A DNA stretch of 64,000 nucleotides. Origin: Candidatus Latescibacterota bacterium. GTDB taxonomy: Bacteria > Latescibacterota > UBA2968 > UBA8231. The position numbers were made by a program, and so were the translations under genes. The notes under the pieces were generated by a model that did no database searches, was not told where the DNA came from, and was given only the letters and a program-made list of their open reading frames with translations. This document shows, piece after piece, positions 1-64,000 of this stretch; within the stretch, counting starts at the first letter, position 1, and every line of letters starts with the position of its first letter. The stretch covers positions 152,822 through 216,821 of the forward strand of contig CBDFJF010000001.1 in NCBI GenBank assembly GCA_965248265.1, in the 5' to 3' direction.

Positions 1-2
1 TG

Positions 3-1892
3 GTGGGAAATGCGCCCGGGAACCTGATCGGATTCGACACAGCGGATTCCCCGAATGCCGTTCACATCCTGCGCATCGGGGATGGTGAGAACATCGCCCT
101 CGGCACAATTGAGCGACGTGGCAGTATTCGGTCACCCAATGTCGCCTTTCTTCCGCCAGGCACGCTCGAGGAGCTCATTTCGGACGAGCCGGAGGGGCTG
201 TTGGAGGCGTTCGAACGCAAGAGTCCCGAAAACCCTCTGGGCATTATCATCTTTCTCGACCTCGGGGCGCGCTTGGGCGTCGAGAAAATCCGCTTTTATC
301 CCCGCAACACCATGCACTCATCCCCAACCACTCCCTTCGAGATCGACTTCCTGCGGGCTTTCGACCTATCCGTCAACGACGGGATCACCCTGACGAAAAG
401 CGGGAGTCCGATTTGGGGTGTGCCTCTGGTGTCGGAAGAAGACAACCAGGATGCCGTTGTGGTGGTGGAGCTGGACCCACCAAGGGTGATCCGACACATA
501 CGCCTCATCTCTCGCTCGCCCGTCGACTTCGAGATCGACGAGCTCGAAGTGATCGGCAAGGGCTTCCTGCCTTCTGCTCGCTACATCTCCGATATCTTCG
601 ATGCCGGACTTCCCGTTGTGTGGGGAAACCTGCGCTGGACTGAAACCGTGATCGGCGATCCCAGGTACTCCAGGCTGGCAATTCGGACGCGTACCGGAAG
701 CGATTCCTCCTACTTCGTCTACAACCGCAAGCGGGTCGGCGATCCACTGGCTCCAGAGATAGCCACCTCCGTGCAGGACCCGATGCGTGAAATGGATCTG
801 GCCGAGTATCTGGGCCATTGGCCGCAGCGCGACAGCAGAAACCGCGACTGGACAGCCGGTTCCGTGACCGACGATCAGGTCAACTGGAGTGGGTTCAGCG
901 CCCCTTTCCCGGAGCATGCTGCCAACGGGCCCGGGCTGCCCGTGCGCTCTCCCAGTCCCCGTCAATACTTCCAGTTTCAGGTTGACTTTCTCAGCAGCGA
1001 TCTGGAGGCCACCCGCGTTCTTCGGTCCGTCTCCCTTGATCTGCTGAGGCCGTCCATGGCCGATTCCCTCATCGCCGAGATCTACCCGCGAGAGGTCGAG
1101 GTGTCCGAGGTCGCTTCCTTCACCTATGCCGTGCGCACGTGCATGCGGATCGACGGCGTCCTCGGTTTCGACATCATCGAGGTCCGCACACCCGCCAGAG
1201 TGCACAGCATCGATGCGGTGAGCATATCAGATTCGAACGGAGAACCTGTAGCGGCCCGCGAGTTCGCCGGTATCGACGATCCCTCCACAACCGCCGGAAT
1301 TGCGATCCTCTCGGTGGCTGAAGACCGGTTCAGTCTCAGCCTTCCCCCTGTCCGGGAAGACGACACGCTCATACTGATTCAATTCAGCGCCGAGGTCCTG
1401 ACCTATAGCACGACCTTTGCCGGATCGGTCAGACTCACCGACGAGCCGGACATCGCGCAGGCTGTCACCTCGGGGGATGCGACATCTCTTGGAGAGGACG
1501 ATGATCCCGACTTTTCCGGCACGACGGTTCTGAGTCCTCTTGTGCTGACGGGGGGACAGTTGCTCGGCCAGTTGTTCGACGATGTGGAGCTGGCGCCCAA
1601 TCCCTTCACACCGAATGGGGACGGTGTCAACGACGAGCTTTCATTGCGCTACAGCCTGCTTTCTCTTGCAGCCGCCCGTCCCGTCGGTATCAGCGTCCAC
1701 GATTTGAGCGGCCGACTCGTACGAGTCATTCACGACGGCCCCGAGCGCAGCGGCCGTTACCGCGACAAGACCTGGGATGGACTGGATGCCTGGGGTCAGC
1801 TGGTCCCGCCGGGACTGTACATCGTGCGAATCTCGGTGGCAGGAGACGCCCTTGCAGAGGAACAAGCCCGGGTAGTAGCGGTCACGTATTGA
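3..1892 (+). CDS. Secreted protein (5' end off-window) with discoidin-like region and FlgD-Ig-like/T9SS-type C-terminal beta-sandwich domain
   Basis: C-terminus has 'ELAPNPFTPNGDGVNDE ... GRLVRVIHDG...WDGLDAWGQLVPPGLYIVRISV', the motif set of FlgD_ig/Por-type sorting domains. Mid-region 'IRHIRLISRSPVDFEIDELEV' is F5/8-type-C-like. A long ORF reaches the window edge. Confidence 0.55.
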   Translation: MGNAPGNLIGFDTADSPNAVHILRIGDGENIALGTIERRGSIRSPNVAFLPPGTLEELISDEPEGLLEAFERKSPENPLGIIIFLDLGARLGVEKIRFYPRNTMHSSPTTPFEIDFLRAFDLSVNDGITLTKSGSPIWGVPLVSEEDNQDAVVVVELDPPRVIRHIRLISRSPVDFEIDELEVIGKGFLPSARYISDIFDAGLPVVWGNLRWTETVIGDPRYSRLAIRTRTGSDSSYFVYNRKRVGDPLAPEIATSVQDPMREMDLAEYLGHWPQRDSRNRDWTAGSVTDDQVNWSGFSAPFPEHAANGPGLPVRSPSPRQYFQFQVDFLSSDLEATRVLRSVSLDLLRPSMADSLIAEIYPREVEVSEVASFTYAVRTCMRIDGVLGFDIIEVRTPARVHSIDAVSISDSNGEPVAAREFAGIDDPSTTAGIAILSVAEDRFSLSLPPVREDDTLILIQFSAEVLTYSTTFAGSVRLTDEPDIAQAVTSGDATSLGEDDDPDFSGTTVLSPLVLTGGQLLGQLFDDVELAPNPFTPNGDGVNDELSLRYSLLSLAAARPVGISVHDLSGRLVRVIHDGPERSGRYRDKTWDGLDAWGQLVPPGLYIVRISVAGDALAEEQARVVAVTY

Positions 1893-2213
1893 ACAAGGCC
1901 GATGTATAGCGCTCTATGGTTTTCTTGGACACTTTAGGAGTTGAAGGGCGCTCGTTGAAAGCAGGGGTCGATGTTGCGTCTCCTGCCCCGGTGGGGACCT
2001 TGAGCTGGTGTCCCGAGAGTTGGGTGTGACGGCGGCGACCCTGAGTGGTTGGCGGGAGCAGGTCCTTGGGTCATCACCGAAGGGCCCGACGAGATGTGGG
2101 GCACCGACATGGTCACCACCGTGACCTCCCAGGAGGGCACGGGCACGGCCTTCGTCACCCGTCGACCACTGTAGCTCGGAGCGCATCGGCATCCATGCAG
2201 CGTCCACACGCGC

Positions 2214-2927
2214 TCAGGGTGTTCTCTTGAAGTAGGCTTCCCATTCTTCCAGCGGTTCAAAGCCCAGAATCCTTTTGGCCTTGTCTATGCAAAATTTCCC
2301 GTGGCCTACATAACTCAGCATGTTGAAGGCCTGGAAGTTGTCGGGCACCGACTCGATCTCCAGGGCTAGCCGACAGGCGTGCTGCAAGTCTTCCCAGAGG
2401 ATCCAAAAGGTCTGGAAGTCTTCCCCGGATATCTTTTTCGTGGGTTTGGGGCCCAGGCCGGCAAAGAGAAAGCAGATGGTTTGTATGCCATACGCGCGAG
2501 CGTAGATTTGGCAAATCTCCATGCTGAGCAACTTGGTTAGCTTGTAGTATCCGGTCCCTGCCGCTGGGGGTACATCGACGATGTCAAAATCGTGCTCATA
2601 GGCTGGGAGAACCAACATCGGACCGGTGTGGATGACCTTTTTGATGCCGTGCTCAGCCGCGGCCTTCATGACGTGCCAGGCGCCCTGGGTATTGACGTGG
2701 AAGCTCTGCACCGGATCATGGCGGACCACGGTGAAGTTCATGATGGCATCCATGCCGCGGGCAGCTTCGAAGACCTGCTCATAAGAGGCAATATCCACCG
2801 TAGTAACGGGCTTGCCCTTTGGGTTAGGTTTGATATCGGCCAGACGGAGATCGTAGTATGGTTCCAGGCCCGGAAGCAGATATGGGGCGATCAGGCCAGA
2901 GGCTCCGAGAAGTAGGACTTTTTTCAT
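2214..2927 (-). CDS. NAD(P)-dependent epimerase/dehydratase family protein (Rossmann)
   Basis: N-terminal 'KKVLLLGASGLIAPYL' GxxGxxG, with a YxxxK-like 'YYKLTK'. Local GC is about 50%, clearly below the flanks. Confidence 0.6.
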   Translation of the reverse strand: MKKVLLLGASGLIAPYLLPGLEPYYDLRLADIKPNPKGKPVTTVDIASYEQVFEAARGMDAIMNFTVVRHDPVQSFHVNTQGAWHVMKAAAEHGIKKVIHTGPMLVLPAYEHDFDIVDVPPAAGTGYYKLTKLLSMEICQIYARAYGIQTICFLFAGLGPKPTKKISGEDFQTFWILWEDLQHACRLALEIESVPDNFQAFNMLSYVGHGKFCIDKAKRILGFEPLEEWEAYFKRTP

Positions 2928-2999
2928 GATATCCTCAACCTTTTGAGGTTGGCTTTTTTATCGTTCAGAACCAGTTTGTCCAATTATGACGCCGCATGC

Positions 3000-3830
3000 C
3001 ACCGGTGTCTGTGTGTGGGCGAGACCCCGCTCGACGAACTCGGCGCAGCGCTTCTATAGACGTTGGCTGGGAGGGACTGCGCATACGACGTGGCTCGACG
3101 ATCGGGCCAGGGATGCCGTCGGAATGAACAGCCTGTCCTGCGTGGAGCGACCTGCAGAACCCAGCTCAGGCGCATCGGCGTAGAGCGCTACGAAGAGCTT
3201 TGCAACACCGCGTACCAGCGCGCCAAGTAGTGCGGGCGCCTCACGCGCAGCTCGCACGGTTTCGCGATGAGGGCGGCCAAGCGGCCGCCCTTCTTGGGTC
3301 GCGCGCCTGGGCCGCCTGCAGCACATTCCAGGTGGAAATCGTATTGACGCGAAAAACCGCGTTGGGGCTGGCATGCGGGCTGGCGCGTGCCAGGTGCACT
3401 ACCGCGTCGACACCCTCGAGGGAGTACAGCGTCTCGGCGTAGTCGGTGACGTCGGCCTGCCGGTAGTGGGGACTGGGCGGCTCCGCCCGGGCGGGGAGGT
3501 CCACGCCGATCACCTCGTGATCCGCCGCGACCAGCTCTGGGAAAATCCTGCGGCCGGCGCGCCCCCCACCACACCGGTTACCGCTACGCGCATCGTCTGC
3601 GCTCCTGGTGTGCCGGGCGGCGCCTGGGGCGTAGGTCGGTCATCTCGGTGCGAGCGGCCTTTCGGTCGCGGCCGGCGCCAGCGTGTTGACCGCCTGCGTC
3701 AGAGCCTGCATGTAGCCGATAGAGTAGCCAAGGCTTGCTCGCTCGCCGCCCGCGCCGGTCATACTCGGGACGTGGTCCGGGATGGCGCAGCCGTCGAATC
3801 CGACCTAGCGCCGCCATCACCAGCCAGGCC
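3000..3830 (-). pseudogene. Decayed inverted duplicate of the 3' part of the mannonate-dehydratase gene plus the downstream epimerase gene (paralog of 13040-14208)
   Basis: Minus-strand translation at 3600-3826 gives '...FDGCAIPDHVPSMTGAGGERASLGYSIGYM', matching the C-terminus of the 12189-13265 product with a 1-nt frameshift. 3241-3590 gives 'MRVAVTG...VDLP..YRQADVTDYAETLYSLEGVDAVVHLARASPHASPNAVFRVNTISTWNVLQAA' and then loses frame. Multiple overlapping nonsense ORFs. Confidence 0.5.
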
Positions 3831-3883
3831 AGTGAAATAAAGAAACCCCTGTCTCACTCCCGCCTTCGGGAACGAAACAGGGG
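3829..3883 (-). terminator. Rho-independent terminator downstream of 3954-4892 (part of inverted-repeat copy A)
   Basis: On the minus strand: CCCCTGT-ttcgtt-CCCG-aagg-CGGG-agtgag-ACAGGGG followed by TTTCTTTATTT. Confidence 0.5.
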
Positions 3884-4093
3884 TCGGTTGTCAGCGAAAA
3901 ACAGCAGGATCGGAGAGACCTGCGTTTTTCCAGAATCCGACGATCTTATCGATTCATATGCCGGCCTTGATAGTGCCCCAGGTCTTGTCCTGGATCACCG
4001 TAAAAATATCCGGCTCCAACGGCGCTAATGCAAAATCGGTTTTGGGAGGGTTGTCCGGTCCGGGAGAAATTGACCAGATGCCACTGTATAACG
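3831..4093. repeat. Inverted-repeat copy A (about 260 bp), pairing with 10698-10958
   Basis: The reverse complement of 3831-4093 aligns with 10698-10958 at about 85-92% identity (by eye). It covers the gene 3' end, stop codon and terminator hairpin. Confidence 0.6.
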
Positions 4094-4892
4094 ACTCCCA
4101 GGTTTTCCCACCAGCCGCTTTTATCTTGGGGTCCCTGTCTGGCATCATGATGTTTATGTGGTAGATATCCCCCTCCACGAGATCCACGAGTGGGGGGAGT
4201 GGTGAAGGCGGATCTCCTGAGGGTGTGGGTTCAAAATGATGATAGGACAGCTCGTAGTAGTAGGTCGACTCGCCGAACATTTCGCCGTCGAAACTCCAGC
4301 CGAACTCCCAAATCTCCGTGTTCCCCTCTTGCAGAAAATCTGCAGCAGTTGACCACGGAAAAAAATCGAAATACCCGGTAATGCCTACCGACCCACCCTC
4401 GATGGGGGGAACTGCGATGAGGAAATGCGAGAGGTTTAAGTCCCCATCGGTGGCGCCCTCGTTCATGTCCTCCCACGGAATGTTGGTTGCCACGCGGACT
4501 TCCCAGTCGTCGTCATCCCACAAGCAATTGCTCTCGGAGTCCCGGTCGTGTTCGTCGTCAAATACCAAGGTCGCGAAATAGAGCCGGTCAGTGTTGTCAT
4601 TCCACCCGATGCGGTGGCGTATGAACATGTCGTCCGGGTCGATCTCACCCCGTGGCGTCCCAGCATCGCCCAGCGGCCCAACATCAAATACCTGGAAAAG
4701 CAACGGGTTGGTGATCTCGTAAGTCGGCGGCACGATATCCCATTCCGAGAGGTCCCCATCAATCTGGGGAATTGCCCCATCCGGCCACTGGAAGACGAAG
4801 TTGACCTCACCTGGTGGGGCGTGGGCCTTCGCCATTCCCGCCATACCAACTACGAGAAGCGCTGTCATACCCAGCAAACTAATTCTTCTCAT
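3954..4892 (-). CDS. Secreted protein with CBM9/DOMON-like domain (start chosen at signal peptide MRRISLLGMTALLVVGMAGMAKA)
   Basis: Signal peptide, then 'QWPDGAIPQIDGDLSEWD', which resembles the IDGxLDEW start of CBM9-like domains. The start was chosen at the signal-peptide methionine, so the called protein is 312 aa. Confidence 0.4.
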   Translation of the reverse strand: MRRISLLGMTALLVVGMAGMAKAHAPPGEVNFVFQWPDGAIPQIDGDLSEWDIVPPTYEITNPLLFQVFDVGPLGDAGTPRGEIDPDDMFIRHRIGWNDNTDRLYFATLVFDDEHDRDSESNCLWDDDDWEVRVATNIPWEDMNEGATDGDLNLSHFLIAVPPIEGGSVGITGYFDFFPWSTAADFLQEGNTEIWEFGWSFDGEMFGESTYYYELSYHHFEPTPSGDPPSPLPPLVDLVEGDIYHINIMMPDRDPKIKAAGGKTWESLYSGIWSISPGPDNPPKTDFALAPLEPDIFTVIQDKTWGTIKAGI

Positions 4893-5511
4893 CAGATGAC
4901 CTCCTGGGACTGCGACGTCCCTTACAAGTGACCCTCTTGTCTGCTTACTTAATCTTAATAGGTAGTCAATGTATTGAGCGGCTTGCGCGAAGTCAACAGG
5001 TTTGTCCTGGAACAACCTGCATGTCTCTGTTTTTGAATGAGTTATTCGTGCCATCCTGACGATGCCCATATCGCGTACCTATGGCCTGCGCGGAGGGATA
5101 AGTCCCCCGAATCGTGGCCTTGTGTCGTACAGCGCAACGGCGGCGGTCCGGTAAGACCGGGCGATGCCCCGTGCTGGCCGCAAGGAGAAAGAGCTGACCA
5201 AATCCGCGGCCCCGCCGTATGTTTGGGATGGATGGGGTGCTGGGGCGAGGCGGAGTCATCCTGACTGCGGGGAGCGTCTATGGGTACCGAGAATGGAGGC
5301 GTGCGTGTGGCCGGCCGATGTTTCAGCCCGCGGGAGCTGGGCGTGGTCGCGCGGGTGGTCGCCGACGGGGAGGGGTTGAGCCGCACGCAGTTGATGGATC
5401 GGGTGTGCCAGCGCTTGGACTGGCGTCGGCCCACGGGCGCTTGCAAGATCCGGGAGTGTCGCACCGGCGGCATGGGTATGCGCCGAAGCGGGTGCTGAGG
5501 AATCATCTACG

Positions 5512-6429
5512 ATGATCGATATCCAGCTTCAACCGCAGGACTTCAAGGCCGTCGTCACCGTCGACGGTGAGCTGTTCACGGCGTACCGCTACGGCCACTT
5601 CGTGTGCAGGCCCTACTTCTACCCGGTACTGACCCCTGGCGGCCAACGCCTCACGCGCGGGTACCCGACAGAGGAAATCGAGGGGGAAACCGATGACCAC
5701 TATCACCACCGGAGCATCTACACGGCCCACGAGATGGTCAATGGATTCGATCTATGGGGAGAAGGTCACGGCCATGGCGCCATGCTGCAGCGGGGCGAAC
5801 CGGTTGTGGGACTCGCCGGAGACGCCGCCGCCATCGACGGGATCGTGGACTGGTTCGGCCCCGAGGGACAGCGCCTGCTGGAGGAACGACGCACCATACG
5901 TATACGCGCAGTCGGCGATCTGCGAGTGATGGACCAGAGGAACGAGCTCAGGGCGAGATACGGGGACGTGACCCTGGGCGATACCAAGGACGCAGGGCTG
6001 CTGTCCCTGCGGGTGGCGACTTCGATGGACGCCACCGGCGATGGCCGCATCGAGAACTCGGAGGGTGTGGTCTTCGACAGCGGCCGTGGCGAGGAGGTGA
6101 CATGGGGAAAGCGCGCTGCCTGGTGTGACTACTCCGGCGCCCTGGCGAACGGGGAGGAGTGGGGCCACACCATGGTCGACCATCCGAAAAACCCCCGCTA
6201 CCCCACCTACTGGATGGTCCGCGGCTACGGTCTGTTCACGGCGAATCCCTTCGGCGTCTCCCGCTTCGAGGCCGACGACAGCATCGACGAGAGCATGACG
6301 ATTTCAGCCGGCGACAGCGTGGTGTTCTGCTATCGCCTCATCATCCATCCAGGCCGCGGTCCCGGGGATCCGAAGGTATCGGAGTTGGTCGAGGAGTTTG
6401 GGAAAGAGGGTTTCGTGATCCAGCTGTGA
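5512..6429 (+). CDS. PmoA-family (DUF6807-like) protein
   Basis: 'DDHYHHRSIYTAHEMVNGFDLWGEG' matches the HHRS..H..VNG.D.W signature recalled for the PmoA-like family. No BLAST was run. Confidence 0.4.
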   Translation: MIDIQLQPQDFKAVVTVDGELFTAYRYGHFVCRPYFYPVLTPGGQRLTRGYPTEEIEGETDDHYHHRSIYTAHEMVNGFDLWGEGHGHGAMLQRGEPVVGLAGDAAAIDGIVDWFGPEGQRLLEERRTIRIRAVGDLRVMDQRNELRARYGDVTLGDTKDAGLLSLRVATSMDATGDGRIENSEGVVFDSGRGEEVTWGKRAAWCDYSGALANGEEWGHTMVDHPKNPRYPTYWMVRGYGLFTANPFGVSRFEADDSIDESMTISAGDSVVFCYRLIIHPGRGPGDPKVSELVEEFGKEGFVIQL

Positions 6430-6580
6430 TCGGGGTCCGGGTCGTCGTAGAGAGTGCTGGCGTAGGTGAGGTGATTGCCCTCCCAGGGGCGATCCGGCAC
6501 CAGCGTCGGCTCCGATTTCTCGGCTTCCTGCACCGCCAGCCGAACTCCCTGCTCATCGTCATGGCAACCTTTCGGACTGA

Positions 6581-7063
6581 TCAATAAACGACGGAGAGAG
6601 TGCCGATTTGCGCGTCGTCTGTGGCGGCGTCCAGCGCCAGTCGGTACACATAGATCCCGGGGGGGACGAGCCGCCCGGCGGTGTCCCGGCCATTCCACCT
6701 GAAGTCATCCTGGCCGCTTGTGGACAGATTGGGTGGGAACTCTCTTATCCGCGTGCCGGCGAGGTCGAAGATCACCAGTGATACCGGGCTGTCCTCCGTC
6801 ACGTCGCGAGGCCCGTACGAAATGATGGCCGTGTCATTGATGCCATCCTCGTTCGGCGTGAGGGGATTGGGGAACACATCGATCTCCACCAACAGGTCGC
6901 CACCCACGAGGGTCGTCACGCTCAGGGTGTTGCTGGAAAACCGGTAGGTCGCGTCTCCCGGTTCGACTCGCTGTTTGACCTGGCCCGGATCCGTGCTGTT
7001 GGACACCCATCCTCTGAATTCGGTGCCGAAACGCAGCACCGCAACGTCAGATAGAAGACCCAC
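6581..7063 (-). pseudogene. C-terminal fragment of a FlgD-Ig-like-domain secreted protein (truncated paralog)
   Basis: Begins inside the homologous region ('DVAVLRFGTEFRG...DVFPNPLTPNEDGINDT...GRLVPPGIYVYRL') with no upstream body. It is a paralog of 9754-10535 and of the C-terminus of 3-1892. Confidence 0.5.
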
Positions 7064-7168
7064 AGGGGTACCTGCACGATCGGAAAGGAGAGTTGCTCTC
7101 CTTCTTCAACACCCCTGCCGCCATCGTCCTCAGCCGTGTTCGAGCGCCGCCAGGCGCGCTCAAGCGTG

Positions 7169-9274
7169 TCAGCTACGGCGCAGGTACAGGACACTCATTC
7201 CGTAGACGATGAGGCGTGGAATCGTGAAGCTGAGGTTCGATCCGCTCGTTTCGTGTTCCAGCACAACCGGCTCTCGCATCTCCGGATAGCGCCACTCCAC
7301 CCGCTCTACCTGAAAACCGTCCGGGACCTCACACTCGGCCTGCAGCGGCCCGATTGGAATCGGTATTTCGATAGCGGCCTCCTCGTCCTGTCGGTAGTTG
7401 ATCCAGTGCAGGACCAGAGCGTCAACTGCGTGCGGACGCCATGCCCGCACACGCACGAACCAGGGGGCATCCGTGACGAGCCGGGGGCCGCCGACGAGCT
7501 GTTCCAACTCCGTCAGGAACTGTTGACCAAAGGTGTCGTCCTCGAGCCTGGGGTTGATGGGCATCTCGGCGTCGAGTCCCTTGATCAACACCATTTCCGG
7601 GCGCCAGGGGCCTGTCGGAATGTGCATCATCCGACCGCGACCAGATTCTACGAGAGCTGCGATCGATCCGACGGCGGGTGCTCCACGCCATGCCTGGAGC
7701 AGTGGCTCCTCGTGCGCCGACCCGTCTGTGTCGCGACGGCCCGTATTGCCGGTGAACACCAGAGAGCCGCCGGCGCGGACAAACTCCTGTAACCGTTCGC
7801 CCTCTGCAGCGCTCAGCCGCTCAACGTCCGGCAATATCAGCACATCGTAATCACCGGCGCGCTCCATCAGCTGTTCGTCGAGGATGATGTCGAAGAGCCA
7901 GTGCCCGCTCTCCAGGAGCTGTCCCAGTCTCTTGAGTGCGTCGAGGCAGTCCATCTCCGCCAGCAACTCGGCTCTTCTAGGGTAGACCAGGGCTATTTGG
8001 GACCACGACATCGCCGGGTGGAGTAACTCCTCCTGGGCCGCCATGAACCGCTGGTACCGAATGACGGGGCCATAGTAGTCCTCCGGCGCTACGTTGCCGC
8101 TATCTTCCTCCTCCAGCCCAGGCGGCCCGGAATGAAAAGCCACTGCCGTCCCGTGGTGAGCGCATGCCTCGGCCACCAACACTCGCCAGCGCCGGTAGTC
8201 GTACTTGTTTATGACGAAGGGTCGGCCTCCCCCGGCGGCGTACATGAAGCGGGCGGGCAGGCCCATATCGGCCAGGTACCCCTGAGAAAGTGAGCTGCCC
8301 CATTTGTAGCGTCCCTGACTGTACCAGATAAAATCCTCACCCTTCGCCCACAAATCCCGAGGTAGCAGGCTGCGCTCGTCTTGGGGTTTGAAATCGTACT
8401 TGTGATACCACTGGGCTAGCAGCAGCCCCGGTTTGAGAGAACGGCCGTATCCGGCGAAGATTTCGTCGAACGACTCTTTGCGCCGGTACGCGGCCCCCTG
8501 GCTGAGGATAAACTCCAAATGAGCCTGCGCCTCCTTGGAACAGTCAGGCCCCGGTGAGAGGAGATCCGTTACCTGCTCAAGATCGGCGTTACCGTAAATA
8601 TGCTGGAGTTCCTCCTCCTGCAGCCGCGTACGGAGCCACGAGCTGGCGTATTGCCGACAGTGTCGGCAGTGGCAGAAGGACTCGAAGTGGTAGGTCGCGT
8701 TAAAGCCGTCGAGCCCAATTTCGATTCCCTTCCGCACCATGGCCTTGAGGACATCGAGCCACAGAGGGTTGTACATGCAGCCGTGATATACGCGATACGG
8801 CCAACCCTTTGTGCTCTGCCACTTGAGCGAACCGTCTAGGTTCCGCTGCGATACTTCCTGGGCTCCACCACACGGCGGTGAGCCCAAGAGGTCGTCAGTC
8901 CACAGGTGCTGCCAGGTCTCGCCAAACAGACCTCGCCCCCTCTCGTGGTCACCGAGGAACATGGCAGTCGAAAAATGGCCGACGACTTGCGCACCGGCCA
9001 CATGTATCTGCAGAATTACATCCGCCGCGAGTTCCAGGTTGGCCTTCGTGCCGACTAGTGGCATTCCCACCCACCATCGCTGGACCTTGTCGTCCTCAGC
9101 GAGCGAATAGAAATCCGCCCCAAAGTGCCCGACCTGCACTACCTGTATCTGCGCACGGCGAACGTGATCGACGACCTGGTCCACCTTGGGTAGTATCCAG
9201 TGTTCGATGATACGGCTGATGTGGCGATACTCGTCCATTTCTCTGCCTTGGTTAGATGCCAATCTGAACCTCAC
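7169..9274 (-). CDS. Large hypothetical glycoside-hydrolase-like protein (GH42-like middle/trimerisation-type domain)
   Basis: 701-aa ORF. 'DYDVLILPDVERLS...GGSLVFTGNTG' resembles the class-I-glutaminase-like middle domain of beta-galactosidases. No catalytic motif was identified. Confidence 0.35.
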   Translation of the reverse strand: MRFRLASNQGREMDEYRHISRIIEHWILPKVDQVVDHVRRAQIQVVQVGHFGADFYSLAEDDKVQRWWVGMPLVGTKANLELAADVILQIHVAGAQVVGHFSTAMFLGDHERGRGLFGETWQHLWTDDLLGSPPCGGAQEVSQRNLDGSLKWQSTKGWPYRVYHGCMYNPLWLDVLKAMVRKGIEIGLDGFNATYHFESFCHCRHCRQYASSWLRTRLQEEELQHIYGNADLEQVTDLLSPGPDCSKEAQAHLEFILSQGAAYRRKESFDEIFAGYGRSLKPGLLLAQWYHKYDFKPQDERSLLPRDLWAKGEDFIWYSQGRYKWGSSLSQGYLADMGLPARFMYAAGGGRPFVINKYDYRRWRVLVAEACAHHGTAVAFHSGPPGLEEEDSGNVAPEDYYGPVIRYQRFMAAQEELLHPAMSWSQIALVYPRRAELLAEMDCLDALKRLGQLLESGHWLFDIILDEQLMERAGDYDVLILPDVERLSAAEGERLQEFVRAGGSLVFTGNTGRRDTDGSAHEEPLLQAWRGAPAVGSIAALVESGRGRMMHIPTGPWRPEMVLIKGLDAEMPINPRLEDDTFGQQFLTELEQLVGGPRLVTDAPWFVRVRAWRPHAVDALVLHWINYRQDEEAAIEIPIPIGPLQAECEVPDGFQVERVEWRYPEMREPVVLEHETSGSNLSFTIPRLIVYGMSVLYLRRS

Positions 9275-9753
9275 CGCGGCGCGAACAGTCGCGCGTGGTG
9301 AACATCCCAGGCAGCCAGGTGCGCCAGGAGGCCGCTGCGTTCATATTCATGCTCGCCGCGCATCGCGCTCCCCGACTGCGGTGCATGCGTGGCCTGCAAG
9401 CAGACACGACACTAGCTGCGTTGTTCAAAAGCCTCGCAACGGTGATCGGGGATACACCTCATCCATACAACTGGAAAGCGGCCGCATCTTCACGACAAGC
9501 TACGCGAAAAACGCCCGCGGCATTACTGAAATCCACGGGGACTCTTGGGATTTGCCGTGGGCCTTATTGGTGCGTTCGGAAAGCGGTGTCTGATGGCCTT
9601 TTCCGTTTATCTGAGCAGACTCCTGAGCGCCCACCGAAATGAAAATCGACCCCCAGCAGGCCAGACCCGATTCAGCATGGTCCAAACGGGAAGGCTTACC
9701 CCGGCGTAGACAAATCACCCAATCGTGTTAATGTGTTCCATTTGCATAGCCGG

Positions 9754-10535
9754 TCAATAGACAACAGAAACGATGCCGGTTCGCTCATCACCTCTCTCGA
9801 CTTTGATTGCTAATCTGTATACATAGGTGCCGGGCGGGACCAGCGCACCAGAACTATCGTGCCCATTCCATTCAAAGTGGAACTGGCCGCTTGCACCAAT
9901 TATGGGAGGAAGCTCCGTTATCGGCATGCCTGCAAGATCGAGGACCTGCAGCGTTGCTACTCGCTTCTCCGTGACGTCGCGAAGTCCGTAGGCGATAGTT
10001 ACCGTCTCGTTGATGCCATCCCCATTCGGCGTGAAGGGGTTGGGAGATACATCCACATTGACCAACAGGTCACCAACCAACGGGGTAGTCACGCTGAGGG
10101 AGTTGCCGGAGAACCGGAATGTTGCATTACCCGGTTTGATCTGCTGCACGAATCGGTCGGGATCTGTGCTGGTGAACACGCCCCTCTGAATTCCGTGCCA
10201 AAACGCAACACAGAGACGTCGAAGACGACCTCGATCTGTTTGGCACTATCCTCTTCGCCCTTGAGTTTGGGAAAACCTACCACGACCCGGTCCTCCTGTA
10301 TGATAGGCGGGAACATACTTCGGTCGACGTCCACACCGTCGACCTTGATCGACCGGATCGTATCGACGCGGGCATGAGTCAAGATTTCCAAGCGATCGAA
10401 CCCCTCATTGCTCTCCAGAAGTGTGGGACTTACCGCGTAGGTAAAGGTGGTTGGTTCGAACGAATCTACCTTGGATGGCCAAACCTCCCCCACAATTTCG
10501 TCGGCTGCAAAGTCCTCTTCTAAGCGCAGCGTCAA
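9754..10535 (-). pseudogene. FlgD-Ig-like-domain protein, N-terminally truncated and frameshifted
   Basis: Two overlapping ORFs (10089-10535 and 9754-10179). The join 'FGTEFRG|A..FTSTDPD' is one nucleotide shorter than the paralog at 7010-7060. No signal peptide. C-terminal 'SPNPFTPNGDGINET...GALVPPGTYVYRL'. Confidence 0.5.
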
Positions 10536-10559
10536 CTCGTCGAGCCGCGGCGCTGAGTT

Positions 10560-10836
10560 GAGTGTGGCCCGGAACTTGATCTCGATCTGGACGTACCGGC
10601 TCCTTGGGAGAGAAAGAAAGGATGTCCCGTCCTTCCAGACCTCGGGGAAAAAAGTCGAATTGCGGAGGCTGGTCTGAAAGACAATGGCGAGTCGAAGTAC
10701 AGTGGTGCCTGGTCAATTTCTCCCGGACCGGACAACTGGCCGGAAGTCGACTTCGTGATGGCGGAGTTGGAGGACGTTGACTTTATGACCGCGATCGAGG
10801 ACAAGACCTGGGGTACTATCAAGGCCGGCCTATAAA
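10560..10836 (+). pseudogene. 3' fragment of a paralog of gene 3954-4892
   Basis: Plus-frame 'ESKYSGAWSISPGPDNWPEVDFVMAELEDVDFMTAIEDKTWGTIKAGL*' versus 'ESLYSGIWSISPGPDNPPKTDFALAPLEPDIFTVIQDKTWGTIKAGI*'. Confidence 0.5.
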
Positions 10837-10958
10837 TCAATAAGATCGTCGGACTCTGGAAAAACGCGGGTCTCTTCGATCCTGCTGTTTTCCGCTGACG
10901 TTCCTCAACCGACCTCTGTTTCGTTCCCGAAGGCGGGAGTGAGACAGGGGTCTCTCTA
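10698..10958. repeat. Inverted-repeat copy B
   Basis: See 3831-4093. It includes the same terminator hairpin at 10913-10950. Confidence 0.6.
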
Positions 10959-10999
10959 TTTCACTGGACACCTGCCGATCGGTGACCTGACATTGTGGC

Positions 11000-12052
11000 T
11001 TATCCACTCTGCTGCTCGGGGAAAGGGGCCCGCAGATCGTAGCGTCCTTCCTTCAGGACCGGTAAGGTGTCGTCTGCGACCATCATGTCCAAGGGGCACT
11101 CGCGCGTCGTCAACGGCATGGTCACGACGCCCTTGATGCGCAGGGACTCGAAGATCGCCATCATGATCTCAAGCGTGTAACGCGCCTGCCCGGCGTTGCT
11201 GCGGTGGCTTTCTACCCGGCCTTCGATCCAGTCGATTAACTCTTGATACTGATCGGTGGAAACGGGCGGGGGTTCGATCTCTCGCCAATCACCCTTGGCA
11301 TCGCGATGCAGCATCAGTTTGCCCTCCTCTCCCCGGGCGATCTTGCCTTCCGTGCCGGTAATCTCGGGCATCGAGATCACCGGGCCCGGCAGATCGCCTT
11401 CATAGATCCCACGAGCCCCACCTTCGAAACAGACCAATCCCATGCATAGATCCTCGCACCTGCTGCGTCGCTCCCAGCGATCGGTGGTGCGGCTGACTTG
11501 GCCGATGACCCAGAGTGTTTCGGGGTCCGAGAGGTAATAGCGCCATGAGTCGATGGCGTGAGTGGCGGTGTTGAGCAGCCCGGCGTCGGGTTTGGCGATG
11601 TAGTGGACGATCCGCGGTTCGCCGATGGCGCCGGCTGCAACCAGGCGGCGAATCTCATTCAGGTCCGGGTCGAAGCGCCTATTGTGGCCGATGGCGAGCT
11701 TGACGTCGTGCTCGTCGCAGGCGGCGATCATGTCGTCGGCGTTGCCGAGATTGTCGGCGATGGGTTTTTCGCCGAGGATTGCCTTTACCCCGGCTTCAGC
11801 GGCGGCGACGGTGGCCGCCGCGCGCGCGCCCTGCCAGGTAGGGATGCTGACGATGTCGAGATTCTCATTTTCCAGCATTTCGTCGTAGTCGGTGTAGGCC
11901 GCCGGCACCGAATACTCTGCGGCCAAGCGTTGGGCTGACTCCTGCGAGATGTCCGTGGCCGCCATGACCTCGGCATCGTCGCGTTGGCTCCAGCTTCTGG
12001 CGTGCGAACGGCCCATGGCGCCGCAGCCGATGATTCCCACTCGATAAGTCAT
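11000..12052 (-). CDS. Gfo/Idh/MocA family oxidoreductase
   Basis: 'YRVGIIGCGAMGRSHARSW' Rossmann N-terminus plus '...KAILGEKPIA' and 'GHNRRFD' motifs. Start chosen at MTYRVGII. Confidence 0.75.
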   Translation of the reverse strand: MTYRVGIIGCGAMGRSHARSWSQRDDAEVMAATDISQESAQRLAAEYSVPAAYTDYDEMLENENLDIVSIPTWQGARAAATVAAAEAGVKAILGEKPIADNLGNADDMIAACDEHDVKLAIGHNRRFDPDLNEIRRLVAAGAIGEPRIVHYIAKPDAGLLNTATHAIDSWRYYLSDPETLWVIGQVSRTTDRWERRSRCEDLCMGLVCFEGGARGIYEGDLPGPVISMPEITGTEGKIARGEEGKLMLHRDAKGDWREIEPPPVSTDQYQELIDWIEGRVESHRSNAGQARYTLEIMMAIFESLRIKGVVTMPLTTRECPLDMMVADDTLPVLKEGRYDLRAPFPEQQSG

Positions 12053-12188
12053 TGGCTTGTGTTCCCCCCGTGGATGGTGAGCGCCATCAACATCAACGCC
12101 AAGATAGCGCATCGACGGTAGCATTAGTAGGTGTCAGCCTGAACACATTGACGGGTAAACGCGAAGGCGTTTATGTTCCCGAATCACC

Positions 12189-13265
12189 ATGGGCACCCCA
12201 TCTGAGCGATCGGCTTCCTATCCGCTGCGCGCGGTTCCCGGGTACTACGGCACCCATTCCGGCATTCAGATCGGCACCTACGTCCCGGCGCTGGCCGGCG
12301 ACGACGAGCTGCGATTCCTTCAGCAGCTCGGCGTCGAGTGGGCGATGCTCGCCGTGCCCGACCAATCGCTTCACAGCGTGGCGAACTACAAGGCCTGGAT
12401 TGACCGGTTTGCGCGCTTCGACATCCAGATCTACCGCATCGCGAACCAGAGCGTGCACAACATGGAGGCGGTCACTCTCGGGCTCGATGCCCGGGACCGC
12501 AAGATCGACGAGTTCATCGCCTTCATCCGCGACCTCAGCGCTGCGGGCATCCACTACAACACCTACGCGCACATGGCGAGCGGCACCTGGACTTCCGGCC
12601 TGACCACCGGGCGTGGCGGCATCGAGGCGCGCACGCTGGACCTGCGCGACGCATGGGGGCGCTGGGACGGCAAGCGATTCGATGGCGAACTGCCTCACGG
12701 GCGCCGCTATACTGAGGACGAACTGTGGGACAACTACGCCCACTTCATCGCCAGGGTGGCGCCGGTGGCTGAGGACGCGGGGGTGTACATCGGTATCCAC
12801 CCGGATGATCCGCCGGTGTACCCGCTCGGCGGGGTACCCCGGTGCATCTTTGGCACGTTTTCCGGCTACCAGCGGGCGCTGGAAATCGCCGCCAGCGACC
12901 ACATCGGCGTGTGTCTTTGCGTCGGCTGCTGGCTGGAGGGAGGTGCCGCTGGTATGGGTGCCGACGTGGTCGAGGCCATTCACACGTTCGGCAAGCAGGG
13001 CAAGCTGTTCAAAGTGCACTTTCGCAATGTGACCAACCCGCTGCCGGAGCCGTGGCGAGAGACACTGATGGACGAGGGCTACATGGACATGTCGCTGGTG
13101 ATGGAGGCGCTGGGCGAGGTCGGATTCGACGGCTGCGCCATCCCGGACCACATCCCGAGTATGACCGGCGCGGGCGGCGACCAGGCAGGCCTTGGTTATT
13201 CCATCGGCTACATGCGGGCTCTGACACAGGCGGTCAACACGCTGGCGCCACGCGCGCCGCCGTGA
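12189..13265 (+). CDS. uxuA: Mannonate dehydratase-like xylose-isomerase-type TIM-barrel enzyme
   Basis: 'GIHPDDPP...GVPR', 'KVHFRNV', '...MDMSLVMEALGEVGFDGCAIPDH' parallel E. coli UxuA 'AVHPDDPP..GLPR', 'YFTHLRS', 'VDMYEVVKAI...MRPDH'. Recalled from memory, not verified. Confidence 0.55.
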   Translation: MGTPSERSASYPLRAVPGYYGTHSGIQIGTYVPALAGDDELRFLQQLGVEWAMLAVPDQSLHSVANYKAWIDRFARFDIQIYRIANQSVHNMEAVTLGLDARDRKIDEFIAFIRDLSAAGIHYNTYAHMASGTWTSGLTTGRGGIEARTLDLRDAWGRWDGKRFDGELPHGRRYTEDELWDNYAHFIARVAPVAEDAGVYIGIHPDDPPVYPLGGVPRCIFGTFSGYQRALEIAASDHIGVCLCVGCWLEGGAAGMGADVVEAIHTFGKQGKLFKVHFRNVTNPLPEPWRETLMDEGYMDMSLVMEALGEVGFDGCAIPDHIPSMTGAGGDQAGLGYSIGYMRALTQAVNTLAPRAPP

Positions 13266-13311
13266 TCGACCTGCGCCCCAAGCGCCGCCCGGCACTCCAA
13301 GAGCCAATACG

Positions 13312-14208
13312 ATGCGTGTAGCGGTAACCGGTGCTCTGGGACGCGCCGGCCGCTGGATCGTCCCGGAACTGGTCGCGGCGGATCACGAGGTGATCGGGGT
13401 GGACCTCCCTCCCCGGGCGGAGCTATCCGGTGCCCGCTACCGGCAGGCCGACGTCAACGAGTACGCCGAGACTCTGTTCGCCTTCGAGGGTGTCGACGCG
13501 GTGGTGCACCTGGCACGCGCCAGCCCGCATGCCAGCCCCAACGCGGTATTTCGCATCAATACGATGACCACCTGGAACGTGCTGCAGGCGGCCGAGGAGC
13601 TCGGCCTCGGCAAGCTCGTGCTGGCCTCATCGGTCAATGCCATCGGCGCGGCATTCAACCTGATGCGAACGCCGCCGGAATACTTCCCGATCGACGAACA
13701 GCATTCGACCCGCGCCCAAGACCCTTACAGCATCAGCAAATGGGCCGGTGAGCAGATCGCCGACGGATTCGCACGACGGCTCGCGGCGCAGGGTCGCACC
13801 ATACAGATCGCCAGCTTCCGCCTGCACGCGCTGCTCGACGACGAGCGCGTCGCACGCGCCGGTGCCGAGCGCGGCGACCCCGAACAGCACGCTGCAGATT
13901 TCTGGAGCTATACCAGCCTTCGCGAATGCGCTCGGGCCTGCCAGCAGGCCCTGAAGTCGTCGTGGCGGGGGCACGAGGTGTTCATGGTAAACGCCGCCGA
14001 CACGACGCTGAGCATTCCGACTGAGCAGGCCATCGCGCAATGCTACCCGGGCGTGCCGATGCGCCGGCCGCTGCCTGGCTTCGCCTCGGCATTGGACACC
14101 CGCAAGGCCCTTCACTTCTTCTCAGATCAGGGTCCCCACGTTCAAACTTTCGCAAAAGGAGGTGCCGGGGTCTGGCACCTCCCCCGAGCGGTTGCACTCA
14201 GAAGTTGA
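13312..14208 (+). CDS. NAD-dependent epimerase/dehydratase family protein
   Basis: 'MRVAVTGALGRAGRWIV' Rossmann. Template of the pseudogene at 3241-3590. Confidence 0.65.
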   Translation: MRVAVTGALGRAGRWIVPELVAADHEVIGVDLPPRAELSGARYRQADVNEYAETLFAFEGVDAVVHLARASPHASPNAVFRINTMTTWNVLQAAEELGLGKLVLASSVNAIGAAFNLMRTPPEYFPIDEQHSTRAQDPYSISKWAGEQIADGFARRLAAQGRTIQIASFRLHALLDDERVARAGAERGDPEQHAADFWSYTSLRECARACQQALKSSWRGHEVFMVNAADTTLSIPTEQAIAQCYPGVPMRRPLPGFASALDTRKALHFFSDQGPHVQTFAKGGAGVWHLPRAVALRS

Positions 14209-15088
14209 ACACGAAGTCGATGTACGGAACTCCAGGAAAAAAGGCATCTTCACCCATCGGAGTGAAGAAGGCCAGGTCGACGCTCAGAGCTTGTCCGAAA
14301 AAGCGGATCCCATAGGAAATCACGGGCTGATCCACTTTGGCGAACATCCAGTTCTCCGTGACAAACGCCATACGTCTCGATATTCGCTTCTCCCCTCCAA
14401 GCATCAGCATCGGGTTTTCGGCCAGATCTCCATCGACAGATCCATAACCTAAGCCAGCAGTGATGCTGTTGTCCGCTGTCCCGTAGGTGGCTACCCCATA
14501 GAGAATGCGGACCAGCGATGACTCATGAGGCACTTTCACGAAGAGAGCTCCTGCCGCAACATTCAGATTCTTTGCCACCGTTGACCCGACTTTTGGTGAG
14601 AAATACAACATCTGGTCCATATAAGGAAACAGAGATATTCCACCTCCGATCGTGATGTGATCGGTCACTCCATATGCAACGCCTGGAAAGAAGAGATAGT
14701 AGTCCGAAAAATAGCCCTGGCCGCGCTTCAGCATGCGCCCGGTGGGAGCAAAGTAGAGTCTTGTAGCGTTGGGGTTTGCGAACCAGTATCGCCCGTTTCG
14801 TAATGAAGATTGCGACACCTCACTCAGCTCATCTATTTCCGCGATAGGGATCGCTACCGTTCCAAAGGCTGTTTCGAACTGGACATTATCCTCACCGATT
14901 CCCACGATGCGGCCAATATTCGTCGATCCGTCTTTCGCGGTTAGCATTTGAACACGGGTCGAATCGGAGATGCTCAGGCCTTGGATGACCGCCGTCTGTT
15001 CTTTGGCATGTGCTTCCTCTTTGGGGAGTGCAGCCAGGGCGATCCAAACACCCAGAAGGGTACCTGTGGTAGATGTCATTTTGTTCAT
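14198..15088 (-). CDS. Outer-membrane beta-barrel protein (porin-like)
   Basis: Signal peptide, alternating amphipathic strands, C-terminal '...IDFVFNF' ending in Phe. GC about 50%. Confidence 0.4.
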   Translation of the reverse strand: MNKMTSTTGTLLGVWIALAALPKEEAHAKEQTAVIQGLSISDSTRVQMLTAKDGSTNIGRIVGIGEDNVQFETAFGTVAIPIAEIDELSEVSQSSLRNGRYWFANPNATRLYFAPTGRMLKRGQGYFSDYYLFFPGVAYGVTDHITIGGGISLFPYMDQMLYFSPKVGSTVAKNLNVAAGALFVKVPHESSLVRILYGVATYGTADNSITAGLGYGSVDGDLAENPMLMLGGEKRISRRMAFVTENWMFAKVDQPVISYGIRFFGQALSVDLAFFTPMGEDAFFPGVPYIDFVFNF

Positions 15089-15596
15089 GCTGGCCTCCAT
15101 CGTACCCCATGGTTTGTCCTGTGCCCAACCGACCCACTTGTCGTTGAAGCCGTCCGTAACAGGCTTCGCATCTCCCGAAAGCGGGAGACCAACCCACCAC
15201 GTAGATTACTCAAATTGGAATACAACAGGGCAATCTCCGTGCCAAAACAGATTCCCACTCATGCGCTCTCCAGGGGCAGGAAAACCACCTCTGCGAAGCG
15301 GGATGTGCCCTTGTCCGAGCCCGTAACTGCCCCAGTTTTATTGCACGTGAAAGCAAAGTCTTGCACCTTTCCCCCCTTCCGAATCCCAATGTTCATGGCA
15401 CACAGTTTGCAGTTCTCTTCGGCGTGAAAAGACGAATTGCTCCAGGCCGGGAATGGAGTGAGGACACACAAGTTGGTGGTGGTGAATAGGGGAAGCGGCA
15501 TTCGGTACTGAGAGATAAATGCAATGAGCATACATGCTATAAGCTGTCAGGCCTGTCGGGGGAAGCTGAATCGCCCCGGGTTTTTCGGAGACTCGG

Positions 15597-16828
<1,232 letters not shown>

Positions 16829-17461
16829 GACTCCAATCCTCTCAAGAAATGGAGCCTCCGGCAACCCCGGGGCGATTCAAGCTGGGAATGCTATTAGTCC
16901 TTGTGCTACTTGTGAGCATAGCGAGCCAGCCTAGGAGTCGGGGTTAGAAGTTGGATGTTGGGGCTGCAAGTACCGTTGGGTGTCCGTATGTAGCAAAGGG
17001 GTGTTACCCAACCTGGCAGGCACTGGAAGAAAGACCGACCGCCAAGAGCCCGCTCTTCAGTTTTCTCTGTATGTAGACAATTCTCGCACCATACGCGGTG
17101 AATTTGCGGGCGCTTCATCAGAGGGTAGAGTGTTCGTTGACGCAGACTGGTGATCCAAAGTCAGATGACGTGATCAAGAGCGAAGTAAAGTTGTTTGAAC
17201 GCAAGGAGGAGTTCGTGCCTTACTTTCCTGAGGCGGAGTACGTATTCACAATGAAGAGAACGGCGGATAGAATCGTCCTCCTGGAAGGACACCCTGACAT
17301 CTGTGATCGAGGGAGAGTCCCTGTGCAATGAGCCGGTTGTTCAACATGCTTGTGCATTGAAAGAGGCCGGGGACTCGGTGGCTGTTCTTTCCGATGGCCA
17401 GACATTTACAGGATCGTTCTGGAAAAATTAGCTGGGCGGGACTGTTCTGTTGACGCTTGAG

Positions 17462-17593
17462 ATGTTCCTCAAGACTCTATTTACCTTTCTCGTCGGCGCC
17501 GTTATGTGGACGGTGGCCATGGCCATCGTCGGCGCCATTACAGGAATTGGCATGGTCTGGCTGTTGCGACAACCAGCTCTCGATCATCGATGA
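17462..17593 (+). CDS. Possible 43-aa single-TM micropeptide
   Basis: 'MFLKTLFTFLVGAVMWTVAMAIVGAITGIGMVWLLRQPALDHR'. Below the ORF-track cutoff, so speculative. Confidence 0.15.
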   Translation: MFLKTLFTFLVGAVMWTVAMAIVGAITGIGMVWLLRQPALDHR

Positions 17594-17650
17594 TGCCGAC
17601 CCTCAACACTGCAGCTACACCCTGAACGAAAGAAACCTGGAGAAGCGACC

Positions 17651-18349
17651 ATGCGAGTACTGATCACGGGCGCCGGCGGCGCCATCGGATCCCACCTGGT
17701 AAAGGAGCTGGGGGAGCGCCATGAGCTGCGTGGCCTGGACTGCGTGGAAATGGAGGCACCCCAGGACGCGATCGTCGGTGACATCGGAGACCTGGATTTG
17801 TTGCTCGAGGCGACTGAGGGTATGGAGGCCGTAATCCACCTGGTCAGCGTGACCGGCGGGGACGAGTGGAGCAACGCCCTCAGGAGCAAGATCGGAATGT
17901 ACAACACCTTCGAGGCAGCCAGACGCAACGGTGTGCGCCGCATTGCCGTCGCCAGCCGGGCGGGCGTGTTGTCGAGGGCCTACTACGGCAGCACCCGCAG
18001 GACACCTGATATGCTGCCGAAACCGGGCAACCTCTACACCATCACGAAAATATTCGCCGAGAGTATCGGGTATATGTACGCGACTCGCTACGATATGGAG
18101 GTCGTGGCCCTGCGAATCGGCAACTTCCACAGAGACCGCGACCAGCCGACACACCCCCATCATCTCAGCCACGGCGATTGCGTCCGGGTCTTCGAGCAGG
18201 CCATCACGCATCCCGGCGTGCAGTACGAGGCCGTATTCGCGGTCTCGGACAGCAACTGGCCGTTATACGATCTTGAGCACGGGCGCCAGGCGATTAACTA
18301 CCATCCGCAGGATCGCTCGGAAGTTCCCGAGGAAGAGCAGGTTTGGTAA
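17651..18349 (+). CDS. NAD-dependent epimerase/dehydratase (SDR-type) protein
   Basis: 'MRVLITGAGGAIGSHLV' and 'YTITKIFAE' (YxxxK). Paralog of 2214-2927. Confidence 0.6.
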   Translation: MRVLITGAGGAIGSHLVKELGERHELRGLDCVEMEAPQDAIVGDIGDLDLLLEATEGMEAVIHLVSVTGGDEWSNALRSKIGMYNTFEAARRNGVRRIAVASRAGVLSRAYYGSTRRTPDMLPKPGNLYTITKIFAESIGYMYATRYDMEVVALRIGNFHRDRDQPTHPHHLSHGDCVRVFEQAITHPGVQYEAVFAVSDSNWPLYDLEHGRQAINYHPQDRSEVPEEEQVW

Positions 18350-18511
18350 CACGATGGGTGGGTGAAGATCGGCCGTCAGAGGAACGGCCGCTCGGAACCT
18401 TGTCAATTGTAGGGCTTGCTTGAATCCAACGCTCGGGCTGCCAATAATTGAGGGCATCCGGATGTTCTCTCAGATCCCCTTTCTTGTTTCGCCCGCTCGC
18501 CGATACAGAGC

Positions 18512-20449
18512 TTGATGACGCCATCAGCGAACGCTTGCACCCTTCGAGGCCTCATCGTCGGCACCCTCGGGTGCCTGGTAGTGGGTGGGGGTTTCCAGTA
18601 CACCGACCTGGTGCTCCACGTCACCGCGTTCGCCACCTGGTTCTACACCCTCGGCGCCAACATCATGCTTTTCATGATGGCGCTGCTGGTGAATCCGCTC
18701 CTGGGTTTGGTACGGCGCAGCTGGATGTTCACGCCGGCGGAGCTGGCGCAGATGTTCGTCATGTGGACGGTCGGCTCAGCCGTGGCCACGACTGGGTTCA
18801 TATCCTATTTCCTACCCGAAATCACGACGCTCGCGTACTACGCCGGCCCCGAGAACAACTGGGCCGAGGTCCTGCTGCCCTTCGTACCGGACTGGATCAT
18901 CCCGACCAAGGAAGGCGAGCTGTTGAAGGATTTCTACGAGGGCAGAAGCGACGGAGCCATCCCGTGGGCTCTGTGGCTGCCGGCGCTCCTTCACTGGGCG
19001 CCCTTCGTGCTGAGTCTGTACGTCGCCATGATCGCCATCGTCGTCATCCTGCGCAAGCAGTGGATCGACCACGAACGGCTCGTTTTCCCGATGATGCAGC
19101 TGCCGATGGCGATGATTGAGGATGACGACAGCGCGCGGCCGTCGTTGATCAAACCCCTGTTCCGGAACTGGCTGTTCTGGTTGGGCTTCGCCCTGCCCTT
19201 CATCATCGGCATCAACAACGGCCTGGGCCGGTACTTTCCCATCGATCCGATCCATGTCGGTGGCACCTACTTCTATTTCTTTCGCGAAGCCGTGGGGCTG
19301 CGCATGGGCATCAGTTTCATGATGGTCGGCTTTGCCTACTTCATCCGCCGCGACGTGACCCTGGGCCTGTGCTTCTTCTATCTCCTGTATGTCATCTACG
19401 AGATTATCACGACCCTGCAGGGAGGCGGTGAGCACGATCCCATGCTGAGCTCGTGGTCGCGGGGCGCCTCAACCTTCGCCTACCAGGGTCTGGGAGCCTT
19501 CGCCGCCCTGGTCGGCGTCGGCCTGTGGAACAGCCGCGCCCATCTCGCTCGCTTCGTCCGCCACGCCGTCAGTCGAGGCAAGAGCTCAAAAGAGGGTGAT
19601 GGTGTTGATGACATAACCGAGATCATGTCCTATCGCACGGCCCTGATCGCCGCCGTCGGCAGCCTGGCCTTCATCTGCTTCTGGATGTGGCGCGCCGGCC
19701 TGCCGGCCTGGATCGTCCCACTCTTCGTGCTGATCGCCTTCATCCTCTACCTGGGCATCACCCGCATCATCGCCGAGAGCGGCATTCCCTGGTTCGTGAC
19801 CCCCATCATCGCCGCCGATGCCGTCGTCGGCGGTGTCGGCACGCGCGCCCTGGAAACGGACGGCATCATTGCCCTCAGCTTCACCTACCCCTGGGCCTCC
19901 GACATGATCATCCTGGTGATGGCCTCGGTCGCCAACGGCCTCAAGGTGGTCGAGGAGACCATACGCCGGCGGCGCCGGTTGATTTTCTGGAGTATGGTGA
20001 TCGCGATCGCCGTGAGCCTGTGCTCCGCCGCCGGCCTGACCCTGGACGTAGCCTACGAGCACGGGGGCTTGAACACTTCACACTACTTCCGGGGTCAGAC
20101 CCTCTACCCGTGGGAGGATGCGGCCACCCGGTTGGAGACCATGACCGAGCCGGGATGGTCGTACTGGAGTCACGCCGGCCTCGGCGCCGTGTTCATGGGG
20201 CTGCTGATGCTGGCCCGCCACCGCTTCGTCTGGTGGCCGTTCAATCCCATCGGCTTCCCCATCAGCGTGGCCGCCGACAAGATGTTCATCAGCGTCCTGC
20301 TCGCCTGGGCGATCAAGAGCGCCGCCATCGGTTATGGCGGCCCCCGCCTCTACCGCAGGCTGCGCCCGTTTTTCCTGGGCCTCATCATGGGCGAGTGGAT
20401 GCCGCGGGGCGTGATGGCGCTGTACGAGTTCGTGCGTTTGAGCCAGTGA
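18512..20449 (+). CDS. Polytopic integral membrane protein of unknown function (at least 12 predicted TM helices)
   Basis: 645-aa ORF with many hydrophobic 20-23-aa stretches and aromatic-rich loops. No family recognised. Confidence 0.45.
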   Translation: MMTPSANACTLRGLIVGTLGCLVVGGGFQYTDLVLHVTAFATWFYTLGANIMLFMMALLVNPLLGLVRRSWMFTPAELAQMFVMWTVGSAVATTGFISYFLPEITTLAYYAGPENNWAEVLLPFVPDWIIPTKEGELLKDFYEGRSDGAIPWALWLPALLHWAPFVLSLYVAMIAIVVILRKQWIDHERLVFPMMQLPMAMIEDDDSARPSLIKPLFRNWLFWLGFALPFIIGINNGLGRYFPIDPIHVGGTYFYFFREAVGLRMGISFMMVGFAYFIRRDVTLGLCFFYLLYVIYEIITTLQGGGEHDPMLSSWSRGASTFAYQGLGAFAALVGVGLWNSRAHLARFVRHAVSRGKSSKEGDGVDDITEIMSYRTALIAAVGSLAFICFWMWRAGLPAWIVPLFVLIAFILYLGITRIIAESGIPWFVTPIIAADAVVGGVGTRALETDGIIALSFTYPWASDMIILVMASVANGLKVVEETIRRRRRLIFWSMVIAIAVSLCSAAGLTLDVAYEHGGLNTSHYFRGQTLYPWEDAATRLETMTEPGWSYWSHAGLGAVFMGLLMLARHRFVWWPFNPIGFPISVAADKMFISVLLAWAIKSAAIGYGGPRLYRRLRPFFLGLIMGEWMPRGVMALYEFVRLSQ

Positions 20450-20755
20450 TTGCCCGCCGATCCGCCTCCGGTCGGCAGACGGTCGCACTCGCGAAGCCGA
20501 CTCCATTCCCTGCCTCACTCCCATGTATACGAGGAAGAGGGTGAGATAGTCGGATGGTCGCATGTTCGACCTTCCTGGCCTGAAGGCGTATGGATCCTCG
20601 TCTGGAATTGCATCCTTAGGCTTGCCATCCAAATACGTCGTCAGAGACGCTCCCCTCGCGGCGAGTTGGATCCCATACTCCCGATGTGATTGTTTGACGG
20701 CTTTCGAAGCTACTCCCACTTTGGCGTGGCGATTCTGGACAATAGGAGCAGCCCA

Positions 20756-22390
20756 ATGGACGAGAAGAGGAGAGCCGCGCGCTGGCGCAAGCGTCGCATC
20801 ATTTACAACAATGATGGAAACGACGTGAGAGAGGCGTGGACGGGAGTAGAACATCGCCATGACGTCGAGGAGAAGCTGTTCGCGCGCAGCGGGGCTGAGC
20901 TGATCGATGACTTTCTCAATGCCCGCAGCACGGCGCTGGTTGGGACCCAAGTGGACAGTATCTGGTATTGCAGTTGCATGGCCGGCGTCACGTTCTCGCA
21001 CCACACGAAACTAGGTGGGTTCTATGGAGAAGGAGTTCCGCAAGAGCTCGTGGAAAAGTATGGACGCGACAACCTGCAGATTCAAACAGATTTCTGTCAC
21101 GAGAATGACATAGAGGTATTCTGGTCATTGCGCATGAACGACGCAGCCGATTCGTTTCCCAAGGGTTCTCGCAGATGGACATTCGCTTTGGATCACTTCA
21201 AGCGGGAACATCCCGAATATGTGATGGGCGAACCGGAGGAGTGGGTTGAGGGGCCGGCACACAATAAATACTGGTCGTATCTCGACTTCAGTTATCAACA
21301 GGTTCGGGAGCACATATTCTCGTTGATCCAGGAGGTAGCCCAGAACTACGACGTGGATGGGATAGAGATGGATTTCTTCAAGAGATTCCCCTATTTCCGC
21401 GAGACGGTAGACTGGCTTCCGGTAGAGGAGCAACACCTGGACATGATGACAGACCTGGTGCGGCGATTGAGGAAGATGGCAGACGAAACAGGACAGCAAA
21501 GAGGGCGTCCCGTGCTGCTGGCGGCACGTGCACCCTTCAATCTTTCCGATGCACGTTTCATTGGGTTGGATCTGGAAAAATGGCTGCAAGAGGATCTCAT
21601 CGACATTCTGATCCCAGGCGGTCACTACGAGTCGGAAATGACCGAGTCCTTCAAGGAGATCGTGAACCTCGGGCACAAATACGATGTACCGGTGTATCCC
21701 TGTATCGACTGGTGTTTCTGGGATCACTGGGCTTTTCTCGATCTGGGAGCGGAAGAGCACCGCAGATTTGAGTCGTGGTTGAGCACCCTGTACGGCGGAC
21801 AGCCTGACCGTGGGGGGAAGCCGTCTTATGCGGTGACGCTCAATTCGTGGGAAGGAACCATGGCGGCATGGCGTGCTGCAGCGACGAACCTGTTCAACGC
21901 CGGTGCAGACGGCATCTACACCTTCAACGCCTTTTTGGCCAAGCACGACCTGTGGCGAGAGATCGGAGATCCGGCAGCTATGGCTGGTAAGGACAAGATA
22001 TTCGGCGTGGACCGATTCGCCGGTGACTCCAGCTTCGAAGACGTGTGCGAACTGGAGCTCGAGCAAGGAGAGCCCGTCAGCGTGCACTTTCAGGTAGGTG
22101 AGGATGTGGAGTCTGGCAATGCCGCCGAGTTGCGATTTCGTCTCCACCTCTGGGAGTTCACAAGCAATGATGACATAGACGTAGAACTCAACAATGAACC
22201 TCTCGATGACCTCAAGCCAGCCGGCCGGCAGATACACTCGGCGGGGCAGTGGCTGGAATGCCAGCTGAGACCCTCTCAGGTCAACAGGGGCAAGAACAGG
22301 GTTGAGATAGTTACGAGGAAACGGGATGAATCCATGCAGACTCCCCTCGTCCTGGACGCGGTGCAGCTACATGTTCACCACAAGGGATAG
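20756..22390 (+). CDS. TIM-barrel glycoside-hydrolase-like protein (GHL/DUF187-like), paralog of 34991-36622
   Basis: N-terminus 'RWRKRRIIYNNDGND' and 'VAQNYDVDGIEMDFFKRFPYF' conserved with 34991-36622 ('RWRQRRIIYNNDGDD', 'VAQNYDVDCIGMEFFKYWPFF'). Start chosen by paralog alignment. Confidence 0.4.
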   Translation: MDEKRRAARWRKRRIIYNNDGNDVREAWTGVEHRHDVEEKLFARSGAELIDDFLNARSTALVGTQVDSIWYCSCMAGVTFSHHTKLGGFYGEGVPQELVEKYGRDNLQIQTDFCHENDIEVFWSLRMNDAADSFPKGSRRWTFALDHFKREHPEYVMGEPEEWVEGPAHNKYWSYLDFSYQQVREHIFSLIQEVAQNYDVDGIEMDFFKRFPYFRETVDWLPVEEQHLDMMTDLVRRLRKMADETGQQRGRPVLLAARAPFNLSDARFIGLDLEKWLQEDLIDILIPGGHYESEMTESFKEIVNLGHKYDVPVYPCIDWCFWDHWAFLDLGAEEHRRFESWLSTLYGGQPDRGGKPSYAVTLNSWEGTMAAWRAAATNLFNAGADGIYTFNAFLAKHDLWREIGDPAAMAGKDKIFGVDRFAGDSSFEDVCELELEQGEPVSVHFQVGEDVESGNAAELRFRLHLWEFTSNDDIDVELNNEPLDDLKPAGRQIHSAGQWLECQLRPSQVNRGKNRVEIVTRKRDESMQTPLVLDAVQLHVHHKG

Positions 22391-22656
22391 ACGAGAGGCC
22401 TGGGGCTTCGCATACTGGGTGACCGTCAGATAATGAGTGCGATGGCGGTACCGGCTGTCCAGACGACTCCCGATTCAGAAGCCAGACCTCGGGCTCGGTG
22501 AGGGCAGCCACGATTTCATGAGCCAGCCACAACTGGGGCATTGGGTGACGTCGATGTCGAACACGCGTGCGAGCAGCTTAGCCCAGGGTAGACGGTGGGC
22601 ACACGGCTGGTTGGTCGAGCTATCGCCGGCACGCCCTTGGCTGGCCCTTATTTGAC

Positions 22657-22856
22657 CAGTATGAGCTTCCTGGTCTGAACTAGCGACCCGGATCGCAGGC
22701 GGTATAAGTAGACGCCGCTGGCCAGCCCTTCAGCGTTCCAGGTGTAGCTGTGACGGCCAGCCGCCAGCTCTTCCGACACGAGCGTGGTCTGTCGGAGCGG
22801 GAGCAGAGCCTGTTCCGTCACTTCAAGCCCTACGTAGAGGGCATGTCGTAGGCCTA
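22657..22856 (-). pseudogene. Orphan T9SS Por_Secre_tail C-terminal domain fragment left by the IS630 insertion
   Basis: Minus frame '...LLPLRQTTLVSEELAAGRHSYTWNAEGLASGVYLYRLRSGSLVQTRKLILVK*' abuts the IS630 left TIR. Confidence 0.5.
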
Positions 22857-22857
22857 G

Positions 22858-24011
22858 TGCTCTGTTAAAGAGTGGGCATTGAGTTTTGGACTTTGGCCAG
22901 CTTGGCGTTGTCGGTGTTCTTGTTTCGCCACCTCAGGTACTCCTGCATGCGCTGGCCGACTTCTCGATGATCGTTGGGATCGCTGTTTTTAATGACGAAA
23001 TAATGGGCTGCGGTGAGGTGACATTCGAGCCGATTCATCCATGACGCGTTGGTGGCGGTGAAGACCGGCGAGACCCGGTTTCGTCGGCACCACTGCAAGA
23101 TCGGCGGTGTCTTGTGCGTCGACAGATTATCCATGACGACATAGATCCGCTTCGCCGTGCGATAGCGGAGCCGAATGGCCTTGAGGAAATCGAGTACGAC
23201 CGACGCGTGTTTCTTGGGTTTGTGATGCATCCACAGGATGTCCTCATGGACGTTATAGGCTCCAAAGAAATAGCTGACGCCGCCGTGGCGGCTATAGGTT
23301 GCCCGATGCCGGACCGGGCGCTTGTGTGGGGCCCAGGAAGCACCGGCATGCGGCTTGATCTGGACTGGTCCCAGTTCGTCGAAACAGACTACGACCGTGT
23401 CTTTCGGCGCCCGCTTGTAGAGTCGGTTGATGCGTTTTTTTTAGAGACAAACTCCGGGTCCTTTGATTCTTTCCAAGTGCGCGTGCGTTGATAGGTAACC
23501 TTATGTTGATCCAAGATTTTTCCGATGGTCACATGCGAAACCTCGGGAATCATCTGCCGTCCCACCAGGCAGTCAGTCAGCTTGCGCAACGACCACTGGT
23601 TGAACGGCTGGCCGAACGCGCGAGGAGGCATCGTGGCAATTTCCACCACCACGGATTCGTCTTCCGGCGTCAACTTCGAAGGACGCCCCGGACGTGCCCG
23701 AGTGCGCAAAACCGTCAATCCCCCTTCGTTGTACTGGCGGATCAACTGGCGAACGTACTCCTCATGCAGATGCAGTGTATCCGAGATCTCCTGGACGCGC
23801 ATGCCCTGGGCGCTGAACGAGATCAACTGCCCACGGCGCATCTGCACGGCGTTGCGAGGCCGTTTCAGCCACCGTCCCAGTTCCTTAGACTCCGCCGCGT
23901 TCGGCGAACGAGCATGGAGACACATAGCATCACCCTCCTGAAGGATTCACCATATGTATCCATGATACCACGACTTACGACAAAGTACAAGCTCGATTTC
24001 TTAACAGAGCA
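22858..24011 (-). mobile_element. IS630-family insertion sequence (about 1154 bp), TIRs 'GTGCTCTGTTAA...' with TA target-site duplication
   Basis: 'tagtgctctgttaa' at 22856-22869 and its reverse complement 'ttaacagagcacta' at 24001-24013. TA dinucleotides at both junctions. Confidence 0.65.
22865..23925 (-). pseudogene. IS630-family transposase (HTH N-terminus plus DDE_3 C-terminus) interrupted by a +/-1 frameshift in a T8/A8 homopolymer at 23435-23442
   Basis: N-terminal ORF ends '...DPEFVSKKNASTD...'. The alternative frame reads 'KKRINRLYKRAPKDTVVVCFDE...YVVMDNLSTHKTPPILQWCRRNRVSPVFTATNASWMNRLE'. A9 or A6 would restore a single ORF. Confidence 0.7.
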
Positions 24012-25060
24012 CTAGGCAGGCAAAATTGCCCCCGGAAGGAATGCCACCTGTCGTATCCGGGAGCGATCAGCTGACCAAACGATCACTGCTTTTCGGCAAT
24101 CAATTCTCTGACCTTGTCGTGATCCACACCGAAATGGGCCAGCAATTGGGCCGATATCGCCTCCTGGTCGCTGAGCAGGGCGAGCAAGACCCGACAGCTC
24201 ACCATTGTTCACTTCGGCTCGCAAAAACAACTGACGTTCCGTCACCAAATGCCGATTAAGGGAGGAGGAGGCCGCGTGCCCACGAGAAAGCGCTGGTAAG
24301 CGCTTAGGCGGCCATCATCCTCCAACACGGTACAGCCTATAGGAACTGCGAACGATACCTGGAGACTATCGATGGACTCCGGGATCTGGACCATCGGACC
24401 AGATGGCCCCCGAGACAGAATCTGAGACAGCTCGGGTTCACGGACGTTTCTACAGGAGTAGCGCATGTACCGGTGCAAGTCCATCGCCCCCACGGCGATG
24501 TCCCTCAACGAAAAACGCCTCATCCGTCCGACTCTCCGCACTGGCCAACTCCAGCATCACCTCAGCGAGTTGGCTCTCTCGTCTTGCCTTCACGACATGA
24601 AACGACGGAAACACCGTGAGTTGTCGCTCAACACCAAAGCGATGCTGATGTTGATCCTGTTGATCGGGGAACACCCCCCTGAGCCTGCCGAGGGCGAAGT
24701 ACTAGTGGCGGAGGCCTCGTAAGGACAGCCGCGGATGGGCTTCAGCCCAGTGATGGGCAATCCGTAGCGCTCCCAACTGAGTAATGCCGGGCGGGAATCA
24801 GTCAAACCTGTGATGGCTCGCCGGGCGTCACCGTGATATTCCGATGGTCGTCCGAAGTGAAGCTACAGATACGACGCGTCAATGGGGCCTACAGCTGCCT
24901 TGCACTCTTCCGCCTAAAGAGATAGATAGTTAAGATCGGTTTGCGGCTTGGTGTCGAAACGAAAACTTGAGGTTTTTTTTGAGGGGCGGGATTGGTATAT
25001 GGGGCTTGCCGGATCAAGCGGTGCTGCGAATCGGATGGAGGCCCTCGGCGGCTGAGAGCC

Positions 25061-26617
25061 ATGCTGACACTGAGACAATCCATGGAATTGGCCGGGACGA
25101 ATCTGCTCAACTCCCTGTCAGCCGACGAAGACCGTCTGCCCCTGTGGTCGGTCACCATCGACCCCGACATGCGGGCCCGACCTAGCCTGCGCTGGCCGGA
25201 GCACAACGTCGGCAGATGGTGGGACGCCATGCTGCGGTTGGAAGCAGCCGCGGGATTCGCGCCACCCGCCCACACGGAAGCGGCCATGTTGCGGCACCTG
25301 GGAAGCTGCCTGGACAATCCACTGGCAGTCTGCGCCTCCATGGACACGACGGCGAGCTGCTTTGACGACCACTCGCAACGGGAGGTCCTGTTGGCCCTGG
25401 CAGCCCTGGTGCGCTGGCGCGACAACGACTGGGCCGCACAGGCGGGCCACCGCATGGTCCTTGCGCTCGACCGCTTCATTCAGGATGACGGCTCCTGGGA
25501 TCGCGTGCTGATGAACGAGACGGCCGCCAAGGGAGGAAGACACGTCGACGCCCCACCCGCCGACCCCAAGGCCGACAGGTCAAAACCGGGAATCGAGCTG
25601 ACGGGCTCCCACGGGCGCATGATCGAGGCGCTGCTGGAGCTCTACACCGCCACCGGAGACACGGCCGCCATGCTCCTGGCCTCGCGTCTGGCCGAGTTCC
25701 ACCTCGAAGCATCCACGCGCCCCGACGGCACGGTCCCCGAATACAGCGGTTACGTCCATACCCACTCACTGTTCGGGACCTATCGCGGACTGCTGATGTA
25801 CGGCCAGTTGACTCGCCAGCGGCAGTACATCGACCGGGTCGCTGAGACGTACGCCTGTACCGTTCGAACGAAGGTCTTCCGCTCCGGGTTCATCTCCCAC
25901 GACTGGGGCAGCGAGCAGAGGGGCGAAACGACCTCACCGGGCGACGCGGCCCAGCTGGCCCTGTGGCTGGCGCAACTCGGTTACGGGGAGTTCTTCGATG
26001 ACGCCGAGCGCATCGTCCGCGCCCGCATCCTGCCGTCGCAGATTACCTCGCCGTTGGGGCTGCAACCGGCGGACGACGACGATGGCCCCCCGGAAGATCT
26101 CGACGCGCTGACGGTGGGCGCCTTCGGCGGCATGCACACCCATCCGCACGGCGGCATCCTGCCGACGACGGACATCACCGCAGCCGATTTGCACACCCTC
26201 TGTGACATCTACACCCATGTCGTCGAAGAGACAGAGGCCGGACTGGTCGTCAACTTCCACTTGGACTACGAGGACGACCTGGTATGCGTTGAGACGACCC
26301 GCGGGGACAGTGGAAGGCTCACTGTCCAACCGAAGATCGCCAGGCCGGTCCTCATCCGCATCCCCGGTTGGGCGCCGCCTGGATCCGTCGAGCTCGAGGT
26401 CGACGGCAAGCGCGAGGCCACGTCATGGATTGGTCATTCGCTGCTTGTATCAGCACAGAACCCACCGGCGCAGATCGAGGCGTGTTACGAGTTGCCAGTA
26501 AAGAAGACGGTAGAGCACATCGATGGCGACGACTACCATCTCACCTGGCGCGGCGACGACGTCGTCGGACTCGTGCCGAACACGGACTTCCTTCCTTTTT
26601 ATCCCACCCCGGACTAG
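25061..26617 (+). CDS. Alpha-helical (alpha/alpha)6-barrel-like hypothetical protein (possibly six-hairpin glycosidase-like)
   Basis: Repeating amphipathic helix pairs, with W/R-rich 'HNVGRWWDAMLRLE'. No confident family. Confidence 0.3.
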   Translation: MLTLRQSMELAGTNLLNSLSADEDRLPLWSVTIDPDMRARPSLRWPEHNVGRWWDAMLRLEAAAGFAPPAHTEAAMLRHLGSCLDNPLAVCASMDTTASCFDDHSQREVLLALAALVRWRDNDWAAQAGHRMVLALDRFIQDDGSWDRVLMNETAAKGGRHVDAPPADPKADRSKPGIELTGSHGRMIEALLELYTATGDTAAMLLASRLAEFHLEASTRPDGTVPEYSGYVHTHSLFGTYRGLLMYGQLTRQRQYIDRVAETYACTVRTKVFRSGFISHDWGSEQRGETTSPGDAAQLALWLAQLGYGEFFDDAERIVRARILPSQITSPLGLQPADDDDGPPEDLDALTVGAFGGMHTHPHGGILPTTDITAADLHTLCDIYTHVVEETEAGLVVNFHLDYEDDLVCVETTRGDSGRLTVQPKIARPVLIRIPGWAPPGSVELEVDGKREATSWIGHSLLVSAQNPPAQIEACYELPVKKTVEHIDGDDYHLTWRGDDVVGLVPNTDFLPFYPTPD

Positions 26618-26879
26618 CCGTCGAGTATAGGACCGATAAGGACCCGTCCGTGCCCGGCTTCGGACTGCGCCCTTTACGCAATCGCATTCGCGGTTCGTGT
26701 CAGCCAACTCCCGAGGTCTTGGTTATGTTAGGCGTCGTCGTCGCCGCGGCTCACGCGGTGTTTTTGCATATCAACAAAGGACGCTGAGCGAGCGTGCGTG
26801 CGACTTTCTGTCGCGGGACTTTCCAACCGATAGCCATCCGTCATCTCTCGGCGACTGCCAACTGAACAGGAGGTTTATC

Positions 26880-27761
26880 ATGATTTACGGTGAAGGGGAC
26901 TATCGCTACGATGAGATCAAAGACTGGGCGCAGCTGCCCGAAGGCTGGGTATTCGCGCAGGTATCGGACACGGCAGTTGACTCGAAGGGCAGGATATACG
27001 CCTTTACGCGTGGCAAACACCCGATCGTAGTCTTCGACAAGGACGGGAACTTCGTCACCTCTTGGGGCTACGGGGATTTCGGGATCTCGCCCAATCTCGT
27101 CAGCCAGTCCCACGGTATTTTCATCACACCCGACGACAAGGTCTACCTCACCGACTCCCTCCAGCATATCGTTCGTCGCTACGATCGGCTCGGCGAACTG
27201 GAGCGCGAGTGGGGTACCCGAGGCGTGCCCGGGGCGAGCTTCCATCGCCGCGAGTACAACATGCCCACCGGTGTCGCCTTCGCGCCCGACGGCCAGCACT
27301 TCTACGTCTCCGATGGCTACGGCAGCCGCTGCGTGCACAAATACGACAGCAACGGGGAGCACATCCACGTGTGGGGTGAAGGCGGCAGCGGGCCAGGGCA
27401 GTTCGCCCTGGTACACAACATCGGCTGCACGCGCGACGGGCGCGTCCTCGTCTGCGACCGCGAGAACAACCGCATCCAGGTGTTCGACCCCGACGGCGTT
27501 TTCATCGAGCAGTGGACCGATGTCATGATGCCGGGCGATGTGGCCATCACGTCTGACAACACCGTCTACGTCGCCGAGCAAGGCGGCGGCGGACGTATCA
27601 GTGTCTGGTCGGCCAACGGAGAGCTCATCTGCCGCTTTGAGGACAAGGCCGCCGTCCAGTCGCCTCACGGCCTCTGTGTTGACAATGACGACAACATCTA
27701 CGTTGCCGAAATCGGCATGGAGGGCCAGGGGCAAAGGCTACAGAAGTTCGCGAGGGTGTGA
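26880..27761 (+). CDS. NHL-repeat six-bladed beta-propeller protein
   Basis: Repeated 'P.GVA..PDG..YVSD..N.RI..FD' blades. Strong AGGAGG SD at 26866 before ATG 26880. Confidence 0.7.
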   Translation: MIYGEGDYRYDEIKDWAQLPEGWVFAQVSDTAVDSKGRIYAFTRGKHPIVVFDKDGNFVTSWGYGDFGISPNLVSQSHGIFITPDDKVYLTDSLQHIVRRYDRLGELEREWGTRGVPGASFHRREYNMPTGVAFAPDGQHFYVSDGYGSRCVHKYDSNGEHIHVWGEGGSGPGQFALVHNIGCTRDGRVLVCDRENNRIQVFDPDGVFIEQWTDVMMPGDVAITSDNTVYVAEQGGGGRISVWSANGELICRFEDKAAVQSPHGLCVDNDDNIYVAEIGMEGQGQRLQKFARV

Positions 27762-27922
27762 AGACCGGTAGACTGAAATTCGCGGTGGGAGAGGTCTCCA
27801 GAATGAGCTGAGAGACACCGCATTTGCGCGATTCAATCACTAGGTTAGGTGACTGAGAGGCACTCGTGGAATAAAAAGGCAACCCGTATCCGCCAATCTA
27901 TTTTGCCGTTTCGCTTGCTCTG

Positions 27923-28315
27923 ATGGTCACGTTGCACTATCTCGCTCCAATCCATCAACTGCTTCCAATGCCTTTCAAATATGCCGGGGTACCGCTTGTA
28001 CTTGGCGGCATTTGCGTTACTGCGGTCGCGGCTAGGGCATTTACGAGGGTTGGAACACCCGTAGTTCCTTTTGAGAAATCAACCGTAGTTGTAACAAATG
28101 GGTTGTTCCGGTTTAGCCGCAATCCAATGTATCTGGGTATGGTCATGGCACTCGTTGGCGTAGCAATGCTTCTTCGTAGTGCGGCTGCGTTCGGTCCAAT
28201 TCCTATTTTCGCGTGGCTAGTCTATCACCAATTCATTCATCCTGAGGAACAGTTTCTAGAGGAGCTTTTGGTGAGGAATATTCGGCGTATAAGCGTAAAG
28301 TACGGCGATGGGTAT
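27923..28315 (+). pseudogene. Isoprenylcysteine carboxyl methyltransferase/PEMT-family membrane methyltransferase with a frameshift near 28262
   Basis: 'LFRFSRNPMYLGMV' and 'HPEEQFLEE', then the canonical C-terminus 'AFGEEYSAYKRKVRRWV*' only in the +2 frame. GC about 50%. Confidence 0.5.
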
Positions 28316-28637
28316 GAGTTGTGCAGCTACCAGGGCATCGAGCGGATGCAGCAACTCTCTCTGCGCGCCATCCGACGCTTGGCGTCAGGGACAGCTGCCG
28401 ACTCGGAAACCACGACGCGTAGAGATTCGGCAAGCTGAACTGGCCAAGAACGCCTCCCGGTACCTGAACCGAAGTGGTTTCCGAGAACCCTCCTCCGGTT
28501 GTGTGCGAAAGTCCAAACTGCGTGCCCATCTCGAGGCCCGAGGCACGGTGGAAGCCTCCGTGGCCCAGCAAGACTGCCATCACCACAGCAGCGATCGAAG
28601 TAAACTTCACGGTCTTCCTCCTTTGCAAAAATTGCAA
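28233..28637 (-). pseudogene. N-terminal fragment of an outer-membrane beta-barrel-like protein
   Basis: Signal-like 'KFTSIAAVVMAVLLG' then 'LEMGTQFGLSHTTGGGFSETTSVQVPGG...', decaying into nonsense. Confidence 0.25.
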
Positions 28638-28691
28638 TAGCGTCCTGACCTACTTGTCGAGCTTGCTCTTGGGTAGGCACGCGGGTTTCAA

Positions 28692-28990
28692 GGGTAGATA
28701 TGTCACTACTCTCTCTTTCTTCTTTCTCTATCTCTCTCTGACATTTCTACCCCTCAAAAGGGATGTGAGGTGATTTGGAGAATAGAGTTGTCACCATGGT
28801 TATTCCTCTTTCTTTGTCTCATTCTCTCTAACATTTCTACCCTTCAAATAGCGCACGAGGAGGAAGGCACGTTCGCCTACTATCCCCGTAGTCGATCAAG
28901 TGTTCTCTGAGGCCATCAGACGGCCCAGAATCGTCGATCGGTACGTAGGTGGCGTACGGGTACCCGTGGACAGTATAGAGCGTCAGAACG
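28692..28990 (+). repeat. Repeat R1 copy 1 (about 300 bp, CT-rich, with internal 'CATTTCTACCC(C/T)TCAAA' sub-repeats)
   Basis: Aligns with 45631-45931 at about 80% with indels. Begins 'gggtaga', ends 'tagagcgtcagaacg'. Contains hairpin CCTCA-aaagggatg-TGAGG and the palindrome cgggtacccg. Confidence 0.6.
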
Positions 28991-29292
28991 GCCGTGAGAA
29001 CGCAGTACACCGGGACGCAATCATCTCCGTCCTATACTCGATTTGCGATTCAGGCACATAGACACACCAAGACGGAGGTTTCAGGAAAGTCTGTATATAG
29101 AGCTGTATAGAGAAAGTTTGCCGAAACCTGTGTCGGGGTGTGTCGTGTCAGTGGCTAAGCGCCGTGATGGTTCGTGAAAGTAAGGGCTGATCGTTCAGAT
29201 TGCAGTCGAGGAAGCTGGCGCTGTTCAGTGCCTGAAACTTGCCGCCGCCATGCAGAAGACAATTTCGATTCTGAATCAGGCATATGTCGGCT

Positions 29293-30174
29293 CTAGGACG
29301 GATTGGTAGATAGATCCTTAGCAGAGTTCACCTCTCGACGAACTCGAACCGCAGAGCTACCATACTCACCTCCGTCCGGCAACATGCTGACGCGTAGAGG
29401 CAAGGCCACTTGCTCCCACTTTTCATTCTCCACTGCTGAGCCCATAGCGCCGCCCATACCGCCGCCAATAAGGGCACCGGGGAAACCTACAATTAATGCA
29501 CCGACAAAAGTAGTTACAACAACGCCAACCGCATCCATGCCATGGTAAACGCCCAAGGAGTGGCCTAACCATGATCCCACAGTTCCGCCAATGAGAAGAC
29601 CAATGAGCGCTCCTTTGCTTGCCGCCGCGTCACGCGAGATCCCACCACGACTGACTTCCAAGTGAGCCAAAATGCTCAGAGGAATAGCTAAGGTAGTGCC
29701 TCGGCTTCTCAGTACGAGCGAGTCAGCTGATATCGACACAACTGTTCCTATAAGCCAATGTTCACCTATGTACATGAAACCATCATGCCGAATACCGGGA
29801 GAACGCACTTTGATCCGCACCCGGTCCCTAGGCTTAATCGACGGGGCCTCTTGCACCGCAAGATCCGTCCACGAAAGCAGGACACCCGGCAGAGATACTT
29901 CCTTCCATCGTTCACCCAATATTCCACCTCCCTGGCTGACTTCGAATTTGGTTATGGAGTCGAGAGGGATTGCAAAAAAGGTCCGTTGATCTTCGGCGTT
30001 CAGCACGACGAGAGTGTCGGTGTCCAACGATACTACAGAGCCTATGAGTCGGTTGATGGTATAGGAGGGAGCCGAGACACGTACCCGTGTCCCACGGTGG
30101 ACGAGCAGCGTTTCTTGCGCCGCCAGGTCCGTCAGCGGTATCAGCAGGAGAGCAACGAAAAGCAGTCTCTTCAT
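29293..30174 (-). CDS. Secreted/membrane-anchored protein with C-terminal glycine-zipper (GxxxG) region
   Basis: Signal peptide MKRLLFVALLLIPLTDLAAQ. C-terminal 'GALIGLLIGGTVGSWLG...GALIVGFPGALIGGGMGGAMG'. Confidence 0.4.
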   Translation of the reverse strand: MKRLLFVALLLIPLTDLAAQETLLVHRGTRVRVSAPSYTINRLIGSVVSLDTDTLVVLNAEDQRTFFAIPLDSITKFEVSQGGGILGERWKEVSLPGVLLSWTDLAVQEAPSIKPRDRVRIKVRSPGIRHDGFMYIGEHWLIGTVVSISADSLVLRSRGTTLAIPLSILAHLEVSRGGISRDAAASKGALIGLLIGGTVGSWLGHSLGVYHGMDAVGVVVTTFVGALIVGFPGALIGGGMGGAMGSAVENEKWEQVALPLRVSMLPDGGEYGSSAVRVRREVNSAKDLSTNPS

Positions 30175-30396
30175 GTGGCTATTCCGGGCAACGAGGGTGG
30201 GATCATTGGTGTCAGTCATGCCTCCACCGCCACAACCACGCAGGTCATGTCGTCAGCCTGCTCCGCATCACCAGCAACACCTTCACCTTATCAACCAGCC
30301 GATTGATGACAGCACTCGCCGGGAGTCCACTCTCACGCCGTTCTCAAAGTTTCCTTCGTGCGCTCCGAACCCGATCGCCAATCAGCACACCGCTCC

Positions 30397-33300
30397 TCAT
30401 CTCGCCGCCAGCTTTAGTTGTGACTCCTCCAGCCTCTGAACGGCAGCGGTTAGCGCGTCCAACTGCGTTCGCAACTCAATGTCCCTCTGCTCCAATTGTT
30501 CGTTGCGGGCGGTGAGTCGCGCTATATCCTGCTCCAGTGATACATTGCGCGCCATCAACTCCCTCGTCTGTGAGTCGAGTTCCTGCACGGCGGCAACCAA
30601 CACCGGACGCACGCTATGTGTATCCACTTGCAGGTACCCGGTGCCGTCGTCCTGCACGCTTTCAGGAAATACCTCCTGAAATTCCTGGGCAATAAAGTTG
30701 TAATAGATGCGGTTGCCAACCGATGGATGCTCCCGCTGGTAATCCTCGTTATAGCGGAATCTGACCGGCCTCAACTGACGAATCGTCTCCATGCCCTTCT
30801 CAACTTCCTCGATGTCCATCTTCAGACGCCGGTCGGAGTTGGCAAGCCAGTCACCGGCTGCGGTTTTGGAGGCATTACCCTCGACCTCGAACGGATTGGC
30901 CGTCGGTGCTCGGCCAACGCCGACCTCTCCACTGTTGGCAATTGTCATCCTGGTTGAGGGTGCGGTATTGACAGCGCCTGTCTGGAACGCAATCGTGCCG
31001 CCGAGAGCCAACGCAATGGCCGTCGTCCCGGCGCCTACATTGGAAATCACATCGGCACCAGCATCGTCCAATTCATAGTTGGTTGATAGGACCATCGCGT
31101 TCGTATACGGGCCATTCTGGTTTCGCCAGATGTAGCCAAAGAAGTTACCCAGGGCCATTCTGAATCCGTGTGTTGTATTCGTCGGTCCCGCTATGTAAAC
31201 GTCCCCTTCGTCTATCTGAAGCTTGTAAGTCGGGCTTGTCGTGTTGATGCCGACATTGCCTCCGAGGAACAGTCCGGCGTAGCCGGTACCACCGTCCAGT
31301 ACGCGGCCGTAAACTGCCACACCAGGTTTAGTGTAGCCTGCAACTCCAAACCAGTTGTCATCGAAGCCCCCGAGTGCACCGTATGTGTAGGCGTTTGAAC
31401 CCGCATCCGCTTCCGCGTTTGTCGTCAAGCCGGTCACTGATGCGTGTTGAAGTGTGTGTGGTGCGGTCGCCGCCAGACTACTCCCAGAGTTGTCCAGGAC
31501 ACCGATCGCTGATCGAGTCTTCAGATTCGTGCCAGTAAAGGACCCGCCGATCACGTGTAACCTGCTCTCCGGCGCTGTCGTGCCGATGCCGACGTTGCCG
31601 TCACCTTGGATATGAACCGCGTCAACCGCCGTCCCTCCGGTCTTGGTCCTGAACCTGATGTCGCCGTCCGCGTTGTTGTAGAGGTTGTCGAAATACGTGT
31701 GCCCCGTGTTGTAGTCATGCCACATCTGCAAGCCTGTTGTCGCGCCGTCGTCTCTCGTCAGGAACAATCCCACGTCACCAGCACCAACCGACCGCATATC
31801 CAGCACCCTCGCATTGCCGGAATCAGAATTGAAAGCGGCCGGCAAATTGCCAGCCGGAACCGTCGTGTTGATGCCGACATTGCCCGTAGCCGTAATGCGC
31901 ATCTTCTCCACAGCCGTGGCGCTGTTCGACGTGAAGAATCGCATGGACGTGCCGCCAGCTGTTGAATTCGATGCAATATCGAGTATCCCGGTACCTGTGT
32001 TGTAGTTGATGACGCCAATGTTTGACGTGGTGAGATCCGTAGCCGCGGAATTTGTGATACGCATCTGACCACTGTTGATGTGCAACGCGTCTCCCGGGCT
32101 CGTTGTGCCGATGCCGACGTTGTTGTTGTCATCAATCGTCATGGCTGGTGAGGCCAGTGACGTGGTACCCGTAAGTCGCAGTTTTCCGTCCCCATCGTGG
32201 ATGCCCAAACCTGCCCAGTTCGCGGTGCCGTCGTGGTCCGAATCGAACCACAGCTCGCTGTCATTCCCGGCACCCGCGCCATTGTTCGTCAGAAATACAG
32301 CATTCACACCGCTGGCCTTGTGCAGGTGGAGTAGTACATTCGGATTTAATGTCCCAATCCCCACATTGCCGTTTGTCAGCAAACCCATCCCGGCAGTGCC
32401 ACCTGGCGAGATTTGCAGATGTTCGGTGGCAGATGTCGAAAGAATGCCAAACCCGCCCGCCGATTCGAGCCGTATGTGTTGTGCGGGAGTTCCCGTAAGT
32501 GATGAGCGTATCGCACCTTCAACTTCGAGCAAATCGTTGGGGCTGCTTGTACCGATGCCGACGTTGCCGTTCACGGTGAGTCCGCCAGCCCCAGCGATGT
32601 CTACCGCTCCATTGTCCGCCGTAATCGTACGCCCAGCGCCGGCACCACCCTCGTCGTAGGCCCCGTCGAGGGTGTTCTGGGTGTCGGTATCAGTATCCGT
32701 GTCCGTAGCGTTGAAGGTCAGGGTGTTGCCCGAAGGTGCGATGGCCATGTTGGTACCGGCAGCCAGGGTCACGGCATCCGTAAGGCTGTTCACCGTCTTG
32801 ACCACGGCCCCTGCAGCCACATCACCGGCCACTATGGTAGCATCGGCAATCTCAGCCGAGGTGATCGCACTGGCGGCGATCTTGGCGGTCGTGACAGCGC
32901 CCGCGGCCAGTTCCGTGGTGCCGACCCCGCCTGCAGCGATATCGAGGGTTACATCACCGGTAGTGCCGCCATTGGCAAGGCCCGTACCCGCCGTTACCCC
33001 GGTAATATCACCGCCAGCAGTGGCATCGATGGTAAGCGTGTTACCGGTCGGGGTGATGGCAATGTTAGATCCCGCCGCCAGAGTGACGGCGTCTTCCAGG
33101 CTGTTGACGCTGGTGACTACCTGACCGGCGGCGATGTCGGCAGCCACTATGGTTCCATCACCAATCTTCGCCGAAGTGACGGCGTCAGCGGCCAGTTCCG
33201 CACTGTCCACAGCACCAGCCGCGATTTCATCAGCGTCCACTGAATCAGTCGCCAGGTCGGCTGCCGAAATGGTGCCATCGGCGATCTTGGCACTCGTTAC

Positions 33301-34353
33301 GGCATCGGTACCCAGATCAGCCTCCGCGATCGCGCTGTCGATGATCTTCGCACTCGTGATCGAGTTATCCGCGATGTCGCCAGTACCCACTTCATTACCA
33401 CCGGTGGTCGAAATCGTGATGTTCTGTCCGACTCGCTCAATGTCGATGTTGGCACCTTCGACCAGGGTTACATCATCAGTGGCCTGGTTCAGGCTTGACA
33501 CAGCGGCCCCAGCGGCCACCTTGGAGGCCGTTACCGCAGCGTCCTGAATTTTGGCCGTCGTCACGGCATCAGCGGCAATCTGCGTGGCCGTTACAGCATC
33601 GTCGGCCAGATCCACGGTTGCGATCGTGCCATCGGCCAGTTTGGCCGAAGTCACCGCGCCATCAGCCAATTCGCCTCCAGAGGCCGTGATCGTCACCGTA
33701 TTACCGGTAGTGGCCACGGTGACATTGTTGCCGCCCGCAATGGTGACGCCGTTGGCAACGGTATTGACGCTCGTCACCACCGCTCCAGAAGCGATGTCTG
33801 CGGAGCTTATGCTGCCATCGGCGATCTTGGCTGCGGTCACGGCATCGTCGGCCAGCTCTTCATCGGTGATCGCAGCATCTGCAATCTTGTCGCTGGTCAC
33901 TGAGCCTTCCGCAAGCTGCTGCATACCCACGGCGCTCGCAGCGATCTTATCCGCAGTCACCGCACCGTCTTCAACATCCTTGGCGTAGAGGCTGTAGGGA
34001 GCCGCTACCAGCGCAATGCGGGGCGACAACTCATCGCCTGCGCCGATGGAAATGCCCAGGTAATAGGGCCGGTCAAAGGGCACTGCATCCAAGGACTCGC
34101 TCTCGCCCAGTACCACGCTGAAGAGCCCCTTGGCCGTCGTAACCGTCCGCGTCGACTCCCACGCCGCAGTACCCCCGGCAGCCTGCTCGTACAGGCGGAA
34201 GGTGATCTCATGGTCGCCATCTACGACCACATCGCCCGCGGCATCGCTCAGGTAGCCCATGTAGGAAATGGTCTTGGGCACGGCCTCCTGGGCATGGACG
34301 GTCGATAGCGAAATTGCCAGGTAAAACGCGGTGGCAAGTAGGCGTTTCATCAC
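30397..34353 (-). CDS. Giant secreted tail-fibre-like protein 1 (1318 aa): signal peptide, conserved N-domain, decapeptide-repeat stalk with 4 beta modules, variable distal region with 'GNVGIGT(T/S)SP' repeats, Peptidase-S74 intramolecular-chaperone domain, C-terminal coiled coil
   Basis: Signal peptide 'MMKRLLATAFYLAISLSTVHAQ'. Repeats 'AVTSAKIADG/TIATVDLADD...'. S74 signature 'SDRRLKMDIEEVEK...LRPVRFRYNEDY...FIAQEFQEVFPESV', then heptad-rich '...LEQDIARLTARNEQLEQRDIELRTQLDALTAAVQRLEESQLKLAAR'. Confidence 0.7.
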   Translation of the reverse strand: MMKRLLATAFYLAISLSTVHAQEAVPKTISYMGYLSDAAGDVVVDGDHEITFRLYEQAAGGTAAWESTRTVTTAKGLFSVVLGESESLDAVPFDRPYYLGISIGAGDELSPRIALVAAPYSLYAKDVEDGAVTADKIAASAVGMQQLAEGSVTSDKIADAAITDEELADDAVTAAKIADGSISSADIASGAVVTSVNTVANGVTIAGGNNVTVATTGNTVTITASGGELADGAVTSAKLADGTIATVDLADDAVTATQIAADAVTTAKIQDAAVTASKVAAGAAVSSLNQATDDVTLVEGANIDIERVGQNITISTTGGNEVGTGDIADNSITSAKIIDSAIAEADLGTDAVTSAKIADGTISAADLATDSVDADEIAAGAVDSAELAADAVTSAKIGDGTIVAADIAAGQVVTSVNSLEDAVTLAAGSNIAITPTGNTLTIDATAGGDITGVTAGTGLANGGTTGDVTLDIAAGGVGTTELAAGAVTTAKIAASAITSAEIADATIVAGDVAAGAVVKTVNSLTDAVTLAAGTNMAIAPSGNTLTFNATDTDTDTDTQNTLDGAYDEGGAGAGRTITADNGAVDIAGAGGLTVNGNVGIGTSSPNDLLEVEGAIRSSLTGTPAQHIRLESAGGFGILSTSATEHLQISPGGTAGMGLLTNGNVGIGTLNPNVLLHLHKASGVNAVFLTNNGAGAGNDSELWFDSDHDGTANWAGLGIHDGDGKLRLTGTTSLASPAMTIDDNNNVGIGTTSPGDALHINSGQMRITNSAATDLTTSNIGVINYNTGTGILDIASNSTAGGTSMRFFTSNSATAVEKMRITATGNVGINTTVPAGNLPAAFNSDSGNARVLDMRSVGAGDVGLFLTRDDGATTGLQMWHDYNTGHTYFDNLYNNADGDIRFRTKTGGTAVDAVHIQGDGNVGIGTTAPESRLHVIGGSFTGTNLKTRSAIGVLDNSGSSLAATAPHTLQHASVTGLTTNAEADAGSNAYTYGALGGFDDNWFGVAGYTKPGVAVYGRVLDGGTGYAGLFLGGNVGINTTSPTYKLQIDEGDVYIAGPTNTTHGFRMALGNFFGYIWRNQNGPYTNAMVLSTNYELDDAGADVISNVGAGTTAIALALGGTIAFQTGAVNTAPSTRMTIANSGEVGVGRAPTANPFEVEGNASKTAAGDWLANSDRRLKMDIEEVEKGMETIRQLRPVRFRYNEDYQREHPSVGNRIYYNFIAQEFQEVFPESVQDDGTGYLQVDTHSVRPVLVAAVQELDSQTRELMARNVSLEQDIARLTARNEQLEQRDIELRTQLDALTAAVQRLEESQLKLAAR

Positions 34354-34434
34354 AACAGCTCCTGAGTGAGATTTCGTATTGCGAGTATTACCAGCTTATG
34401 CCAGTGACCACACCACCAGGTTGTATAGTGGCGG

Positions 34435-34489
34435 GGTGATGGTACGGAGATTCTCAGGGTGGACCAAGCGGGGGACAGCCCCTTACGCT
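34435..34489 (-). promoter_or_regulatory. Conserved upstream box A (putative sigma70-like promoter TTGGTC-17-TACCAT on the minus strand)
   Basis: 'tagtggcggggtgatggtacggagattctcagggtggaccaagcgggggacagc', shared with 41311-41352 and 50377-50430. It lies 85-135 nt upstream of ATG 34353. Confidence 0.4.
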
Positions 34490-34990
34490 CATACGCCATC
34501 CCCAGGGCCATCAGCGTCACAGCCGAGCGCTGCATCTCGCGTGCACCCTGCAGACAGGCAATGGCGAAGTCGATCTGACCGTTCAAAGCCCGTGGAGACG
34601 AAATCAACCATCGACGTTGATTGGGCGAATATGTTCCTTAGAGGTCTGTCTGTCCGTTACGCTTGATGCAGCTGCAAGGACTCCCTTGAGTAGGGGATAA
34701 GACGATGATTTGTGGAAAGTTACGATCACATCTTAAGACGTCGACCGCACGGAAATCTTTCCAACGCTTCGAAGTTTCAAATGATCGCTTGCCACGACGG
34801 AGCACCGTCGTCAGTCTCTGTGGGCTTGGCTTGTTATCGAACGAAGGGGATGGCCGATCTGTACCGGCCGGTGGACGAAGCGCGAGATATTCTCCAGTCC
34901 GTCGATCAAATAGTCGTCGAACAGCTGGCGTTCGTTGCCAATGTCCAGGACTACCGGCCGGCGGGGTACTGTGGGTTCGGCCATTGTTGG

Positions 34991-36622
34991 CTACTCCTTC
35001 GCACGAACCCGCAGCTGCGCTGCGTCAAGCACGACCTCAGACGAAGCGGACTCGCCGCGGTTCTGCACCGCCACGTCCAGCTGATTCTCACCGCGACGGA
35101 TCTGTCTGGCATCGAGCTTGCCCTGCAGCCACTGACCTTCCTTGGGTTTTCGGTCCGGATCGGCCGGTTCCAGCCCCTCGACAGCGGCGCCGTTGAGTTT
35201 CACCGAGAAGTCGTCACCGGGAGCCCAATCCCACAGATGCAGGCTGAAATCGATGCTGCGCGCACCGGCAGATCCGACCTCCTCGCCCACCTGAAAACCC
35301 GCGGACACGGGGAGGGTAATCTCCGGGACTTCGGTGAAGCTATTGGGGCCTACAAAACACTCGATTCCGTAGAGCCTGTCTTTTCCCGCAATAGTTGCCG
35401 GTTCGCCGATCTCGCCCCACCATTCCGGCTCGCCGAACGCGGGATTGAAGAGGTAGAGCCCATCGGCGCCGGAATTGAACAGATTCGAGGCGGCTCCCCG
35501 CCACGCGGCCATTGTGCCCTCCCAGCTGTTGAACACGAGAATAAACGACGGTCTGCCGACGCGCTCGGGCTGAGCTCCGCAGAGGGTCTCTACCCACGAC
35601 CCGAACTGTCTGTATTTGCCATCGGTAAGTCCGAGAAAGGCCCAGCGACCCCAGAAGCCCCAGGACACGCAGGGATAGACCGGAACCTCGTACTTGTGTC
35701 CCAGTGCGATCATATCGTTGTAGGAACTGCAAAACACCGATTCCAAGTTGCCGCCGGGCATGAGCAGATCGATCAATCCCTCCGCCAGCCACGTTTCCAG
35801 GTCGACCCCCACGTGTATCGAATCGGCAAGGCTGAACGGCGTATGCGCCGCCAGCAGCAGTGGGCGGCCGCGGCGGTTGGCCTGCTCGTCGGCCATGTCC
35901 CGGATGCGCCGCAAGAAATCGTTCATCAACTCCAGATGCTCCGGTTCGACGGGATTGCCCTCCAGTGACTCACGGAAGAAGGGCCAGTACTTGAAGAACT
36001 CCATGCCGATACAGTCCACGTCGTAGTTCTGCGCCACCTCCTGAATGATGCCGAAGATGTGCTCGCGCACCTCCGGAATGGCGAAATCCATTTTCGTCCA
36101 GTAACAACGCGGGTGACCCCTCGGGTATTTCTCCCAATCGCCCTCCGTGCCCATCATGTATTGCGGATGGTCTCGCTTGAACTTGGCCAGACCGTAGGTC
36201 CATCGACGCGAACCCATGGGGAAGGAATCATGGGGATCGTTCATGCGCAGGCACCAAGCTGCTTCCAGGCCATGCTCGTGGCTGAAATCCAGCTGTACCT
36301 GCAAGCTGTCGCGCCCGTATTTCTCCACCAGCTCCAGCGGGATCCCCTTGCCGTAGAATCCGCCCAACTTCGTATGGTGTGAAAAGGTGAGGCCCGCCAT
36401 GCAGCTGGCGAACCAGTTGCTGTCCACCTGGGTGCCGATCAGAGGCGTGCTGCGGGCATCGAGAAAATCTTGTACCAGATCTCCGGTGGCGCGTACCGTC
36501 TGGGCTCCGGCGACGTCATACTCATGTTCCACTCCGGAGCGTGCTTCGATTACATCGTCGCCGTCGTTGTTGTAAATGATCCGGCGTTGCCGCCAGCGCG
36601 CCTTCATCCGGTCTGCATTCAC
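34991..36622 (-). CDS. TIM-barrel glycoside-hydrolase-like protein (paralog of 20756-22390), immediately upstream of fibre gene 1
   Basis: See 20756-22390. 543-aa ORF. Confidence 0.4.
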   Translation of the reverse strand: MNADRMKARWRQRRIIYNNDGDDVIEARSGVEHEYDVAGAQTVRATGDLVQDFLDARSTPLIGTQVDSNWFASCMAGLTFSHHTKLGGFYGKGIPLELVEKYGRDSLQVQLDFSHEHGLEAAWCLRMNDPHDSFPMGSRRWTYGLAKFKRDHPQYMMGTEGDWEKYPRGHPRCYWTKMDFAIPEVREHIFGIIQEVAQNYDVDCIGMEFFKYWPFFRESLEGNPVEPEHLELMNDFLRRIRDMADEQANRRGRPLLLAAHTPFSLADSIHVGVDLETWLAEGLIDLLMPGGNLESVFCSSYNDMIALGHKYEVPVYPCVSWGFWGRWAFLGLTDGKYRQFGSWVETLCGAQPERVGRPSFILVFNSWEGTMAAWRGAASNLFNSGADGLYLFNPAFGEPEWWGEIGEPATIAGKDRLYGIECFVGPNSFTEVPEITLPVSAGFQVGEEVGSAGARSIDFSLHLWDWAPGDDFSVKLNGAAVEGLEPADPDRKPKEGQWLQGKLDARQIRRGENQLDVAVQNRGESASSEVVLDAAQLRVRAKE

Positions 36623-36814
36623 GTCTCAATCTCCTCGCTCTCGGTTAATTGGATCCGGTAGTACTCGCCGGTTGGAAAAGTTCATGCTGATGCCGTCCGG
36701 ATCTTCCATATACACGCCCCAGGCCCCCTTGTTCACACCCGCAGTGATGTGGACGGGCGACGAGCGAAATTTCACGCCCGTGGCGCGCACCGACGACTTT
36801 CATATTCCTCCTCT

Positions 36815-37048
36815 TCAGAAAAGCTGATACGCTCCCCAGCCGCCGTCCACCCACAGCACTTCCCCCACGATGTAGGAAGCTTCGTCGCTGGCCAGATAGA
36901 GCACGGCTTCGGCAATCTCCTGCGGCGTGCCCAACCGCCGCATGGGGGTACGACGCTCGTACATCTCCTGCGAGGCGGTGCCTTCGGCCAGGCCTTTCTC
37001 GACCATCTCGGTCAACACCACGCCCGGCGCCAGCCCCACTACCCGCAC
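36815..37048 (-). pseudogene. C-terminal fragment of a short-chain dehydrogenase/reductase
   Basis: 'RVVGLAPGVVLTEM...RLGTPQEIAEAVLYLASDEASYIVGEVLWVDGGW' is the SDR C-terminal motif set. There is no N-terminal Rossmann part; the ANT(6) gene occupies that space on the opposite strand. Confidence 0.5.
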
Positions 37049-37067
37049 ACCGCGATCGGCCCACTCG

Positions 37068-37766
37068 ATGCACCCGACTACCGATGCTCAGTGGGATGAG
37101 GGAACGGTCGAGAAGCTGCAGAAGTGGGCAGCCGACAAGGAGGCAGTGCGTGCCGTACTTCTCACCGGCAACAGGGCAGGACCGCCAGGATCATACGATG
37201 CGTTGTCGGATTTCGATGTCGTTCTGGTCGTTCGAGATGTCCATCCTTTCCATGTGGACCGAATCTGGATAGGCGACTTTGGCGTCGTTCTGGTGACCTA
37301 CTGGGACGCACTCTATGCGGACCAGGAGACTGGACTTGAGATCTTTGCCAACGTCGTGCAGTACGAAAGTGGATTGCGGATCGACTTCACGCTTTGGCCT
37401 GTCGAAAAGGCGCGCCGGGTTGGCCAGACCTCGGAGCTCCCTGCTGGCCTTGACGTTGGTTATTCGGTGCTCGTTGACAAGGACAATCTTACGACGGGCT
37501 TCAGGGCCCCAAGCTTCATGGCGTTTGCCTCAGCAAAACCGAGCGCAGTGGAGTTTTCGCGGTTCGTTGAAGAGTTCTATAGCGATGCGCCGGCTGTCGC
37601 CAAGTTTCTGATGCGCGGCGACTTGATGCCGGCCAAGTGGGTCCTTGACCAAGACATGAAGCAGGTCTATCTGAGGCGGCTTCTGCAATGGCAGATTGCC
37701 CTGGACACTGACTGGAACGCGCAGTTCCGATCGCTTGGGAATGATCTACAGCGACGGGTATGTTGA
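37068..37766 (+). CDS. Aminoglycoside 6-nucleotidyltransferase ANT(6)/AadK-like protein
   Basis: 'VRAVLLTGNRAGPPGSYDALSDFDVVLVVRDVHPF' parallels B. subtilis AadK 'IRLVTLEGSRTNRNIPPDNFQDYDISYFVTDVESF' (recalled from memory). GC about 56%. Confidence 0.55.
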   Translation: MHPTTDAQWDEGTVEKLQKWAADKEAVRAVLLTGNRAGPPGSYDALSDFDVVLVVRDVHPFHVDRIWIGDFGVVLVTYWDALYADQETGLEIFANVVQYESGLRIDFTLWPVEKARRVGQTSELPAGLDVGYSVLVDKDNLTTGFRAPSFMAFASAKPSAVEFSRFVEEFYSDAPAVAKFLMRGDLMPAKWVLDQDMKQVYLRRLLQWQIALDTDWNAQFRSLGNDLQRRVC

Positions 37767-37997
37767 CACGAATGGCCCCGAAGTACGCACCTCTTGCCGC
37801 CCCACCGATTCCGAGTCGTCCCTTGTAAGTGGCGGCATCCGTCTCAGAAACGATTTCCGCAGCGACTCCTAGTCCCAGCAGATCCTCGAGCAGTCGCTCA
37901 CCTATCCTGTCCTTTATGGCTTCCATCTAATCCGATCTATGGACTATCTATAATGTGCCTTATCTTTCCCACCCTATCACCCTGTCTAGACCTCGAT

Positions 37998-38110
37998 ACT
38001 GACACACTGACAGAGTCCGACACAGTATCGGGAAAGGTTTTCATAGAGGGGTGAGATCCAGTATGGAGAGACTACCCGGAAGCTGGGTCTGGGTACGTCA
38101 GTGTGTCAGT
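37998..38110. mobile_element. MITE-like element copy 1 (112 bp) with 14-bp TIRs ACTGACACACTGAC / GTCAGTGTGTCAGT
   Basis: Perfect 14-bp inverted termini. The same element is at 46327-46438, with an internal 'agtccgacacag' motif. Confidence 0.5.
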
Positions 38111-38155
38111 CATGCCTCCACGGCCACAACCACGCAGGTCATCTCCGGCAATGCA

Positions 38156-38716
38156 TCACGAGTCGAGTTTCTTGGAGAAAATTGCACTGGCCTCCTGGCA
38201 CGTCGCCGCGTCACTGACTGGAATCTCGACCCACTCTCCACTGCTATGTAGGACTTCCAGTCCGCCCTCAGCCTGCCTGCAAGCGGAGAGATCGGTCCAA
38301 CTGATGAAGTCGGATCTCTTCTCCTGGGACGGGTCCGTTTTTGTCGTGCGCTCGTCGGCATCCTTTACCTTCGGTAGCAGAAAGCCAAAAAAGGGGGTGC
38401 GAGATTTTGAAATCCCATCCGTTCCCAGTTTGTAGTGGATCGGCCTCGTGAGGAACTGAGAGATCCCGAAAATGATCGCCAGAACTGCAGCAAAGACACC
38501 TCCTATCTGCCTCGTCGTCATGCTCCTGGCGGTGTGTTGCACATCGATAAGGGCGAAGGCAATCAGCAGAAGAGAAAACACAGCGGCGAACACAAGCCAT
38601 ACCATGTATCGCGCCGCAGCTGGCTTCGTGTACTCCCACTCCAGGAATATCTCATCCTCCCACTTCGGGTAGGAGAGCTTCTTCCAAGTTGGCGATGACC
38701 GCATAACCACGTCCAC
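38156..38716 (-). CDS. Two-TM membrane protein, possibly bacterial PH-domain (bPH)-like
   Basis: Two hydrophobic helices, then 'RPIHYKLGTDGIS...LEVLHSSGEWVEIPV'. GC about 50%. Confidence 0.3.
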   Translation of the reverse strand: MDVVMRSSPTWKKLSYPKWEDEIFLEWEYTKPAAARYMVWLVFAAVFSLLLIAFALIDVQHTARSMTTRQIGGVFAAVLAIIFGISQFLTRPIHYKLGTDGISKSRTPFFGFLLPKVKDADERTTKTDPSQEKRSDFISWTDLSACRQAEGGLEVLHSSGEWVEIPVSDAATCQEASAIFSKKLDS

Positions 38717-38883
38717 CTGTTTCGCCAGTCGTACTTCGTCGACCTACCGCTCCGTCAGAGCGCTCTCCGTATTCTCAAACACTCCCACATCCTGACTCAG
38801 CTCCACAATATCAAACACCTTCCTGAAGTGCTGCTTCAACTTTATGGATTATGGGCATTGTCGTCAGCGAATGATCATGCTTC

Positions 38884-39093
38884 TTAGCTCTCGGACTTGG
38901 CATTGAGCCGCTGGTCAATCGATTCCAGGCCACGTATGACTTCGTTGAAGCCCTTTTTCATCGCAATCAGAATCCCCAAAAGCACTGTCATAATTGCAGC
39001 AAGCAAGATGGTATCGATCATGATGGGTCCTCCGATGACCAATGGCGGTACGTGATCAGGCTTGTGGGTGACTTCGGCTGTGAGCTCGCTCAT
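38884..39093 (-). CDS. Small single-TM hypothetical protein
   Basis: 'PIMIDTILLAAIMTVLLGILIAMKKG'. Confidence 0.25.
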   Translation of the reverse strand: MSELTAEVTHKPDHVPPLVIGGPIMIDTILLAAIMTVLLGILIAMKKGFNEVIRGLESIDQRLNAKSES

Positions 39094-39156
39094 AATTCGA
39101 CTCCTACGACCACGATCGTCTGATCGTCCTCCTGCGTGTGGTCGTCTCCGAACCCT

Positions 39157-41286
39157 TTACTTTTCCGCCAGAAGCTCCTCCACGTGCTTCTGAAAGTCGA
39201 GCATATCGGGAGGAGTCCCGACGTAGGCATAGCGCACGATTCCTTGCTTGTCGATCACAAAGCTCGTCGGTATGGCCGTCACATTGCCGTAGTCCTTCTG
39301 TACTCGATCGTCTCCCATCAGTAACGGGAAATTCAGTTCTTCCTTCTCCGCGTAAGACCGGACTTTCTCAGCCGTGTCGTTGATCGCAATGCCAATGACG
39401 CTGAATCCGTCGTCCTCATATTGATTCTGGAGCGCGAAAAAGGTCGGCATTTCCTCCCGACAAGGGCCACACCACGTAGCCCAGAAATCGACAATCAGGA
39501 CGTGTCCCTCGAAATCGGCGAGTTTGACTTCCTTGCCGTCGATATCCTTCAGGACAAAATCAGGTGTTGGTTGGCCGACAAACTCCGCTTTGTCCTTGCT
39601 CCTCCCTGGAGGCCCGAACTCATCGACCAGTTTTGACCCTTCAGGCAGGGCGAAGGTGAAGGTGTCCTCGGGAAAGGCCGGATCGATCTCGATGGCACTG
39701 TGACGCTCGGTGACGACCATTTTCTTGGGCATCCACTGCCGTTGCTCCTCCGGCATCTCCTTGGCCATCTGTGCCATATCTACCTCAAAAGCCACCTGGC
39801 GGATCAGGTGATCTTTCTTGCCAATCCAGAGCCGTAGGTTGATCGGCTCATCCATCCCTCCCCTCAACGGGATGTGTGCTCCTTCCAGCGAACTCACTGG
39901 CACTGTCAGCTCGAAGACAGTAACGTTTGTGCCGTCCAGCTTCTCACGACCTACCTTCTTTACCCCCTCGGCGTCTTCCATCAGCTCTTTGAGCGGGTCG
40001 TCGCTCATCAAGATGGGAAATAAGTAGATACCTCCACCGAAACCACCCATTCGACTGCGTAAATCAGCGGCTGTGGCTTTCTCGGGCGCTTTCTTCTGAG
40101 TGTACTGCTTCTGTCCTTCCATCCACCTCACGTCGAGGTAGGTGGTCAACATTAGCCCATCGCTGACCATAGCGGTCTCATGCCCATGGCCCTTGGTGTC
40201 AAGTCGGAACCGATTGGGACGCTCGAAGGCGAACCACGTCGGTGTGGTCCTTTTCGTTTCCTCACCAGGCCGCTCCTGATAGATCTCCATAGTCGTGCTG
40301 TCGCGGTAGCCTCGAAGGGATTGGTATCTCGCGGCAGCCATCGCCAGCTCCTCGGGCGGTTTGATCGGAGTCGCGGCAAAATCGATAACCATCTGTTCGC
40401 CAGCGTTGAATCTGGAGACCAACTCGGACTGAAGTCGGTCCAGCGCTGGCCACAAAACCCCAGCAAGGGTCCCTAAGTCAGCATAGCTTTCCAGCAGACC
40501 CTCTGGCAACGTCGGTCCCACAGCCACCTCCAGGCCTTCGTAATCCTGCACGAAAGCTAGATCGCCTAAGCGATCTGGACGCCCTCCAGGCGTCCAGGTA
40601 ATCCAATTGCCGTCTTCCGTACCATCCGCATCGTTTACCACGACATTGAACCCAATAGTCTTTCCCGCCTGGATCTGGAGGCGTTTCGAGGGAAAGTGTT
40701 CGAAAAGCGGGATGGACCACTCGTAGATCAGGCTCTCTCCCAGGCGCACAAAGGCGGCCTGCACTCCTGAGAGCTTCGTATCCCCTCCACCAGACAAAGC
40801 GGGATTCCCATCCACCAGTGGCTTGAATCGACTTGGTCCGGGGACCATGACGTACTTCTGTGCGTCCTTCTCTCCTCCACTTTGGAGGTCTCCCGGCCTG
40901 GGGCCGCTGTGGTCGGCATCCACGTAGATCTCACACAGGTCCTGGGTCACCACATTAGGTGCCTCTGGATGCACCACCAGATCCTCGTCCCGGACCACGA
41001 TAGCCAAGTAGAGAGAATTGACCTCCAAGTCATAGCCGACGAAAAAGCCTGCCGTCAGATCCTCGGGTCCATCTGGCGGTGTGGATTTGTATGCCGAGGA
41101 CACCCACTCAATGGGATACGAGGCCATGTGATCAGGCCAGTCGTCTAGCTTACCGTCGATGGTGATGCCCGGCAGGGGAATGGCGTAGGCGGTCCTCTTG
41201 TTGTGGGCGTGAGAGGGGCCGTGTATGCCCGTCAGGAGGGCTATTGCAGCACAGATGGACGGATAGGGGATTCGCATAAATCGCAT
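39157..41286 (-). CDS. Secreted multidomain protein: CBM9/DOMON-like N-domain fused to C-terminal TlpA/ResA-type thioredoxin (thiol-disulfide oxidoreductase)
   Basis: Signal peptide. 'ITIDGKLDDWPDHMASYPIEW...'. C-terminal 'VLIVDFWATWCGPCREEMP...IPTSFVIDKQGIVRY' (CxxC redoxin). Start chosen at MRFMRIPYP. Confidence 0.65.
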   Translation of the reverse strand: MRFMRIPYPSICAAIALLTGIHGPSHAHNKRTAYAIPLPGITIDGKLDDWPDHMASYPIEWVSSAYKSTPPDGPEDLTAGFFVGYDLEVNSLYLAIVVRDEDLVVHPEAPNVVTQDLCEIYVDADHSGPRPGDLQSGGEKDAQKYVMVPGPSRFKPLVDGNPALSGGGDTKLSGVQAAFVRLGESLIYEWSIPLFEHFPSKRLQIQAGKTIGFNVVVNDADGTEDGNWITWTPGGRPDRLGDLAFVQDYEGLEVAVGPTLPEGLLESYADLGTLAGVLWPALDRLQSELVSRFNAGEQMVIDFAATPIKPPEELAMAAARYQSLRGYRDSTTMEIYQERPGEETKRTTPTWFAFERPNRFRLDTKGHGHETAMVSDGLMLTTYLDVRWMEGQKQYTQKKAPEKATAADLRSRMGGFGGGIYLFPILMSDDPLKELMEDAEGVKKVGREKLDGTNVTVFELTVPVSSLEGAHIPLRGGMDEPINLRLWIGKKDHLIRQVAFEVDMAQMAKEMPEEQRQWMPKKMVVTERHSAIEIDPAFPEDTFTFALPEGSKLVDEFGPPGRSKDKAEFVGQPTPDFVLKDIDGKEVKLADFEGHVLIVDFWATWCGPCREEMPTFFALQNQYEDDGFSVIGIAINDTAEKVRSYAEKEELNFPLLMGDDRVQKDYGNVTAIPTSFVIDKQGIVRYAYVGTPPDMLDFQKHVEELLAEK

Positions 41287-41310
41287 CGGTGTCAGCTCAG
41301 AGTTGGCCGA

Positions 41311-41352
41311 TAGGGTACGGAGATTCGGAGGGTGGACCAAGCGGGGGACAGC
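41311..41352 (-). promoter_or_regulatory. Conserved upstream box B (TTGGTC-17-TACCCT), about 20 nt upstream of ATG 41286
   Basis: 'tagggtacggagattcggagggtggaccaagcgggggacagc'. Part of a 356-bp module (41305-41660) duplicated from 50378-50790. Confidence 0.4.
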
Positions 41353-41620
41353 TTAACTCATTATAGTGGCCGTCAGACGGGCTCTGAGGCTATCTGACGT
41401 CAGTGCAGACGTGCAGATACTTGGATTAGGGTCCCCCCACTTTCACGAATCCGCAAGAAGGGGTGCCGGGTCTGGGGGGGCGAGGTGGCTGGTGGAGGGG
41501 CACCCAGTGGCCAGGCGTGCTCCGAAACGCTGCCGAAGGTACAGAGGAGGTAGAAAACGACGGCCAGCCAAACGGAGAGCTCTAACTAACTCCCTGTATT
41601 TTCAGGGATTAGATCCTCAC

Positions 41621-41869
41621 TCACCGCACTCGGACACCAGAACTTCTCGATCTGCGCAGGGGATATGAACCGGTATGAACTGGCCGGAACCACCAGAGGT
41701 GGACCTGCAACCCGACGATAAAGCCGCCAACGAAGAAGCTGACGATGTGCAGCAGTCCCTGTGAGAGGAATTGCAGGCTGATCGACATGTAGCGGCTAAT
41801 CAGCACGTCGCCAATGAGTCCCCCCAGCAGTAACTCAACGGCGATGAATATCCCCATGCTGGCGAACAT
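41621..41869 (-). CDS. Small two-TM membrane protein (start chosen at MFASMGIF)
   Basis: 'MFASMGIFIAVELLLGGLIGDVLISRYMSISLQFLSQGLLHIVSFFVGGFIVGL'. Abuts the cupredoxin gene with a 4-bp overlap. Confidence 0.3.
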   Translation of the reverse strand: MFASMGIFIAVELLLGGLIGDVLISRYMSISLQFLSQGLLHIVSFFVGGFIVGLQVHLWWFRPVHTGSYPLRRSRSSGVRVR

Positions 41870-41997
41870 CCAGACCTTCGAGAAAGGCCGCGAATCGTTC
41901 ACTCTGTCTCCTTCTTCCACGCGTGGCAACTTAGCGGCTCCACACAAGAGCCAGACAGGCGTCCAGCGGGGCATCGCTTCACTACCCTGTGTGTGGA

Positions 41998-42411
41998 TCA
42001 ATATCCCCCAGTACTCGTTCCCGAAGTCCGGGTCGTGGCGACTGGTCGGCGCGTAATTGACAACGTCCCTTCCATGCCCTGTGCCCGATGGCCGGGAACG
42101 GCGCAGTAGAAGATATAGGTCCCTTCCGAGACGCCGCTCAATTGCGCGCTGGTCGTGTCACCTGCTGGTATATCCACATTGACGTTGAGAGCATCGATAG
42201 TGAGCGTATGGCCCATATCCGCGCTACTCAATCGTATGGTGACCTCGTCTCCCGGATCAAAGGCAATCCCTCCCGGATTGAACTGGAACGTACTGGCGGT
42301 CATCTCAATGACGCCGTTCGATGGACGGGTTGGCCCGCCGCTATCATCTTCACAGGATGTGAGAAGGCAAGAGGTGAGGGCGGCGATGAAAACACCTGCG
42401 ATAGTTTTCAT
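41998..42411 (-). CDS. Type-1 (blue) copper cupredoxin lipoprotein
   Basis: Lipobox 'LTSC'. 'TYIFYCAVPGHRAQGMEGTL' is the Cys-x-x-His-x-x-x-x-Met copper-ligand loop of plastocyanin/azurin-like proteins. Confidence 0.65.
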   Translation of the reverse strand: MKTIAGVFIAALTSCLLTSCEDDSGGPTRPSNGVIEMTASTFQFNPGGIAFDPGDEVTIRLSSADMGHTLTIDALNVNVDIPAGDTTSAQLSGVSEGTYIFYCAVPGHRAQGMEGTLSITRRPVATTRTSGTSTGGY

Positions 42412-42583
42412 AATTCCGGATTCTTCACTTTTGTCAAATAGCCACAATCAGAAGGAACCGTGTCACGATCATTCCTCCTGTGCAGTGATGCTAAGTGGGG
42501 GCAGGCGAGAGTTTGATGTGGCGAGGGATGGGCGTCAAGCGTATGTCCGGATAACGAAGGAAGTGCAGAATGGTTGTCCGAAT

Positions 42584-43477
42584 CTACGGCCTGCTACCGT
42601 ACTTTAACTCACCCCAACCCCTTGGTGTGACAGCCGTTGGCGCGTCACCCATACGCAACACACGAACACCAACGAAACCACTTTCGCCGCGTGGGGAGCC
42701 GCCAGCCCGAAACGCCGAGCGAGTGCTTCGGCCTGCATTGCGGAAGTATCCGCCCCGAAAGACACGGACATTGGAGTCTGTTTTTGGCGTTAACGGGTCA
42801 ATCTGGGGGTCATTCGTGTACATTCCAAACCCGTCCTGTACCCACTCGAACACATTCCCGTGCATATCATAAAGACCCCATGGATTCGGTAACTTCGAAC
42901 CCACCGGCTGGCCATACTGCAAACCTATGTCCCAAGCGTTCTTTCCATACCATGCGTAGTCTTCTAACTGGCTCTCATCATCGCCGAAGGACCACAGGGT
43001 GGTAGTTCCGGCTCGACACGCATATTCCCATTCTGCCTCTGTCGGCAATCGATACAGTTCCTCGCCCTCCATTTCGTTCAAACGGCTGAAGAGTATCAAG
43101 GCAACGTTATACGAAATGTAAACCGCAGGGTGGTCCGGGTTGGACTGCACGAAGTCCTGGCCTGACCACGGAGTCCTACCCATCACCGCCTCCCACTGTC
43201 CCTGGGTGATCTCAAACTTCCCCAGATAAAAACCCTGACTGATCGTCACGCTGTGTGCGGGTTGATCCTCTTGGAACTCGCCGTCCAACACTTCATCTCC
43301 CAGTGGGCCAGAGCGGTAAGCTTGCGCCTGTTCTTCAGTCGTTCCCATGACGAATGTGCCTGGCTCAATCCACACCATCTCCATCGTCGCGCCGCCAGGT
43401 AAGTCCACGGTGATCTCCGTGTTTGCGCTTACGCTCGTCACCGAAAGCATGAGAATGCATGTTAGCTTTTTCATCAT
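42584..43477 (-). CDS. Formylglycine-generating-enzyme (SUMF1/EgtB/PvdO) family protein, secreted
   Basis: 'YRLPTEAEWEYACRAGTTTLWSFGDD', 'HGNVFEWVQD', 'RGGYFRNAGRSTRSAFR'. Signal peptide MMKKLTCILMLSVTSVSA. Confidence 0.75.
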   Translation of the reverse strand: MMKKLTCILMLSVTSVSANTEITVDLPGGATMEMVWIEPGTFVMGTTEEQAQAYRSGPLGDEVLDGEFQEDQPAHSVTISQGFYLGKFEITQGQWEAVMGRTPWSGQDFVQSNPDHPAVYISYNVALILFSRLNEMEGEELYRLPTEAEWEYACRAGTTTLWSFGDDESQLEDYAWYGKNAWDIGLQYGQPVGSKLPNPWGLYDMHGNVFEWVQDGFGMYTNDPQIDPLTPKTDSNVRVFRGGYFRNAGRSTRSAFRAGGSPRGESGFVGVRVLRMGDAPTAVTPRGWGELKYGSRP

Positions 43478-43625
43478 GGTCCCTTCACCTTCGCATGATC
43501 CAACGCCCACTCCAGTACGCCATCGTCGGAACACGGCTCGACGTACTGCTGCAACCTGCCCAGCAGATCTGTCATCGTGACTGATTGAATCCAAGGTTAC
43601 CATCCAGCGCCACCCTTATGTCGTG

Positions 43626-43895
43626 CTACTCCGACTCGATCCGGTCTGGACTCTGGACGAACCAATCCACGTGGCCGCAATTCGCACAGATCAAGGTCGT
43701 GGCGGATTTGTTCGCCCAGTCCAAGTTCAAGAGCGTCAAACCGGCCGTATTGAGCTGTGCCGATCCCTGCTCGAACTCTTCGAGCCCGCAGTGAGAGCAG
43801 GTGATGAGCTTGTCCTTGAGAGTAAATCGACCGGGAGCGAACGAGGTCGCTGCGGCCTGTACGCCCCTTCTCAAAGCTGTCAGAAGCTTCGCCAT
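43626..43895 (-). CDS. Zinc-ribbon protein (two CxxC: CSHCG...CANCG)
   Basis: 89-aa ORF with paired CxxC about 35 aa apart. Confidence 0.35.
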   Translation of the reverse strand: MAKLLTALRRGVQAAATSFAPGRFTLKDKLITCSHCGLEEFEQGSAQLNTAGLTLLNLDWANKSATTLICANCGHVDWFVQSPDRIESE

Positions 43896-44005
43896 GGTCT
43901 CCTCCAGATTGCGATTCCGATGTGGGGATTCGGGAAGATGTGTACGCAGCCTGCCATTGTGATCACGAGTGTAGTCGGTGGGAGTGAAGGGTCAAGAGTG
44001 GCGCA

Positions 44006-45460
44006 CTATCTCAGCAGCAGGAGCTTCCGCGTTTCCACTCGCTCGCCAGCTTGTAATCGATACAGATACACGCCACTGGCTAGCTCACGCTCGTTATCAT
44101 CTCGACCGTTCCATCGAAGGGTATACGTCCCCGCACTTCGATAACCGCGCAGCAGACTCGCCACCTTCTGTCCTGCGAGGTTGTATAAGGATAGATCAAC
44201 CTCGTCGGCGGTAGGCAGGGCGAAGCGAATGACGGTGTTGCTATTGAAGGGATTGGGGTAGTTCTGCCGTAGCGCAATCTGGTGCGGCAGTGTCGGCGCT
44301 GGTTCTTCTTCCACGGCAGTCGGCAACGGGAGTGCTGGGTCATGCGCCGCGAGCATGGCTTCGCGGTATTCGACCGGGAGAAGCGGCCATTCGTCGGGAC
44401 CGGGTCGCCTCCAGAGATTCACGTTCTGACTGTAGACCCAGACATATTCGTCGGTGTGCTCGAGGGCGCCTCGCAACGCCGTGGTCAACTCGGTAGGTGA
44501 GTAGTAGTTGCTGTTGAAATTCTCGGTGGAGAAGCCGCTGGAGCTGCTGCCGATGAATATGGGGAACGCGATCCGGGCGTGGCGGTCGAACTTCTCCGGC
44601 ACCCTGCTGTGAGCTCGGACTTCGGTCTTGAATTCCATCGCCACCTCCTCGAACTGGGCGGCCGTCTTGAACTTGTAGGCTTTCTCCGCGCCATCGATGA
44701 TCATGGCCTCGCCAGAGCATTCCGACAGCAGCCCGTCGAAGAACGGGCGCGTGAGATCGAAGTGGTCGCGCGACGCCCCAAAGTTCGAGTGCACCGGCCC
44801 GAGAAGGGTGATTATCCTGATGTCCGGGTAGACGGAGCTGACGGCCCGCATGATCTCGGCACCGCGCTCGAATACCTTGTCGTAGTATGCCTCGATCGTC
44901 CTGGGAGCGAGGTGGTTAACGCGTTGGGAGTCCCACAGGTTCGTGGCATTGTAGGCCTCGTTGTCGAACAAGAAACCCACCATGCCGGCGCGTTTGCAGT
45001 ACTCGGCGGCCACCTTCCAGTTGCTCACGACGGCGTCGAACTCAGAATCGAACCAGTTCGGCACCTTCAAGCCCGCTATGCCGGGGTCGAGGTAGACGAG
45101 AAGGAAATTCTCCATATACAAATTCGTATCAGCCGACCGCATGAGCTCAATGCCGGTATCGAGATCCACGAGGCGGTGGAAATCTTTCCGGAACAAACGG
45201 CCAACTGCCTCGGTGCGGAGGCCGTCCTTTTCGGTAATCGGGTAGATCGTAACGCCGTCGACGACTGGCATGACTCTTTCCATCTCACGCACATCGTCGA
45301 AGAACATGCGGGCAGTGGGTCTGCCGCTGAAGGAGATGACTTTCTTGCCGGTGTGAGCGGGCTGACTCCATCCCGGAATCGCGAACACCAGGATCAGGCC
45401 CAGGACCAGCAGCGAGCTGACGCAGCACAAGGTGCAATACCATTGGATGAATCGGTTCAT
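44006..45460 (-). CDS. Secreted protein with T9SS type-A C-terminal sorting domain (Por_Secre_tail)
   Basis: C-terminal 'LRQNYPNPFNSNTVIRFALPTADEVDLSLYNLAGQKVASLL...GTYTLRWNGRDDNERELASGVYLYRLQAGERVETRKLLLLR'. N-terminal signal/TM. The body is unassigned. Confidence 0.65.
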   Translation of the reverse strand: MNRFIQWYCTLCCVSSLLVLGLILVFAIPGWSQPAHTGKKVISFSGRPTARMFFDDVREMERVMPVVDGVTIYPITEKDGLRTEAVGRLFRKDFHRLVDLDTGIELMRSADTNLYMENFLLVYLDPGIAGLKVPNWFDSEFDAVVSNWKVAAEYCKRAGMVGFLFDNEAYNATNLWDSQRVNHLAPRTIEAYYDKVFERGAEIMRAVSSVYPDIRIITLLGPVHSNFGASRDHFDLTRPFFDGLLSECSGEAMIIDGAEKAYKFKTAAQFEEVAMEFKTEVRAHSRVPEKFDRHARIAFPIFIGSSSSGFSTENFNSNYYSPTELTTALRGALEHTDEYVWVYSQNVNLWRRPGPDEWPLLPVEYREAMLAAHDPALPLPTAVEEEPAPTLPHQIALRQNYPNPFNSNTVIRFALPTADEVDLSLYNLAGQKVASLLRGYRSAGTYTLRWNGRDDNERELASGVYLYRLQAGERVETRKLLLLR

Positions 45461-45630
45461 ATGATGGTCCCCTTTGGTGGCTGTAGGATACACTTTTGCA
45501 AGAGACGTGCCAAGAAGGGCGACAGGAGAGTCAGGCGGTGCTAACTCATTGTTGCTGTGGGGATTGAGGTTAGCAGACTGTTTCCCGGACACATCGAGGC
45601 CGTGAGTCCGGTTTTCTGGACGGATTTCGT

Positions 45631-45931
45631 GGGTAGAATAGTTACGGGCTTCTCCTTCTCTACTCTCTCCCTCTCTCTGACTTTTCTACCCCTCAAAAGG
45701 GATGTGAGGTGATTTCATGGGTAGAGTTGTTACCGTTGGTATGTCTCTTTCTTTCTCTCATTCTCTCTAACATTTCTACCCTTCAAATCGAATGGCATGC
45801 GACTGAAGGTGCTCCCCCATCAGTGTCGATGTCGATCAAATGTTCTGTGAGGCCACGAAGTTGCCCACATTCGTCGATCGGTATGTAGGTGGCGTAACAG
45901 GTACCCGCAGACATTATAGAGCGTCAGAACG
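45631..45931 (+). repeat. Repeat R1 copy 2
   Basis: See 28692-28990. Lies immediately 5' of the T9SS-protein gene start. Confidence 0.6.
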
Positions 45932-46011
45932 CCTGTAGAACGCCTCAGCGCCATCTTCATCAACATCTACGGACAATTCGACCCGGATCTATACACACTG
46001 CCGATGTTGCC

Positions 46012-46296
46012 TTACTGCAAGTCAGGCTTCCGAGATAGCGTTGAATGGTTCATAAGCCAGTAGCAAAGGACGCCCAGACCGGGAACCGAAAATGCGAGTA
46101 GCGACCATATCCACGGACCAAAATCCATAGCCAGGGACGGTAGCTGATGGGCATTCTTTTGCACCGAGATACCAATCGCTATTTGAACAACGACTAAACA
46201 CACGACGGCCAGAATGAACGGGGCGTAGATGACGATGAAAACAAATGGTACAAGAGCCATTTCCATGTGATCAATCTCCTCTGACGTTGCTACCAA
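46012..46296 (-). CDS. Small hydrophobic membrane protein
   Basis: 'MEMALVPFVFIVIYAPFILAVVCLVVVQIAIGI...'. Lower GC. Confidence 0.3.
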   Translation of the reverse strand: MVATSEEIDHMEMALVPFVFIVIYAPFILAVVCLVVVQIAIGISVQKNAHQLPSLAMDFGPWIWSLLAFSVPGLGVLCYWLMNHSTLSRKPDLQ

Positions 46297-46326
46297 TCAT
46301 CGTAAGTTGCTTTTCATATGCGTGGG

Positions 46327-46438
46327 ACTGACACACTGACACAGTCCGACACAGAATTGGGGTAGGTTGCTATAGTGGGGATTTGCTGTATTGCAGAGCT
46401 TACCCTACAACCGTGTCGGGGTACGTCAGTGTGTCAGT
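46327..46438. mobile_element. MITE-like element copy 2 (14-bp TIRs, 112 bp)
   Basis: 'actgacacactgac...gtcagtgtgtcagt'. Extended imperfect inverted repeat of about 27 bp. Confidence 0.5.
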
Positions 46439-46532
46439 TGAAGCAGCATTCACGCGTTTACCCGCACTGCCAAACCGGTAACGTCGTCGCCCTGCGGAGC
46501 CGATCCCAGAGAAGGTCGAAACATGACTCGCT

Positions 46533-49500
46533 TCATCGCGCCGCCAGCTTTAGTTGTGACTCCTCCAGCCTCCGAACGACAGCGGTCAGTGCGTCCAACT
46601 GCAGTCGCAACTCATCGTTACTCCGAGCCAACGTTTCCTTTTCGGATCGCAGTTCCGACAACTCAGCCTCCACCTGAGTCAATTCGGCACTACCAGACGC
46701 GGCCTTCTCGTGCTGTTGCTCGATGATCCCTTGCTGTTCCTGAATAGCCTTGACGAGAACAGGGACGAAATCGGAATAGTAAAGGCCCAGGGTCTGGTCA
46801 GGATCGTCGCCGATGTGGACGACCTCGTCGATTACAGTCCGCACCTCCTGGGCGATCAAACCAAGCTTCCTGCCCCGTTCAGGCCGGTCCTTCCAGGTAT
46901 AGGAGACAGGGTGCAGACGCATCACTTCGTTGAGCCCATATGGACTGTCCTGGATACTCTCCTTCATCCGGCGATCTGACGTGTTCACCGAACCACTAAC
47001 GGCGAATACGTCCGTCCATCGATTACCCGATGCACCGCAAGAAATTGTGTTGTCAGTGAGCGGCCTGATGTTACCACCGAAATCGACAATACCAGCACCG
47101 AACTGGATGTTATTTCCAGCCGGTTGGATCCAAAGCTTTTTGCTATTCAGCGACTGTATGTAACCACCATTTGCATCAACGCCAACGGCTACCTGACTGA
47201 GTGCTCCGCCACTCTGTCCGTTAGTCGCCATTATGTGCTGCCCGCTGCCGCCCGGTGTGGCATCTACCTTGGATACCAACAGCGGGTGAGATCCGGAAGG
47301 ACTCGTCGTGCCGATGCTGACGTTGCCACCTGTGGGTTGCAACACTATCTCAGTGCCGCTCTGTGATAGGAGTTCCAAATCTCCTGTTGTCCCATCACGT
47401 GTTATAGAACCGGATGTTGCGGACGCGAAGAGAAGGGACAGATCCACACCGGCAGACTTCAGCAAAACATTACCAGTCACTTCAAGCTTTTCTCCTGGTG
47501 CTGTGTTGCCGATGCCGACATCGTTGGCTGACGTGATGCGCATCGCCTCACTGCCACCCGTGTGGAATAGGATGGGAAGGCTGTTGGATTGAAGATAAAG
47601 GGCGGATTCGTCAACAGGTGAATAGAGCCATCCCTGCAGGTTCGCATCCTTCATGACCCGAAAACCACTATTGAGACTACCCGCGGATTGAGCCGTGACA
47701 TCGATATAGGTCGTGGCCGCACCTCCATCCACAACCAGTTCCTCTGCCGGACTCGTCGTGCCGATGCCGACGTTGCCGGCTGCGCTCACGGTCATCCTCG
47801 TCGTCGAGCCCGTCTGAAATTGAATGTCACGGGAGCCCGAGTTGTGTCCGATCTGTAGTCCAGTGGCATCAATGTGATCGACCGTGCTGGCGAAGCTTGC
47901 ACCTTCGAGCTTCAGCCCAACGGATCCAGAAAGCACATCTCGGGCGTGTACCCGAGTAGTCGGTGCTGTTGTGCCCACGCCCACGTTGCCAGCATCGTCC
48001 ACGACAAGCCGATATGTGGCGACACTCGTCTCGGCCTTATCCCGTACCTGGAAGAGCCACCAGGCGTTCTGCAATGCGGGGATGGCCGAATAGGCATCGG
48101 ACCAGACTCCACTTTGCCACTTTATGTTTCCGCTCGTTCTGTCGAAATACTCGATCGTCCCATAATTATTAGTACCGTCATCATACCGCATTCGCATCGT
48201 GAAGAATGGTCCCAGGTCAACGTCTATTGGAGTAATAGGGCTTGTTGTTCCGATTCCGAGCCCCCCATCCTTCCAGTACATATAGGCTTCCGACAGATCA
48301 CCTTTCCAAAGTGCCAGGTCGTCTATGTTGTTGCTCTGCTGAAACCGGACTTTGCCCGTTCCCCTTGTGAACGTGAGCTGATCGCCTCCTGTTCCTTCGG
48401 CCACGTGGAGTTTTGCCAACGGCGAAGTAGTGCCTATACCCACGTTGCCATTCACCGTCAGTCCCCCAACTCCTGCGACATCGACAGCACCGTTGTCCGC
48501 TGTGATGGTGCGGCCAGCTCCCGCTCCACCTTCGTCGTAGGCTTCGTCAAGTGTATTCTGCGTGTCGGTGTCGGTATTGGTGTCGGTGGCGTTGAAGGTG
48601 AGGGTGTTGCCGGAAGGAGCGATGGCCATGTTAGTACCAGCGGCCAGAGTGACTGCGTCAGTAAGGCTGTTCACCGTCAGAACCACCGCACCTGCGGCAA
48701 CATCGCCTGCCACTATGGTCGCATTGGCAATCTCAGCCGAGGTGACCGCACCAGGGGCAATCTTGGCAGTTGTGACAGCGGCGGCGGCCAGTTCCGTGGT
48801 CCCAACTCCACCTGCGGCGATATCGAGGGTTACATCGCCCGTGGTGCCGCCATTGGCAAGGCCCGTACCCGCCGTTACGCCAGTGATGTCACCCCCGGCG
48901 GTGGCGGCAATAGTCAGGGTGTTACCGGCCGGGGTGATGTTGATGTTAGATCCCGCGGCCAGAGTGACGGCATCGGTCAGGGTGTTGAGAGTGGTGACCA
49001 CTGCGCCACCTGCTATATCGCCAGCGCCGATGGTCGCATCGAGGATCTTCGCACTCGTCACCGCGTCATTGGCCAGATCGGCTGTAGCAATGGTGGCGTC
49101 CAGGATTTCATCGGTGGCCACAGCGCCTGTGGCAATGTCAGTGGCGACAATGGTTGCGTCGGCGATCTTTGCACTCGTTACCGCATCGGGGGCCAGATCA
49201 GCCTCCGCAACTGCACCGTCGATGATCTTGGCACCTGTGATCGAGTTGTCTGCTATGTCGCCAGTGCCCACCTCATTTCCACCGGTGGTCGAGATCGTGA
49301 TGTTCTGGCCGACTTGAACGATGTCGATGTTGGCACCCTCAAGCAGGGTTACGTCGTTGGTGGCCGAGTTGAGACTCAATACCGCCGTGTCCGTGGCCAA
49401 CTTGGCTGCCGTCACCGAGGCGTCCTGGATCTTGGCAGTCGTTACTGCATCGGCCGCGATCTCTGCCTCGCTCACGGCATCGGCGGCTATCTGCGTCGCC

Positions 49501-50323
49501 GTTACCGCATCGTCTGCCAGATCAACGGTTGCAATCGTGCCGTCTGCCAGTTTGGCCGAAGTCACCGCGCCATCGGCCAGGTCAGCAGTACCAATGGCAC
49601 CGTCGGTGATCTTGGCGGAGGTCACCGCATTGTCAGCCAATTCAGATCCGGCTGTAGTGATCGTAACCGTATTACCGGCAGTGGCCACCGTGACGTTATC
49701 ACCACCTGCGATCGTGACCCCGTCGGTGACGTTGTTTACGCTCGTCACTACCGCTCCCGAAGCGATGTCGGCTGAGCCTTGCTGCCATCGGCGATCTTGG
49801 CTGCAGTCACGGCATCATCGGCCAGCGCTTCACCAGTGATCGCTGCATCGGCAATCTTGGCGCTGGTTACTGAGTCTTCCGCAAGCTGCTCCGTACCCAC
49901 GGCGTTGGCAGCGATCTTATCCGCAGTCACCGCGCCGTCTTCGACATCCTTGGCATAGAGGCTGTAGGGAGCCGCTACCAGTGCAATGCGCGGCGACAAC
50001 TCATCGCCTGCGCCAATCGAGATCCCCAGGAAATAGGCTCGGTCGAAGGGCACCTCATCCAGAGACGCACTCTCGCCCAGTACCACATCGAAAAGCCCCT
50101 TGCTCGTCGTTACCGTCCGCGTCGCCGTCCACACGGCAGCACCCCCTGCGGTCTGCTCGTACAGGCGGAAGGTGATCTCATGGTCACCATCTGTGACGAC
50201 ATCGCCCGCGGCATCGCTCAGGTAGCCCATGTAGGAAATGGTCTTGGGCACGGCCTCCTGGGCGTGGGCGGTCGATAGGGAAATTGCAAGGCAAAGTGAG
50301 ATGGCAAGCAGGGATTTCATCAC
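46533..50323 (-). pseudogene. Giant secreted tail-fibre-like protein 2 (about 1262 aa if joined), with a frameshift near 49770-49783; paralog of 30397-34353
   Basis: N-terminal ORF 49748-50323 (signal peptide 'MMKSLLAISLCLAISLSTAHAQ' plus conserved N-domain) ends 'KIADGS|KAQPTSLRER*'. The paralog DNA at 33790-33815 is one nucleotide longer at this point. The remainder (46533-49748) carries the same 4 beta modules, a divergent distal part, S74 'SDRRMKESIQDSPYGLNEVMRLHPVSYTWKD...LGLIAQEV' and the coiled coil '...VRRLEESQLKLAAR'. Confidence 0.65.
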
Positions 50324-50376
50324 AACATCTCCTCAGTGAGATTCTTATTCGAGCATCTGGTGCAGACACTACACCA

Positions 50377-50430
50377 TAGTGGCGGGAGTGATGGTACGGA
50401 GATCCGGAGGGGGAACCAAGCGATGGCAGG
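50377..50430 (-). promoter_or_regulatory. Conserved upstream box C (TTGGTT-17-TACCAT)
   Basis: 'tagtggcgggagtgatggtacggagatccggagggggaaccaagcgatggcagg', 55-105 nt upstream of ATG 50323. Confidence 0.4.
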
Positions 50431-50711
50431 ATAGCCTGCATTCCATCATAACCGCTGCTACAGCATCGCCATCACGAGGGCTCTGAGGCTATCTGGCGGG
50501 CAGATGTGCAGATACTTGGATTAGGGCAGGTGTGCAGATGGGTGCGGATGCATATCAGGGTCCCCACTTTCACGGATTACAGAAAAGGGGTGCCGGGCCT
50601 GGGGGGCGAGGTAGGGTAGGGGGAGTCGGGTCAGTCCGAATCGACGTCTTCGTGCTCCCTCGGTGCAGAATTTCGGAGTGATGTGGTACAAATGTGGTAC
50701 GCCGAAGGACT

Positions 50712-51479
50712 TTAGAACCGTAACCTGTTGTTATTATTTAGGATATCCCAACTCACCGCACTCGGACACCAGAACTTCTCGATGTACCCAATAACAAGCT
50801 GAGTCCCCTCCTCATGTCCAACGTAAGGCGGGGTCGCCGGATTGTACATCGCATCGGTGAGATCCCGGATCAGGGTCACATCCAATCCCCACTTGACCAT
50901 CTGCTTGATGCCGAAAGTCCGGTTGATCACACACATGTTCGTGTGCACTCCCATGATCAGTAGATGGTGCACGCCGCGTGACGCCAGAAAGCTGTAGATC
51001 TCACCACCGTCATCGGCGATGCCGTCACGCACTTCGTCGATGTCGATACCAGGATGCTGGCTTGACCAGGCTTTGAACGACTGCACTTCACCGGTGTCGG
51101 AACCACCATTGGGCGCACCGAAGGGGAGATCCGGGTCCTCACGCTCGGTTTCCGCCGGCGGCTCCACCGGCTCACATTCTTGAATCCTGAGACGCGCCGC
51201 GTTGTCGGCGTAGAATTCGAGCGTATCGGAGGGTGCATGCACGATGGTAACACCGCGATCTCGGAGCGCATGCGAGACTTCGTTCATGCGCGGAACCATC
51301 TCATCCACGCGCTCGGTTGCCCCCTTGGTCCAGTGCTTGTCCCACACGTCGCACAACAAGAGGGCGGTTTGCTCACATGGCAGTCCGGCTTGCTGCTCCA
51401 GCACTTCCCAGTACGCACGATCGGCCGCATCGCGCTTCATCTGTTGCCAGCGCCGATTGATCTTGATGACTCCGGCCAT
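50712..51479 (-). CDS. Isochorismatase-family (cysteine hydrolase) protein
   Basis: 'HLLIMGVHTNMCVINRTFGIKQMVKWGLDVTLIRDLTDAM' is the isochorismatase-like G..T..CV..T.RDA core. Confidence 0.5.
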   Translation of the reverse strand: MAGVIKINRRWQQMKRDAADRAYWEVLEQQAGLPCEQTALLLCDVWDKHWTKGATERVDEMVPRMNEVSHALRDRGVTIVHAPSDTLEFYADNAARLRIQECEPVEPPAETEREDPDLPFGAPNGGSDTGEVQSFKAWSSQHPGIDIDEVRDGIADDGGEIYSFLASRGVHHLLIMGVHTNMCVINRTFGIKQMVKWGLDVTLIRDLTDAMYNPATPPYVGHEEGTQLVIGYIEKFWCPSAVSWDILNNNNRLRF

Positions 51480-51644
51480 GTTAGTGCCCTGTTACGGAAG
51501 TAGGTTTGTGAAATGAGGGCGCCGAGTCGCCCGACCTGCAAGGCGCGCGAGCGAGGCATATTGGTGGAATATGCCGAGAGAGCGCAACGCAGTAGGTCGG
51601 GATGAATCGGCGGCCGAATACAAGAGTACTTCCGTGACAGGGCA

Positions 51645-52817
51645 CTAGAACGTGCCGGTCACATCCATGGTCTTGCTGGCAGAGGGATCCTTGCTCACCG
51701 TCGAGTTGGCGATGCGCTCCTGCAACTTCTCGTAGTAAAACTCTTCATCTACCGGAATCGTCACCCAGTCGTCCGTCCATGCCGACAGCAGCATGGCGTT
51801 CGAAAGCTCCACGCCGTTGATGCCTTCCTCGCCTGGCGCCAACAGCGGCGTGCCGTTGCGGATGGCATCTACCCAGTTGGTGAGAACGACGACGTGTTCC
51901 TGCTTGCCTCGGCTCGAAACCGGGATCTCGCACTCCCAGATCTCCGGCTGGCCGAAGCCGTTCGGATGCTCCTTGCAGAATTGGCTGATCCCCTCGCGGG
52001 TGCGCCAGAACGTGATGCGGCCGTTCTCCACCACCACCTTGCCCCGGTCCGCCGAAATCTCCAGCCGGTTCGTCCCCGGCGCTTCCCCCGTCGAGGTCAT
52101 GAAGATTCCCGTGCCGCCGTTTTCATACTCGACGTAGGCGGTCGTATCATCATCCACTTCGATGTCGTGGTACTTGCCGAATCCGACAAAAGCCCGCACC
52201 CTCACCGGCATGCCGCAGACCCACTGCCACATGTCCAAATTGTGCGGGCATTGATTGGCCAGCGCCCCGCCGCCTTCCCCGGCCCAGGTTGCCCGCCAAC
52301 CGCCCGAATCGAAATAGCTCTGCGCCCGGAACCAGTCCGTGACGGTGTAGATGGTACGCTTGATCTCCCCCAGTTCCCCGGATGCGACCAATTCCCGCAG
52401 CTTTTGACTAATCGGTCGCGCGCGCTGGTTGAACATGATGCCGAAGACCCGGTCGCTTCGGGCGGCCGCTTCGTTCATCTCACGCACCTGTTTGGTGTAA
52501 ACCCCGGCCGGCTTTTCCGACATCACGTGCAGGCCACGCTCCAACCCCTGGATCGCATAGGGCGGATGGAAGTAGTGCGGTGTCGCAATGATGATGGCGT
52601 CAATCCCACCTGCCTCCATCAACGCCTCGGCGCTGTCAAACGTGTTGATGCCCGGATGGCCATCTCTCACTGCCTGCAGCTTGCTCTCATCCGTATCGGC
52701 CACGGACACCAACTCGACGCCGGCCACGGCACCGCCGGCCAGGTGACGGATGTGCGCCGTGCCCATGCCGCCTGCTCCGATGACGCCAACTCGTACTGAA
52801 TCCGTTCGGTCTCCCAT
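51645..52817 (-). CDS. Gfo/Idh/MocA family oxidoreductase
   Basis: 'VRVGVIGAGGMGTAHIRHL', 'VMSEKPAG', 'FNQRARP'. Confidence 0.75.
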   Translation of the reverse strand: MGDRTDSVRVGVIGAGGMGTAHIRHLAGGAVAGVELVSVADTDESKLQAVRDGHPGINTFDSAEALMEAGGIDAIIIATPHYFHPPYAIQGLERGLHVMSEKPAGVYTKQVREMNEAAARSDRVFGIMFNQRARPISQKLRELVASGELGEIKRTIYTVTDWFRAQSYFDSGGWRATWAGEGGGALANQCPHNLDMWQWVCGMPVRVRAFVGFGKYHDIEVDDDTTAYVEYENGGTGIFMTSTGEAPGTNRLEISADRGKVVVENGRITFWRTREGISQFCKEHPNGFGQPEIWECEIPVSSRGKQEHVVVLTNWVDAIRNGTPLLAPGEEGINGVELSNAMLLSAWTDDWVTIPVDEEFYYEKLQERIANSTVSKDPSASKTMDVTGTF

Positions 52818-52830
52818 AAGGTCTCCTACG

Positions 52831-53715
52831 TCAAATCTGATTCTGACCCGATGGCGGGACGACAGGCTCGCCACCGCGACACACGACGGGGAAATGAGCT
52901 CCAGCTCCCGACATCAGATCACCATTCGCCACCTCGACGAACTCTTTCATCAAATGGTCGCCGCTGGCATCGTAGTGCGTTTCGCCGGTCATGTAGTGAA
53001 TGGCGATGGCCCGGCGATCCCTGTTGGATTGATTCGCCGGCGACCCATGCCAGTTGAGCGAGTGATGGAAAGACAACTCCCCCCGCTTCATCGGCCACGG
53101 CCGAGGAACCGCCTCTGCAACCTGCGCACCCTCTGGTGGAACAAAGGGCGCGGTGACGTTCTGGAAGTTCTCGAACTCCTTGCCCGTCAGATGCTCCCGG
53201 ATGAAGGCGATCTGATCGCCCCACTGATAGCTGCCCGGAACCATCCACATGCAGCCGTTCTCTTCATCGACATCATCCAGGGGAATCCAGGCTGAAACGG
53301 AAGTCATCGGCTTGATGATCGGCCACAGCGGTGCGTCCTGATGCCAGCTGAGTGCGCCGCCGGTGCCGGCTGGCTTGTACTGCAGCTGATCGTGCCAGAC
53401 CACTAAATCCGACTGACGCGTAAGTTGGCATAATGCCCCCGTTATGGCGGGATGGTACAACAACCGCTCGAAGGCCTCCGATGCTTCCCAGATATTGACA
53501 ATCTGCCACACCGGATGCTCGCTCACACCCCTGCCCCCGGCCAGATCCCGAAAGGCTACCGGCTTTGACTCGCCCTCGGCAAAGCCGTCCGGACCGGTTT
53601 CCAGAACACGGTCCAGCTCACTACGCAGCTCCTCGACCTCGTCCTGCTCCAGCAGTGTCCCGGCGTTCAGAAAGCCGTCGGCATCGAATCGCGCAATTTG
53701 CTCTTCGTTCAACAT
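52831..53715 (-). CDS. Phytanoyl-CoA dioxygenase (PhyH) family Fe(II)/2OG oxygenase
   Basis: 'SWHQDAPLWP', '...SFHHSLNWHGSPANQSNRDRRAIAIHY' (H-x-D...H plus R). Confidence 0.7.
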   Translation of the reverse strand: MLNEEQIARFDADGFLNAGTLLEQDEVEELRSELDRVLETGPDGFAEGESKPVAFRDLAGGRGVSEHPVWQIVNIWEASEAFERLLYHPAITGALCQLTRQSDLVVWHDQLQYKPAGTGGALSWHQDAPLWPIIKPMTSVSAWIPLDDVDEENGCMWMVPGSYQWGDQIAFIREHLTGKEFENFQNVTAPFVPPEGAQVAEAVPRPWPMKRGELSFHHSLNWHGSPANQSNRDRRAIAIHYMTGETHYDASGDHLMKEFVEVANGDLMSGAGAHFPVVCRGGEPVVPPSGQNQI

Positions 53716-53765
53716 ATATTGGACCCCAACCTCTGTATGATGGACCCCAGACCGTTTCTCGGTTC

Positions 53766-56348
53766 TTAGCGGGATCGAGCGTCGAGTTCTGCCATCCCCT
53801 CGCGGAACAGCGCTATCAACCGCGCTCGCACAGCCTCATCCTTGAACACACCGATTTGTTCAGCCCAGGTCACACCACCCTCCATCTGCGTCAGCAGGTA
53901 CTCGCCGGCGGCAGGTTCGAAGGTTTCACGCCCACCCACGTCGATGTACACGGGCGATGAGTGCGCCATCACCGGCCCGGCCCCTGTCCCATGCGGCCCC
54001 CAACAGCGCGCCGTGACCCAGCAAGGCGTCTCCGTCTTGAGCTTGTGGTCGAGAACGATTTTTCGCGGGAAATCCGGATCAGCCTCCTCGCGCACATCCG
54101 GAACGCCGTTGACGACCAGCTCGACCGCACTCAACGGCCATACGCTTTCAGCCGTGGCCTGCACCTCAACCGTGCCGCCGTTGCCCGGCAGGTGAATCTC
54201 CTCACCCATACTGGCACCTTCCACCTGCAGGTCAATCATCGCGCCCGTGCTGGCGAAGGTGTTGCCCCGGCGTACTCCGCGGCACCAGTTGTCGAAGGTG
54301 AATTCCTCATTGCCGTCGAGCTTGGCGTAGGTGCGCGAACAACCCAGGACCCGGTCATTGGACATCTTGTCGGTCCCGCCGACGATCGGCAGCTTCTGGC
54401 CGACATTGAGCCAACGGTAGTAGCCGCGCTCGCCGGCTCCGATGGTTTCTCCCTGCCAGATCCAGCACATCTCGGCCGCATCAGCCTGGCCAAGAACAAT
54501 GTTGGCGGCGTTCTCAAAGTCAGGACTCGGCATGTGGGGCATGATGACGAGTCCCCCCTGGCGCCGGCACTCCTCGGACCAATCCGCCATCAAAACTTGA
54601 ACTTCACCTCCTACCCAATCTTCCTCGGGGCCTCCCGTGCACATCGGTGCGACCATCTCCTTGAGGCCCAGCAGCGAGATATGTCCGAGCACGTGCTGGC
54701 GGTTTTCCTGGCTGACCCAGATCAGGTGGTCTTCACTCGATGTCGGTGACAGCCCACCCGTGAACTCTTCCCAGCTGGTGAATAACCTCCCCCACTGGCT
54801 CGCCAGCAGGTTGACGACGTTCAGATCTTCGGCCGCCGCTTCAAGATGACTGGATTGGGACGACAGGAAATGCACGTGGGTGTCGCCGGAATAATAGCCG
54901 CGGCTCTTCATGTCGAAGGCCCGCTGCATGCGCAGGGTCAGATTCCGCTGCCCGGGCTTGATCTCCAGCTTCTGCCGTAGCGGTTCGTACTCGAAGCCTC
55001 TGACGACCTCGACGTACGCCTTACCCACCGGCAGTTCGATCTGACAGGTGCCGTCTATGTAGGCGTAGGGTGTGCCCTTTATGGTGCAGTCGCCGCCCAG
55101 ATCCTCGAACCATGCCGTGTTGACGTCGGCCTGATGACCGTGCGGCGCCAGATAGGCCCCCGACTCGGAACGGAAGTGCACCCGTGATCCCACCGGCTTT
55201 CCGGTGTCGGCATCCTCGACCCTCACATGCACCCACTGCTTGCCGCGAACGCCAATGACCTCGATCCGGACCTTGCCCTGTCGTTCGCTGCCGCTTTCCA
55301 GCACGTCTCCCCAGCGAAACTCGGCATCGGCTTCGCCATCGGCCTCGCCCTCAGGTCCTTCATTGATGGACACGCGGCCTTCCGGCGAAGCGTGCACCTC
55401 GGCGTAGCCTCCCTCACGCACCTCCTGCCCCCCGGTCCCGAACCCTTTAACTTCCGTAGTCACGAAATCTTTCCCGGGGACAAACAATCGATCCTGACGC
55501 ACCAGCACTCCGCGATCCACCTTGACCTGTGGGGCCTGAGTACCGTCAGCATCGTCGATGGTGATGGCGATCTCCTTGCGCGCCGGCCAGTCGAAGGGGT
55601 CCTTTTCTTCCTGGCAGATCGTGATCGCACCCAATGCCATCGCCACCATGCCGGTAGCCAGTACCTCAATCTTATCTATGATCTTGTCCGTCGGGTTGAC
55701 CCAGTCTAGGAGCCACCAGCCTTGCAGGCTGCCGCCGTTGAGGGTCGTCGTCCCCACCTGGGTTCGCCCCCAGGGTCCGGTCATATCGCCGATCGGCACG
55801 GAACGGAACTCCCGGCATATGCGGCAGGCGAACGGGTGGTGTCCCCAGCGGATGGAAAAATCATGAATCTCGAAGCGGCGCCTGAGATTCTGTTCAACAC
55901 TGGAGCCGTCTTCGAAGTGAATCCGGTACATGCCGACCTGCTGGCCAAACGCGTCAGGGTCATCTGTCGCCGGAGCACAGGCGTGCGCGAACAACAACCT
56001 GCGAGCTCGGTGGCCGACAGAAATCGTAACCGACTCGGGCACACCCTCTATTTCCGCTTCCGCGCCACAAACAGTGACATATTTCAGCGAGGCATCATCC
56101 GCTGCCCCCTTGAACGGCACCCCCCAAAACAGATTTTCCCCCGACGGCATGCGCTTGAGCTGGGTGTTGTCGGGATCCTTTCCATCGAAGGGCCACATCC
56201 AGCCGTCGCCCGAGCGCACATTGGCGTCGCCGGCATTGCAGGAGTCAGTCAGGTCGAGTGGTTGGAATGGGTCAGCCAAGTTGTTAACTCCCGTGTGACT
56301 CTGATGTTGTGGCGCGACCCGCGTCACAGGTTTCCTCTTCTGGTACAC
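53766..56348 (-). CDS. Large protein with C-terminal PHP-type (CehA/McbA-like) metallohydrolase domain
   Basis: 'YYSGDTHVHFLSSQSS...AAAEDLNVVNLL' is PHP-like (GD.HVH...). The N-terminal 450 aa are unassigned. Confidence 0.4.
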   Translation of the reverse strand: MYQKRKPVTRVAPQHQSHTGVNNLADPFQPLDLTDSCNAGDANVRSGDGWMWPFDGKDPDNTQLKRMPSGENLFWGVPFKGAADDASLKYVTVCGAEAEIEGVPESVTISVGHRARRLLFAHACAPATDDPDAFGQQVGMYRIHFEDGSSVEQNLRRRFEIHDFSIRWGHHPFACRICREFRSVPIGDMTGPWGRTQVGTTTLNGGSLQGWWLLDWVNPTDKIIDKIEVLATGMVAMALGAITICQEEKDPFDWPARKEIAITIDDADGTQAPQVKVDRGVLVRQDRLFVPGKDFVTTEVKGFGTGGQEVREGGYAEVHASPEGRVSINEGPEGEADGEADAEFRWGDVLESGSERQGKVRIEVIGVRGKQWVHVRVEDADTGKPVGSRVHFRSESGAYLAPHGHQADVNTAWFEDLGGDCTIKGTPYAYIDGTCQIELPVGKAYVEVVRGFEYEPLRQKLEIKPGQRNLTLRMQRAFDMKSRGYYSGDTHVHFLSSQSSHLEAAAEDLNVVNLLASQWGRLFTSWEEFTGGLSPTSSEDHLIWVSQENRQHVLGHISLLGLKEMVAPMCTGGPEEDWVGGEVQVLMADWSEECRRQGGLVIMPHMPSPDFENAANIVLGQADAAEMCWIWQGETIGAGERGYYRWLNVGQKLPIVGGTDKMSNDRVLGCSRTYAKLDGNEEFTFDNWCRGVRRGNTFASTGAMIDLQVEGASMGEEIHLPGNGGTVEVQATAESVWPLSAVELVVNGVPDVREEADPDFPRKIVLDHKLKTETPCWVTARCWGPHGTGAGPVMAHSSPVYIDVGGRETFEPAAGEYLLTQMEGGVTWAEQIGVFKDEAVRARLIALFREGMAELDARSR

Positions 56349-56425
56349 AAAGTAACCAAGACCCCTCGCGCACCAAAGACCGCTCAGTTTGCCGGTTGTG
56401 AGGACCGGGAATACATTCGATAACT

Positions 56426-57796
56426 ATGTCAAACAGCATGCCGAACAGCCCTCTGACTCGCGGTGATTTACCGCCGGAGTACGGTCTTCTGGTCCTGCAG
56501 GCCGAGCGACCCGAGCAGCAGATCTACGTCCGTTATCTGATGTTGATTCTCAACTACCGCTTCGGACTGGACCTGATCACGGTCAAGAGTCATGTGGAGG
56601 CGTTTTCGGCGGCGCGCAAGTACGGCCGCAAGATCCGCTGCACCGTCATCGTCCAGGACACCAAGATCGACACCAAATCGACGATCGCGGCCCTGAGCCT
56701 CGAAGACGCCATCCCGTTGATTGCCGTACTGCCTGCCGGCTTGATCGAATCACACCAGGATCTCGTCCAACGCATGACCAACGTCCATTTTTGTGCCTGG
56801 GAAACGGCGTTGGGAAAATCGGACGCCGCCCTTCTGCCGCTGATCTTGAAGACCTTCGCCGCCAACGGCATCGGTGAGCTCTTTGGTGAAGACGCACAGC
56901 AATTGCCGTTCGAGGAAATGCAGGCTCGCGTCGAACGCCGTCTGCGCAACCTGAAAACACTGCCGACCCTGCCCGAAATCGCCGTCCGCATCATGACCAT
57001 GATCCAGGATCCCAGACCCACAGTCGAGGATCTTGAAGAGGTACTGACCAGTGACGCTGCCATCGTCCACAAGCTGCTTCAGGTCGTCAACTCCCCCGTC
57101 TTCGCCGGCAGCGGGCACAAGGGAAGTTGGTCACTGGGGGAAGCTATCGTCCGGCTCGGACGCAACAAGGTCGGTGCCATCGCGCAGCAGATCAAAATGA
57201 TGAACTCACTGGTCAAGCCGGAGCAGAGCCTTTTCGACCTGCGCCGTTTCTGGGAGCACTCGGTCGGCTGCGCCCTGGTGGCCGACCGGCTTTACCGAGA
57301 CAAGCTCCTGAACCTCAAGGAGGAGATCGAGTTCAACGACTACTGGATCGGCGGCCTGATGCACGATTCCGGCAAGGTCGTACTGGGCTTCTTTTTTTGG
57401 GAGCACTTCGAGGAGATTCTCACCCACATGGGCAAGGAAGAAACCTCCTTTCGCCAGGCCGAGAAAGATTTGTGTGAGGTTGCTAATCATGAATTCCTGG
57501 GTCAGCTGCTATTGCTCAAATCGAACGTTGGCGAGCAGCTGGTGCGCGCCGTCGGCGAGCATCACTCAGGCAGCAAGGATCCCAGTGACCTCGTCTGTCT
57601 CCTGCACGTAGCCAACAACCTGTGCAAGGACCTGGATAAGGGATACCTGCAGGAAGAGAGCAGCCTCTATCGGGTGGAGGTGCTGCAGAAACTCGGCATC
57701 ACCCGGGAGGACATGGAGCGGATCCGTGAAGAACTCGGAGAGCGGATGGTGAAGGAGATCGACGATCTCGTCGATCGCTGCGTGCAGCCGGTTTGA
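56426..57796 (+). CDS. HDOD-domain signalling protein with degenerate receiver-like N-terminus
   Basis: 'LPTLPEIAVRIMTMIQDPRPTVEDLEEVLTSDAAIVHKLLQVVNSPVFAG...LGEAIVRLGRNKV...GGLMHDSGKVVL'. Confidence 0.7.
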   Translation: MSNSMPNSPLTRGDLPPEYGLLVLQAERPEQQIYVRYLMLILNYRFGLDLITVKSHVEAFSAARKYGRKIRCTVIVQDTKIDTKSTIAALSLEDAIPLIAVLPAGLIESHQDLVQRMTNVHFCAWETALGKSDAALLPLILKTFAANGIGELFGEDAQQLPFEEMQARVERRLRNLKTLPTLPEIAVRIMTMIQDPRPTVEDLEEVLTSDAAIVHKLLQVVNSPVFAGSGHKGSWSLGEAIVRLGRNKVGAIAQQIKMMNSLVKPEQSLFDLRRFWEHSVGCALVADRLYRDKLLNLKEEIEFNDYWIGGLMHDSGKVVLGFFFWEHFEEILTHMGKEETSFRQAEKDLCEVANHEFLGQLLLLKSNVGEQLVRAVGEHHSGSKDPSDLVCLLHVANNLCKDLDKGYLQEESSLYRVEVLQKLGITREDMERIREELGERMVKEIDDLVDRCVQPV

Positions 57797-57808
57797 GGCG
57801 CTACCGGT

Positions 57809-58774
57809 CTACTGGCCAAGGATCTCTGCGTAACGACTCAGCGTTAGATTGCCCCCACTCAGAACACCGACAACCTTTTTCCCGCACAGTCTTTCCTTCC
57901 CCAGCTCGAACGCCGCCGCCAGCGACACCGCACCAGCGCCTTCGGCGACCAGGCGGGCACTCTGGGCCAGCCGCCGCACGGCCACGTCGATGGCATCGTC
58001 GCCGACCAGGACGAACTCATCCAGCAGCTCCCACATCATCGTCATCGTCATCTCGAAGGGCACCCGTGTTGCCAGGCCTTCACTGGTGGTGTCCGCATCA
58101 GCCTCGACGTCGAGCCGACGCTCCTTCCAGGCCATCCAGGCACCGGGTGCCTGTTTCGACTGTGCGCCGATTACGGTTACATCCGGGTGCGTTTCTTTGA
58201 CCGCCAGACACAAACCGCTCACACCGCTCCCCCCTCCCACCGGGCCGATGATGATGTCGACGTCCGGCAGTTGCTCGAGAATCTCCAGTCCCATCGTGCC
58301 CACACCCGCGATCAGGCGAGGCTCGTTTGCCGAGTGTACGTAGCGCCTGCCCTCGGCACGGGCCACGCGCTCGACCTCTACCCGCGCCTCGTCAAAATCA
58401 CGACCGTACAGTCTGACATCCGCGCCCAATTCCCGCATCGCCGCCAGCTTGCGTTCGTTGACGCGCTCAGCCGGAGCATAGATGATGACGGGCACACCGA
58501 AGAGCCCGCCAGCCATGGCCATCGATTGGCCGTGATTGCCGGTGCTGGCACTGATTACACCTGCTGCCTTTTCCTCATCGCTGAGACGACCAATGAGGTT
58601 GACACCGCCCCGGACCTTGAAGGCGCCGATCGGTTGCAGGTTCTCGCACTTGATGTAATAGTCGCAACCCAAAGCGTGCGAGAGCGACTCACTCTTTATT
58701 AGAGGAGTTGGTGGTAGGTAAGGTGTGATCAGCTCGCGCGCCGAAACCACATCTGCGTAGGTAGGTCGACTCAT
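57809..58774 (-). CDS. PLP-dependent threonine/serine dehydratase family enzyme
   Basis: 'LQPIGAFKVRGGVN', 'SASTGNHGQSMAMAG', then a glycine-rich loop. Confidence 0.7.
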   Translation of the reverse strand: MSRPTYADVVSARELITPYLPPTPLIKSESLSHALGCDYYIKCENLQPIGAFKVRGGVNLIGRLSDEEKAAGVISASTGNHGQSMAMAGGLFGVPVIIYAPAERVNERKLAAMRELGADVRLYGRDFDEARVEVERVARAEGRRYVHSANEPRLIAGVGTMGLEILEQLPDVDIIIGPVGGGSGVSGLCLAVKETHPDVTVIGAQSKQAPGAWMAWKERRLDVEADADTTSEGLATRVPFEMTMTMMWELLDEFVLVGDDAIDVAVRRLAQSARLVAEGAGAVSLAAAFELGKERLCGKKVVGVLSGGNLTLSRYAEILGQ

Positions 58775-59511
58775 CTGGATCCCGCTCGGATGCGCTCTAT
58801 AGCTGTGCTCAGGACAGCGGCGTTGTCGCAACGCTCCACAATCGATAACAATTCGGCTTCCGCTGTCTCCGCTATGGCTTCAACCTCGGCCACCAGTACG
58901 GGCAGAGCCCGGGTTACGTTGTCGACGATCGTGATCGTGGCCTGCTGCGCCGTCCGCGACAGCGGGTTGAGGTCGACGGTGATGACTTCCTTGCCTGCCT
59001 TCACCAGCGCTCCGCAGCGATCGCCGTCTTCCAACGGGACGAACACCACGTCGGCGATCGCCAGACCGTCGGGGTGCACGAAGCGGCGGTTGGAGTCGAT
59101 GTCGTCGAGGACCACTTGCGGGTCGGGAAGCAGAACGACCTCGGCTCCCGCCTGCTTCAAATGCTCGGCAATGGCGCGCTCGCGTTCCTCTGAGGCATGG
59201 AAAATATTGACCTCAATCGGGGCCGGCACGATCCGGCTCAACTGCACGATGTCATCCGGCACCAATGCGGCCGTGTTGCCGTTTATTGATAGAACTGGGT
59301 GCTTTGCCGTAAGCAATCGTGCGGCGGCAGCGCGGATGGCCTGGCTGGCAAAGGCATGCGTCTGTTCTCCCAACAGGTAGTCGAAGGCTTCACCGCGCCC
59401 GTGTGCGATGAGCCCATGCGGTGAAGTGATGCCGCTTTCCACACCATTGACCATGGCGTCACGCAGGCGCAGCGAGGTATAGCGCGGGTGGCTTGTTGGT
59501 ACGTCTGTCAC
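58771..59511 (-). CDS. Archaeal-type phosphopantothenate synthetase (4-phosphopantoate-beta-alanine ligase, DUF137/COG1701-like)
   Basis: 'SHPRYTSLRLRD...GLIAHGRGEAFDYLLGE...PVLSINGNTAALVP...ADVVFVPLEDGDRCGALVKAGKEVITVDLNPLSRTAQQATITIVDN' matches the recalled motif set of the archaeal PPS family. Not database-verified. Confidence 0.55.
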   Translation of the reverse strand: MTDVPTSHPRYTSLRLRDAMVNGVESGITSPHGLIAHGRGEAFDYLLGEQTHAFASQAIRAAAARLLTAKHPVLSINGNTAALVPDDIVQLSRIVPAPIEVNIFHASEERERAIAEHLKQAGAEVVLLPDPQVVLDDIDSNRRFVHPDGLAIADVVFVPLEDGDRCGALVKAGKEVITVDLNPLSRTAQQATITIVDNVTRALPVLVAEVEAIAETAEAELLSIVERCDNAAVLSTAIERIRAGSR

Positions 59512-60422
59512 AGCAACCCACCCCGTCGCCTGGCCAGAGCTGTCTCCTGGCAGCCCTCGAATCGGCTGGTGCTGAAAACGGCATTGCCCAGCATGATCAT
59601 GGACGCCTCTCCCCCAGTTGATTCGATATTCTCGATGAGTCCACGCACTCGATCATCTCGCAGGAGTCCACTGCCTTCGGCGAACTGCCGGCACACCCGG
59701 ATGCACTCGTTCATCTCGACGCGCTCCCTCACGCTCAATTCTCCGAGCGCTGTCAGTGCCACGTCCGCGGCGGCATTGATGCGAGCCGCCTGCTCCGTGT
59801 CGGAGAGCACGTCGCGAGTTCGAATCGGACCGAAGTAACGGTAGAAAATCGCTTTCCCCTCCTCTATCGGCATCGGTCGGGCGGCGAGTGGTTGACCCGG
59901 AGTCAGCTTGACCAGGCAACCGCCATGATACTGCGCACACACATCCCCGAGTCCGGTGAGATTCTCCACTTCGGCGACATGCGCCATCATGGCGAGATCC
60001 TCTTCCCCATAACCCAGGTCGAGCAACGCGTTGAGCGCGTAGGCACAGGCCAGTGCCGAAGCCCCGCTGAGGCCGAAACCGGAACTCAGCGGCAGAGCAG
60101 ACTCTATCCGGACCGCAACAGGCAGCGGCGTCAGTTTCTCTATCAGGTTGTTTACGGTCGGGAACTCTATGATCTCTCCGTTGAAGTAAACGCTCGAATC
60201 ACTGCCGCTATCCTCCTGGCTGGCGACCTCGACTTCAACCCCGTCGCGAACGGTGAATCCCAGACCCAGAGAATGCATCTGAGCGGGAGACTTATGCGGG
60301 ATGATCTTGAACACCCCGGACATGTTCCCCGGCGCGAAGGCAGCTACCGTCTTCATCGAATGAACCAGGCCTGATACGAGAAACAGGGGTAATGAAAAAT
60401 GGCGTAATGAACAATGGGACAA
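59508..60422 (-). CDS. GHMP-kinase family protein, candidate pantoate kinase (PoK)
   Basis: N-terminus 'AAFAPGNMSGVFKII'. GHMP ATP motif 'PLSSGFGLSGASALACAYALNALL'. Overlaps the PPS-like gene by 4 bp. Confidence 0.5.
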   Translation of the reverse strand: MSHCSLRHFSLPLFLVSGLVHSMKTVAAFAPGNMSGVFKIIPHKSPAQMHSLGLGFTVRDGVEVEVASQEDSGSDSSVYFNGEIIEFPTVNNLIEKLTPLPVAVRIESALPLSSGFGLSGASALACAYALNALLDLGYGEEDLAMMAHVAEVENLTGLGDVCAQYHGGCLVKLTPGQPLAARPMPIEEGKAIFYRYFGPIRTRDVLSDTEQAARINAAADVALTALGELSVRERVEMNECIRVCRQFAEGSGLLRDDRVRGLIENIESTGGEASMIMLGNAVFSTSRFEGCQETALARRRGGLL

Positions 60423-60452
60423 TCAGCGATAAGGTAGGTAGGACACGACGCC

Positions 60453-61049
60453 TTACCCACGTCCAGCGACAATCTGCTCATGCCGGTAGCAATCGATGGT
60501 GTGGTCGTTGACGATGCCCGTCGCCTGCATCAGGGCATAGCAGATCGTCGGGCCCACGAAGGTGAAGTCTCTTTTCTTCAAATCTTTGCTGATGGTCTCC
60601 GCCAGCGGCGTCAGAGCGGGAACATCGCTCATCCCACGCCACCTGTTCTGAATTGGCGTTCCATCCACGAAAGCCCAGAAATAGGCATCGAAGCTGCCGA
60701 ATTCCCGCTGCACCTCCAGAAAAGCCCTGGCATTCCTGACCGTACCTTGGACCTTGAGCCGGTTGCGGATGATGCCCTCGTCTTTGAGCAAGCGAGCAAT
60801 CTTGCGCTTGTCATACCGGGCAACCTTGCTCGCATCGAAGCCATCCAACAGCCGCCGATAGTTCTCTCGCTTCTTGAGAACCGTCGACCAGCTCAGTCCC
60901 GCCTGCGCTCCTTCCAACACGATAAACTCGAACCACACAGTGTCGTCATGTACAGGTACGCCCCACTCATCATCGTGGTAAGCCACGTACTGATCGTCCG
61001 TCCCCTTTGCCCATTCGCAGCGAACGAGTTCCCGCTGGCCCCGTGCCAT
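60453..61049 (-). CDS. tag: DNA-3-methyladenine glycosylase I
   Basis: 'YHDDEWGVP', 'LEGAQAGLSWSTVLKKRENYR', 'GIIRNRLKVQ', 'FVGPTICYALMQATGIVNDH', 'CYRH'. Near-collinear with E. coli Tag. Confidence 0.85.
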   Translation of the reverse strand: MARGQRELVRCEWAKGTDDQYVAYHDDEWGVPVHDDTVWFEFIVLEGAQAGLSWSTVLKKRENYRRLLDGFDASKVARYDKRKIARLLKDEGIIRNRLKVQGTVRNARAFLEVQREFGSFDAYFWAFVDGTPIQNRWRGMSDVPALTPLAETISKDLKKRDFTFVGPTICYALMQATGIVNDHTIDCYRHEQIVAGRG

Positions 61050-61071
61050 CAGCGGTGTTCCTCGAGAGCCA

Positions 61072-61605
61072 TCAGCGGTGTTCCTCCAGATGTCGTCTCA
61101 AATCGAATAGATAGGCTTCGAGCGTGGCCGTGTGCCCGATGAAGACGGCGGCGACGAAGCGAAATATTGGATCGTAGACCTCGCCCTCTTCCACGATGCG
61201 GATGTAGGTGCCCGGGCCGTCATCGTCGAGTTCGAAGGTCCAGGTGCCGGCAAACGGCAAATCATCTTGAGCGATCCTGGTGACCAACCGGCGCGGTGGG
61301 TCGACCTCGACAGTCGCCAGCGTCAATGAGTCTCCCCAGGCATCAACCTCGACCCAGGTGGTGACACTGTCCCCTTTTGACGAGCGGACGACGACGGCGG
61401 CTACATCACTGCGCCATCGAGAGTGTTGCGGCCAATCCGTGATCGTCTGCCACACTCGCTCCCTCGTGGCAGGTAGTTCCCCGCGCACGGCTGCGACGTG
61501 GGCAACCGGCAGTATCGATCCGACGACGTAGGCGATGGCAATCAGGATCAGCAGTGCGCTGCCGAGCGTGAGGGTTACGACCTTCATCACCTGCCTGCCA
61601 GTCAT
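61072..61605 (-). CDS. SRPBCC (polyketide-cyclase/Bet v1-like) membrane-anchored protein
   Basis: N-terminal TM, then a beta-rich 'WQTITDWPQHSRW' fold signature. Confidence 0.5.
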   Translation of the reverse strand: MTGRQVMKVVTLTLGSALLILIAIAYVVGSILPVAHVAAVRGELPATRERVWQTITDWPQHSRWRSDVAAVVVRSSKGDSVTTWVEVDAWGDSLTLATVEVDPPRRLVTRIAQDDLPFAGTWTFELDDDGPGTYIRIVEEGEVYDPIFRFVAAVFIGHTATLEAYLFDLRRHLEEHR

Positions 61606-61614
61606 GCAAGACCC

Positions 61615-62067
61615 TCAAGCTCCAATCGCGTTGGCCAACCTCGACAGAGAACTCTCCCAGCGCTCCTCCATTTCAGCGGCGCCTGCCGGGTCCGTGAAGC
61701 CGGTATGTGACAGTTCGATTTCCGTCAACGAGCCGCGATCGTGAAACTCGACGCTGACCGTCGTCTCCTTCTCACTGGGCGGCTTGACACCCTCCCAGCG
61801 GTCCGTCAAGACTATTTTGAACCGCCAGGTCATGACCAGCCGCAACGGCCCGTCCACCTCGGTGAAACTGCCGTCCGCCCAAAAATGGCGCCCCGCTGTC
61901 GTCGCGTGGTAGCGGACGACTCCGTTCAAAGTGAGATCCATGTCGATCCGCGTGTTAGTGGAATCGGGCGGCGGCCACCATTTGACGATCTCATCCGGAT
62001 CCGTCCATGCCCGAAACACTCGATAGCGAGGAGCAGAGATCAGTTGTTTCAGAGTTACGTCCGTCAC
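61615..62067 (-). CDS. SRPBCC/AHSA1-like domain protein
   Basis: 'RVFRAWTDPDEIVKWW...' is typical of the Aha1-like START-fold family. Confidence 0.6.
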   Translation of the reverse strand: MTDVTLKQLISAPRYRVFRAWTDPDEIVKWWPPPDSTNTRIDMDLTLNGVVRYHATTAGRHFWADGSFTEVDGPLRLVMTWRFKIVLTDRWEGVKPPSEKETTVSVEFHDRGSLTEIELSHTGFTDPAGAAEMEERWESSLSRLANAIGA

Positions 62068-63092
62068 TGCGCACTATCCCCCAGATCGCCGCCGCAGGCT
62101 CGGATCAGCGTTTCCTGGGTCAGCAGATCGTGCTCGGGAGAGTAGATTGGCTCGCGTTCGCCGCGGATGATCTGGATGAATTCCTCGTGATCGCCGACAT
62201 ACCGCGGCCTATCGGTTACCTCGATCGACTGCCAACCGGTACAGTAGCCAGCCTTGGGTAAGCGCAGACTCATCTCCAACTTGGGAGGCTCGATCGGTTC
62301 GAGGATGACACTGCCATCTTCCCCATGGACCTCGACCCGACGATGAGGTCCCGCGTCGCACTCCATCGAGGTGGTCTCGATGACGGCCATGGCCCCATGG
62401 TCGTCGAACTCCAGCATGACCGAGGCGTTGTCGACTCCCGGAGCTATGTCTTTGAAACCCTTCGCGTCGGAGCGCAGAAACGAGGTAATCTTGTCAGCCC
62501 GGCCAAACATGGTGACGGCCTGATCGAAGAGGTGACAGGCCTCCTCCTGCATGATACCGCCTGGATAGCGATCCACGTGGTTGCGGTGGAAGTACTCCGG
62601 GGTGCTGCCGGCCCGGAAGCGCGCGAAGAACACCCGTCCGAGCAACCCCTCCTTCACCTTTTCCTGGATGAATTGCAGGCCCGGATTGAAGCGCCACTGA
62701 TAACCCATCTGCACGCACAACCCGCGCTTGGCGGCCAGATCCAGCAGGGATTGCAGCTCCGGCAATGAGGTTCCCGGCGGCTTGTCCAAGTGGACATGCT
62801 TGCCGGCTTCCAGCGCGAGCCGTGCCCACTCCACGCACTCCCACGGCCAGGTCTCGATGTAAACGGCGGCGATGTCGTCATCGGACAGAATCTCATCGAC
62901 GGACTGGAACCAGTGAACGTCGGCATACTCCTCACGGCCGCGACGAGCATCCCACATCTCACGTTCGGGCTCAAAAATGCCGCAGAGCTCGACCTTCAAT
63001 CGCGGCCACAACTCACGAGCCGCTTTGTCTACCGTCTTCGTCGCGTGCGTGTGCGCGATGCCGATCTGCCCCAGCCGCACAGAATCACTCAC
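62064..63092 (-). CDS. Gfo/Idh/MocA family oxidoreductase
   Basis: 'LGQIGIAHTHA', 'VHLDKPPG', C-terminal dimerisation region. Confidence 0.7.
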   Translation of the reverse strand: MSDSVRLGQIGIAHTHATKTVDKAARELWPRLKVELCGIFEPEREMWDARRGREEYADVHWFQSVDEILSDDDIAAVYIETWPWECVEWARLALEAGKHVHLDKPPGTSLPELQSLLDLAAKRGLCVQMGYQWRFNPGLQFIQEKVKEGLLGRVFFARFRAGSTPEYFHRNHVDRYPGGIMQEEACHLFDQAVTMFGRADKITSFLRSDAKGFKDIAPGVDNASVMLEFDDHGAMAVIETTSMECDAGPHRRVEVHGEDGSVILEPIEPPKLEMSLRLPKAGYCTGWQSIEVTDRPRYVGDHEEFIQIIRGEREPIYSPEHDLLTQETLIRACGGDLGDSAQ

Positions 63093-63108
63093 AATGCTTG
63101 GCTGCCTT

Positions 63109-63855
63109 CTACTTGCGTGCCTTCTTCAGAAAGTCGGCTGCCCCATCCGACAGCCATCCTTGCGCCGGGGTCATCAGGAAGCGGATGCCCTGGTCAACCA
63201 GCGCCTCCGCCGTGTTGTTCCAGGCCAGCGCCCCGGCGGTGCGCCCTGAATCCACGATCTTGCGCAACGCTTTCTCCAGGACTTCGACCGCCTCGGGATG
63301 ATTCGTTTTACCCGTGTGCCCCATGGAACTGGCCAGATCCGATGGGGCCACGAAGAACACGTCGATGTGGTCTACTGTGAGAATCTCATCCAGGTTTTGC
63401 ACGGCGACGATGTCTTCGATCAGGACGATGAGCAGGGTCTCGTCGTTGGCGACGGTAAAGTAGTCCTCGACGCCGAAACCCTGACGGCCACCGAACATGC
63501 CGCGCTTGCCGATAGGCCCGAACTTACCCCCCTCAACCACGTTGGCTGCTTCTTCTTTGGTGTTGACGTGCGGTACCACGATCCCCTGCGCGCCAAGGTC
63601 CATCGTGCGGTAGATGAGATTCTGATCATTGCGGTTGACCCGCACGATGGAGGTCATGCCCCAGATGTCGCATGCACGCGTTAGGTTGCCGATTTCTGAT
63701 GGTTCGGCGGCACCGTGTTCGCCCTCGATCCATATACCGTCGAAATCGTTGGGGCCGAAGCCTTCAACATCGTTTGCGTCCGTGATACCTGTGACAGTGC
63801 AGGTTACTTCCCCCGCATCCAGTTTTCGTTTTACTCGATTCGGTCTGATCTGCAT
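63109..63855 (-). CDS. HpcH/HpaI-family aldolase (2-keto-3-deoxy-sugar-acid aldolase-like)
   Basis: 'GFDGIWIEGEHG', 'IVRVN', 'GAQGIVVPHVNTKEEA', 'ETLLIVLIED'. Confidence 0.75.
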   Translation of the reverse strand: MQIRPNRVKRKLDAGEVTCTVTGITDANDVEGFGPNDFDGIWIEGEHGAAEPSEIGNLTRACDIWGMTSIVRVNRNDQNLIYRTMDLGAQGIVVPHVNTKEEAANVVEGGKFGPIGKRGMFGGRQGFGVEDYFTVANDETLLIVLIEDIVAVQNLDEILTVDHIDVFFVAPSDLASSMGHTGKTNHPEAVEVLEKALRKIVDSGRTAGALAWNNTAEALVDQGIRFLMTPAQGWLSDGAADFLKKARK

Positions 63856-63902
63856 TCGAATGTCCGTCCCGTGTTTGTATGATTGTTGCCTATTTCAATG
63901 GA

Positions 63903-64000
63903 TACTAACCGTTGAGCAATTCAACCTGAGCGGCGAGAACCTCTTCTACTGACACCTCGCCGTCTCCCTTCTTTACGCTGCACTTCGTCCCCAGAAAGCT
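63903..64000 (-). CDS. 3' end of a minus-strand gene running off the window
   Basis: The open frame ends '...VEEVLAAQVELLNG*'. Unassignable. Confidence 0.2.

Follow-up and report, generated by a model that had tools for sequence, protein, structure and literature searches.

Known routes to 4'-phosphopantothenate

The canonical enzymes PanC and PanK (CoaA/CoaX) and the archaeal-type pair of pantoate kinase (PoK) and 4-phosphopantoate--beta-alanine ligase (PPS) carry out the same net conversion of pantoate, beta-alanine, and phosphate to 4'-phosphopantothenate, but the enzymes of the two routes are non-homologous and act in opposite order (PMC7883664, PMC6650551). The PoK and PPS of T. kodakarensis are described as biochemically and genetically characterized (Yokooji et al. 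2009, as cited in PMC6650551). The occurrence of PoK and PPS in bacteria is not a new phenomenon. It was published in 2020 for sponge-symbiotic Poribacteria (Entoporibacteria; Thomès & Lescure 2020, Genome Biol Evol, PMC7883664), which possess PoK and PPS and lack PanK and PS; in that paper, the trait was tied to sponge symbiosis. Databases also annotate such genes; at NCBI and JGI, close homologs of the proteins described here (from Poribacteria, Latescibacterota, and other MAGs) are named "pantoate kinase" and "4-phosphopantoate--beta-alanine ligase". No enzyme of this bacterial clade is known to have been assayed, and no such assay was found in the literature searched.

The 64-kb stretch of DNA analyzed here (the window) contains an overlapping gene pair that we interpret, with a probability of roughly 0.82, as encoding a PoK and a PPS that would form an archaeal-order route, taken over from archaea in the distant past and passed down to a Latescibacterota-like bacterium.

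Organization of the gene pair

The features of the locus are as follows:

59508-60356, minus strand: gene of a PoK-type GHMP kinase (282 aa, most likely start ATG at 60356)
58771-59511, minus strand: PPS gene (4-phosphopantoate--beta-alanine ligase; 246 aa, GTG start)
59508-59511, minus strand: stop/start overlap of PoK and PPS, GTGA, read directly from the sequence
57809-58774, minus strand: short gene of a threonine/serine-dehydratase-like PLP enzyme (PALP; 321 aa, ATG start)

An overlapping gene pair had been proposed in an initial, sequence-only reading of the window, and both open reading frames are indeed present on the minus strand with an overlap of 4 nt, in which the TGA stop of PoK (59510-59508) is interlocked with the GTG start of PPS (59511-59509). 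The GTGA overlap suggests that the two genes are translationally coupled. A second overlap (ATGA) joins the stop of PPS to the ATG of the PLP-enzyme gene, which is probably co-transcribed with PPS; more speculatively, this apparently coupled gene could have a pathway-related role. A scan for promoters and terminators between positions 57500 and 61300 yielded no signal exceeding shuffle expectation, and profile searches detected no CoA-pathway genes other than PoK and PPS in the 64-kb window.

The start of PPS is consistent with those of characterized and homologous PPS, whose N-termini align with its residue 1. In the case of the kinase, the longest open reading frame (59508-60422) encodes 304 aa from a TTG and contains AAFAPGNMSGVF. 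The start at 60422 given in the sequence-only reading is that of this longest frame; translation most likely begins at the ATG at 60356 (MKTVAAFAPG..., 282 aa), because homologs of 277-282 aa span the 282-aa form fully and the gene of a close relative encodes 281 aa.

Identity of the ligase

All motifs originally quoted for the product of 58771-59511 (SHPRY, GLIAHGRGEAFDYLLGE, NGNTAALVP, VPLEDGDR, ITVDLNPLSR, and TIVDN) are found in its translation, and their attribution to an archaeal-type PPS (DUF137) holds. The protein passes three curated cut-offs, comfortably in the case of PF02006 (229.3 bits, E 2.9e-68; cut-off 26.4) and NF010324 (340.5 bits, E 5e-102; cut-off 227) and narrowly in the case of the archaeal PPS equivalog NF041123 (303.1 bits; cut-off 300). 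Residues 1-242 match the solved structures of PPS from T. kodakarensis (3WDK, E 4.8e-69) and T. onnurineus (4MB0, E 4.6e-68), a full-length match that, in the case of 3WDK, amounts to about 50-55% identity. Among 36 PPS from outside the bacterial clade, 37 columns are near-invariant (at least 95% conserved), and every one of them is identical in the window protein, including those of HPR, GRGE..DY..GE, NGN, E..N, EDGD, and DLNP.SR. Judged by profile cut-offs, structure match, and conserved residues, the 246-aa protein is assigned as a bona fide PPS (DUF137/PF02006).

Identity of the kinase

The kinase contains the GHMP phosphate-binding motif PLSSGFGLSGASA and matches the N-terminal domain of GHMP kinases (PF00288) with 52.5 bits (cut-off 22.3). 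Its best profile is that of pantoate kinase (NF040725; 165.6 bits, E 1.1e-48), and its best PDB match is the pantoate kinase of T. kodakarensis (6JBC; 67.6 bits, E 9.4e-18), followed by a mevalonate kinase (28.5 bits, E 8e-6). Scores for other GHMP subfamilies are far lower (homoserine kinase, 33.9; mevalonate kinase, 31.7; galactokinase, 24.5; archaeal shikimate kinase, 17.1 bits). A placement of the proteins in unrelated families, which the sequence-only reading had named as a possible outcome of profile searches, is thus contradicted by the confirmed identity of PPS and by a PoK score of 165.6 bits, with none of the other GHMP subfamilies exceeding 34 bits. The gene upstream of PPS is classified, as originally suggested, as that of a PoK-like GHMP kinase and not of a shikimate, homoserine, or mevalonate kinase.

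The score of 165.6 bits is below the equivalog cut-off of NF040725 (380), and the score for NF041122 (79.4 bits) is below that of the latter (500); the window kinase is nearer to the methanogen-type than to the Thermoplasmata-type model. The PoKs of two archaeal loci (L001 and L002; 143.5 and 135.3 bits) and one from Poribacteria (165.5 bits) also fall short of the cut-off of NF040725, which therefore excludes an entire subclade and not the window kinase in particular.

Identity to the PoK of T. kodakarensis (6JBC) is about 31%, but the catalytic Ser, Glu, and Asp and most pantoate-binding residues are kept. We take the catalytic residues of the T. kodakarensis enzyme to be Ser104, Glu134, and Asp143, and those that recognize pantoate to be Ser28, His131, Arg155, and Thr186, as reportedly described by Kita et al. 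in 2020. With S28, S104, H131, E134, D143, and T186 corresponding to identical residues in the window kinase (S29, S97, H126, E129, D138, and T180), six of these seven functional residues are retained. The exception is R155, which is replaced by K150, a conservative change common to all 13 aligned members of the clade. The window also differs from T. kodakarensis in that its host is a mesophilic bacterium and its genes overlap, whereas those of T. kodakarensis are unlinked.

Genomic context and host

The GC content of the gene pair (0.60-0.62) and its GC3 (0.70-0.72) agree with those of the window genes (0.596 ± 0.031 and 0.724 ± 0.067, respectively), and the correlation of its RSCU with the pooled window genes (0.69-0.82) lies within the background (0.77 ± 0.18), which bears out the earlier statement that local GC is normal and extends it to codon usage. 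The description of the host as T9SS-bearing stands only in part. Two cargo-type C-terminal domains are encoded in the window:

44006-45592: T9SS cargo-type C-terminal domain PF18962
6581-7063: T9SS cargo-type C-terminal domain PF13585

Genes of the T9SS machinery were not seen in the 64 kb. Syntenic relatives encode TonB-dependent receptors, which, like the T9SS domains, mark the host as bacterial.

The flanking order Tag, PoK, PPS, PALP, HDOD is kept in independent assemblies with 69-94% protein identity, on contigs of up to 1.28 Mb. The window shares an HDOD gene, a gene for a protein of ~850 aa, and the PALP gene with locus L009 (GCA_002726335.1), which belongs to GTDB class Latescibacterota;UBA2968 (PMC9874027). 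The same block is common to MAGs of Latescibacterota UBA2968, including the seawater MAG NP81 from Tara Oceans. Synteny indicates that the host is most likely a Latescibacterota-like bacterium.

The Poribacteria are similar in that they are bacterial hosts of archaeal-type PoK and PPS encoded by adjacent genes. Their proteins fall into the same bacterial clade as those of the window (62-64% identity for PPS and about 60% for PoK), and a poribacterial PoK scores almost identically against the PoK model (165.5 vs 165.6 bits). By synteny, however, the window lineage is not Poribacteria, and the poribacterial locus (L008) differs in gene context and lacks both the PALP gene and the start/stop overlap.

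Related loci in bacteria and archaea

The 4-nt overlap of PoK and PPS is also present in the bacterial loci L003, L004, L007, and L009 and in the archaeal loci L001 and L002. PoK adjoins PPS in all bacterial loci read except L011, a bacterial contig that encodes PPS with no neighboring PoK; the composition of the cassette therefore varies. The two archaeal loci, from a Methanosarcinales MAG (L001) and a Nanoarchaeota SAG (L002), are AT-rich, and their archaeal labels are taken as given. They carry the same overlapping cassette as the window and the highest archaeal identities found (57% and 54-55% for PPS, 44% and 41% for PoK), and they share the Lys at the position of Arg155 and a similar AFAPxN N-terminus. 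They differ from the window in the location of the cassette beside panB and coaBC; in L001, it lies directly behind these genes, and in L002, the end of coaBC is overlapped by a minus-strand ORF of 655 aa, with the cassette located 114 nt downstream of this ORF. Fusion proteins of PPS and PanB also occur in the PPS family.

Loci of the Latescibacterota type have other neighbors, which encode ComA-like proteins, peptidase S15, HAD, 2-hydroxyacid dehydrogenase, aldolase, and the PLP dehydratase. The PLP enzyme of the window matches PF00291 (256 bits); its best NCBIfam matches are threonine ammonia-lyases, all below cut-off, and among PDB entries it best matches 2GN0, a catabolic threonine dehydratase (E 2.7e-54). 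The PALP gene follows PPS in L003-L007 and has a copy in L009 with 66% identity; no PALP gene adjoins PPS in L008 or L010. A 2-hydroxyacid dehydrogenase gene adjoins PPS in L009 and L011. A role of its product as a surrogate ketopantoate reductase would be speculative; the two proteins share only 38% identity, and their matches to profiles are generic.

Two further associations were considered and rejected. A jointly transferred HAD-PoK-PPS unit is contradicted by the HAD hydrolases encoded beside the cassette in L009 (bacteria) and L001 (archaea), which belong to unrelated subfamilies and share only a local match of 33 residues. A functional link to the HpcH/HpaI aldolase was dismissed because the gene in the window (63109-63855) and the copy in L009 are only 32% identical and therefore not orthologous.

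Origin of the cassette

Hundreds of bacterial homologs show about 60-65% identity, and the MAGs of the clade are labeled as Latescibacterota (class UBA2968), Poribacteria, Planctomycetota, and Lentisphaeria. In a midpoint-rooted neighbor-joining (NJ) tree of PPS, which contains few taxonomically labeled archaea and mostly unlabeled representatives of the family, the bacterial clade is shallow relative to the rest of the family. In 183 of 200 bootstraps, the named bacterial PPS form a group apart from the four named archaeal PPS, and in 170 of 200, a group of the bacteria plus L001 and L002 is split from Thermococcus and Methanomethylovorans. The existence of a bacterial clade agrees with the published result (PMC7883664).

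The proposed inter-domain transfer would fit the apparent placement of the bacterial clade inside a family that is otherwise archaeal, which suggests an old acquisition from archaea. The transfer is not specific to this genome, and we infer both its age and its direction, from archaea to bacteria. Because the cassette is compositionally ameliorated, the acquisition is best regarded as an old, clade-level event and not as a recent one. The cassettes of L001 and L002, which are DPANN-like and come from groups said to lack PoK and PPS, may reflect an exchange between bacteria and archaea in either direction.

Proposed pathway and alternative explanations

In the proposed pathway, PoK would phosphorylate D-pantoate in an ATP-dependent reaction, and PPS would then condense the resulting 4-phosphopantoate with beta-alanine, again at the expense of ATP. 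The product, 4'-phosphopantothenate, would feed the ordinary downstream enzymes of CoA biosynthesis. Both putative activities are deduced from homology; the two enzymes would be expressed as a cassette coupled translationally via the GTGA overlap. This cassette would have come from archaea long ago and have been passed down to the Latescibacterota-like bacterium. By analogy with Entoporibacteria, the pair may replace PanC and PanK in this genome. It is unlikely, though still conceivable, that PoK and PPS function beside a canonical PanC and a type III or type I PanK encoded elsewhere in the genome, as a redundant or condition-specific route. The variable composition of the cassette, with a PPS in L011 that has no adjacent PoK, would fit such a coexistence, but the Entoporibacteria that possess PoK and PPS have neither PanK nor PS (Thomès & Lescure, PMC7883664), and neither PanC nor PanK is encoded in the 64 kb that the window covers of a ~3.18-Mb contig or in any of the related loci read (~12-20 kb each).

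A role outside of CoA biosynthesis, with both proteins being divergent paralogs that act on other substrates (e.g., another 2-hydroxy acid and an amine), is very improbable. The score of PoK below the equivalog cut-off, the exchange of R155 for Lys, and the absence of CoA genes from the neighborhood of Latescibacterota-type loci are compatible with such a divergence, but it is difficult to reconcile with the retention of all 37 PPS positions and six of the seven PoK functional residues, with a PPS score above the equivalog cut-off, with the presence of the same PoK subclade in the panB-coaBC-PoK-PPS operon of L001, and with the known fusions of PPS and PanB. The classically archaeal nature of both families might also be explained by a false joining of archaeal and bacterial sequence during assembly or binning, or by a very recent private acquisition. 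This explanation is effectively refuted by the conserved flanking order in independent assemblies, the overlap of start and stop codons with a PLP gene of bacterial type, a base composition and codon usage that cannot be told apart from those of the other window genes, and the abundance of bacterial homologs. The reading of the gene pair as an anciently acquired PoK and PPS is the one adopted here.

Implications

The locus adds a Latescibacterota-like lineage to the bacteria that carry PoK and PPS, and the related loci indicate that the cassette is widespread, occurring in several candidate phyla of bacteria and, among others, in a seawater MAG. The bacterial cassette retains the overlapping architecture of archaeal panB-coaBC-PoK-PPS operons. 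The link of the trait to sponge symbiosis is weakened, as the relatives suggest a broader distribution. The reconstruction of pathways from MAGs is affected as well; an automated pipeline may list panC/coaX as missing and conclude that the organism is auxotrophic for pantothenate.

More tentatively, and with the odds somewhat against it, PoK and PPS could be the only route by which entire free-living bacterial lineages make 4'-phosphopantothenate, passed on by vertical descent, and not an adaptation of Poribacteria to sponge symbiosis. Candidates for such lineages may be the marine Latescibacterota of UBA2968 (e.g., NP81) and the organism represented by the window. If so, the distinction between an "archaeal" and a "bacterial" pathway of CoA biosynthesis would fail as a marker at the scale of phyla.

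The overlapping gene pair

The minus-strand region 58771-60422 harbors two mutually overlapping open reading frames (ORFs), which encode a GHMP kinase and a putative phosphopantothenate synthetase (PPS) and are followed by the gene of a PLP-dependent enzyme (PALP gene).

60453-61049, tag gene upstream of the kinase, separated from it by a gap of 96 nt
59508-60356, minus strand, putative pantoate kinase (PoK), ATG start at 60356, 282 aa, N-terminus MKTVAAFAPGNMSGVF; the longest form, 304 aa, extends to TTG 60422, the earliest start codon available
58771-59511, minus strand, putative PPS, GTG start, 246 aa
57809-58774, minus strand, PALP gene, third in the row, short threonine/serine-dehydratase- or serine-racemase-like enzyme without an ACT domain, 321 aa

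The 282-aa form of the kinase agrees with its homologs in length and full coverage. The overlap claimed in the sequence-only reading is evident in the DNA itself: the stop codon of the kinase (TGA, 59510-59508) shares bases with the start codon of PPS (GTG, 59511-59509) in the 4-nt sequence GTGA, and the stop codon of PPS shares bases with the start codon of the PALP gene (ATG, 58774) in the sequence ATGA, so that translation of the PALP gene is probably coupled to that of PPS. A scan around the gene pair detected no sigma-70-like promoter or intrinsic terminator above shuffle expectation.

Identity of the two enzymes

The 246-aa protein is predicted to be a PPS (4-phosphopantoate–beta-alanine ligase). 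It matches Pfam PF02006 with 229 bits and NCBIfam NF010324 with 340.5 bits (cut-off 227), narrowly passes the archaeal equivalog NF041123 (303.1 bits, cut-off 300), and aligns over its whole length with the solved structures from T. kodakarensis (3WDK) and T. onnurineus (4MB0; E about 5e-69). In an alignment of 52 family members, 37 columns show conservation of 95% or more in the 36 sequences that do not belong to the bacterial clade, and the window protein is identical at every one of them. The motif series that had led to its assignment to the archaeal PPS (DUF137) is present in full, and the profile cut-offs, structure match, and conserved columns bear out this assignment.

The kinase possesses a GHMP N-terminal domain, and its best NCBIfam match is, by a wide margin, the pantoate kinase model of the methanogen type (165.6 bits, E 1e-48), followed by the other pantoate kinase model; the remaining GHMP subfamilies score at most 34 bits. 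Its score lies below the strict cut-off of that PoK model (380), which places it formally outside the equivalog. Two kinases from archaeal panB-coaBC-PoK-PPS loci (with 143.5 and 135.3 bits) and one from Poribacteria (165.5 bits) also fall short, so this cut-off leaves out the whole subclade. The best match among solved structures is the pantoate kinase of T. kodakarensis (6JBC, E 9e-18), with mevalonate kinases next (8e-6). The residues reportedly involved in catalysis or pantoate binding in the latter PoK (Ser28, Ser104, His131, Glu134, Asp143, Arg155, and Thr186) all fall on conserved columns, and six of the seven are identical in the window kinase; the position of Arg155 is occupied by Lys throughout its clade. 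The profile searches proposed in the sequence-only reading thus place the proteins among pantoate kinases and PPS, not among generic GHMP kinases or in an unrelated DUF, and its PoK-like kinase holds up by best profile and best structure, although the formal cut-off is missed.

Archaeal counterparts

A scan of the genome collection revealed two archaeal-labelled loci, both AT-rich. Among the sequences found with an archaeal label, none is closer to the bacterial clade.

L001 (titled Methanosarcinales MAG), 2044-6025, panB-coaBC-PoK-PPS
L002 (titled Nanoarchaeota SAG AM-311-D13), 5195-6699, coaBC and overlapping PoK-PPS

In L001, 4-nt overlaps connect coaBC with PoK and PoK with PPS, and a gap lies between panB and coaBC; in L002, coaBC is located upstream of the overlapping pair, with a 655-aa minus-strand ORF in between. 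Compared with L001 and L002, respectively, the window pair shows identities of 44% and 41% for PoK and of 57% and 54-55% for PPS. The PPS family also comprises natural fusions of PPS with PanB (P0265, 529 aa; P0273, 521 aa). The window cassette thus shares its architecture with the CoA operons of archaea, a context that supports the predicted functions.

Other PPS are linked to GNAT acetyltransferases, either by fusion (P0283, 408 aa) or, in the bacterial contig L011, through a separate gene immediately upstream. The presence of coaBC and overlapping PoK-PPS in a DPANN-labelled SAG contrasts with the listing of Nanoarchaeota among the archaea without PoK/PPS (Shimosaka et al. 2019).

Bacterial setting and conserved synteny

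The window contains many GFO/IDH/MocA oxidoreductases, and several of its proteins end in sorting domains of the T9SS (CHU_C, Por_Secre_tail) and/or have FlgD_ig-like domains, as would fit an FCB-group-like bacterium; no archaeal hallmark was seen within the 64 kb.

6581-7063, minus strand, T9SS-sorting and/or FlgD_ig-like protein
44006-45592, minus strand, T9SS-sorting and/or FlgD_ig-like protein
3-1892, plus strand, T9SS-sorting and/or FlgD_ig-like protein

The T9SS of the sequence-only reading is represented in the window by these sorting domains; genes of the T9SS machinery were not found within the window.

Contigs of up to 1.28 Mb whose PPS is 87-94% identical share the gene order of the window (HpcH aldolase, GFO oxidoreductase, AHSA1-like, Tag, PoK, PPS, PALP), with a TonB-dependent receptor nearby. 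In loci with 65-69% identical PPS, PoK-PPS is kept alongside a divergent HDOD gene and a protein of ~850 aa, as they flank the window pair. Since one of these loci, L009, is assigned to Latescibacterota, a Latescibacterota-like bacterium is the most likely host of the window. In Latescibacterota-like loci (L003-L007 as well as L009), an ortholog of the PALP gene adjoins the pair, with 66% identity for that of L009, whereas none is located beside PPS in L008 (Poribacteria) or L010; this is most simply read as synteny that was inherited. The GC, GC3, and codon usage values of PoK, PPS, and the PALP gene are typical of the window, as had been noted for local GC, and composition gives no sign of a recent acquisition.

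Upstream of PoK-PPS, Latescibacterota-type loci share a conserved block, which in L009 and L010 encodes a ~530-aa protein, a ComA-like protein (PF02679, phosphosulfolactate synthase family), a peptidase S15/PepX_C, and a HAD phosphatase; L007 has this block without the HAD gene. The window has Tag and AHSA1-like genes instead of the ComA-like/S15 block. A D-2-hydroxyacid dehydrogenase gene adjoins PPS in two bacterial contexts (L009, 8747-10585; L011, 1351-2319), and the L009 stretch additionally encodes an HpcH/HpaI aldolase. Because ketopantoate reductase (KPR) is reported missing in Poribacteria, the dehydrogenase could serve as its surrogate; the two dehydrogenases, however, share only 38% identity, and their profile matches are generic.

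Other features of the window

A transposase of the IS3 family with rve and HTH_21 domains (15597-16550, minus strand) is overlapped at its 5' end by a frameshifting pseudoknot of the ALIL type (Rfam RF01497, 101 bits; 16434-16550), a typical site of programmed -1 frameshifting between orfA and orfB. Two very large proteins (30397-34353, 1318 aa; 46533-49748, 1071 aa; both minus strand) match Pfam only at the C-terminus, through a Peptidase_S74 domain ('chaperone of endosialidase') of the kind usual in phage tail fibers or spikes; no prophage context is obvious around them in the window. A streptomycin adenylyltransferase-family protein (36927-37766, plus strand; PF04439, 143.6 bits) is a predicted aminoglycoside nucleotidyltransferase-like enzyme of an environmental bacterium.

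Distribution and origin of the cassette

PoK and PPS each have a large set of metagenomic homologs with about 57-65% identity. The taxon names among the matches listed are all bacterial (Poribacteria, Latescibacteria/Latescibacterota, Handelsmanbacteria, 'Gemmatimonadetes', Planctomycetota, and Lentisphaeria), and several of these homologs are already annotated as pantoate kinase or 4-phosphopantoate–beta-alanine ligase. With 538 clusters (50% identity, E ≤ 1e-3), PPS as a whole is a small family. In a neighbor-joining tree, the named bacterial PPS form a single shallow clade, adjoined by L001, L002, and the ruvB-carrying bacterial contig L011, and the remaining family, including Thermococcus and Methanomethylovorans, is far more divergent. 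Bootstrap values separate the bacterial PPS from four named archaeal sequences (183/200) and the bacteria together with L001 and L002 from two classical euryarchaeal sequences (170/200).

The tree fits a scenario in which bacteria obtained the cassette from archaea long ago and it then spread among them, in agreement with a published analysis (PMC7883664). Given the sparse taxonomic labels and the simple method, the direction from archaea to bacteria is inferred. The inter-domain transfer proposed in the sequence-only reading would then be an old event. Neither panC nor coaA/coaX is encoded within the 64-kb window or the related loci examined.

The PoK/PPS pair is already known from sponge-symbiotic Poribacteria, which lack PanK and pantothenate synthetase (Thomès & Lescure 2020; PMC7883664); these authors suggested that sponge-dwelling archaea were the donors in a horizontal transfer and that the trait is linked to symbiosis. 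The window holds the same pair in another lineage and is a further instance. The observation is confirmed and its interpretation supported; full-text literature searches found no paper extending bacterial PoK/PPS to Latescibacterota or further phyla. L009 (GCA_002726335.1) belongs to a seawater MAG from Tara Oceans that GTDB assigns to Latescibacterota; UBA2968; UBA8231 (PMC9874027), and finding the cassette in a MAG of seawater origin speaks against a role specific to symbiosis.
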